Positions 1-30,495 of a DNA stretch of 30,495 nt are shown here, piece after piece. How positions within the stretch are numbered: the first letter of the stretch is position 1; the number at the start of each line of letters is the position of its first letter. The notes under the pieces were generated by a model that worked only from the letters and a program-made list of their open reading frames with translations, was not told where the DNA came from and searched no databases. Made by a program: the position numbers and the translations under genes. The DNA comes from Fidelibacterota bacterium (GTDB taxonomy: Bacteria > Fidelibacterota > Marinisomatia > Marinisomatales > TCS55): contig JBHHTW010000027.1 in assembly GCA_046861385.1 (NCBI GenBank), positions 1 to 30,495 of the forward strand. The letters are read 5' to 3'.

Positions 1-17
1 TTATTTAATCAATTGTA

Positions 18-1298
18 TTAAAAACTGTATTTCACTTTAACATAAAAATTATCATTATCATCAAATTGGCTGAATAGTTTATTCTTCTTATTACCGCCAA
101 AAATATCAGCAGCGAGAATGATCTCTACGTCGTCCAAAGGATAATACTTTACACTGAATCTTCCCCAATAATCCTCGTGTGTTAAATTATAGATTGTAAA
201 TATTTCAGGTTTTATAGTTTCATTCGCAAATGTATGCGAAAGCAATAATGTTCCTGTGTTGACGATTTTGTCATTTGCTAATTGAGCATTATAATCCAAA
301 ATAACTTCTTGCACTAATTGTCCGCTGATGAAGGCATTGCCAGGTGTCATTTCTAGACCAATCATGTAATTGAGGAAATCTTTCTGGACGACACGATCTT
401 CATCCATCATATTGCCCGTATAAAAATTTTTGTTTCGATATAGGGCTCCTTCTCCGCGGATTACTGTAGGACCCAGCGTTGTAGAAAATTTTCCACCGAT
501 TACCGTTAACCGGTCATGTTCAGGTATAATCGTAACGCTAAATGGAATAAATGGGTTCGCTGTTTGTTTATAATACTGCCGGAAAACGGGATAATCATCC
601 CAAGTATAGTGATAAGAGAATGCAAGATCAATTCCTTTGATAAATGTAGAATACCTAAAACCAAATTCAGAATTTTTCAGATAGTTTTCCGGCAGGTTCG
701 TGGAATGGATTGTGATGAGCGAGTCCGGAATTATTTTCGCAATTTCGTCTATGGGAGTATAAAATGCCCATGGCTCATCCAGCGGAGAAAATTTGGCTGG
801 TACGAATTGGGGTATCCAAATACTTTCCAGACGAGAATTGTTCAAATAAAGCTGGAATTTTGCGGCGATGATCCCCATTCGAATATCTTCAGAATCTGCT
901 AGGATAAATTCTCTTAAGTCAAGAGGATTAACAATATCTGTAATAAAAAGACCGTCTGCTTCACCCCATACAATTTGCTGTTTTCCCAACCGGATATCAA
1001 ATGAGTCGAAATAGAGATCGATATATAATTCTCTTATCGTCATCTCAGTAGTTTGCTCCGCACCAACCTGATCGTTTTTTATATCAAAGGAGGCATAACC
1101 CAATGCATATTCTGAGGAAGAATTAATAAAATTCAAACGAAGTCTATTCCTTAAGACGAGAAAATCGTAATTATTATTTAACAGTACTGCATTATAATTT
1201 TTTACATAACCACCAATTTCTATCTGGGGAAGAGATACGTTAATTATCGTAATGAATACAATGCTGAGTCTTTTTATCATTTTTAAGGTATTCATCAA
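18..1298 (-). CDS. Outer-membrane beta-barrel protein, DUF1302-like
   Basis: N-terminal signal-like segment, 'IRELYIDLYFDSFDIRLGKQQIVWG..D' motif, C-terminal 'VKVKYSF' barrel signal; last gene of the MMPL-LolA-like operon. Confidence 0.75.
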   Translation of the reverse strand: MMNTLKMIKRLSIVFITIINVSLPQIEIGGYVKNYNAVLLNNNYDFLVLRNRLRLNFINSSSEYALGYASFDIKNDQVGAEQTTEMTIRELYIDLYFDSFDIRLGKQQIVWGEADGLFITDIVNPLDLREFILADSEDIRMGIIAAKFQLYLNNSRLESIWIPQFVPAKFSPLDEPWAFYTPIDEIAKIIPDSLITIHSTNLPENYLKNSEFGFRYSTFIKGIDLAFSYHYTWDDYPVFRQYYKQTANPFIPFSVTIIPEHDRLTVIGGKFSTTLGPTVIRGEGALYRNKNFYTGNMMDEDRVVQKDFLNYMIGLEMTPGNAFISGQLVQEVILDYNAQLANDKIVNTGTLLLSHTFANETIKPEIFTIYNLTHEDYWGRFSVKYYPLDDVEIILAADIFGGNKKNKLFSQFDDNDNFYVKVKYSF

Positions 1299-1323
1299 AT
1301 TTCATTCATAAGGGCAATATATA

Positions 1324-2112
1324 TTATCTACCTCTCTCGAGATATCTCTGGGTAAAGAATTTCTCTGCTACCCCCTGGTTGATTTGTATGTTCTTATAGA
1401 GGAGTTCGGTACGATGCCCTGTTTTGATATTTTGCATTTCAATTAAATAAGCGCGCCATTTATCAGTACCATTTACAGATCGAATATCACCGGAATTCAT
1501 CATTTTAATAAGATCTCCTTTCTTGTTATAGAAATTTACTTTAGTGGATACATAATTATCTTTACGAATCCATACTTCAGATTTACTGTAGGCTGTCTCT
1601 TGCTTTACTTGTTCGTCAACAGGGATGGATTGAATGACAAAACACTCTACGCCATCGACAACTTCTTCCCGTAACAAAGTATACCGGTAATCTTCCAATT
1701 CATTTTGGTCAATATCTTCGTAAGAAAAATCAGAACCCATAAAACTATCGGTTTTTTCGCTGGAAGAAATTCTTCTTACCCGTTTTAATGCCGGCAGATA
1801 TAACCATTGATCTTCACGGTCGCCGTCTTCCACAGATAATAGCCCAACACCTTTTACATCTGCGGGAGAAAGAAATCGAATAAGAGTCTTATCATTGTTT
1901 TCACTATCCGTCTTTGAATATAGAACAACCTGGCGTTTCCGCTCTTTGCCCCGTTTATTTATCAGCTTCATAGTAAATTGAGATTCCTCATTCCGGGCTG
2001 TCATTTGACTCTCGTTTTTTTTCATAATTTCACGGGGCGATAAATCTTGTCCTACCCCAAAACTTGCGGATAGGAACATGACTATTGCTAATTGAATCGC
2101 TAAATTTTTCAT
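1324..2112 (-). CDS. Outer-membrane lipoprotein-sorting protein (LolA-like)
   Basis: Signal peptide; 'FLSPADVKG', 'DQWLYLPALKRVRRIS', 'SFMGSDFSYED' motifs. Confidence 0.85.
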   Translation of the reverse strand: MKNLAIQLAIVMFLSASFGVGQDLSPREIMKKNESQMTARNEESQFTMKLINKRGKERKRQVVLYSKTDSENNDKTLIRFLSPADVKGVGLLSVEDGDREDQWLYLPALKRVRRISSSEKTDSFMGSDFSYEDIDQNELEDYRYTLLREEVVDGVECFVIQSIPVDEQVKQETAYSKSEVWIRKDNYVSTKVNFYNKKGDLIKMMNSGDIRSVNGTDKWRAYLIEMQNIKTGHRTELLYKNIQINQGVAEKFFTQRYLERGR

Positions 2113-2150
2113 CGCTTTTTCTCCTTATTCACTGCACTAAAATATTATTT

Positions 2151-4526
2151 TTAATTCTGTTCAACTAACTCTAAGTTTTCTTTTGTTGCTGAAAAAACCG
2201 GGACAGTTCCATTACTCTGTTTAAAATTCGGCTTTTGTTCTGCGGTCTCACTTTGGTTTCCCCAGATGAATTTGGGTTTAAAATACGCAAATAGCGGGGG
2301 AAGTAAAATGAGTGAACCAAACCCACTGGTTATCATTGTAAGGGACACCAGCCAACCGAAGTTTTGTACTGGTGTGAAACCGGAAAAGATTAACACGGAA
2401 AATCCGAGCACATTAGAGAACAGATCAAAAACGATTGCTTTCCCGGCAGTACTCAGCGTTGTTATTGTCGATTTTTCTATATCACGGGATTTTTGAAATT
2501 CTTCTTTAAACCGGCTGACAAAATGAATGGCAAAGTCCACTCCCACGCCAACGGCAATTGCGGTAATAATCGCAGTGCCCATCTCCAACCGAATTCCCAT
2601 ATAGCCCATTAGACCGAATGTAATCATTGTTGCGATTGAAAGGGGAACAATATTAAACAATCCTCCGGAGATGGATCGAAAAACAACCAGACAGAATAAA
2701 AATACAATTGCTATTGCGCTAATGATATTCAGTATTTCACCCCTTGCAATGTATCCGGTCTGCGCCAGCCAGGACATGACTGAACCACCAAATTCAATTT
2801 CCACACCGGGATCAAAATGAGTTTTGGCATATTGACGCAATTCGTGATAGAGCCGATTGTGGTCGTCCTGTTCAGAAGTTTGAATTGTAATTCGAATTTT
2901 TGCGCGTTGGTAATCGTAATCCACAATATCTTCGAAATCACCAGGGTCGCCGGACATTGAATATAATAGCAGGTATTGGCCAATCAGTTCCCGTGAATCC
3001 GGGATCGTTTCATACTGCAGGTCATCGTTGTTCATCACCCGGTTGATCCGTTTGATTATATCTGCAAATGAATTGGAATAACCGACGCCTTCCAGCCCTT
3101 CAGCATATCTTTGGAAATCATCAATCTGTCTGAGTAGGGACGGATCCGTTATGGTGTCGGGTTCTTTACCGGTAATCATAATACTTAAATTGCGGGCGCC
3201 GCCCAGATATTCATTGAACATATTGAAAGATTGTTTAATTCGATGACCATCAGGGAACATATCCGTATAATCTTCGCCTACACGAATTCCGGAGATTCCG
3301 ATTATTGAAGTCACCATTATGATTAATGAGGCAGCGGCAATCAAACCAGGCCGTTTTAAAGATAACCGGGCAAAAGATATTAAGAGTCTATCTCCAAGAT
3401 GTTTATTAATTCTCTCCGGTTTTACAGATGGCTTTTTCAACACCATCAATAAAGCAGGTGGCACAGTTAAAGTGATGATTAGGGCTGCTAATATTCCGAT
3501 AGCAGCGATGATACCGAATTCCCTGATCGACATGATTTTAAATACGGCAAGTGTAGCAGATCCAGCTGCTGAAGTGATACCGGTCATTAACACAGGAGGC
3601 GTCATGGTAAGAACTGTTTCAGTCACTGCTTCAGTAATGGATTTATCACGGATTTCCTCATAATATCGATGTAAAACGTGTATTCCATAAGAACTGGCGA
3701 CTGCCACCATCACCATCGGTAACGCTGAGGAAACAACTGTTACTGCCAGTCCCACATGACCCATAATTCCCATTGTCCAGATAATACTGAGAATGACAAC
3801 CGAAAAGGGAAGCAAAACGCCGCGGATGCTCCTGAAGGAAATAAAAAAGCCAATTAATACCAAAATCAATGCAAACGGAAGCAAAATGGAAACATCGCGT
3901 TGTATTCCAAGATCAATCTCCTGCTGCATAACGGGTTCTCCGTTGGTGTATATCCTCTCGGGTCCACTATATTTTTTAGCGATAGCAGTTACCTTATCAT
4001 AAACGGCAGCTTGATCGTACCCACGTTCAATATTTGCGGTGATTACCGTACTGCTGAAATCCTTGGAAACCAATTTTCCATAGACCAGAGAGTTCGATTG
4101 AACGTCGGTGCGGATTTGATTGATTCCTTCAGTTGTTTCAGGAACCGTTTCCATAAAAGGTCCCACATCGAGTCCCCACTCGCGTCCCTTGATATTGTTT
4201 AGGGTAGCAAGACTGGTAATCTGATCTTCAATAACACCCTCAACCTGTTTTAATTCTTCAGAGATATCCGCTATTTTCTGAAGTGTTTGCGCATTAAAAA
4301 TATCGTCCGCCTTAATTCCAATCATGACCATGTCCTTTTCGCCAAAGACTTCTTCCAGCCGGTCATTCGTGGCAATTATTGGATCATCCTTCGGCAGTTC
4401 CGAGTCGTAATTGTTGCGGGTTTCTATCTTAGTAATTCCCGATCCAATGATAACTGTAAGTATCGCAATCAGTACAAGAACTAATTTGGGATAATTGGTA
4501 ATGAGTTTGGCAAATTGTTTAAGCAT
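2151..4526 (-). CDS. MMPL/RND family exporter
   Basis: 791 aa, two repeats of TM + periplasmic domain + TM bundle; 'GVGVDFAIHF' in second repeat; SD AGGAG upstream. Confidence 0.9.
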   Translation of the reverse strand: MLKQFAKLITNYPKLVLVLIAILTVIIGSGITKIETRNNYDSELPKDDPIIATNDRLEEVFGEKDMVMIGIKADDIFNAQTLQKIADISEELKQVEGVIEDQITSLATLNNIKGREWGLDVGPFMETVPETTEGINQIRTDVQSNSLVYGKLVSKDFSSTVITANIERGYDQAAVYDKVTAIAKKYSGPERIYTNGEPVMQQEIDLGIQRDVSILLPFALILVLIGFFISFRSIRGVLLPFSVVILSIIWTMGIMGHVGLAVTVVSSALPMVMVAVASSYGIHVLHRYYEEIRDKSITEAVTETVLTMTPPVLMTGITSAAGSATLAVFKIMSIREFGIIAAIGILAALIITLTVPPALLMVLKKPSVKPERINKHLGDRLLISFARLSLKRPGLIAAASLIIMVTSIIGISGIRVGEDYTDMFPDGHRIKQSFNMFNEYLGGARNLSIMITGKEPDTITDPSLLRQIDDFQRYAEGLEGVGYSNSFADIIKRINRVMNNDDLQYETIPDSRELIGQYLLLYSMSGDPGDFEDIVDYDYQRAKIRITIQTSEQDDHNRLYHELRQYAKTHFDPGVEIEFGGSVMSWLAQTGYIARGEILNIISAIAIVFLFCLVVFRSISGGLFNIVPLSIATMITFGLMGYMGIRLEMGTAIITAIAVGVGVDFAIHFVSRFKEEFQKSRDIEKSTITTLSTAGKAIVFDLFSNVLGFSVLIFSGFTPVQNFGWLVSLTMITSGFGSLILLPPLFAYFKPKFIWGNQSETAEQKPNFKQSNGTVPVFSATKENLELVEQN

Positions 4527-4579
4527 TAATATCTCCTATATAAAATTGACTACTATTTACTTCATGACTATCATTATAA

Positions 4580-4598
4580 TATTGACCAGCAGTCAGTA
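4580..4598. promoter_or_regulatory. Putative TetR operator (TATTGAC-N5-GTCAGTA)
   Basis: Near-perfect inverted repeat 54 nt upstream of the MMPL start; a related site lies upstream of tetR. Confidence 0.55.
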
Positions 4599-4648
4599 AC
4601 AGTATAAAAAAATTGCCCGGGACAGGGCTATGTATTTTTTTGATCATA

Positions 4649-5281
4649 TTATTTCTTTTTTAATCCTTCTATATAGATATCCACTGCGTGATCCAGAAGT
4701 GACTTTTCATCGGCTGATCTCATGAAATCTTTATACCCCTTATCACTGCAAAGAAAGAAGATTCCATTTGCAGTAGCCCAAAGGTTTAATGTCATTTTCC
4801 AAGCATCAACATTCCGAAATGTCCCTTCGCCGATACCTTTTTGAATAATGCCTTCTATCATCCGTAACATTTCTGTAGCCTGGCGCATACACGACTCATA
4901 AAGTTCCGGTGAAACTTTATCCCTTATATCTCCATGATGTAAAAAATATGTGATCTTAAAATAATCAGGGTAATTTTTATAAAAGTCATAATAGACAGCA
5001 GCAGTTTTCCTTATTAGTCCTTCGGCGGATAGGGAAGGCAGAAGTTCTTTCTGCATCATGTCCATAAATATTATATCTCCATCATGGAGTAAAGACAGGT
5101 ACAGTTCTTCTTTACTCTGGAAATATAAATATAGTGTCCCTTTACTCAGTTCGGATTTTTCGGCAATTTCATCCATGGTGGCAGATACCAATCCCTTGGA
5201 GAAAAATACTCCCTTGGCCGCCTGAAGGATGTCATCCCGCCGTTGTTGTTTTTCTTTTTCTTTTCTTTCTTTAATGCCCAT
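4649..5281 (-). CDS. TetR/AcrR family transcriptional regulator
   Basis: N-terminal HTH 'ATMDEIAEKSELSKGTLYLYFQSKEEL'. Confidence 0.95.
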   Translation of the reverse strand: MGIKERKEKEKQQRRDDILQAAKGVFFSKGLVSATMDEIAEKSELSKGTLYLYFQSKEELYLSLLHDGDIIFMDMMQKELLPSLSAEGLIRKTAAVYYDFYKNYPDYFKITYFLHHGDIRDKVSPELYESCMRQATEMLRMIEGIIQKGIGEGTFRNVDAWKMTLNLWATANGIFFLCSDKGYKDFMRSADEKSLLDHAVDIYIEGLKKK

Positions 5282-5298
5282 TGAACGTCTTAGTAATT

Positions 5299-5315
5299 AA
5301 TGACTGATGGTTATT
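5299..5315. promoter_or_regulatory. Putative TetR autoregulatory operator (AATGAC-N5-GTTATT)
   Basis: Imperfect inverted repeat with the same TGAC-N5-GTYA geometry as 4580-4598, 18 nt upstream of the tetR ATG. Confidence 0.45.
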
Positions 5316-5400
5316 TAATGACCCAATATACATAATAATTCTATTTAAACTAAAGAAATTTTACTTCGTTATTTCATATCTGTATATTTATCGAGAAAGA

Positions 5401-8049
5401 TTAAAGATTGAATAAATGATTAAATTTGATCAGAAAAATATTTTCCTGATCAGCGTCAAATAGATCATACAAATCATTTCCATAATTAAAATCACCCATT
5501 TCTACAAAATCTGTTATTCCCTGAGACCATACCAAATAAAGCGTTGATCCCGGGCGGTATTCCCATCGTAAAACCAGATTTGAATTAAACTGTCTATAAT
5601 TAAAATCTAAATTTGGAATTGAATAATTGAGTATATTGTCTGAATCTTCGTCGATCTCCCACATTTCAGTGTCTTGATTATAACTCATTTCGTCATCCGA
5701 ATATGAATAAAACCGTTCATCATAATTTTCACCTTTTGGATCTGTTAATTTTATAAAACGATCATATTTTCCCGCAGTAACAAACGGAGAACCGTAGTAT
5801 TGAAGAGATAAGTCAGGAGTTAAGGTCCAGTCCAGACGAAAGGTTGAAGAGAGTGTTTTTTGATCGAAGTGGGCGAGGAGATACTCATCAGTTTGATTCT
5901 GAATGTCGTAAGACGGTTCATAATCTGACCAATTCGCCCATGTATCTATTTGGTGGTCATAATTGATTGAGAATCTTAATAGAATATTTGTTACTGGACG
6001 CCAGTCAATATTCGAATTGATACCCGTCCATTTTGAACCCATGACAGCCTTTCCTCTGTGGCCATTAAAATTAATAGATAAATCTTTATTTTGATTGCTT
6101 CCTGCAAAAAACCAACCATTTAGCCCTCCATCTGTTTTAATTGAAGGTCCGCCCCAGAGCGCAGTTGTATGAAGACCAGGGCCATCATAGTTTATTCCCA
6201 TTCCAAAATTCCAGTAATTTAATAATGTTACTCGAAAATTAACATTACCACCGATTGGGTGAGCTTCTTGCCCAAAGTTGGTGGAATGCCAAATACTCAT
6301 ATTTGACTGACAATTTCGTAAATATTTTCCAGGGTCGTTTTCCTGACGACTTAACCACAGAAATTGCACCTGGTTATCTACATTTCTATGATACCCGAGA
6401 TCGTTGGCTTCAAAACCTGGAGAAAACACCCATTGCCCAACTCCCCATCGCCAATCACCGTTTACTTTGAATAACCCAACATTTTCAGTAAATCCGGTTA
6501 GATGAGTCGCGGAAGAATCAACATTTAAATACGAAGCATCGGATCGCTGAAAATAATGGTTAGAACTTCTCTGCGTATTAATGATGGCTTCAGGTTTTCC
6601 AATAACCTCGGAAAAGGCAACTCCGCCTAATATCATATAGGAATCATTGGCAAAAAGATGCGTAAAATCTAATCCAGCTGAATACGCATTCGAATGGAGC
6701 CATTCCAAATGAGCGTTATCAATTTTTCTGTTAGTCGCGGTGACTATTCCTCCAAATGTCGTCTTTCCTTCTCTAAAATCTTTTTGAATACGATTTACGG
6801 AATAATTTGTGAGTGGTTCAATCGTTTGTTTAAAACTTGAACTATCTACATATTCAATATTCGCGATTTCCTCCGACGTCAATGCATCTAAAATCCCAAT
6901 AGACCAGCCACTGCTGGTTTTTCCGCTTAGTTTTGCTGCCCCCAGGATCCGCGTTGAATTTGGTTCAGCGATATACCCATCGGAATATTCACCCCAGTTG
7001 GCACTGTAATGGGGGCTTCTTCCAATTCTTCTAGTATAAAATAATGAATTTCTACTTTGATCTCCATCTCCGATACCCAGTGCATAATTAAATATATTAC
7101 CACCTTCAACAAAAAACGGTCGTTTTTCTTCAAAATATGATTCGAAAGCAGACAAGTTGAGTTCAGCTGGATCAGCTTCCACCTGGCCAAAATCAGGATT
7201 GATTGTAATATCCAGAGTCAAATTATTGGTCACTCCGAATTTTACATCCAGACCTGTGGTATTCAGTAAATTATAGTTTTTCGGATGCACTGGGTTTTTA
7301 TATAGTTTTGAATGTTCGATTTGACCAGTTGTGTACGGAATAACTTGAAGTTGTTTTTGCTGCGGTATATCTTTTAGATTATTCAGCTCACCAAAATGTC
7401 TGACAAAACCCTGCTCATCCTTTGACCAGTAAGTCCAATAATCTTCCTCATTTTTAGTTGCTATTTGACGTTCGATTTGAAAGCCCCAAACTTGCGAGTC
7501 CGCTTTATCAAATCGCAGTTCCCTAAAAGGTATTTTAAACTCTGCTGACCAGCCTCCATCAAAATAGGTTGTTTCTCCTTCCCAGACGGCATCCCAGTTT
7601 CTATCAGAGTTTTCATCATCGGACCAGCGAATATCTCTTTTTACACCGTCAGGATTTAACCCAAACTGAAATGCAGTCCGGTTATCATTATAACTATCAA
7701 TATAGACATAAAGCCAATCACTGGGGGACCATTCATCCCGCCGGGTTAATACGCTTTTAATGGTATTTGGATCAGAATAGTATGCTTTGATACCAACATA
7801 TAAATTATCGAGGTCATAACAGACCGAGAATTCAGTCTGTTCCGAAGGGACCTCATTTTCAATAGGTTCGCGCTGGATAAAATCAAGTCTAAATCCTGCA
7901 TTTCCCCAAATGGGTTCTTCTAACGATCCATCAATAATAATACGGCCGCCATTTAGTTCCTTTGATGAATACACTTTCTCTGTAGCGAGAAGTGGAATAG
8001 TAATTATGATGAAATATATAATAGAAAAATAGTGTATTGTTTTGTTCAT
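5401..8049 (-). CDS. DUF5916 domain protein with N-terminal CBM9-like domain (outer membrane)
   Basis: 'IDGSLEEPIW', 'INPDFGQVEAD', 'EEKRPFFVEG', 'LFYTRRIG', 'NLVLRWEYRPGS' motifs; start at MNKTIHYF (8049) gives a signal peptide (ORF track start 8094). Confidence 0.85.
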   Translation of the reverse strand: MNKTIHYFSIIYFIIITIPLLATEKVYSSKELNGGRIIIDGSLEEPIWGNAGFRLDFIQREPIENEVPSEQTEFSVCYDLDNLYVGIKAYYSDPNTIKSVLTRRDEWSPSDWLYVYIDSYNDNRTAFQFGLNPDGVKRDIRWSDDENSDRNWDAVWEGETTYFDGGWSAEFKIPFRELRFDKADSQVWGFQIERQIATKNEEDYWTYWSKDEQGFVRHFGELNNLKDIPQQKQLQVIPYTTGQIEHSKLYKNPVHPKNYNLLNTTGLDVKFGVTNNLTLDITINPDFGQVEADPAELNLSAFESYFEEKRPFFVEGGNIFNYALGIGDGDQSRNSLFYTRRIGRSPHYSANWGEYSDGYIAEPNSTRILGAAKLSGKTSSGWSIGILDALTSEEIANIEYVDSSSFKQTIEPLTNYSVNRIQKDFREGKTTFGGIVTATNRKIDNAHLEWLHSNAYSAGLDFTHLFANDSYMILGGVAFSEVIGKPEAIINTQRSSNHYFQRSDASYLNVDSSATHLTGFTENVGLFKVNGDWRWGVGQWVFSPGFEANDLGYHRNVDNQVQFLWLSRQENDPGKYLRNCQSNMSIWHSTNFGQEAHPIGGNVNFRVTLLNYWNFGMGINYDGPGLHTTALWGGPSIKTDGGLNGWFFAGSNQNKDLSINFNGHRGKAVMGSKWTGINSNIDWRPVTNILLRFSINYDHQIDTWANWSDYEPSYDIQNQTDEYLLAHFDQKTLSSTFRLDWTLTPDLSLQYYGSPFVTAGKYDRFIKLTDPKGENYDERFYSYSDDEMSYNQDTEMWEIDEDSDNILNYSIPNLDFNYRQFNSNLVLRWEYRPGSTLYLVWSQGITDFVEMGDFNYGNDLYDLFDADQENIFLIKFNHLFNL

Positions 8050-8225
8050 TATCTTTTGATCCATTATTGTTTGATTTATATCAGACAATGTCATTATTAA
8101 TTTGTTGTCCGCATAAAATGTATTTTTAAAAAAACCAATCTTTCAATTCAAATGACCGATCTTATTTTATCATTTCGGATGAAAAGTCAGAGTGCCCTAT
8201 TCCAAGCTGGTTTCATGAAAATCTA

Positions 8226-8345
8226 TTAAATAAGCATGAGCATCCAAAACGGGCTGAAAGCCAGTGCCATAATTAAAACGGTAATCATCCAATTGAGATT
8301 TAAATAATCTGTTTTTTTCTGTTCCTTAACGGATATGGTAGTCAT
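8226..8345 (-). CDS. Small single-TM membrane protein, 39 aa (MTTISVKEQKKTDYLNLNWMITVLIMALAFSPFWMLMLI)
   Basis: Hand-translated and absent from the ORF track; AAGGA SD upstream, hydrophobic C-terminal half, sigma54-like promoter just upstream. Confidence 0.6.
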   Translation of the reverse strand: MTTISVKEQKKTDYLNLNWMITVLIMALAFSPFWMLMLI

Positions 8346-8380
8346 TTTTTTTCCTTTTCTTTTATATTTATCACTATTAT

Positions 8381-8396
8381 ATCAAACATCGTGCCA
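8381..8396 (-). promoter_or_regulatory. Sigma54 (-24/-12)-like promoter
   Basis: TGGCACGATGTTTGAT versus consensus TGGCACG-N4-TTGC(W); long AT-rich upstream region. Confidence 0.6.
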
Positions 8397-8641
8397 AAAG
8401 AGTCGATATATTCGTAAACCAATAAATATGTGTAGTTACAAACATTCTATTAATTGGAGACAGATGAGAATAACCATGCTATATTAATATGGATATATAA
8501 TATTGATATGAGTAATTGTTTTTGTTCATACGGTTTCACAATGAGCTGTTGAATTAATATGATTGGTAAATTAAACGATTCACATATCACTCACTTTCTC
8601 TGCCTGGCTCAAATGCATGTTAACAAGAGGATCCATGATCC

Positions 8642-9375
8642 TTATTGCCAACTACCTCCGATTTTCCTGATGGTTCCCGACCCACTTTTTTTGAGAAATA
8701 CATCTTCAGCCTCCCCAGCATATTTCACATCTCCACTGCCGCTGATCTGTGCATCAATATTTTTTTTCACCCAAACTGCCGCATCTCCGGATCCACTGAT
8801 TATGATAAAAGCTTCGTCACTATCAAGGTGCTCACCCGAATAGGTTCCGGAACCGCTAATCGTTATTTTTTGAGATCCAACTTCGCCGGCCAGATAACAA
8901 TTACCTGAACCGGAAATACTCATATTCAATTTATAAGATTGAATGGATTCTATTTCAACATTTCCAGAACCGCTGATCCTGATTTCTAAATGATCTGTTT
9001 CAATATTTTCAGACGTGATTTCTCCTGAACCGGAAATGGATAAACCCTGGATATTTTTCATTGTGATGAAATATTTAATTTTATTCGTGGCAGTTTTCAA
9101 AGGATTTTTCATCCAATGTCTATTTTTAACATCCAAGTAAAGTGTTCTGTTTCGCACATCTGATATGATTTCAGACATCATGTCCTCATCTGCTTCAACC
9201 GTAAGTATCTCTTGAGTTCCCTGGGTTAATATCACCTCGCCATATCCCCTTAATTCTATTTGATCAAATCCATTCACAGATCGATCATCTTTAATAACCT
9301 TTCCAAATGCGATTGAGCTGATGACTGTTGTTAAAACAAAGTTGTGTTCATTGCAAAACCTAATTTTTTAATCAT
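8642..9375 (-). pseudogene. Head GIN domain (DUF2807) protein, frameshifted in its signal peptide
   Basis: Repeated ISGSG beta-helix motifs; ATG at 9375 with AAGGA SD reads MIKKLGFAMNTTLF*, while the main frame reads ..FVLTTVISSIAFGKVIKDDRSVNGFD; the two frames are offset by 1 nt near 9340. Confidence 0.7.
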
Positions 9376-9596
9376 AATTGATATCCTTTTTCTATTTAGA
9401 GCGGATTGGACAGGTTCAGTAATAATAGGTTGTCAAAGGAATAGATTATTCCCGCAGATCATTATTTATGAGACTAATACAAATATCAATTATGTCAGGT
9501 GAATGACAAATATTCATGTTTAGATCTCCCTAACATTCAACATCATTTAGAGGGTCAAAACGTCTCTCTTGAATCAATTAATAATTAGAGGAAATC

Positions 9597-10133
9597 ATGA
9601 AGAAAATAATCATAACAACCTTACTCATTCTGCCGTTGATGGTGGCATCGGCGATCGTCCTAAATCAGTCAGCTGGAATTCTGGCCGGCGAAGGCCATGC
9701 CCGCACCCACGATTTTACCGTCACTGCAACCAGCTACGATTTGGATATCAGCGATACGGACACCAATGGAGAACGTTCAATTAAATTGACCGTTCCCGTC
9801 AAAGATATTGATACTGGAATCGGAATGCGTAATACCCATATGAGAACAAGTATGTTTGATCAAAAAAATAATCCGAACATTATTTTTACTGCCAATACTG
9901 ATGCAGAATTAGCCGTTGGATCAGTGGATCTGAATGGGGTTCTGACCATTAACGGTGTATCAAAAGCTCATGTATTAAACATAACTATAGAAAATAACTC
10001 AAACGACTTAATTGCCAGCGGTCAAACGGAAATTATACTCACGGAATTTGATCTACCCTTAGTTGGTATGGGACCCATGAAAATATTAGATCATGTCGAT
10101 ATGGCCTTTAACATAATTTTGCCAAAACAATAG
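9597..10133 (+). CDS. YceI family (lipid/polyisoprenoid-binding) periplasmic protein
   Basis: Signal peptide; 'VPVKDIDTGIGMRNTHMR', 'P.IIF', 'GVLTINGVSK' motifs; SD GAGGA. Confidence 0.85.
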   Translation: MKKIIITTLLILPLMVASAIVLNQSAGILAGEGHARTHDFTVTATSYDLDISDTDTNGERSIKLTVPVKDIDTGIGMRNTHMRTSMFDQKNNPNIIFTANTDAELAVGSVDLNGVLTINGVSKAHVLNITIENNSNDLIASGQTEIILTEFDLPLVGMGPMKILDHVDMAFNIILPKQ

Positions 10134-10141
10134 AAAATCTG

Positions 10142-10648
10142 TTGTTCGGAAATTTAGCGAGAATCAGCATTGTCATATTTACGATGGCAAGCGGGTTTAA
10201 TTACGCTCAGGACCTTCCTGATTCTGTACGGACTGCTGACAATGAGACCGTATCCTGGAAAGAGGTCAGGGATCAAAAGTGGGTTCTATTATATTTTTAC
10301 AGAGGAAATTGGTGAAAATATTGTAACCGGCAGGTTGCCGAAATCGTTGCCCGATACGATCAATTTTTAGATCTAAACTTGAAATTGGTCGCCATCAGCG
10401 CTGAATCTGCTACCGATAGTAAAACCATGAAGGACAGACACAAAGCACCTTTTTTGTTTATTGCGGATGAATCGCTGGAGCTTATCGATTATTATCAATT
10501 TAGAAACAACGATATTGCTCATCCGGGATTTAGTTTACTTCATCACGGCAACGTGGTGTGGAGACAGCGAGAAATGAAATTCATCCGTAAAGATGCACAA
10601 ACAATATTACGGCAGGTTCAAACTGCTCAACTGAATAGCAGCCCATAA
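10142..10648 (+). CDS. Peroxiredoxin-like (AhpC/TSA, redoxin) selenoprotein with UxxC motif
   Basis: One frame from TTG 10142 to TAA 10648 (168 aa) broken only by TGA at 10313-10315 in 'LYFYRGNW-U-KYC', matching FYRGxWCPxC; signal-peptide-like N-terminus; the 10379..10648 ORF is its C-terminal half; start codon uncertain. Confidence 0.85.
10323..10350 (+). promoter_or_regulatory. Bacterial SECIS-like hairpin
   Basis: CGGCA-GGT-TGCCG upper stem-loop (10328-10340) starts 12 nt after the TGA; GTAAC/GTTGC lower stem; G-containing apical loop resembles E. coli fdhF GCAGGUCUGC. Confidence 0.7.
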
Positions 10649-10665
10649 TAAAGAAAAGGTATTTA

Positions 10666-11613
10666 ATGACTAATCAACAACATGATTATGGTCCCATAGC
10701 CATATACCGCTCTAAATATCTCATCATTACGGTATTTGGATTGCTGGTAGGATTGGGGTTCTTTTTAGCCGCAATCCATGCATGGTTTTACTTGGGACTG
10801 AAATCCAGCCAATATCAAATACATCAAATATTAATTCTAGGATTTCGCTTGAGCATTTCAATCCCAATTGGTGCTTATCTGATGTCGCGAGCATTGGATA
10901 TGGGAAGATTATTTAGAGGTGAAATAACCCTTCCTGCATTTTTTCGCATACCTGGTTTTGCATTGTGGGGTGGATTATTCAGCGGAATCATTACAATCCT
11001 GGCAACGGCTCATCAATTCAATTGGGAATCATTATTCATTTTTGATGCTGCTGTTTTTGGATTGCCTCTTGCCCAGATGTTTGGACGAATTGGCTGCCTT
11101 AATTATGGATGCTGTCATGGACGTCCCCATGGCGGACGCTGGTCAATTAAATATCAGAATACCGAATCGAAAGTAATTCGAACTTATGCACATTTAAGGG
11201 GGATTGATTTATACCCCACTCAGGTTTACTCCGGGTTGGCAAATTTGGGTATTTATCTTATCATAATCAGCCTGGTTATCCTATTTCCTGCAGCTGAAAA
11301 AGGATTGTTGACCAGCGTTTATTTAATCCTGTACGGATTAAAACGATATATTATAGAATTTTTCCGTGGTGAATTCCCTAGGACCAGTTTTTTGGGACTT
11401 AGTCTCTGGCAATGGTTCAGCCTTGGATTTATTGCAAGTGGAATCATTCTTGGATTATCGCTGATGAATCCATTTTTTGGTTCTCCTACCCGGTATTTTT
11501 ATCTGTCCGATGGTTTCAGCATGGTCCTGGTACTCACGCCCATGACATTATTAGCCACCTCGATCATTACATTCATTTATTCACTCCATGGTAAACGAAT
11601 AGGAAATTGGTAA
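10666..11613 (+). CDS. Prolipoprotein diacylglyceryl transferase (Lgt)-like membrane protein, divergent paralog
   Basis: Multi-TM; 'GRIGCLNYGCCHG', 'PTQVY', 'YGLKRYIIEFFRG', 'SLWQWFS' motifs. Confidence 0.8.
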   Translation: MTNQQHDYGPIAIYRSKYLIITVFGLLVGLGFFLAAIHAWFYLGLKSSQYQIHQILILGFRLSISIPIGAYLMSRALDMGRLFRGEITLPAFFRIPGFALWGGLFSGIITILATAHQFNWESLFIFDAAVFGLPLAQMFGRIGCLNYGCCHGRPHGGRWSIKYQNTESKVIRTYAHLRGIDLYPTQVYSGLANLGIYLIIISLVILFPAAEKGLLTSVYLILYGLKRYIIEFFRGEFPRTSFLGLSLWQWFSLGFIASGIILGLSLMNPFFGSPTRYFYLSDGFSMVLVLTPMTLLATSIITFIYSLHGKRIGNW

Positions 11614-11615
11614 AT

Positions 11616-12695
11616 ATGAAAACAGATTATCCGGTCGCGATTATTGGAGCAGGTCCTTATGGACTGTCTCTGGCCAATCATTTGACTTATAATAATACTC
11701 CATTCATTATCTTGGGTAAACCGATGTCCCTCTGGAAAAGACATACATTTAATTCAATGAATCTCCGCTCGGATTATGCTACCTCGGAAATCTGCCATCC
11801 GACTGGTCAATTTGGATTCGAACGTTTTTGTTCAGATTTTCGTATCCCCCTGAATGACATTAAAGGACAACTTCCCGTGACAGTTTTTCGGAATTACATC
11901 GATTGGTGTCAGTCCCAATTTACGTTTCCAATTAGTCAGCAAATGGTGATCAACCTTAGAAAAACCAATGATGGATTTTTTATTAAAACAGATCAAAATG
12001 AATCATTTACTGCAAAAAAAGTGGTTGTCGCTACTGGAATTGCTCATCATCTTTACATTCCGAATGAGTTAAAAAACCATCCAAGTGTTGTCCACGGTTA
12101 CCACACTCGTCGAATCGAATCAATTCGTAAACAGAATGTATTGGTGGTGGGGGCAGGACAATCAGCTGCAGAAAGTATAGCCGTTTTGAAAGAAAACAAT
12201 AATTCAGTTGAATGGTATACTAGGCGCAACCCTATTTATTTTTCCGAACCGCTGAATATACCAAAATGGCTATTTAATCAAGTCATCCGTTTGCCGCGTT
12301 TTATTCGAATATTAAATCCACTCCTGATTCAGAAACTTTTTGCCTTATTTTCATCGACGACCGTGACTCCAAATTTCAAATCTGTTTTAGAAACGGTATT
12401 CCGTCATCGCACGCTGCCCAAGCTGGAGCAATACGATACTGTCGTTGCCGCCACAGGATACAGGTATAATTTGGGCGAGTTATCATTTATTAAACAATCC
12501 TTAAAATCCAGTATCCGTCAGCATAATAATTATCCAATGGTGTCACCGAGTTTTGAAACCAGTGTTCCGGGTTTATTTTTCCTTGGGGCGATTACTGAGC
12601 CGTTTTTTGGCCCGCCCATGAAATTTATGATCGGGGCTCGTTATAGTTCTGCTGTTCTGGCTCGTGCTCTGTATTCAGTTCAGTATGATTCTTAA
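11616..12695 (+). CDS. FAD/NAD(P)-dependent oxidoreductase (class B flavoprotein monooxygenase-like)
   Basis: Two Rossmann motifs GAGPYG and GAGQSA, 'VVVATG', 'AATGY', 'PGLFFLG'; ATG 11616 preferred over 11607. Confidence 0.8.
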   Translation: MKTDYPVAIIGAGPYGLSLANHLTYNNTPFIILGKPMSLWKRHTFNSMNLRSDYATSEICHPTGQFGFERFCSDFRIPLNDIKGQLPVTVFRNYIDWCQSQFTFPISQQMVINLRKTNDGFFIKTDQNESFTAKKVVVATGIAHHLYIPNELKNHPSVVHGYHTRRIESIRKQNVLVVGAGQSAAESIAVLKENNNSVEWYTRRNPIYFSEPLNIPKWLFNQVIRLPRFIRILNPLLIQKLFALFSSTTVTPNFKSVLETVFRHRTLPKLEQYDTVVAATGYRYNLGELSFIKQSLKSSIRQHNNYPMVSPSFETSVPGLFFLGAITEPFFGPPMKFMIGARYSSAVLARALYSVQYDS

Positions 12696-13515
12696 TCACG
12701 ATTCAGCTCTTCCGGTTCTATTGGAGTCTGCACCATCTTTGGCAGCATACTTGGGAGTTAAAAAAGTCACATTGGTAAGGGAAGATCTTTTGGACGGTGT
12801 GGGTGGAAAAAAACGACGAAGCCTCAATAATATTGTAAATGAAATACCTTTGGGAAAAAATATCCATATCTTATCTTACCAGGGATCTCATACAGCTTTA
12901 ACCCTGTCAGATTTATTACCGGATCATTCAATTATCCTATATGGAAAATCCTATCCAGGTGGAGGATACCGTGATTTTATGACCCAATTGCTTTCGGAAC
13001 GACCCAATGTAAGTCAATTTACAGGGTCGTTATTACCACTGTTGATTAAATACATAATGGCAAAATTTCAATATCCCCATGACTGGTTTATGAATTTTGG
13101 GGGTGCCGTAGGCCATGATGAAATGTATATATCTGCAGCAGAAAAAGCATATCAGAAGATAGGAAATTCAGCACACCATATTGTTCCAGTCGCCAGTGGT
13201 GATTTATTAAAAGCCCTTAAAACGATATTTTCACAGGTAACAGGCATTTTAACGCAACCATGGTACATTCGCATTGTTCAGCGATTCAGACTACCATCAA
13301 GCAGAGGGATGGTTGGCCGTTCGTATTCTGAACGTGAAAGTCTTGTGCGTGATATTTATTTGAAAACGGGATTTGCGTTTGACCCGGTATTTATGGGATC
13401 AGTACTGGAGTATTGCATGCGAAAGACACCGCACTTCGAACATATTTGCTTGTGGGTAACTTGTCCGGGAACCGTATCTGATTTTTTATTAAGTTTCGAT
13501 GATCATAATGGATAA
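12685..13515 (+). CDS. Divergent PLP fold-type II enzyme, ACC deaminase/D-cysteine desulfhydrase-like
   Basis: 'VREDLL..VGGKKRR' ~ KRDDL..GGNKxR; 'NFGG'; 'VPVASG'; 'TGFAFDPVFMG' ~ G..LDPVYTGK; overlaps the upstream stop. Confidence 0.6.
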   Translation: MILNHDSALPVLLESAPSLAAYLGVKKVTLVREDLLDGVGGKKRRSLNNIVNEIPLGKNIHILSYQGSHTALTLSDLLPDHSIILYGKSYPGGGYRDFMTQLLSERPNVSQFTGSLLPLLIKYIMAKFQYPHDWFMNFGGAVGHDEMYISAAEKAYQKIGNSAHHIVPVASGDLLKALKTIFSQVTGILTQPWYIRIVQRFRLPSSRGMVGRSYSERESLVRDIYLKTGFAFDPVFMGSVLEYCMRKTPHFEHICLWVTCPGTVSDFLLSFDDHNG

Positions 13516-13551
13516 TAGCATGAAAACAGATCTGATATTTCCAGTTATAAT

Positions 13552-15177
13552 ATGAAATCTCAACAGATAAAAATAGCCAGAATTTCAGATTTAGAGGATC
13601 GCCAACCAACATACGCTTTAGTCGGAAACACCGATTTGGTTATTATCAAATATGACAATAATATTTCCGTATTTTATGGTCGTTGTCATCATCGGGGGGC
13701 ATTACTCGCAGACGGATATATCAAGGGCAAAAATCTAATCTGTGGCGTTCACTTCTGGGATTATCGATATGATACAGGTGTGAGTGAATATAATAATGAT
13801 GAAGTGCTACACCGATTTTCCACGGATATTCAAGACGGTGATCTATATATTGATAAAGATGAAATATTGGCGTTTGAAAAAACGAATCCACAACCGTTTC
13901 AACGGGAGCAGTACCTGGGCACTTATGCGGATACCCACCCAGAGAGTACCGAGCCTTTTACGGCCTATGTCAAGGAGCTGGCGCAAAACGGTTTAAAAAA
14001 TGTGGGCGCTCACGGCTTCACCGCTGCCATGGGTGTGGATCGAAATATATTACCCAAGTGGGAAGACATTCAATTTCTCCCAGCCCAATTAGCCAAACGT
14101 CCATTGCTGGATGAAGAAGAAGTGTCGACGAAAGTTGTGATTGGCCCTCGAGCGAACAAACCATTAACATTAGACATGCCAATTTTTGTTTCTGATATGA
14201 GTTTCGGGGCCCTATCTCGAGAGGCGAAAATTGCCTTATCCAAAGGAGCGGAATTGTCCGGCACGGGAATCTGTTCCGGTGAGGGCGGCATGCTTCCAGA
14301 GGAACAGGAGAATAATTCACGATATTTTTACGAATTGGCATCAGCAAAATTCGGATTTTCCTGGGATAAACTTAAAAAAGTACAGGCGTTTCATTTTAAA
14401 GGAGGGCAGGGCGCTAAAACCGGAACAGGCGGTCACCTTCCCGGTGATAAAGTAAAGGGAGAAATCGCTGTTGTCCGAAATCTGCCGGAAGGTCAATCGG
14501 CTATTTCACCGGCGGCATTTGCTGATTTGAAATCACCAACAGATTTTCGCAATTTTGCTGACAAGGTGAGAAAAATATCAGGCGGAATCCCTATTGGATT
14601 CAAAATTGCCGCCAGTCATATAGAGGACGACATTCAATTTGCTCTTGATGCGAGTGCAGATTATATCATATTGGATGGCCGGGGCGGTGGCACGGGAGCG
14701 GCACCCACTGTATTACGAAATAATATTAATATTCCCACCATTCCGGCTTTGGCTCGGGCACGCCACTATTTGGATAAAGTAGGCGCGACTAATATCACAC
14801 TGATTATTACGGGTGGATTAAGAATCGCCGATGATATTGCGAAAGCACTGATGCTTGGTGCTGATGCGGTGGCAGTCAGTAATGCAGCATTACAAGCCAT
14901 TGGGTGTATTGGGATGCGGGCGTGCAACACCAATAATTGCCCTGTGGGGATTGCCACGCAAAAGGACCATTTGCGATCGCGGCTGTTGATTGATAAATCT
15001 GCGCAACAATTAGCCAATTATTTTTCAGCAACCAACGACTTGGTTAAGGTAATCACCCGGGCATGTGGATGTAATGATATTTCCCAACTCTCTGTAAATG
15101 ACCTCACTACCTTCAATAATACGATTCAAAAGTTAACAGGGATAAATTATTCCGGGTTATATACAGGCAAGAACTGA
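13552..15177 (+). CDS. Rieske [2Fe-2S] domain fused to FMN-binding glutamate synthase-like domain
   Basis: Rieske CHHRG...CGVH; 'MSFGALS', 'SGEGG', 'QGAKTGTGGHLPG.K', 'DGRGGGTGAAP', Fe-S motif 'CIGMRACNTNNCPVGIATQ'. Confidence 0.9.
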   Translation: MKSQQIKIARISDLEDRQPTYALVGNTDLVIIKYDNNISVFYGRCHHRGALLADGYIKGKNLICGVHFWDYRYDTGVSEYNNDEVLHRFSTDIQDGDLYIDKDEILAFEKTNPQPFQREQYLGTYADTHPESTEPFTAYVKELAQNGLKNVGAHGFTAAMGVDRNILPKWEDIQFLPAQLAKRPLLDEEEVSTKVVIGPRANKPLTLDMPIFVSDMSFGALSREAKIALSKGAELSGTGICSGEGGMLPEEQENNSRYFYELASAKFGFSWDKLKKVQAFHFKGGQGAKTGTGGHLPGDKVKGEIAVVRNLPEGQSAISPAAFADLKSPTDFRNFADKVRKISGGIPIGFKIAASHIEDDIQFALDASADYIILDGRGGGTGAAPTVLRNNINIPTIPALARARHYLDKVGATNITLIITGGLRIADDIAKALMLGADAVAVSNAALQAIGCIGMRACNTNNCPVGIATQKDHLRSRLLIDKSAQQLANYFSATNDLVKVITRACGCNDISQLSVNDLTTFNNTIQKLTGINYSGLYTGKN

Positions 15178-15335
15178 ATTAATTATCATATTTTAGTCAA
15201 CCAGGAATCCGTTTAAGACAACAATCCATGGTTGTCGACCATCTTTAAGAAAAAGTGTGCCCTAACTGTGCTATATTTTTGTCTATTTAAGTCATTTAGA
15301 GTCATTTCGTACACACTTCTGTGATTTTGGAAAGC

Positions 15336-15375
15336 AAATAAAAAAACCCGTTTTGTCGTCGACAAACAGGGTTTT
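15336..15375 (-). terminator. Intrinsic terminator downstream of the tRNA
   Basis: AAAACCC-TGTTTGTC..GACAAAAC-GGGTTTTTTTATTT on the minus strand. Confidence 0.6.
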
Positions 15376-15399
15376 CGAGGAGGGGGACCGAAGAGACTC

Positions 15400-15428
15400 C
15401 CCGCCTTCATTTTATTACAGCGGGCAGG
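15400..15428 (-). repeat. REP-like hairpin, copy A (CCTG-CCCGCT..GAAGGCGGG)
   Basis: Same architecture as 15558-15593, opposite orientation. Confidence 0.5.
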
Positions 15429-15441
15429 GAACCTGAATTTA

Positions 15442-15518
<77 letters not shown>

Positions 15519-15552
15519 ATATCAAAGAACCTATTCCGGTAGCGAAGCTGTA

Positions 15553-15617
15553 AGCTGCCTGTCTGCCGAAGTTTGATTAGGAACGAAGGCAGGAGCTACC
15601 GGGGCATATCAAAGAAC
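15553..15617 (-). repeat. Duplicated tRNA 5' end and leader, interrupted by REP-like copy B (15558-15593)
   Basis: agctg|agctaccggggcatatcaaagaac is identical to 15502-15530 once the 36-nt insert is removed. Confidence 0.75.
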
Positions 15618-15721
15618 ATTATCCTGTAGCAAAACTAATCACTATCGGATCATTTAAGGGGTGGAAAATTAGTACAATTCAAGTGTGGTATTAATAGCAA
15701 AATATATGAAAAATGTGGATT

Positions 15722-15753
15722 AATTTTCTCGTCGAGACTTCGACGAGAAAATT
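15722..15753. repeat. Perfect 14-bp inverted repeat with 4-nt spacer
   Basis: AATTTTCTCGTCGA-gact-TCGACGAGAAAATT. Confidence 0.9.
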
Positions 15754-15754
15754 C

Positions 15755-15784
15755 TTGACTTGTTTACCCTTGATGGCGTACACT
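15755..15784 (+). promoter_or_regulatory. Sigma70-like promoter
   Basis: TTGACT-N18-TACACT upstream of the SD AAGGAG and ATG 15841. Confidence 0.6.
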
Positions 15785-15840
15785 TTACTGTCGAGAGACA
15801 AAATGCCAATTTTCTTTTAATTAACAATAAGGAGTTTTAA

Positions 15841-16068
15841 ATGGCTGAAACAGTAAAATCAACAGGCGTTTCAAAGGAAAAAGGTTATCTATACTACCTC
15901 GGTAAAGATGGCAATGTCTGGCGATCAAAGATGGCCCGCGCCGGTAAAGGCGGAGGCAATGCAGAAAAAGTGGCAGATGCTGGTGTGCAGCGCGAGTCAG
16001 GCTTTCTGTATTTTATCGACAAAAATGGTAACGTGGCTCGCGCCCCAATGGCAAGAGGCCGTAAATAA
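15841..16068 (+). CDS. Small basic protein with two internal repeats, unknown function
   Basis: GVSKEKGYLYYLGKDGNVWRSKMAR / GVQRESGFLYFIDKNGNVARAPMAR; strong SD; own promoter and terminator. Confidence 0.85.
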   Translation: MAETVKSTGVSKEKGYLYYLGKDGNVWRSKMARAGKGGGNAEKVADAGVQRESGFLYFIDKNGNVARAPMARGRK

Positions 16069-16088
16069 TCTACATACCATGCCGATTC

Positions 16089-16123
16089 AAAAAGCCTTCC
16101 CGAGAAATCGGGAGGGCTTTTTT
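16089..16123 (+). terminator. Intrinsic terminator
   Basis: AAAAAGCCTTCCCGA-GAAA-TCGGGAGGGCTTTTTT. Confidence 0.85.
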
Positions 16124-16173
16124 GTTATGACTATTATTTATTAGATTTTCACAGACCACATACCCCTTAATGA

Positions 16174-16572
16174 ATGAGCAATCCCAATCTTAAACAATCA
16201 AAAAAAATATGGTCGCTCTGGTTGATATTCAATTTATGGTCTTGTATGGATATGGGAATTGAATCAACGCAGACTATATTAGAAATTCCTATTCTTTATT
16301 CGAAAGACATTCAACCCATTTTCGACGCCAATTGCATTGAGTGTCATGGAAATACAAGCGGACTAAGTTTAACGTCGTATGATGAACTGATAAATGGCGG
16401 CGATCATGGGAACACTGTTATTCCTGGAAATAGCAATGAAAGTGTTATAATTCAAAAATTGGGAGAGAGTCCCCCTTTTGGTGATCGGATGCCATCCGGG
16501 TTGCCGCCGTTGGACCCAGCCCTGATAGATTTACTAATAACATGGATTGATTCCGGTGCTGAAAACAATTAG
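16174..16572 (+). CDS. Monoheme c-type cytochrome (Planctomycete cytochrome C-like), probable lipoprotein
   Basis: 'DIQPIFDANCIECHG', 'GLSLTSY', 'RMP', 'WIDSGA'; lipobox-like LWSC. Confidence 0.85.
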   Translation: MSNPNLKQSKKIWSLWLIFNLWSCMDMGIESTQTILEIPILYSKDIQPIFDANCIECHGNTSGLSLTSYDELINGGDHGNTVIPGNSNESVIIQKLGESPPFGDRMPSGLPPLDPALIDLLITWIDSGAENN

Positions 16573-17647
16573 TATCATATTAATGACTTCATCGATGTGG
16601 TCATTGCCGCGATTTGCGCTGCAGGAGGGAACCTCATGCAATCTTTGTCATGTGAATCCCTCTGGAGGAGGATTACGTAACGATTATGGCATCTCTGTAG
16701 CCAGTCAGGAACGATCCAAATACACCGGGGGACCGCTTGGAACAAGTTATACCGGGATGATCAACGACCATCTTCGCATCGGTGGAGATATACGATTTCT
16801 AAATTATAATACAATGGAAACTGATCAAATAAAAAGCGCATTGTTTCCTATGCAGGCGGATATTTCCAGTCATTGGAAAATGAGTGAGAAATTCAGTTTG
16901 GTTGTTAAACAAGATATGCTTCGCGGCAGAAATGATGTGTGGGTATTATGGAATGGTTTTTTAAAAAATGGGTTTCTTAAGATAGGTAAAGATACGCCAA
17001 ACTACGGAATTAAACTGGACGATCATACATCATTTATCAGAGGGGGAAACCTTAATAATAAAGTATTGCAAAACGAAGGATTAATATTTTCACCTTATTT
17101 AACATCACCAGGTATGTTAGAATGTGGGTTCACTTTTAATAATATTTTTGTCAGTCAATCTATAGCAAATCAATTTATAAAGGGTTCAAGTCAAGGCGGG
17201 TTTAATGAATATTTGCATGACAAAGCATTTACATCCCGGGTTGAATGGAGACCTTCATTCTACAATATCAATTCTCAACTGGGAGTATCATTTCTACAAC
17301 AGGGTTTAATTAGATTGAGTGGTATTTATGGTGGGCTTGCGACCAAAAAGATATCGTGGATGGGAGAAGTGGATGTTGCAGAGGAATATACATCCTCAGG
17401 TACATATTTAGTTTCTTACAGCGAATTAAATTATCATTTAAAAGGATATGACCTTCAACTAAAATATGATTTTTTTGACGAAGATATGGATACATTAGGG
17501 AATGCAATTCAGCGGATAACCGTTGGGTTTGAATTGGTTCCTATTCCATTTTTTGAAATTAGATTTCAAGCTCGTTTCACTGATTACACCGGAAACGAGG
17601 CTATTTTGAAAGAGGAATTTATCATTCAATTACACAGTTGGTTTTAA
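16547..17647 (+). CDS. Fused monoheme cytochrome c-porin (Cyc2-like architecture)
   Basis: Signal peptide, then 'LPRFALQEGTSCNLCHVNPSGGG.RN.YG', amphipathic beta-strands and C-terminal 'QLHSWF'; start TTG 16547 or GTG 16556. Confidence 0.7.
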   Translation: MIPVLKTISIILMTSSMWSLPRFALQEGTSCNLCHVNPSGGGLRNDYGISVASQERSKYTGGPLGTSYTGMINDHLRIGGDIRFLNYNTMETDQIKSALFPMQADISSHWKMSEKFSLVVKQDMLRGRNDVWVLWNGFLKNGFLKIGKDTPNYGIKLDDHTSFIRGGNLNNKVLQNEGLIFSPYLTSPGMLECGFTFNNIFVSQSIANQFIKGSSQGGFNEYLHDKAFTSRVEWRPSFYNINSQLGVSFLQQGLIRLSGIYGGLATKKISWMGEVDVAEEYTSSGTYLVSYSELNYHLKGYDLQLKYDFFDEDMDTLGNAIQRITVGFELVPIPFFEIRFQARFTDYTGNEAILKEEFIIQLHSWF

Positions 17648-17657
17648 GGAGATCGAA

Positions 17658-17999
17658 ATGCGAATATTCGTAATATTAATGATACTTTCACTACTATTTT
17701 GTGATGAAAAAAGTGAATTGAAAAATGTGAAAGTTTTACCATTCAAAACAAAAGCGGACATTATGAAATATATGAAATTGTCTGTGGCAGGTGAATTGGG
17801 AGTAAAATGCACATTTTGTCATAATATGAATGACTATAGCAGTGATGAAAACGAGCATAAATTAGTAGCCCGAAAAATGATGCAAATGGTCGTAAATATA
17901 AATGAAAACACAATGAAACCTTTAAAGAAGCATGAAATTTCATGCTGGACATGTCATCGCGAACAAAAACAACCGGAGCACAAAAAAAATGAAAATTAA
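17658..17999 (+). CDS. Diheme c-type cytochrome, reaction-centre cytochrome (PufC)-like domain
   Basis: 'KNVKVL', 'LGVKCTFCH', 'ARKMMQMV..IN', 'ISCWTCH'; SD AAGGAG; export signal. Confidence 0.8.
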   Translation: MRIFVILMILSLLFCDEKSELKNVKVLPFKTKADIMKYMKLSVAGELGVKCTFCHNMNDYSSDENEHKLVARKMMQMVVNINENTMKPLKKHEISCWTCHREQKQPEHKKNEN

Positions 18000-18705
18000 C
18001 ATAATCTTATTCAGTTGTTTTGCATGGATCGCATGCACATCCCCGGAAATGCCGGCCCCTGAGAACGTAATAAATGATATCCCGATACAACCTTTGCCGG
18101 CCAAAAAGGTTGTTTTGCCAAAGAAAAATTTACCCAAAGGCTGGACGGTTAACCGGGAAACATTGGCTGATTGGCAAAGCAGTTTACCGGAAGTATTGGG
18201 GATCTCTCTCGATACCAATACAAGTGCTGAATTCTGGGAAGAAGGAATAACATTAAAATCAGGAATTAAACTTCCTCTAAAACGGGCCAAAGTGACTTTT
18301 CATCATCAAACACGTATTACCAGCGAAGTCATTGAACTTCAATTTATTAATGTCGATTACTTATACAGTGTAACAAATTTTGAATCTTCCCACTTTGAGT
18401 TGGACGGTGTACTAAAAACAGTTGAGTTAAAGGAAACACGATTTCCTCAATTAACTGCTGATGATGTCCTGAGGCATAAAGTGCTCATGGTTTATGGGAC
18501 TCCGGATGATTTCGATGGCACTTGGCACAAATACAAGGATAAAGATACCAATTTTTCTGTCAGAGTCGTTGACGATAAGCATCTTGCAGTTCAGATGCGA
18601 AGCCGTGCCGTGGAGAAAAAATTGAAGCAGGCATTGCAGGATATGTATTCTGAAGAAGGAATTGAGTTGAGAAAACAGCAGCTCATGGACGGCTTTGACC
18701 TCTAA
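17989..18705 (+). CDS. Hypothetical lipoprotein
   Basis: MKINIILFSCFAWIAC lipobox-like start at 17989, followed by a Pro-rich linker. Confidence 0.65.
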   Translation: MKINIILFSCFAWIACTSPEMPAPENVINDIPIQPLPAKKVVLPKKNLPKGWTVNRETLADWQSSLPEVLGISLDTNTSAEFWEEGITLKSGIKLPLKRAKVTFHHQTRITSEVIELQFINVDYLYSVTNFESSHFELDGVLKTVELKETRFPQLTADDVLRHKVLMVYGTPDDFDGTWHKYKDKDTNFSVRVVDDKHLAVQMRSRAVEKKLKQALQDMYSEEGIELRKQQLMDGFDL

Positions 18706-18716
18706 TATATTAATAC

Positions 18717-19994
18717 ATGCTGAAATATACAGTTTTTTTATTCCTTCTTTCTGGGACGTCCCTTGCCCAAATAGTATCTGATATTGATATCCGCGGTCAT
18801 GTAATCACGAAAGAGTACGTCATTCAACGTGAAATACAACACTTGGTCAATGTGGAATTAGATAGTGTATTGGCAGAAGAAGATCGAGACAGAATAGAAA
18901 ATGTCGGTATATTTAGTGTTGTGGAATGGCGGACAGTTCCCTTAGAAGACGGAACGGTGGAATTGCAGTACCATGTGACTGAATCCATGCGGATTCTTCC
19001 AATTGTCGCGCCATCATACGAGGAAGATACTGGCTGGTCGATTGTGTATGGTGGAATTTTAAAAAATTTGAGAGGGAGGAACGAGTCATTAGTGATTGGT
19101 GGTTTATTCGGAGGTATTAATGCATATGGTATTGAGTTCAGCGATCCCTGGATTTTTGGCGATCATGTATCAGTATCATTTCAAATAGGAAAACATGTTT
19201 CTGACCATGTTTTTTTGCCCTTTGAGCGTCAAACATCGTCTTTTGAGATGAACGTGGGACGTTATTTTGGATATCAAAGAAAAATAAGCATTGGATTTGA
19301 AATTGAGAAAAAGAAATTTGTGGGTGATAGTACAACCATTAAATATGAGTATTTTGCACCTCAAGCCAGTATGGTCTATGATACTCGGGATATTTATAAT
19401 GATCCTTCGCAAGGTGTGTATTTTTTTCACTCAGTTCAGTATTTTCGCTTTTTAAATAAAAAAAGTAATTCATTGTTTTGGAATCAATCCTACAGTGCTT
19501 TTATTTCGCCAGTAAAAGGGAAGAATAAAACAACCCTCGGATGGAATATTACCGTCAATTCTGCTCATGGCGATTTATTTAAAGAAATATTTAAGTTTGG
19601 TCTGGGTGGCGGATATTCTGTTCGCGGGTGGCAGATTGAAAATCCCACTTTATATTCAGAGGGTACACAGAATTATCGGTTTGGCTATTTCAGCGCAGTT
19701 TCGTCCATCGAACTTCGTCAAACAGTCATACCACGATTTGCTATTCAGCAAAAATCACCATTTGGACCGATAAAATCTGAATTTGGTTTGCAGGGTGTTT
19801 TATTCGCAGATGCCGGAGTGATTGGGAATCATTGGAGTGAATTATACGAAAAAATCCCCATGATCGGATTCGGAATAGGTTTTCGAATACCCGTAGCGAT
19901 GGTTGGTACTCTACGGTTTGATTATGGATGGTCCTTTTATAAGGGTCAGGCGGTGGAATCGTCTTTCCACTTCTCAGCGGGACATAAATTTTAA
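18717..19994 (+). CDS. Omp85 (BamA/TamA family) outer-membrane protein with one POTRA domain
   Basis: POTRA 'IDIRGHVITKEYVIQREI', 'NLRGRN', 'YDTRD', 'GGGYSVRG', 'FADAG', 'GFGIGFR', 'RFDYG', terminal F. Confidence 0.88.
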   Translation: MLKYTVFLFLLSGTSLAQIVSDIDIRGHVITKEYVIQREIQHLVNVELDSVLAEEDRDRIENVGIFSVVEWRTVPLEDGTVELQYHVTESMRILPIVAPSYEEDTGWSIVYGGILKNLRGRNESLVIGGLFGGINAYGIEFSDPWIFGDHVSVSFQIGKHVSDHVFLPFERQTSSFEMNVGRYFGYQRKISIGFEIEKKKFVGDSTTIKYEYFAPQASMVYDTRDIYNDPSQGVYFFHSVQYFRFLNKKSNSLFWNQSYSAFISPVKGKNKTTLGWNITVNSAHGDLFKEIFKFGLGGGYSVRGWQIENPTLYSEGTQNYRFGYFSAVSSIELRQTVIPRFAIQQKSPFGPIKSEFGLQGVLFADAGVIGNHWSELYEKIPMIGFGIGFRIPVAMVGTLRFDYGWSFYKGQAVESSFHFSAGHKF

Positions 19995-20026
19995 TCTGCT
20001 TGCGCGGATAATACCGGTGAGCGAAA

Positions 20027-20692
20027 TTATTTTCTCTTTCTGAATATCATTGCTTTTTCAAAGCGATTCTCACTCCCGTTTCGCAAACGGGATATATTAC
20101 TCCTGTGAGTGAAAATAATAAACCACGGAATTAATAAACTGAACACCAGTAACGATAGCGGAGCGGGATCCGTAATTCCCAAAGGCGGGAGAGTGAATAA
20201 AAAAAGAGGTAATGAAATCGATGCCAAAATAGATCCGACGGAAACGTAGCCAGTGAGAATAAGTGCCACAATAAAAACGATTAAACACAATGGAACTGTA
20301 ATGGGAAATAAAGCGATGAGCATTCCTCCAACAGTTCCAACACCTTTACCTCCTTTAAACCCGGCAAAAATAGTATAGATGTGTCCCAGAACAGCGGCAA
20401 AACCACATAAAATCTGTACAACACCTGTATCTTGGATGGGCTGCCCTTGAAATAAAGTCGTGGCATAAATAGCCGTCGGAAGCCAGCCTTTAAATACATC
20501 AATAATCACAACAGCTAAAGCAGGTTTCCAACCTAAAACACGAAATACGTTTGTCCCGCCGGCATTTCCACTGCCATGGTCACGAATATCAATGCCCTTA
20601 ACTATTTTTCCTACAATGATACTGGAGGGAAAAGAACCGGTTATGTAACTAGCAAATAACAACAAAATCAATTCAAAAGTTGAACTCATCAT
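20027..20692 (-). CDS. plsY: Glycerol-3-phosphate 1-O-acyltransferase
   Basis: 'DIRDHGSGNAGGTNVFR', 'DVFKG', 'LGH..IF.GFKGGKGV', 'HRSNISRL..G.E'. Confidence 0.95.
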   Translation of the reverse strand: MMSSTFELILLLFASYITGSFPSSIIVGKIVKGIDIRDHGSGNAGGTNVFRVLGWKPALAVVIIDVFKGWLPTAIYATTLFQGQPIQDTGVVQILCGFAAVLGHIYTIFAGFKGGKGVGTVGGMLIALFPITVPLCLIVFIVALILTGYVSVGSILASISLPLFLFTLPPLGITDPAPLSLLVFSLLIPWFIIFTHRSNISRLRNGSENRFEKAMIFRKRK

Positions 20693-22473
20693 GTATCACC
20701 TTTAATTGGTTGAAAAGCAACAACTATAGCATTTCGTCCCGCATGAACACATAAAGCAGGTCCCACATCTGAAACAAATACATTTTCGTCGCCGACTAAA
20801 TTCACAAACACTTTTCTAAATTCGTGTGCTTTTTCTTTATTTTTCACATGGCCGATACCCACTCGGAAAGGTTTTTTATCAGGTAGATTTTTCATTAAAT
20901 ATTTTAAGAATTTATCATATTTGTTTGAATGTCCAAATGTTTTACCGATGGACATAATCCCTTCTTTTCCGAGGGCTAATATAGGATTGATTCGTAATAC
21001 ATTGGCAATTGTTTGGGTAATAGGTGAAACTCGTCCACCTTTGACAGCAAAATCCAGAGCATCTAACGTAATAAATATTTTGGTACTAAATATGGCTTGT
21101 TCAGCTATTTTAATCACTTCGTCAAATGACCCCCCCTCTTTAATTGCATCAGCGACTCGCCATGCGATTAATCCTGTACCGATAGAACCATTACAGGCAT
21201 CCAGCACTTTTACCGGAAAATCGCGGAGTGATTTTGTTGCGGTGACCGCTGATTGAAATGTTCCACTGGAAACTGCAGGGAGGTGAAGAGAAACAGCTGA
21301 TTCATAATGGCTGGCCAGGAATTGATATTGTCTGCGAAAATCCCCCGGCGATGGTTGAGATGTTTTGGGATGAATCGGATTTCGATCAATCTCCGTCCAA
21401 AATTCATCCCCGGTCATTGTAATTTTATCCACATAATGTTTTTCACCAAAATTCAGACGGATCGGAACGACATGAATATCTAATTCATCAATCATTTCCT
21501 CAGGTAGATCACATCCGGAATCCACCACTAGGGCAATGGACTTATTATTTTTTTGAGCATCTTTTTGTTGACGAAGCATATCGTCAGCTTTTTCACCACT
21601 GATTTCTCCGAATCCCTCACATAATTCCATAATCATTTTTGGTTCGTTCGTATGAATATGAACTTTTGCTTTTTTCTTCGTTCCGGCTAAAACAATGCTT
21701 TCGCCATATTCCATTAATTTTTCACGTAATACAATACGATCAATGTTATCGCCTATCACGGTACATTCTGTACAATATCGATATGTTTCGTCAAGGTCAG
21801 AATTATTTTGTACTGGAGATTCTGATATTTTGATATTTTTAATATCTGTGATAGAACCGTTATCAATGAATTCTTGAATACCGTTCATAAGGTCCACAAA
21901 TCCTTGTGCTCCGGCGTCAACAACTCCTGCTTTCGCGAGGACATCTAATTGTTCAGGCGTTCTTTTTAAAGACTCTTGGGCTTCAATCAGAGACTCCCTG
22001 AGTAAACTACGAAAATCTTTGTTGGTTTTACTATTTGCTTTAATATCATCTACCCAGTCGGAAATAACTGACAGAATTGTCCCTTCCTTGGGCGTCGCTA
22101 ATGCGTCGTACGCATATTCTTTTGCTGTACTTAAGGCATGACCAAAGTCAGTAGTCTTCAGTTCTTTCTTATTGATAATCCCTTCTGAAAAACCAACAAA
22201 AAATTGAGCTAGAATGGCGCCGGAATTCCCACGAGCTCCGTCTAAAGCTGCATCCGCAATGGAAGCGCTCATTCTTCCGATATTGGAATGAATATTATTG
22301 GCAACTCCATCTTCAATTGACGTGAGGGTATATGCCATGTTCGTCCCAGTATCAGAGTCAGGAACAGGAAATACATTTATTTTGTTTAGATAATCCTGAC
22401 GGGAAACCACTCTTTTGAGACCTATTGAGAGAGACCGATATAATCGGATTCCATCTAAATACTCAATGGCCAT
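20689..22473 (-). CDS. DAK2-DegV fusion (fatty acid kinase FakA/FakB-like)
   Basis: 'LNKINVFPVPDSDTGTNM', 'GARGNSG', 'GVVDAG', 'YCTE', 'KVHIH'; DegV 'TSQPSP', 'SGTFQSA', 'KGGR', 'HAG'. Confidence 0.92.
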   Translation of the reverse strand: MAIEYLDGIRLYRSLSIGLKRVVSRQDYLNKINVFPVPDSDTGTNMAYTLTSIEDGVANNIHSNIGRMSASIADAALDGARGNSGAILAQFFVGFSEGIINKKELKTTDFGHALSTAKEYAYDALATPKEGTILSVISDWVDDIKANSKTNKDFRSLLRESLIEAQESLKRTPEQLDVLAKAGVVDAGAQGFVDLMNGIQEFIDNGSITDIKNIKISESPVQNNSDLDETYRYCTECTVIGDNIDRIVLREKLMEYGESIVLAGTKKKAKVHIHTNEPKMIMELCEGFGEISGEKADDMLRQQKDAQKNNKSIALVVDSGCDLPEEMIDELDIHVVPIRLNFGEKHYVDKITMTGDEFWTEIDRNPIHPKTSQPSPGDFRRQYQFLASHYESAVSLHLPAVSSGTFQSAVTATKSLRDFPVKVLDACNGSIGTGLIAWRVADAIKEGGSFDEVIKIAEQAIFSTKIFITLDALDFAVKGGRVSPITQTIANVLRINPILALGKEGIMSIGKTFGHSNKYDKFLKYLMKNLPDKKPFRVGIGHVKNKEKAHEFRKVFVNLVGDENVFVSDVGPALCVHAGRNAIVVAFQPIKGDT

Positions 22474-22479
22474 TGTTAC

Positions 22480-23079
22480 TTATTTTGGGAATTTGTGTAA
22501 TTGGTTTTTTGGCGGTGCAATCAAGCCTCCGGATATAACCATTTTAATCCCTTCTTCAACAGTCATATCTGTTTTCATTGTATCGCTTTGAGGTATTATA
22601 ATAAAAAATCCTGATGTTGGATTTGGTGTTGTAGGAACAAATATATGATAATATTTAACTTCATTTCCGTCAACAGATTCGCCGGTGACGAATGCCAATG
22701 TCCAAACTCCAATTCTAGGATATTGAAGAAAAATTACTTTTTGGAAATTTTTTCCTTCAGCCGTTCCCGTAAAAGCACTCATAAACTGTTTTATTGTTTT
22801 ATAAATTGTGTTTACAAGAGGAATAGTAAAAAGAATTTTTTCTCCCCACGTAAACAACTTTCTCCCTAATACATTACGAATGATTAATCCCAAAATGTAA
22901 ACAGCTAAGAAAGTCAGTACTATTCCAAGACCGGGTATATGAAATCCAATTCTCCTTAAAAATGGAGCGGAAATATTATCCAAAAAACGAAATGTAAATA
23001 GTAAGAGATAAACGGTTAATGCCAGAGGCACTATCGTTAGTATCCCCGTAATAATCGTTCGTTTAATATGTGTCCACAT
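22480..23079 (-). CDS. DUF502 domain membrane protein
   Basis: 'IPLVNTIYKTIKQ', 'FVPTTPNPTSGF', 'MTVEEGIKMVISGG'; real start MWTHIKR at 23079. Confidence 0.9.
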   Translation of the reverse strand: MWTHIKRTIITGILTIVPLALTVYLLLFTFRFLDNISAPFLRRIGFHIPGLGIVLTFLAVYILGLIIRNVLGRKLFTWGEKILFTIPLVNTIYKTIKQFMSAFTGTAEGKNFQKVIFLQYPRIGVWTLAFVTGESVDGNEVKYYHIFVPTTPNPTSGFFIIIPQSDTMKTDMTVEEGIKMVISGGLIAPPKNQLHKFPK

Positions 23080-23084
23080 AATTG

Positions 23085-23582
23085 CTACAATGATTTCTCT
23101 AATTCCAGGAGAAAAACTTTTCGTTCCAGTGTACCACCGTATCCACCTAGCCCTCCGCCTGTTTGCAGCACACGATGACAAGGAATCACAATCGGCAATG
23201 GGTTATTTGCATTTGCAGAACCAACCGCCCGAACGGCTCTTGGTCTCCCAGCTTGATTAGCGATATTCTTGTAAGTTGTAGTTTGACCAAATGGGATTTT
23301 GCTCACTTCAGCTAATGCTTTTGTATAGAAAGGTGGCGCTTTCAAATCCAGCTCAATATCAAACGATTGTCTGCTTCCGGAAAAATATTCTTCAAACTGT
23401 CGCTTAATTTTATTCAATGCTGTTTCATCTTGAATGACTGCGCAATTCGGAAAATCCTTTATTAAAGATAGTTCAAATGGAGCGTCTTCAGGGAAATTAA
23501 CTCGACATAACCCTCTATCGGATAATGCAAGACCCATAATCCCAAATGGTGTGTTTACTGTTCCGAATTTTATGGTTTTCAT
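23085..23582 (-). CDS. ogt: Methylated-DNA-[protein]-cysteine S-methyltransferase
   Basis: 'IPFGQTTTY', 'RAVGSANANNP..IVIPCHRV', 'LGGYGG'. Confidence 0.93.
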   Translation of the reverse strand: MKTIKFGTVNTPFGIMGLALSDRGLCRVNFPEDAPFELSLIKDFPNCAVIQDETALNKIKRQFEEYFSGSRQSFDIELDLKAPPFYTKALAEVSKIPFGQTTTYKNIANQAGRPRAVRAVGSANANNPLPIVIPCHRVLQTGGGLGGYGGTLERKVFLLELEKSL

Positions 23583-23677
23583 GTTACCCTTTTAAATTTA
23601 TGCAGTCGGTTTTGTTAAGCATTCTAATTATAATAGAAAAAGAATTTAAACACGGCAAAAGTAATTTACTTGAAATT

Positions 23678-24550
23678 CTATCGTTTCAAATTTACTATCA
23701 CAGCGCCAATTATGACAATTACAGCCCCCAGGATTGATAGTAGAGTCAATGTTTCATCCAAAAAGTACCAGCCAATCATAAAAGCAATTACTGGCGGCGG
23801 AAATGCGATATAAGCAATTTGTGTCATTGAAATATGTTTAAATAACCAAATATAAACCATCCATGCAGCTACGGTGCCAAACAACGTTAAATAAACTATG
23901 GCAAATATATTGAATGGACTCCAAACCATAGTTTGTTGTGCCTCTACAAAATATGAAATTGATAATAGAATGATCCCGGCGCTTGTTTGACATATACCGT
24001 TCATTGATAGGGGGTCAATGCTCTCAATATTTTTTTTCAAATAAACATTGGGCCATGCAGCCCCTATGACAGCCAGCAGGGTTAAACCCATGCCCAAAAA
24101 TACTTGATTTCCACCCATGGTTTTACCTTGAGAAAGGATTAGAATGACGCCAACCGTTCCAATGAGAATTGTGATAATTTTATTGGGTGTAAGTCTCTCA
24201 TTTTTTAAATAAAAATGGGAAATAATTACAATGACAAATGGAAATCCAGCCCACAAAATAGAAGATAGATTGGAATAGATAAATTGAGCAGCGTAATAAG
24301 AAAGTCCGTAAGCGAACACAAAATTCATTAGGGTAAATAATATATACGTATTGATTGCTTTTCTGGATCGTGGAATAGATTTTCCTTTCACAGCAGTTAC
24401 AGCAAGTAAAATGAGTCCAGCCAAAACAAATCGGAGTCCGACGCCATAAATCGGCGGTGTTCCATCAATAATACTTTTTTTTAATATCACCCAGGTTGTC
24501 CCCCAGATTACGCAAAGGATTGAATATGATATTGCTACTTTTGGTTTCAT
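23678..24550 (-). CDS. EamA/DMT family transporter
   Basis: 'IWGTTW', about 10 TM segments in two EamA repeats. Confidence 0.9.
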   Translation of the reverse strand: MKPKVAISYSILCVIWGTTWVILKKSIIDGTPPIYGVGLRFVLAGLILLAVTAVKGKSIPRSRKAINTYILFTLMNFVFAYGLSYYAAQFIYSNLSSILWAGFPFVIVIISHFYLKNERLTPNKIITILIGTVGVILILSQGKTMGGNQVFLGMGLTLLAVIGAAWPNVYLKKNIESIDPLSMNGICQTSAGIILLSISYFVEAQQTMVWSPFNIFAIVYLTLFGTVAAWMVYIWLFKHISMTQIAYIAFPPPVIAFMIGWYFLDETLTLLSILGAVIVIIGAVIVNLKR

Positions 24551-24557
24551 GATGTAT

Positions 24558-24593
24558 AAATAAAAAACTCCGCAAATGCGGAGTTTTTTATTT
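24558..24593. terminator. Bidirectional-type intrinsic terminator after secF
   Basis: AAATAAAAAACTCCGC-AAAT-GCGGAGTTTTTTATTT perfect 16-bp arms. Confidence 0.85.
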
Positions 24594-24620
24594 TAAGTAA
24601 GGAGGTATACTGGGAAAATT

Positions 24621-25544
24621 TCAATTCTTTTTATGCAGTTGAACAACAAGAGGACTGGCGATGTATATGCTGGAATATGTACCGACAATTACGCCGATTA
24701 ACATGGCGAAAGCAAAATAATGAATCACTTCACCACCGAATATGAATAGAATAAATACAACCAAAAAGGTTGTTAATGATGTAATCACCGTTCTGCTCAA
24801 TGAGTCATTTAAACTTCGATCAACGATATCCGAATATGATACACGTTTCAACATTTTAACATTTTCCCTAATCCGGTCAAATATAACAATCGTATCATTT
24901 AGTGAATAACCGACAATGGTCAGAAATGCGGCAATAATCGGTAGAGATATTTCGTAATCCATAATGGAAAAAATGCCCAATGTGATAATAACATCGTGGG
25001 TTAGAGCGCCAATTGCACTCACTGCGAATTTGAATTCAAATCGAATAGAAATATAGATCAGAATTAGAATCAAAGCAGAAACAATAGCCATGACAGCTTT
25101 ACCGCTAAGTTCAGCTCCAATTTTTGGGCCGACCTTTTCAATTGATAGTATAAAGTGATTCACATCGGAAGGAACAAGTGCCGGAAATGATTCATACAAA
25201 TGGTCGACAATCAGCTGTGGAAAGTTTTCAGGCTGGTCGTCGATGAGGGGTAATCGGACGGATATGTCTCTGCTGGTACCAAATCGTTTAATCTCGGCTT
25301 TGCTGAAATCATGGATGAGTCCGTCAACGGATACGTGTCCCATTGCATTACGAACATTATCGACATCCATATCCTCTGTAAATTGAACGGCAACGAGTGT
25401 ACCGCCTTTGAAATCAACACTTAACCTTGGACCTCCCTGTAGAAAAAGGGAAATCAATCCAGCCAGAATAATTGTTCCTGACAGAAAAAATGCAAATCGG
25501 CTTTGACCGATAAAGTGAATATTTGTTTCTCTTAGTAATCTCAT
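24621..25544 (-). CDS. secF: Protein translocase subunit SecF
   Basis: 'SVDFKGGT', 'VGPKIGAEL', 'HDV', 'GYSLNDTIVIFDRIRE', 'GTYSSIYIA'. Confidence 0.97.
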   Translation of the reverse strand: MRLLRETNIHFIGQSRFAFFLSGTIILAGLISLFLQGGPRLSVDFKGGTLVAVQFTEDMDVDNVRNAMGHVSVDGLIHDFSKAEIKRFGTSRDISVRLPLIDDQPENFPQLIVDHLYESFPALVPSDVNHFILSIEKVGPKIGAELSGKAVMAIVSALILILIYISIRFEFKFAVSAIGALTHDVIITLGIFSIMDYEISLPIIAAFLTIVGYSLNDTIVIFDRIRENVKMLKRVSYSDIVDRSLNDSLSRTVITSLTTFLVVFILFIFGGEVIHYFAFAMLIGVIVGTYSSIYIASPLVVQLHKKN

Positions 25545-27457
25545 ATGCTCAAACTCTGCATCCCCCGGCGTTCAGTGAGGGTATTAAAAATGGTTCGTGT
25601 AACAAAAATAGCTGTAAACATGGAAATGATAATTCCCCAGAAGAGAACCGTTGCGAATCCGCGAATAGGACCCGTTCCAAATTGATATAAAACTAATGAT
25701 GCAATCAGTGTGGTGACATTCGCATCAATGATTGTGGTTAAAGCCCGGTTATATCCAGCGTCGATTGCAGCCCGGGGAGTTTTTCCTTTACGACCTTCTT
25801 CACGAATACGTTCAAAAATAATCACATTCGCGTCAATAGACATCCCAACAGTTAAAATTAATGCTGCAATACCGGGAAGAGTTAGAGTGGCATCCAACAT
25901 AGCAAGAATTGCTAAAACGAGGATAATATTCCAAATCAATGCGAAGTCAGCAATGAATCCGGACCATTTGTAATATACCACCATAAATATCAAAACCAAT
26001 ACCAATCCAATGACGACAGACCGGGTTCCCTTTGTAACCGAATCAGCTCCCAACGATGGACCAACAACTCTTTCTTCAATAATTTTCACAGGAGCTGGTA
26101 ATGCGCCCGCTCTTAAAACAATGGCAATATCTTTGGCTTCGTTCATATTGGCAAAACCTTCAATCATGGTTCCACCATCAGAAATCTTTGAGCGAATCAC
26201 CGGAGCCATATGCACTTTTTTATCCAAGACAATAGCGACACGGCGACCAATATTACCACCGGTTACTCTTGACCACACACGTGATCCCTCTGAATTCATA
26301 TCCAATAAAACAATGGACTGTCCCGATGCAGTACTACCGGTACCACCGATACTTGCGCTGGCTTTTTCCACTACTCCACCTGTAAGTTCGGATTCACCTT
26401 CCAGATAAAACATTCTGTACATTTTTTCCTGATTACCGTCGACATTGGAAAAAACTTCCATATCATCGCTTAATAAAAACCGGCCGTTTGCGGCATCCAT
26501 TTTTGCTTTTACTTCATCCATTTCCAGAATATTTTTTATGATGTAGGCATTTTTTTCCGGAACACCAATATCATTTCCCAAACGCCTGAGCAATGAAGAG
26601 AAAGGTCTGTCCTCAACCATGTTTTTGTCAACAACAATAGATGTATCCTTGGAATCCGCTTCCGTCTGTGCCGATTGCTCACCAAACAATTCACTGACCG
26701 AGATCGTTTCGTCCTCACTCACTGTCGCTTCTTCTTTGGAGCCATTACCGCCAGCGGATTCGGTTAACGCGATTAGTTCGTCGCTTCCCCTAATAACTTT
26801 ATCGATGCGAAGAAGCATATCATTTGTCAGATCAAGAGACTTGACCAGAACAAATTCTAGAAGGGCAGTACTTTGAAGCAAGTCACGTGCACGTTCTGCG
26901 TCCTGGATACCGGCTAACTCAACAATGATTCTACGATGACCCTGCTTTTGAATCGTCGGTTCGGACACACCGAATTGATCTACACGATTCTGCAGAATTT
27001 CCAATACACGGTCAATTGCATCCTGACCTTCATCACGAAGACCAGACATAATCTCATCAGCAGTACCGCCATAATCGACATCATAATAGCGTTTCAGTCG
27101 AAGACCATTTTCAGAAAATTCCTGTTGGAATGTTTGGTAAAAATCAAGTTGTGAATCACTTTCCAGCTTTTTACGGACATTTACCAGAGTTGATTCAAAG
27201 CGCTTATCCTTGTTGATAGCCAAGTTTTGAACCATGGTCGGTAAATCCACTTCTAGTACAATATAGATACCGCCTTTTAAATCCAAGCCCTGTTTAATAA
27301 TCTTGCTTTCAAGTGCTTGCAGCGTTCCGTTTCCTCTCATGGTATCGATATCATCTGTGGATAAATTATGATATTTTATTGTTGGCCAAATGGCAAAAAC
27401 TGCCCAGACCAGAACGAGTGCAATAATGATATATCTTGGTGTTTGTTTACTATTCAT
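25541..27457 (-). CDS. secD: Protein translocase subunit SecD
   Basis: 'GLDLKGG', 'RVDQFGVSEP', 'AIVLD', 'LRAGALP', 'VGPSLG', 'DANVIIFERIRE'; ATGA overlap with secF. Confidence 0.97.
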   Translation of the reverse strand: MNSKQTPRYIIIALVLVWAVFAIWPTIKYHNLSTDDIDTMRGNGTLQALESKIIKQGLDLKGGIYIVLEVDLPTMVQNLAINKDKRFESTLVNVRKKLESDSQLDFYQTFQQEFSENGLRLKRYYDVDYGGTADEIMSGLRDEGQDAIDRVLEILQNRVDQFGVSEPTIQKQGHRRIIVELAGIQDAERARDLLQSTALLEFVLVKSLDLTNDMLLRIDKVIRGSDELIALTESAGGNGSKEEATVSEDETISVSELFGEQSAQTEADSKDTSIVVDKNMVEDRPFSSLLRRLGNDIGVPEKNAYIIKNILEMDEVKAKMDAANGRFLLSDDMEVFSNVDGNQEKMYRMFYLEGESELTGGVVEKASASIGGTGSTASGQSIVLLDMNSEGSRVWSRVTGGNIGRRVAIVLDKKVHMAPVIRSKISDGGTMIEGFANMNEAKDIAIVLRAGALPAPVKIIEERVVGPSLGADSVTKGTRSVVIGLVLVLIFMVVYYKWSGFIADFALIWNIILVLAILAMLDATLTLPGIAALILTVGMSIDANVIIFERIREEGRKGKTPRAAIDAGYNRALTTIIDANVTTLIASLVLYQFGTGPIRGFATVLFWGIIISMFTAIFVTRTIFNTLTERRGMQSLSI

Positions 27458-27494
27458 ATAGAAATAAATATTTTAGGTTTGAAAAAAGCCCGGG

Positions 27495-27524
27495 AATATA
27501 CCCAGCATGAGAAAGAGGTGTCAA
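27495..27524 (-). promoter_or_regulatory. Sigma70-like promoter of secDF
   Basis: TTGACA-N18-TATATT, ending 37 nt upstream of the secD ATG. Confidence 0.6.
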
Positions 27525-27591
27525 ACGATTTAACATGTTTAACATGTTAAATGATGTATTTATAATCCATTTATAAAAAATTATCATTTAG

Positions 27592-28776
27592 TCAATGGGC
27601 TCGGAAGTTTTCTCCCACTTTGATAAATGCGTCCACTGCTTTATCCAAATGAGCTGTATCCATTGAGGCAGAGATTTGCACCCGTATTCGGGCTTCTCCT
27701 TTTGGGACGACCGGAAAGAAAAATCCGATAACATAAATACCTTCATCCAGTAAATCGGATGCCATTTTTTGAGCGAGTTTAGCGTCATAAAGCATGACAG
27801 GTACAATGGGATGATCTCCTTCTTTTATTTTGAATCCGGCTTCGATCATTTTTTCCCTGAAATAAATGGTATTCTCTTCCAGTTTATCTCGGAGAGCGGT
27901 TGAAGCTGTCAATAATTCAAATGCTTTTACCCCGGCAGCCACAATGGAAGGTGCCAATGTGTTGGAAAATAAATAGGGTCTGGATCGCTGGCGAAGAAGG
28001 TCAATAATTTCCTGTCTTCCGGTTGTAAAACCTCCGGATGCGCCTCCAAGAGCTTTCCCCAAGGTGGAAGTCCAAACATCAATTTTATCCATGACATGAT
28101 GATACTCTGCCGAACCACGACCTGTTTGGCCAACAAATCCGGTAGCATGGGAATCGTCCACCATCACCATGGCATTATATTTTTCCGCCAGTGTTGTGAT
28201 TTCATCAAGTCTAGCGATATACCCATCCATGGAAAAAACGCCGTCTGTGGCAATTAAACGCAACCGCGCCCCCTGGGATTCTTTCAATTTTGTTTCGAGG
28301 TCATCCATGTCACTATTGGCATAACGATATCGTTGAGCCTTGCATAAACGAACACCATCAATAATTGAAGCATGATTCAGCGCATCCGAAATGATTGCAT
28401 CATCCGGGCCTAAAATTGTCTCAAATAAACCACCGTTTGCATCAAAGCATGAGGTGTAGAGAATGGTATCGTCGCTGCCAAAGAATTCAGATATTTTTTC
28501 CTCCAACTCTTTGTGAATGTCCTGGGTACCACAGATAAACCGCACTGAAGACATCCCGAATCCATATAAATCCAAGGCGGCTTTTGCCGCTGCTTTAATC
28601 TCCGGATGGTTAGCCAGTCCCAAATAATTATTGGCACAGAAGTTCAACACTTCACCGCCCTCTTTGGTCACAATTATAACGCCTTGGGGTGTCGTGATAG
28701 TACGCTCGTTTTTGTATAATCCCTCGGCTTCAATTTGGCTTAATGTGTCTTTATAAATTTGTTTAAAATTATTCAT
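27592..28776 (-). CDS. kbl: Glycine C-acetyltransferase (2-amino-3-ketobutyrate CoA ligase)
   Basis: '[10 protein letters not shown]', 'SVRFICGTQ', 'SCFDANGG', '[12 protein letters not shown]', '[11 protein letters not shown]'. Confidence 0.97.
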
Positions 28777-28864
28777 GCTAATTTGGTTATGGGTGTGTCG
28801 TAACTGGTAATGGGTTCTTTAGATTGGTCAATCATCCGCACAGCCATTCATACCATCAACTATT

Positions 28865-29890
28865 TTATTCCCATTCTAAAATAATTTTTCCGCATTGTCC
28901 CGACTCTATAATATCAAAAGCTTCCTGGAACTGATCAGCAATAAACCGATGGGTGACGACGGGAGATACATCTAACCCCCCCCGGATGAGTTGAGTCATT
29001 TTATACCAGGTTTCAAACATTTCCCGTCCATAAATTCCTTTTAAATGAAGCCCCTTGAAAATGATTTCGTCCCAGTTGACGCGAGTATCGTTGGGGAGAA
29101 TTCCCAGTAAAGCAATTTTCCCACCGTGGTACATGGAACGGATCATATCCTGCAAGGCGGATGCGTTTCCGGACATTTCCAGCCCAATGTCAAATCCATT
29201 GGCTATTTTTAATTCAGCAAAACAATCTTCAATTTTCTCATGGCGGACATTAACGATCCGGTCTGCACCCATTTTTTTTGCCAGGTCTAACCGGTACTCA
29301 TTCACGTCACTGACGACCACGTTTCTGGCGCCGATTTGTTTACAAATGGCCGCCGCCATGCACCCGATGGGTCCCGCACCAGTAATGAGGACATCTTCTG
29401 CCACCATGGAGAAGGTTAATGCACAGTGGACTGCATTGCCTAATGGATCAAAAAAGGAAGCAATATCCAGACTGATCTCATGGTGAACCGGCCAGACATT
29501 TCCTTCGGGCAAAATCATATATTCTGCAAAAGCACCGTTACGGTGAATTCCGATTCCAACAGTTTTATTGCATAAATGACGCAATCCTGCCCGGCAGTTC
29601 CGACAATAACCGCAGGTAATATGTCCCTCGCCAGACACCATATCCCCTGGGCTGTAGTGCGTAACCCCCGGACCGACATCTTCCACTATTCCCGCAAATT
29701 CATGACCAATAGTCAAAGGTGGTGTCAGGGTGGATTGAGCCCATTCATCCCAGTGATAAATATGAAGATCCGTCCCGCAAATGGCTGTTTTGCTGATCTT
29801 TATTAAGACATCATTGGTTCCCGGTTCCGGTTTGGGCACATTTTCCAGCCAAAGGCCAGGTTCAGGTTTGGATTTGCAGATGGCTTTCAT
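28865..29890 (-). CDS. tdh: L-threonine 3-dehydrogenase
   Basis: Start MKAICK at 29890; '[13 protein letters not shown]', 'GHEF', 'CGYCRNC', 'GAGPIG', '[12 protein letters not shown]'; adjacent to kbl. Confidence 0.97.
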
Positions 29891-30065
29891 AAAAAAATAA
29901 TGTTCATTCAGATGAGGGAATTTAGTGGAGAAAATTCGTAAAGCGTAATTATGTAAAACGTAAAGTATAATTAATTCAGAATATGACAAACACCATTTTT
30001 CAAATGAATGTTAAGATGGATAGAGTTAAAATTCAGTAGAGATTATTGAAATAACTGAGAGGATT

Positions 30066-30263
30066 ATGAGCACAGATCTAACATTTTTCACCAATGAGCC
30101 CGGTGCAGCATTAGTGGATCGCTTCAAAAACACCCTTCGGGCAGTGAATTTTTTTGATGTATTGGTTGGATATTTCCGTATTAGCGGTTTCTACAGACTT
30201 TCTGATAGTCTGGAAAATGTAGAGAAAATTTGCATTCAGCGGAGAATAATTCATGAATTTTGA
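30066..30263 (+). pseudogene. Truncated N-terminus of a PLD-domain/SNF2-like helicase
   Basis: 'TFFTNE..LVDRF..FFDVLVGYFRISGFYRL..LENVEKI' resembles the start of large PLD-helicase proteins; stops after 65 aa; GAGG SD. Confidence 0.6.
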
Positions 30264-30495
30264 TCATTTAGTTTCAATCATTGAGCAGACATCAATTGGT
30301 CTCAAACAACGAGCGCTGACATCTATTAACCAAGCACTTGTTATTCGCAATTGGCTCGTTGGAAATTATCTTGTGGAATATGAACAAAATGGCGAAGACC
30401 GGGCGAAATATGGAAAAAAACTACTTGAATCTATAGCCAGAGAATTAAAGAAAAAGAAAATGAAAGGTATGTCATTTACAAATTTGAAATTATTT
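30253..30495 (+). CDS. YhcG/DUF1016 N-terminal domain protein (PD-(D/E)xK nuclease family), partial
   Basis: Hand-translated MNFDHLVSIIEQT..INQALVIRNWLVGNYLVEYEQNGEDRAKYGKKLLESIA..GMSFTNLKLF; runs off the window end; GGAG SD. Confidence 0.85.
   Translation, partial: MNFDHLVSIIEQTSIGLKQRALTSINQALVIRNWLVGNYLVEYEQNGEDRAKYGKKLLESIARELKKKKMKGMSFTNLKLF

Follow-up and report, generated by a model that had tools for sequence, protein, structure and literature searches.

A conserved cassette of an Lgt-family paralog, a flavin monooxygenase and a PLP-enzyme homologue in Fidelibacterota points to a possible envelope lipid or small-molecule pathway

Genes and features of the locus

The window, a 30,495-nucleotide stretch of DNA from a Fidelibacterota bacterium (genome G000), was found to contain six consecutive open reading frames on the forward (+) strand. 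An earlier note on this DNA had described them as six closely spaced, co-directional genes, and both their coordinates and spacings were reproduced by our open reading frame listing. The gaps of 8, 17, 2, -11, and 36 nt were recovered when the likely starts of the flavin monooxygenase (FMO) gene, ATG 11616, and of the PLP-enzyme gene, ATG 12685, were used; the latter lies within the 3' end of the FMO gene and is the start used by the 276-residue database copies. The domain assignments of that note also held for all six genes, through Pfam matches for five and a structure match for the PLP protein. The first gene (9597..10133, +) encodes a YceI-family protein (PF04264, 2e-17) that begins with a hydrophobic leader, and the second (10142..10648, +) an AhpC/TSA-fold redoxin (PF00578, 3.2e-20), the export of both being predicted from N-terminal hydrophobic stretches only. 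These are followed by a 315-residue Lgt-family paralog (10666..11613, +; PF01790, 6.8e-27, 94.8 bits against a gathering score of 24.9), a class-B FMO (11607..12695, +; Pyr_redox_3, 1.7e-24 and 87 bits; Lys_Orn_oxgnase, 1.4e-15 and 57.8 bits against a cut-off of 21.3), and a short fold-type-II PLP-enzyme homologue of 276 to 283 residues, assigned from its predicted fold (12664..13515, +). The last gene (13552..15177, +) encodes a fusion of Rieske-[2Fe-2S] and glutamate-synthase FMN domains, Rieske-GltB (Glu_synthase, 9.3e-93; Rieske, 1.4e-12).

The redoxin gene consists of two same-frame open reading frames (10142-10315 and 10379-10648) joined by a single TGA at 10313-10315, which, when read as selenocysteine (Sec), becomes U58 in the motif YRGNW-U-KYC (UxxC). 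An in-frame TGA occupies the same position in all five orthologues, and the genome contains Sec machinery (SelB, 359.7 bits; SelD, 403.6 bits; and tRNA-Sec). The redoxin thus combines the conserved in-frame UGA and the Sec-decoding genes looked for in bacterial selenoproteins and is predicted to be one. A candidate minimal bacterial SECIS hairpin (10323..10340, +; CGGC-AGGUU-GCCG or a 6-bp alternative) lies 8 to 13 nt past the UGA. By RNAalifold, 4 of its pairs are kept in four to five of the five sequences without compensatory change; its energy was no better than that of shuffles (minimum free energy z score of -1.13), an Rfam SECIS search gave no match, and by itself it is weak evidence. 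The redoxin resembles AhpC/TSA-fold selenoproteins (PrxU-like and SelL-related) in its AhpC-TSA fold, the U in its redox motif, and the accompanying Sec machinery, but it differs from them in having UxxC, a leader peptide, and an operonic association with an Lgt paralog, and its NCBIfam matches to SelL_rel_redox and PrxU were weak and far below cut-off (37 versus 120 and 27 versus 270, respectively).

Conservation and limits of the cassette

The earlier note had made its proposed operon depend on homologues of these genes occurring together in other genomes, and they do. Genome loci seeded with the PLP gene numbered 18, and in every one of them the FMO gene immediately preceded the PLP gene; the FMO gene was in turn preceded by the Lgt paralog in all 15 loci that had sequence there. 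Seeding with the Lgt motif yielded 46 metagenome loci, 23 of them of the window's type, and FMO was the next gene in 18 of 21 assessable loci, at gaps of -3 to +24 nt. The core trio remained adjacent across lineages at 38 to 85% identity, and a divergent triad in another lineage (L084/L085) had the same order at identities of 27% (Lgt-like), 34% (FMO), and 26% (PLP). These results show that the invariant core order of Lgt paralog, NMO-like FMO, and short PLP enzyme is an evolutionary unit. The gene order could instead reflect a chance adjacency of unrelated genes, in favor of which the flanks of the cassette differ in every lineage and promoter and terminator scans were uninformative. However, the adjacency of the core trio persists across lineages, its order and tight spacing being kept from 85% down to approximately 26 to 34% identity; the arrangement is therefore not attributed to chance, which would be an extremely improbable explanation.

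The proposed unit was retained in part: the Lgt paralog/FMO/PLP core stood, often with YceI and the redoxin, while a strict set of six or five genes did not, since YceI and the redoxin are dispensable and Rieske-GltB falls outside the unit. The earlier note had itself cautioned that the last gene might be independent, and Rieske-GltB was adjacent in no other locus. In the congener G123, its orthologue (88% identity) is on contig C36 and the cassette is on C29, and the congener G198 carries Rieske-GltB (85%) and gave no match to the PLP query. Rieske-GltB is outside the conserved unit, and we are highly confident that a conserved cassette without it is real. The cassette is lineage-restricted: so far it has been seen in a few deep-sea lineages of Marinimicrobia/Fidelibacterota and in one further, more divergent lineage. 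Across 1.84 billion representatives, the PLP family gave 63 matches, of which 11 had E<=1e-30, and it was found in 20 of 201 genomes of the phylum and 5 of 78 genera, with 14 of the 20 PLP-positive genomes belonging to genus g50, which dominates many of the counts. The combination had not been recognised as a described pathway when first noticed, and our literature search likewise found no publication describing the cassette.

In the window and in L021, L045, L046, L049, and L114, YceI immediately precedes the Lgt paralog or the redoxin, and the redoxin was absent from several cassettes (L045, L046, and those of genus g50). YceI was also found without the cassette in 16 PLP-negative genomes, often beside DUF5916, at 50 to 55% identity, and its presence in family f1 may mean only that it was the insertion neighbour. 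YceI and the UxxC redoxin are thus frequent but dispensable accessories of the cassette. YceI and the Lgt paralog occurred without the FMO and PLP genes in L104-106 and L144, the last from a 100% complete genome (G030) with no PLP match; because this pair occurs alone, the soluble FMO/PLP pair is dispensable for the role of the paralog.

The Lgt paralog and its soluble partners

The window paralog belongs to the same Pfam family as E. coli Lgt but fell below the NCBIfam equivalog cut-offs by which NCBI names an Lgt (NF000778, 105.1 versus 334; TIGR00544, 65.6 versus 118.9). A separate canonical Lgt (182.7 bits) is encoded on contig C10 of the same genome, which argues against the paralog being the enzyme that lipidates this genome's lipobox proteins. 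Both the signature Arg of Lgt (GRxG) and Y-G-x-x-R-x-x-x-E are present in the paralog, at positions that presumably correspond to R143, Y235, R239, and E243 of E. coli Lgt. In the orthologue alignments, GR[ILFVW]GCLNYGCCHG is invariant and Y-G-x-K-R-x-x-x-E-x-x-R is retained; GRIGC... and YGLKRYIIEFFR occur in the window paralog and in the majority of the 29 orthologues, and 25 of the 29 matched the regular expression of the second motif. Cys-Cys stands where the canonical Lgt of G000 has Asp-Asp, and a C-terminal extension of about 60 residues ends in HG[KR][KR]IGxW. The paralog falls in a tight clade of 29 proteins, after which the E values of the next matches jump from 1e-46 to 3e-20. The description of the paralog as Cys-rich in the earlier note did not mark it as special, for GC...GCC[YH]G was present in all 47 non-orthologous Lgt matches (P0104-P0150), a set biased by word-sharing with the query. 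A PDB sequence search with the paralog gave no match at E<=0.01, and its Atlas model aligned with Lgt-domain clusters at TM scores of 0.78 to 0.79. Fusions of Lgt to the lipid enzymes PEMT and PAP2 are among its neighbours in the Atlas. In sum, the paralog shares family, motifs, and modeled structure with Lgt but differs in its position beside a canonical copy, its sub-cut-off scores, its own clade with NYGCCHG and the C-terminal extension, and its usual coupling to non-lipoprotein enzymes.

To our knowledge, the single described function of Lgt is the lipidation of lipobox proteins. In one alternative explanation, the paralog would be a second Lgt that S-lipidates a dedicated set of envelope proteins (with non-lipobox or C-terminal cysteine tags, for example), and the FMO and PLP genes would be unrelated or regulatory. 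In its favor, duplicate Lgts in actinomycetes both act on lipoproteins, the Lgt-family motifs GR..G and Y-G-x-x-R-x-x-x-E-x-x-R are kept, and some genomes have the paralog without the FMO and PLP genes. An unidentified 'Lgt-like' enzyme has also been postulated for MYXO-CTERM proteins (PMC11980579). However, YceI and the redoxin both lack a cysteine in the leader or at the C terminus, this explanation does not account for how strictly the FMO and PLP genes are coupled to an Lgt-like gene, with overlapping or nearly abutting stops and starts, and the paralog is far under the Lgt equivalog cut-offs in a genome with a canonical Lgt. We consider such a specialised protein-lipidating role for the paralog unlikely.

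The FMO is of the N-hydroxylase (SidA/IucD/PvdA) or small-FMO type, with an NMO-like fold, a PF13434 match, and FAD and NADPH motifs all present (the dinucleotide motifs GxGPYG and GxGQSAxE, and an ATGY motif). The best Foldseek matches of its predicted model (pLDDT of 84.8) were DesB (6xbb, 1.4e-17), the FMO 4usr, PvdA (3s61), and SidA, and the small FMOs (4usr, 4usq, and 4a9w) and YpdA scored nearly the same as the NMOs. A thioredoxin-reductase-like or YpdA-type disulfide reductase identity was rejected, since the 15 orthologues have no invariant Cys. With class-B NMOs (DesB, PvdA, SidA, and DfoA) and small FMOs (4usr and 4a9w) the protein shares a two-Rossmann fold (TM scores of 0.66 to 0.78) and matches above cut-off to both PF13434 and PF13738, but it is only 14 to 20% identical to them, is shorter than the NMOs (approximately 360 versus 415 to 450 residues), and has no siderophore genes around it in the annotated loci. 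In a further explanation, the cassette would make an amphiphilic hydroxamate-type metal chelator: the PLP enzyme would provide an amine, the NMO would N-hydroxylate it, and the Lgt paralog would give the product a lipid anchor. This fits the siderophore N-hydroxylases leading the structural matches (DesB, PvdA, SidA, DfoA, and Lys 6-monooxygenase) and the NCBI name 'SidA/IucD/PvdA family monooxygenase' carried by some orthologues, but not the near-equal scores of the small FMOs and YpdA, the better score of Pyr_redox_3 than of the NMO Pfam model, or the lack of an acyltransferase, NIS/NRPS synthetase, TonB receptor, or iron regulator in any annotated locus, and we regard a chelator as very improbable.

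The 283-residue PLP protein had no Pfam or NCBIfam match, PF00291 included. Its AlphaFold model (pLDDT of 86, pTM of 0.83) matched D-Cys desulfhydrase, ACC deaminase, CysM, and SbnA in Foldseek searches (E values of 4e-11 to 5e-9). The fold is that of the ACC deaminase/D-cysteine desulfhydrase branch (1j0a, 4d8t, 7ysk, and 9jqf; TM scores of 0.63 to 0.71, E values of approximately 1e-10 to 1e-11), and a profile including remote relatives matched 9jqf (2.2e-6) and 1j0a (1.7e-3), with the motifs GG[KN]K and DP[VI]x in register. An invariant GGKK aligns with the GGNK motif of 1j0a and 9jqf, which carries the Schiff-base PLP lysine, and DPVFMG stands at the position of DPVYTG in 1j0a. In contrast to the members of this branch, the protein is 50 to 60 residues shorter and has Phe-Met for Tyr-Thr; the Tyr of the ACC deaminase and D-Cys desulfhydrase motif DPVY[TE]G, which we take to be catalytic, is replaced by Phe. 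The F236-M237 pair is invariant in 16 sequences of the family, and remote relatives have His.

These likenesses bear on an explanation in which the compound handled by the cassette is a thiol or selenol of low molecular weight. The PLP protein would then be a desulfhydrase-type C-S or C-Se beta-lyase, the FMO an S- or Se-oxygenase, and the redoxin a reductant, in parallel with or feeding ergothioneine-type chemistry, and the Lgt paralog would either act on the thiol or serve only as an anchor for the system. D-Cys desulfhydrases are the closest solved folds to the PLP protein and the redoxin is a predicted selenoprotein in all five orthologues, but the Phe in place of the desulfhydrase and ACC deaminase Tyr speaks against such a lyase. 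In genus g50, the triad is convergent to a YceI-EgtB-unk282-ABC-OpuAC-EgtD-DUF427-YtfJ cluster, whose EgtB (576 bits) and EgtD (366 bits) are both above cut-off and in which no recognisable EgtE or EgtC was found; a YceI orthologue in G115 is also beside an egt cluster, and EgtD matches were obtained in 16 of the 20 triad-positive genomes. Against this, the remaining 4 of the 20 had no EgtD match and approximately 25 EgtD-matching genomes had no triad, none of the 16 egt loci examined contained triad genes, and 15 of the 16 lacked YceI (14 of the 15 being from PLP-negative genomes). In addition, unk282, which could be the missing step, accompanies egt clusters regardless of the triad (L132). 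EgtD and EgtB are next to the triad in genus g50 only, and the window genome, which is 97.85% complete, has neither, so its cassette does not belong to an ergothioneine cluster. The triad proteins have no homology to EgtB or EgtE, although, by the logic of the ergothioneine pathway (the sulfoxide synthase EgtB plus the PLP C-S lyase EgtE) and of cysteine-S-conjugate FMO/beta-lyase systems, the three enzyme classes would be consistent with a route that combines S-oxygenation with a PLP lyase whose substrate is a Cys thioether. We judge a thiol or selenol cassette of this kind improbable.

Proposed role of the cassette

Taken together, the gene content suggests a so far undescribed pathway of the envelope, for a lipid or a small molecule. 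That the role of the Lgt paralog concerns lipids or small molecules, and not lipoproteins, has in our view odds slightly short of even. As the best explanation of the whole, we tentatively propose a neofunctionalised Lgt-family transferase that would make a non-protein, amino-acid-derived lipid conjugate, with the soluble pair supplying or tailoring it. The paralog would no longer lipidate lipobox proteins and would instead, on the outer face of the inner membrane, transfer a diacylglyceryl-type group from a membrane phospholipid onto a nucleophile that derives from an amino acid and is not a protein. The head group would be supplied or tailored by the cytoplasmic PLP enzyme, acting on an alpha-amino acid through beta-elimination or beta-replacement, and by the monooxygenase, through N- or S-oxygenation. 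YceI, as a presumed lipid-binding periplasmic protein, could be an optional helper serving as lipid carrier, and the UxxC redoxin an optional periplasmic helper keeping a thiol or selenol reduced. The earlier note had offered a related scheme, in which the soluble enzymes would make a possibly S- or Se-containing group, the Lgt-like protein would transfer it, and YceI and the selenoprotein would handle the product outside the membrane; these steps are hypothetical. Counting against this proposal, the active site of Lgt faces the periplasm in the E. coli topology, whereas the FMO and PLP proteins have no leader, which leaves a flipping or export step unaccounted for, and the sequences do not reveal a substrate. 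The occurrence of the paralog with YceI but without the soluble pair, and that of YceI outside the cassette, also count against it, as does the weight of one genus, g50, in many of the counts. A specific Cys-S-conjugate route of thioether formation, S-oxygenation, and C-S beta-lysis is doubtful. It is similarly a long shot that this is an Lgt branch making free lipids, in which the phospholipid head group would be swapped at the periplasmic face for an amino-acid-derived thiol, selenol, or amine. The product would be an aminolipid free of phosphorus, either of the thioether type or N-oxygenated, with a dedicated FMO/PLP-lyase pair tailoring it, YceI carrying it, and the selenoprotein keeping it reduced.

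Marinimicrobia are an abundant and barely cultured ocean phylum, and a recruitment of the Lgt family for other membrane chemistry would, if real, provide a handle on their envelope lipids, give a rare orphan PLP family a defined function, and place a predicted exported UxxC selenoprotein in a genomic context. Free lipids as products would mean a new lipid class and new Lgt enzymology in deep-sea bacteria, and even a second lipoprotein pathway would add a new, client-specific Lgt system.

Lipid-related genes were also found beside sister Lgt-like clades and count for a lipid role of the paralog. In L071, a PlsC-type acyltransferase gene is directly upstream of the Lgt-like gene, and in L083, L086, L088, and L089 the Lgt-like genes are beside LolA_like/DUF1329, methyltransferase, and MMPL genes, these clades being only 23 to 33% identical to the paralog. 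With the paralog tied to a monooxygenase and a PLP enzyme and its sister clades located by acyltransferase and MMPL/LolA-like genes, the Lgt family may have been recruited for other membrane chemistry.

Conservation of a three-gene core

The six ORFs of 9597-15177 were all co-directional in the ORF listing of the window, whose genome (G000) comprises 2.43 Mb in 104 contigs and is 97.85% complete. On the forward strand they encode a YceI protein (9597-10133, 178 aa; Pfam YceI, 2e-17), a selenocysteine (Sec) redoxin (10142-10315 and 10379-10648 in one frame, 168 aa when read through a TGA; AhpC-TSA, 3.2e-20), an Lgt paralog (10666-11613, 315 aa; LGT, 6.8e-27), a flavin monooxygenase (FMO; 11607-12695, 362 aa; Pyr_redox_3, 1.7e-24, and Lys_Orn_oxgnase, 1.4e-15), a PLP-fold protein with no Pfam match (12664-13515, 283 aa) and a Rieske-GltB fusion (13552-15177, 541 aa; Glu_synthase, 9.3e-93, and Rieske, 1.4e-12). 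None of the six exceeded the cut-off of any NCBIfam model. The spacings of 8, 17, 2, -11 and 36 nt that the earlier note gave for its candidate operon were reproduced with ATG starts at 11616 (FMO) and 12685 (PLP), the latter being the start in database copies of the PLP protein (276 aa). Scans for promoter-like sites (30 observed versus 21.1 expected) and terminator-like sites (2 observed versus 5.1 expected, neither intergenic to these genes) were uninformative.

An Lgt-family membrane protein, a class-B monooxygenase and a PLP enzyme form an evolutionary unit that exists beside a separate housekeeping Lgt. Of 201 genomes sampled from the phylum, 20 had the PLP protein; they represent 5 of 78 genera, and 14 of them belong to a single genus (g50). 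A scan of species representatives seeded with this protein yielded 18 loci, and the window proteins were mapped by tblastn on these and on wider stretches. In all 18, the FMO gene immediately precedes the PLP gene (gaps of -30 to +39 nt), and the Lgt paralog immediately precedes the FMO gene in 15 of the 15 loci with sequence there, counts that are dominated by g50, whose members are kin and not independent. The other three loci comprise two that begin within the FMO gene and one degraded remnant. In this remnant (L025/L048; G123:C34:17946-18755), a second copy in a congener, FMO residues 7-65 are followed immediately by PLP residues 98-275 and the reading frame holds a single TGA, as if a deletion had left only parts of the FMO-PLP pair. 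Three related records bear the submitter's label 'Lentisphaeria' and hold the same contigs as genomes placed in Marinimicrobia/Neomarinimicrobiota/Fidelibacterota.

A metagenome scan seeded with the Lgt motif returned 46 loci, 23 of the window type and 23 of a sister type. Among the former, FMO was the next gene in 18, two were too short, and three (L104-106) had no FMO despite at least 1.2 kb of downstream sequence and contained only TetR, YceI and the Lgt paralog; one of these (L105) came from the same assembly as a full triad (L109). Of the sister-type loci, 15 extended at least 1.5 kb downstream; two of these, near-identical to each other (L084/L085), carried a divergent triad of a 348-aa Lgt-like protein, a 392-aa NMO-like protein (34% identity) and a 308-aa PLP-like protein (26% identity, and 33% to the remote relative P0043). 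The triad therefore predates the Marinimicrobia orthologue clade. No description of the cassette was found in literature listings and abstracts or in passages of PMC11980579, which go only as far as postulating an unidentified Lgt-like enzyme.

The proteins of the core

Two Lgt-family proteins are encoded in G000, the paralog in the window (95.1 bits) and, on contig C10, a canonical Lgt (182.7 bits). Orthologues of the paralog formed a tight group of 29 proteins (E<=1e-46), followed by ordinary Lgts of about 257 aa at 3e-20. GR[ILFVW]GCLNYGCCHG was present in all 29, and most had a C-terminal extension of about 60 aa that contained one additional hydrophobic stretch and ended in HG[KR][KR][IVL]GxW. 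The paralog retains the catalytic motifs of the family, GR..G and Y-G-x-K-R-x-x-x-E-x-x-R, where the Arg, Tyr and Glu residues essential to E. coli Lgt lie. The cysteines that the earlier note had singled out proved to be no special feature of the paralog, with GC...GCC[YH]G occurring in all 47 non-orthologous matches (P0104-P0150), a list biased toward proteins sharing words with the query. A search of PDB sequences with the paralog gave no match. The sister clade (P0139, P0141 and P0142) has the same overall architecture at 24-27% identity, with GC[YH]NYGCCVG and a C-terminal HGK.LGT.

Matches of the FMO to PDB sequences were weak (monooxygenase 6xbb, 2.1e-6; a TrxR-like FNR, 1.4e-6). Its predicted model (pLDDT 84.8) was closest to the N-hydroxylases DesB, PvdA, SidA, DfoA and Lys 6-monooxygenase (TM 0.72-0.78), followed by the small bacterial FMOs 4usr, 4usq and 4a9w (TM 0.66-0.70); the bacillithiol-disulfide reductase YpdA also matched at TM 0.66. 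GxGPYG, GxGQSAxE and D...TG(Y) were common to 15 FMO orthologues, and a disulfide-reductase role of the CxxC or YpdA type was rejected because no invariant cysteine was found among them. It belongs to a large family, in which 3790 of 8000 scored candidates reached E<=1e-15, and homologues at 30-39% identity carry names from Acidobacteriota and others. A prediction of an FMO-PLP complex, made without controls, scored 0.00 against a mark of 0.32 and speaks neither for nor against binding.

The AlphaFold model of the PLP protein (pLDDT 86.1, pTM 0.83) matched the D-cysteine desulfhydrases 7ysk and 4d8u, the ACC-deaminase homologue 1j0a, CJ0600 (9jqf), CysM and SbnA (E of 4e-11 to 5e-9; query-normalised TM 0.63-0.71), and its Atlas model was concordant (TM 0.80 versus a D-Cys-desulfhydrase-family cluster). 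A 16-sequence profile gave only non-significant matches to PDB sequences; a 47-sequence profile that included remote matches reached 9jqf (2.2e-6) and 1j0a (1.7e-3), with GG[KN]K aligned over the GGNK motif and DPVFMG over DPVYTG. The ACC-deaminase fold previously assigned to the 283-aa protein was thus right, and the lysine of the GGNK-type motif is kept. The Tyr of DPVYTG is Phe in the window-type protein and His in the remote group, and because of this change to Phe we do not class the protein as a desulfhydrase or an ACC deaminase. R-x-D-x-L...GGKK.R.L, S-Y-x-G-S, A-S-G, D-P-x-F-M-G and C-x-W-x-T were invariant in 16 orthologues. The family is rare: a HMMER profile retrieved 63 proteins from 1.84 billion representatives, and 11 of these reached E<=1e-30. 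Three of 20 remote matches scored above the PF00291 (PALP) cut-off and six more below it, and one profile scan of viral contigs found no remote relatives.

Accessory genes and neighborhoods

The genes preceding the triad varied. YceI and then the Sec-redoxin precede it in genus g1 (the window and L021), and the two are in the reverse order in G162 (L049). YceI alone precedes it in L045 and L046, as it does the Lgt paralog and FMO in L114, where the contig ends inside the FMO gene. The Sec-redoxin precedes the triad in L037, L044, L094 and L095, where the 0.4-1.9 kb of upstream sequence lacks YceI, and the triad stands alone in g50. YceI and the Lgt paralog occur without the FMO-PLP pair in L104-106, in L144 (G030) and in the partial L142. 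A YceI orthologue was found in 35 of the 201 genomes, 16 of which had no PLP match (identity up to 55%); exclusivity to the cassette was rejected on these grounds, and YceI is therefore a frequent, non-obligate partner. In g1 it may be an insertion neighbor of the cassette. In family f1, YceI outside the cassette adjoins DUF5916 (L133, L134, L136 and L137), an adjacency also present in the window, where an 897-aa DUF5916/CBM9 outer-membrane-type protein and a DUF2807 protein are encoded at 5401-9277 (-). Upstream of YceI and the triad in L045 (4582-7125) are genes for a geranylgeranyl-reductase-like flavoprotein, a Caroten_synth membrane protein and an AhpD/CMD-family protein, which hint at isoprenoid and redox functions in that one lineage.

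Reading the single TGA of the redoxin gene (10313-10315) as Sec gives the motif FYRGNW-U-KYC, and the TGA occupied one shared codon of YRG[NHY]W-U-xxCNRQVA in all five orthologues examined. G000 encodes SelB (359.7 bits), SelD (403.6 bits) and tRNA-Sec; SelD (C97:10536-11462) is probably also a selenoprotein, given one in-frame TGA in its gene. A short hairpin 3' of the redoxin UGA showed no covariation and an energy indistinguishable from that of shuffles, and Rfam returned only a tRNA-Arg and no SECIS family in the window, so the Sec assignment is based on conservation of the UGA together with the presence of Sec-decoding genes.

Rieske-GltB was rejected as a cassette member, being absent from the flanks examined in every other locus. 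In the congener G123 its orthologue (88% identity) is on contig C36 and the cassette on C29, which bears out the earlier caveat that this last gene may be independent; G198 has the gene (85%) and no match to the PLP query. A scan found no terminator-like site in the 36-nt gap before it, and transcriptional read-through may for that reason occur in G000. Just past the gene, at the break of synteny with the congener, is tRNA-Arg(TCT) (15442-15518, -).

In g50, the triad is head-to-head with genes for TetR and an MBL hydrolase and tail-to-tail with an ergothioneine (egt) operon, YceI-EgtB-unk282-ABC-OpuAC/permease-EgtD-DUF427-YtfJ (603-7992 in L029/L053, G032:C4; equivalents in L051-L059 and L097-L113). 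EgtB (TIGR03440) scored 576 bits and EgtD (TIGR03438) 366 bits, OpuAC and permease are fused, and no recognizable EgtC or EgtE was found in the cluster. The unannotated unk282 (about 280 aa), which accompanies the egt cluster in G115 and G021, could be its missing step. This adjacency is suggestive of thiol chemistry in g50 and is not general. EgtD matched in 41 of the 201 genomes (38 over the cut-off), including 16 of the 20 triad-positive ones; the triad is missing from about 25 genomes with EgtD. An obligatory ergothioneine link was rejected, as neither EgtD nor EgtB was found in G000 and no triad gene occurred in any of 16 egt loci examined, 14 of them from genomes without a PLP match. YceI was absent from 15 of these, the exception being from G115, a triad-positive genome; EgtB/EgtD and the ABC/OpuAC pair occurred together in 11 of the 16 across the phylum.

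Possible function and other genes of the window

The FMO-PLP pair was never seen without an Lgt-like gene where this could be assessed, and the paralog was also found without the pair; this presence pattern is that of precursor-supplying or tailoring enzymes. Sister-clade Lgt-like genes directly follow a PlsC-type acyltransferase gene in L071 (7175-9652) and lie between LolA_like/DUF1329 and methyltransferase/MMPL genes in L083, L086, L088 and L089, with a UbiE-like methyltransferase and MMPL in L088 (6521-12063). L071 and L088 represent a second uncharacterized Lgt-family context. Among Atlas neighbors are fusions of Lgt with PEMT and PAP2 domains, and Atlas clusters with an Lgt domain include ones from Acidobacteriota, Myxococcota and Thermodesulfobacteriota. 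From the sister-clade lipid neighbors and these fusions, we infer that the paralog acts on a substrate other than a lipobox protein, and its part of the Lgt family appears to have a lipid-metabolic flavor.

One chemically coherent scheme, which we consider improbable, is that the paralog would form a thioether on a cysteine-type thiol, the flavoenzyme would S-oxygenate this thioether, and the PLP enzyme would then perform a C-S beta-elimination. Its logic is that of EgtB/EgtE, or of an FMO with a cysteine-conjugate beta-lyase. Topology is a problem for the scheme: the Lgt active site is presumably periplasmic, whereas the FMO and the PLP enzyme are cytoplasmic.

Elsewhere in the window, 4-9 kb upstream, genes for a DUF1302 porin-like protein, LolA_like/DUF1329, MMPL/RND and TetR (18-5281, -) make up a putative lipid-export cluster, and its LolA_like and MMPL families also flank the sister-clade Lgt-like genes of L083, L086, L088 and L089. 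A 75-aa ORF (15841-16068, +) with no Pfam match has an internal duplication of two units of about 25 aa, G[YF]LY[YF]..K.GNV.R..MARG. At 16174-19994 (+), a run of genes resembling c-type cytochromes (PSCyt1, CytoC_RC) is accompanied by two unannotated ORFs and a gene for an Omp85-family protein, a set that may serve electron transfer in the periplasm or outer membrane.

Follow-up and report, generated by a model that had tools for sequence, protein, structure and literature searches.

An in-frame TGA as a probable selenocysteine codon in a Fidelibacterota redoxin gene: a likely extracytoplasmic UxxC selenoprotein

Does the TGA at positions 10313-10315 of this DNA end a gene, or does it encode selenocysteine (Sec)? 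Within the window, by which we mean the whole stretch of 30,495 nucleotides that was analyzed, the listing of open reading frames gives two same-frame halves, 10142..10315 (57 aa, TTG start) and 10379..10648 (89 aa), with nothing but this TGA separating them. The original prediction, that the frame starting at TTG 10142 is open save for one TGA, was confirmed by both the listing and the translation; the frame, on the plus strand, closes at TAA 10646-10648. Translated with TGA as U, it reads ...WVLLYFYRGNW-U-KYCNRQVAEI...LKLVAIS.... We assign a probability of about 0.85 to the reading that 10142..10648(+) constitutes a single intact gene, encoding an extracytoplasmic UxxC selenoprotein oxidoreductase of 168 residues, the UGA being decoded via a downstream hairpin. 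It is a real and ordinary selenoprotein gene, the product being a thioredoxin-fold redox protein with an active-site Sec, and because this Sec is encoded by TGA, gene callers cut the gene in two. Its main features are the following.

10142..10648, plus strand: coding sequence of the selenoprotein, 168 codons and a TAA stop, with a TTG start and a single in-frame TGA
10313..10315, plus strand: selenocysteine codon TGA (U58), at the same column in 6/6 orthologues and equivalent to the first Cys of WCxxC
10313..10324, plus strand: U-K-Y-C redox motif (U58, C61), from translation, model and alignment
10523..10525, plus strand: codon of Pro128 (HPGF), the probable cis-proline of the thioredoxin fold, from profile alignment and invariant in orthologues

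The read-through protein matches Pfam AhpC-TSA at 3.2e-20 (72.8 bits, against a gathering cut-off of 26) over residues 29-132, a span that runs across U58. Its AlphaFold2 model has a mean pLDDT of 92.5 and places U58 as the final residue before helix 59-70, downstream of strand 47-52.

Six orthologues were read as DNA (those of the window and of genomes G004, G195, G056, G390 and G363); they come from four GTDB families and share 33-57% identity with the window. The TGA is kept at the same column in all six. In an alignment of 56 homologues, C58 and C61 of WCxxC are each at least 90% conserved and the TGA aligns with the first of them. The alignment check proposed earlier, in which Cys or TGA was expected at this column, returned TGA in 6/6 orthologues and Cys in distant homologues, to which Cys is limited (at most 42% identity). 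Residues invariant beyond the TGA use two to four different codons (e.g. R99, R121, P128 and L132), with four for Pro128 across the six orthologues, and, judged from sequence, purifying selection continues downstream of the TGA.

Wider searches returned a consistent picture. No Cys-bearing close homologue was found: 1.84 billion representatives gave no match of any kind at E<=1e-30, and among the matches listed all six at >=50% identity are fragments of 53-104 aa. No full-length relative (92-294 aa) emerged from a word-based search of proteins, and a protein-pattern scan of metagenome contigs gave 236 pattern matches with none confirmed. An unbiased DNA scan for YFY[R/S]GNW followed by TGN yielded 41 metagenome stretches, only two of which are in-frame orthologues; these do not differ from one another, and each has TGA. 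Three further public N-terminal fragments stop exactly at ...FYRGNW, while one public gene call has W for the TGA codon (GNWWNNC). That standard annotation would split the gene, as had been foreseen, is borne out: public orthologues exist as fragments only, either ending in ...GNW or starting after it, and are named 'hypothetical protein' or 'peroxiredoxin'. The group appears to be a clade without replacement of Sec by Cys, with no Cys member found above about 42% identity.

The genome is equipped to decode UGA as Sec. It encodes selA (443 bits) with an adjoining SelB wing domain (58.5 bits), selD (403.6 bits), which itself carries a TGA, and a tRNA-Sec (selC, 62.6 bits) that is also called by ARAGORN; selA, selB, selC and selD, which the original prediction had proposed to look for, are all present. 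In the five other orthologue-bearing genomes, selA occurs in 5/5 and a tRNA-Sec over the cut-off in 4/5, none being above the cut-off in G004. The claim that the genome is not recoded as a whole was likewise upheld, TGA ending 359 of the 1205 long ORFs. Recoding of TGA as Trp or Gly was rejected, since TGA is a frequent stop and the aligned column holds Cys.

Similar hairpins accompany a TGA in at least seven further genes of the genome. A Pfam domain spans the in-frame TGA in five of them, namely a peroxiredoxin (Prx; TPGU), an AhpC-TSA fusion (UPVC), a thioredoxin (USWC), a CMD protein (CHYU) and a DUF1223 protein (UPSC), and an HdrA-like gene (CSIU) is a selenoprotein candidate by its motif. 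A relaxed coding-potential screen gave 277 candidates, 16 of them with a hairpin; as only nine were put to Pfam, this list is a minimum. Candidates L174 and L175 of these nine, and also L172, had no Pfam match. A stricter version of the screen missed both the 10142..10648 gene and selD, short upstream parts scoring noisily. The present gene is one more entry in a selenoproteome that numbers at least eight genes, in an uncultured bacterium from a marine or vent setting with a genome of 2.4 Mb.

Downstream of the UGA lies the element expected to direct decoding.

10328..10340, plus strand: SECIS-like hairpin, CGGCA/GGU/UGCCG or CGGC/AGGUU/GCCG, starting 12 nt (10316-10327) after the UGA

The CGGCA-GGT-TGCCG hairpin that had been noticed 12 nt past the TGA is indeed present in the sequence. 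Its position is conserved in 6/6 orthologues, the core CGGC...GCCG in 5/6 and the loop AGGU[U/A/G] in 6/6; in the G004 orthologue one core pair is broken (CGAC...GCCG). When relatives were checked for Cys without a hairpin, all six DNA-level orthologues were found to keep the TGA and the hairpin core region. For an estimate of chance level, a hairpin was defined by a stem of at least four pairs (at least three of them G-C), a loop of 3-8 with GG or GT and a spacer of 9-14 nt. In the genome, 60 of 5141 sampled TGA trinucleotides have a hairpin of this kind behind them, as does 1 of 453 TGA stops closing ORFs of at least 200 codons; it is uncommon after a TGA, not vanishingly rare.

The hairpin is short (4-5 pairs) and its folding energy unremarkable (z -1.25 to -1.28); against shuffles, z-scores run from -0.8 to -2.2, with 7-43 of 200 shuffles folding equally well. 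RNAalifold and pair counting, applied to four and then six sequences, revealed no covariation (0/6 compensatory pairs, three pairs being invariant), and an Rfam scan of 10200-10500 gave no SECIS family match, the sole match being a chance miRNA (E 0.21). The codons of the stem are fixed, however. Among 18 invariant columns of at least four-fold degeneracy, A66 (GCC) alone uses a single codon in 6/6; R63 is CGG in 5/6 orthologues, against three to four codons at the other four invariant Arg columns, and Q64 is CAG in 6/6, against 36% CAG among Gln codons in the genome. The third base of the loop Val varies freely across orthologues (U, A, G). Because the hairpin also encodes the conserved peptide N-R-Q-V-A, its conservation is partly protein-level. 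In spacer and loop it is similar to the hairpins of the other selenoprotein genes in the genome, the spacers of the other TGA genes measuring 9-28 nt and their loops being GGA, GUU, UGGAU, CGGGAU and GGUC.

If the TGA were instead a true stop, the locus would be a pseudogene or two small genes, from which the 57-aa and/or 89-aa pieces would be made. Gene callers yield exactly these pieces, and the weak thermodynamics and lack of covariation of the hairpin point the same way. We nevertheless consider this very improbable, given that a single Pfam domain crosses the TGA, that its column is that of the family's catalytic Cys and is TGA in every orthologue over 33-57% identity with protein conservation on both sides, and that the Sec machinery is complete. 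The chance that the real codon is TGC or TGT, misread through an assembly or sequencing error, is close to negligible. A single-base error could create a TGA, and the window belongs to a 104-contig metagenome bin, but the TGA recurs in all the separate assemblies from other species, and contigs assembled from two runs (word depth 53 and 39) show 0 differences over the stretch including the TGA, though both runs are of one sample that is perhaps the window's source. The search of these contigs for TGC or TGT, with the same proviso on the sample, accordingly returned TGA. Run X5 gave no cover and run X6 covered 10100-10268 only; lacking cover of the TGA, they are uninformative on it. Among the sequencing runs listed for the stretch, none was of RNA. 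Hence the idea of a hidden selenoprotein is supported, as all three tests named for its refutation (machinery, codon in the contigs, relatives) came out in its favor.

Peroxiredoxins are defined by a PxxxT/SxxC motif and a conserved catalytic Arg before strand beta-6. The read-through protein has the Prx-type thioredoxin fold and neither of these two features. In the profile alignment, FYRGsWCpyC faces FFPAAFSPVC of the BCP structure 2cx3, such that the Prx Pro is replaced by Arg54 and the Thr/Ser by Sec58, and C61 is aligned with the peroxidatic Cys. Pro128 is aligned with the catalytic Arg of BCP 2cx3/2ywn ('iavPavf' versus 'VAKRAVF'). Three of the four residues of the Prx catalytic set are therefore replaced (by Arg54, Sec58 and Pro128), which puts Sec at the opposite end of the four-residue motif from that in Sec-containing Prx (TxxU). 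The genome also encodes a genuine TPGU Prx selenoprotein (L167). Searched with the model, Foldseek listed at least 500 PDB structures at E<=0.001; those ranked highest were without exception Prx (TM 0.69-0.76) and included 2a4v, 3hjp and 4xra (TM 0.70-0.73). A profile search of solved structures (hmmsearch) matched 2cx3 (BCP) at 7.7e-34 and the ResA-type 4nmu at 1.6e-23. Thus the earlier label 'peroxiredoxin-like' holds for the AhpC/TSA domain and the fold, which are shared with BCP/PrxQ and AhpC peroxiredoxins together with C61 at the peroxidatic position, and fails for the active site, with Sec58 at the Thr/Ser and Pro128 at the Arg. The active-site residues fit a CxxC-type redoxin rather than a canonical peroxiredoxin.

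No NCBIfam model reaches its cut-off on the read-through protein, so that automatic pipelines will probably go on splitting the gene. The best match, over residues 29-122 at 2.5e-9, is to the SelL-related redox proteins (NF040769), which have a Prx-like fold and a four-residue redox motif as well; the window protein reaches 37 of the 120 bits required and is not a member. With the ResA/TlpA/CcmG type it shares a CxxC-type center after Trp, a proline at the cis-Pro position and an N-terminal anchor or signal, and the DsbD/CcdA electron supply on which that type depends is encoded in the genome. It differs in having no cytochrome c maturation context and in having Sec in place of the nucleophilic Cys, and with 27 of the 170 bits required for ResA (NF002854) it is not a member.

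The closest description is that of 'Prx-like thiol:disulfide oxidoreductase, PF00578, UxxC', a predicted selenoprotein family that is already established (PMC13188914, PMC1088965 and PMC2398784). In Table 1 of PMC13188914 it is listed as 'predicted with high confidence', and both there and in PMC1088965 its members are filed as thiol:disulfide oxidoreductases. Members abound in marine metagenomes, with 22 Prx-like family sequences in the Sargasso Sea (PMC1088965) and 225 'Prx-like 1' sequences in 37 samples of the GOS survey (PMC2398784, Table 2). The read-through protein has both the Pfam score and the UxxC at a thioredoxin-type active site that characterize the family. Likened via domain, motif and description, it shares with this UxxC/UxxU family the AhpC-TSA domain, a UxxC replacing the TxxU of Sec-peroxiredoxins, CxxC in Cys homologues, and a SECIS-like hairpin with a G in the apical loop right after the UGA. 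What sets the window clade apart is an export-like N-terminal segment, the lack of any Cys member above about 42% identity and, for the window gene, a place in a conserved module. Given that catalogues have listed PF00578 UxxC selenoproteins since 2004-2008 (PMC1088965, PMC2398784 and PMC13188914), the gene represents nothing new in kind; it is a further member of a bacterial selenoprotein kind described about twenty years ago. Family, motif and decoding mechanism being textbook in bacterial selenoproteomics, the understanding of selenoproteins is unchanged. The gain lies in a corrected annotation, the gene and its orthologues standing in public databases solely as truncated fragments, and in a clean case of a clade keeping Sec.

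The location of the protein was judged from its N-terminus.

10142..10207, plus strand: N-terminal hydrophobic segment (residues 1-22, ending in ARISIVIFTMASGFNYA before QD), a probable Sec-type signal peptide or membrane anchor, from hydrophobicity

The 11-residue Kyte-Doolittle maximum is 2.0 in the window protein and 1.9-3.3 in seven orthologue N-termini, so that all eight sequences examined have a hydrophobic core; residues 1-20 of the model have a pLDDT of 60-64. The N-terminus resembles an export signal, and a putative cleavage site was likewise placed by hydrophobicity. TTG 10142 has no visible Shine-Dalgarno sequence; with the upstream gene ending just 8 nt before it, its position is consistent with translational coupling.

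Three neighboring genes share the strand and the close spacing.

9597..10133, plus strand: YceI-like gene, upstream (Pfam YceI, 2e-17), with its stop 8 nt before the TTG; adjacent also in G004, G390 and G363
10666..11613, plus strand: divergent Lgt paralogue, downstream (Pfam LGT, 6.8e-27), starting 17 nt past the selenoprotein stop
11607..12695, plus strand: flavin-dependent oxidoreductase (Pyr_redox_3; Pfam, 1.7e-24), with a 7-nt overlap with the Lgt paralogue

A better Lgt is encoded on another contig of the genome (182.7 bits, versus 95.1 for the paralogue), and every NCBIfam match of the flavoprotein is below its cut-off. The Lgt paralogue directly follows the redoxin gene in 4/6 orthologue loci, a YceI gene lying between them in the other two, and the flavoprotein follows the Lgt paralogue in 24/26 loci. 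Neither gene was found beside the loci of Cys homologues (0/79). A terminator scan gave none between 9597 and 13515, and a promoter scan of the locus gave promoter-like matches.

Two other readings of the product have to be weighed. The protein could be a true peroxidase, with either Sec58 (GPx-like) or Cys61 (peroxiredoxin-like) as the peroxidatic residue, instead of a disulfide oxidoreductase. BCP/AhpC peroxiredoxins are its closest solved sequences and folds, C61 is aligned with their peroxidatic Cys, and in three related genomes the YceI/Lgt-paralogue module has an upstream CMD (AhpD-like) gene in place of the redoxin. We consider a peroxidase unlikely all the same, as most of the Prx catalytic residues are replaced, ResA-type oxidoreductases score well too, and the literature cited above files PF00578 UxxC proteins as thiol:disulfide oxidoreductases. 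Less probable again is a cytoplasmic selenoprotein starting at ATG 10184, which would lack the hydrophobic segment and any export signal. While ATG is the commonest start, TTG 10142 has no visible ribosome-binding site and some Cys homologues (P0008, P0018) have no N-terminal extension, an in-frame hydrophobic stretch occurs in all orthologues, mostly after K/R residues, the ATG starts of public callers lie upstream of it (P0024, P0067, G195, G056), and the position of the TTG next to the upstream stop suits coupled translation.

For the favored extracytoplasmic oxidoreductase, the following mechanism can be proposed. The UGA at 10313-10315 would be decoded as Sec through SelB and Sec-tRNA(Sec), guided by the small hairpin with a G that begins 12 nt after it. 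The product, according to alignment and model, has an AhpC/TSA (peroxiredoxin-like) thioredoxin fold with a thioredoxin-type U58-x-x-C61 center, and its cis-Pro position is occupied by a proline. The hydrophobic N-terminal segment would carry it across the inner membrane or anchor it there, where, by family resemblance, it would most likely act as a selenol/thiol-disulfide oxidoreductase. Sec58 may attack a substrate disulfide or a sulfenic/peroxide oxygen, Cys61 would resolve the intermediate as a selenylsulfide, and re-reduction would probably proceed via a DsbD/CcdA-type transporter such as the genome encodes (DsbD_TM gene, 99.7 bits). The spacing of the genes suggests co-transcription with the YceI-like gene, the Lgt paralogue and the flavoprotein, and the substrate of the redoxin may lie within this co-transcribed module.

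The sole unexplained feature is the conserved place of the redoxin beside the Lgt paralogue and the flavoprotein. As a tentative reading, and a doubtful one, the window protein may belong to a Sec-only clade of extracytoplasmic UxxC redoxins recruited to act as redox partner specifically for an uncharacterized, conserved envelope module, comprising a YceI lipid-binding protein, the Lgt paralogue, the flavin-dependent oxidoreductase, a 283-aa protein and a Rieske/glutamate-synthase-like protein. Were this true, the redoxin would serve periplasmic lipid or lipoprotein modification, not general antioxidant defense. The module is found in the window's phylum, and the source names of one orthologue cluster read Marinimicrobia.

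The redoxin gene at 10142..10648 (plus strand) is a genuine selenoprotein gene that has been mis-split by annotation. ORF calling breaks it into two pieces of the same frame, one of 57 aa that starts with TTG (10142..10315) and one of 89 aa (10379..10648); translated with TGA as selenocysteine (U), the frame is continuous over 168 residues and ends at TAA 10646-10648. Its single in-frame TGA lies at 10313-10315 (U58), in the surroundings ...LLYFYRGNW-U-KYCNRQVAEI.... Both the frame, open but for this codon, and the hairpin behind it are present as described in the original prediction, which had named TGC or TGT in the reads as evidence to the contrary. Contigs from two sequencing runs of one sample, possibly the window's own source, match the redoxin stretch without a single difference.

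The genome (2.43 Mb in 104 contigs, 97.85% complete) was found to contain selA, selB, selC and selD, the presence of which had been proposed as a check. Shortly downstream of selA (443 bits), its contig also encodes a SelB wing domain; selD (403.6 bits) itself carries one in-frame TGA, and tRNA-Sec is detected by Rfam (62.6 bits) as well as by ARAGORN, with anticodon TCA. TGA serves as the stop of 359 of 1205 long ORFs, in agreement with the claim that there is no genome-wide recoding.

Orthologues were searched for with the read-through protein in 233 genomes of the order and with the adjoining Lgt paralogue in 401 genomes of the phylum. Together, both searches yielded five further orthologues (in genomes G004, G195, G056, G390 and G363), 33-57% identical to the window protein, and TGA occupies the same column in all six orthologous genes read as DNA. 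In full-length homologues of at most 42% identity, the U58 column is the first Cys of WCxxC (≥90% conserved). The two states anticipated for this column, TGA and Cys, are thus found in the orthologues and the distant homologues, respectively. An unbiased DNA pattern (YFY[R/S]GNW followed by TGN) retrieved 41 metagenome stretches, only two of them in-frame orthologues, both with TGA and identical to each other and to the G195 gene over the compared stretch; the TGC, TGT and TGG matches among these stretches included no relative. Beyond the TGA, invariant residues such as R99, R121, P128 and L132 are each encoded by three to four different codons in the six genes; judged from these alignments, selection downstream of the TGA acts on the protein. 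The five other orthologue-bearing genomes all contain selA, and tRNA-Sec exceeds the cut-off in four of them; the exception, with no tRNA-Sec found, is G004, a bin of 95% completeness.

In a HMMER scan of 1.84 billion representative proteins, no match to the redoxin was obtained at E ≤ 1e-30. All six listed matches with at least 50% identity are fragments of 53-104 aa, named 'hypothetical protein' or 'peroxiredoxin' in their source databases, which either stop at residue 57 (...FYRGNW) or start beyond residue 80, bearing out the expectation that annotation would split the gene. One public protein of 183 aa (P0162, from the cluster of P0067) has the orthologous TGA called as W (GNWWNNC), giving a full-length but wrong protein; the caller was presumably set to an alternative genetic code.

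The hairpin (CGGCA/GGT/TGCCG, 10328-10340) starts 12 nt downstream of the TGA. To gauge chance occurrence, a simple hairpin definition of our own with a spacer of 9-14 nt was applied to this genome: hairpins of this sort stand behind 60 of the 5141 TGA trinucleotides sampled and behind 1 of the 453 TGA codons that end long ORFs. As the folding energy is also ordinary (z about -1.3), the hairpin by itself would say little, and the case is carried by the other lines. Its core, CGGC...GCCG, is present in five of the six orthologues (CGAC in G004) and its loop reads AGGU, then U, A or G; none of the six pairs shows a compensatory change and three are invariant. The same stretch also codes for the conserved peptide N-R-Q-V-A, and synonymous sites of the six orthologues were compared in order to distinguish RNA-level from protein-level constraint. 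Among 18 invariant columns of at least fourfold degeneracy, only A66 (GCC, 3' arm) has a single codon in all six genes. R63 (5' arm) is CGG in five of six, the other four invariant Arg columns using three to four codons each, and Q64 is always CAG (6/6), even though this is the less used of the two Gln codons (36%). The third base of the loop Val codon varies freely. In E. coli, the minimal SECIS element lies about 11 nt after the UGA, and elsewhere in this genome the hairpin of a thioredoxin gene, L169 (CGGC/UGGAU/GCCG, spacer 12), is very like that of the redoxin. The redoxin hairpin is probably the SECIS element, a reading supported by where it lies, by its loop, by its conserved synonymous sites and by its resemblance to the hairpins of sister genes, rather than by covariation or energy.

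Two Pfam domains, AhpC-TSA (3.2e-20, 72.8 bits, residues 29-132) and Redoxin, are recognised in the read-through protein, and both matches extend across the TGA. An AlphaFold2 model built with 56 homologues as input is confident (mean pLDDT 92.5) and places U58 after strand 47-52 and directly before helix 59-70, the classical active-site position of the thioredoxin fold. The closest solved structures are BCP/AhpC peroxiredoxins, with ResA slightly more distant. The active site of peroxiredoxins (Prx) is defined by four residues: Pro, Thr/Ser, the peroxidatic Cys and Arg. In a profile alignment to BCP 2cx3/2ywn, C61 corresponds to the peroxidatic Cys, whereas the Prx Pro, the Ser/Thr of the TxxC motif and the catalytic Arg are replaced by Arg54, U58 and Pro128, respectively. 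The reading as a canonical peroxidase was rejected because of these replacements; measured against that residue set, the centre is of the CxxC type (here UxxC) with a cis-Pro-like proline.

The kind of selenoprotein is already established, as far as the descriptions of PF00578 UxxC entries in published surveys allow the comparison. In the GOS survey, the entry 'Prx-like 1, pfam00578, UxxC' comprises 225 selenoproteins, with 2,740 homologues that have Cys (PMC2398784, Table 2). A 2026 review includes 'Prx-like thiol:disulfide oxidoreductase, PF00578, UxxC/UxxU' among its high-confidence predictions (PMC13188914, Table 1), and a 2006 survey counted the kind in several deltaproteobacterial genomes (PMC1794560). 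The TGA-containing clade might already be among the supplementary sequence lists of such surveys. No NCBIfam model reaches its cut-off for the redoxin (best: SelL-related, 37 bits vs 120), and a literature search on Marinimicrobia and selenoproteins gave no paper with either term in title or abstract. The original prediction is upheld except in its peroxidase flavour and degree of novelty.

A hydrophobic N-terminal stretch (11-residue Kyte-Doolittle mean 1.9-3.3) is present in the window protein, read from TTG 10142, and in seven orthologues or fragments, mostly with K/R residues before it and small residues plus Q/E after it. This N-terminus, over which the AlphaFold2 model has low confidence, fits a Sec-type signal peptide or N-terminal anchor; starting at ATG 10184 instead would drop the hydrophobic segment. 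The cell is diderm, since the window encodes Omp85, LolA-like and Lgt-family proteins. A gene for a DsbD/CcdA-type transporter, closely followed by another redoxin-like frame, is also present in the genome, and a periplasmic reducing pathway therefore exists.

A genome screen gave 277 candidate read-through ORFs, 16 with a hairpin; nine were run against Pfam, and in five a domain spans the TGA. Including the redoxin, the genome encodes at least eight selenoproteins, the others being:

L167, contig C86: Prx, TPGU; Pfam domain across the TGA
L168:1-2088, C93:19984-22071, minus strand: 695 aa, one TGA, FFTGW-U-PVC; AhpC-TSA (6.1e-24) across the TGA
L169:1-1071, C100:8823-9893, plus strand: thioredoxin domain, USWC; Pfam domain across the TGA
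L171, contig C30: CMD/AhpD-like, CHYU; Pfam domain across the TGA
L173, contig C23: DUF1223, UPSC; Pfam domain across the TGA
L170, contig C78: HdrA-like, CSIU; flanking domain matches, taken by motif
L003, contig C97: selD, GSG-U-ACK; in-frame TGA

Hairpin spacers in these genes, selD included, are 9, 11, 12, 14, 20 and 28 nt, with loops GGA, GUU, UGGAU, CGGGAU, GGUC and GUU; the CMD/AhpD-like gene has no hairpin passing the filter. L168, with hairpin UCCGGA/GUU/UUCGGA 11 nt past the TGA, joins its AhpC-TSA domain to LVIVD repeats, an FlgD Ig-like domain and a C-terminal Por_Secre_tail sorting domain; the product appears to be a selenoprotein that is secreted or attached to the surface. L169 combines a hydrophobic N-terminus with C-terminal TPR repeats.

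Two further frames were without match in the Pfam search. L174:1-963 (C56:64552-65514, plus strand; 320 aa) has a signal-peptide-like start with the TGA a few residues on (...AAYAQGGIS-U-RRPILPGG) and a hairpin CUCCC/GGGC/GGGAG at spacer 12; it is a possible uncatalogued selenoprotein. L172:1-1191 (C10:919-2109, minus strand; 396 aa) carries the motif DPCG-U-KKNP, with a hairpin of 7 pairs at spacer 12, and recalls, by motif only, the row 'COG0737 UshA-like, CxU' of a published table (PMC2398784, Table 2).

The redoxin gene begins 8 nt past a YceI-like gene and ends 17 nt ahead of a divergent Lgt paralogue (95.1 bits vs 182.7 bits for the true lgt on another contig), the first gene of a module:

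10666-15177, plus strand: Lgt paralogue, Pyr_redox_3 flavoprotein and 283-aa protein, with a gene for a Rieske plus glutamate-synthase-like FMN protein next in the window

The first two of these overlap, the 283-aa protein has no match in Pfam or NCBIfam, and no terminator-like sites lie within 9597-13515. The order redoxin, Lgt paralogue, flavoprotein is kept in G004, G195 and G056; in G390 and G363, redoxin and Lgt paralogue are separated by a YceI gene. The three module genes occur in 25 of the 401 genomes sampled from the phylum, and the redoxin adjoins them in six of these, the window's genome counted; within 1.5 kb, the other module genomes have a TetR regulator or, in three genomes, a CMD (AhpD-like) gene. 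Since the module is present at none of 79 Cys-homologue loci, the link is specific to the TGA-containing clade, though not obligatory for the module. The two may be functionally coupled. Upstream on the minus strand (5401-8094, 8642-9277 and 2151-4526) lie envelope-related genes, encoding DUF5916 (897 aa) and DUF2807 (putative adhesin head domain) proteins, an MMPL/RND-type transporter with a LolA-like protein, and a TetR regulator.
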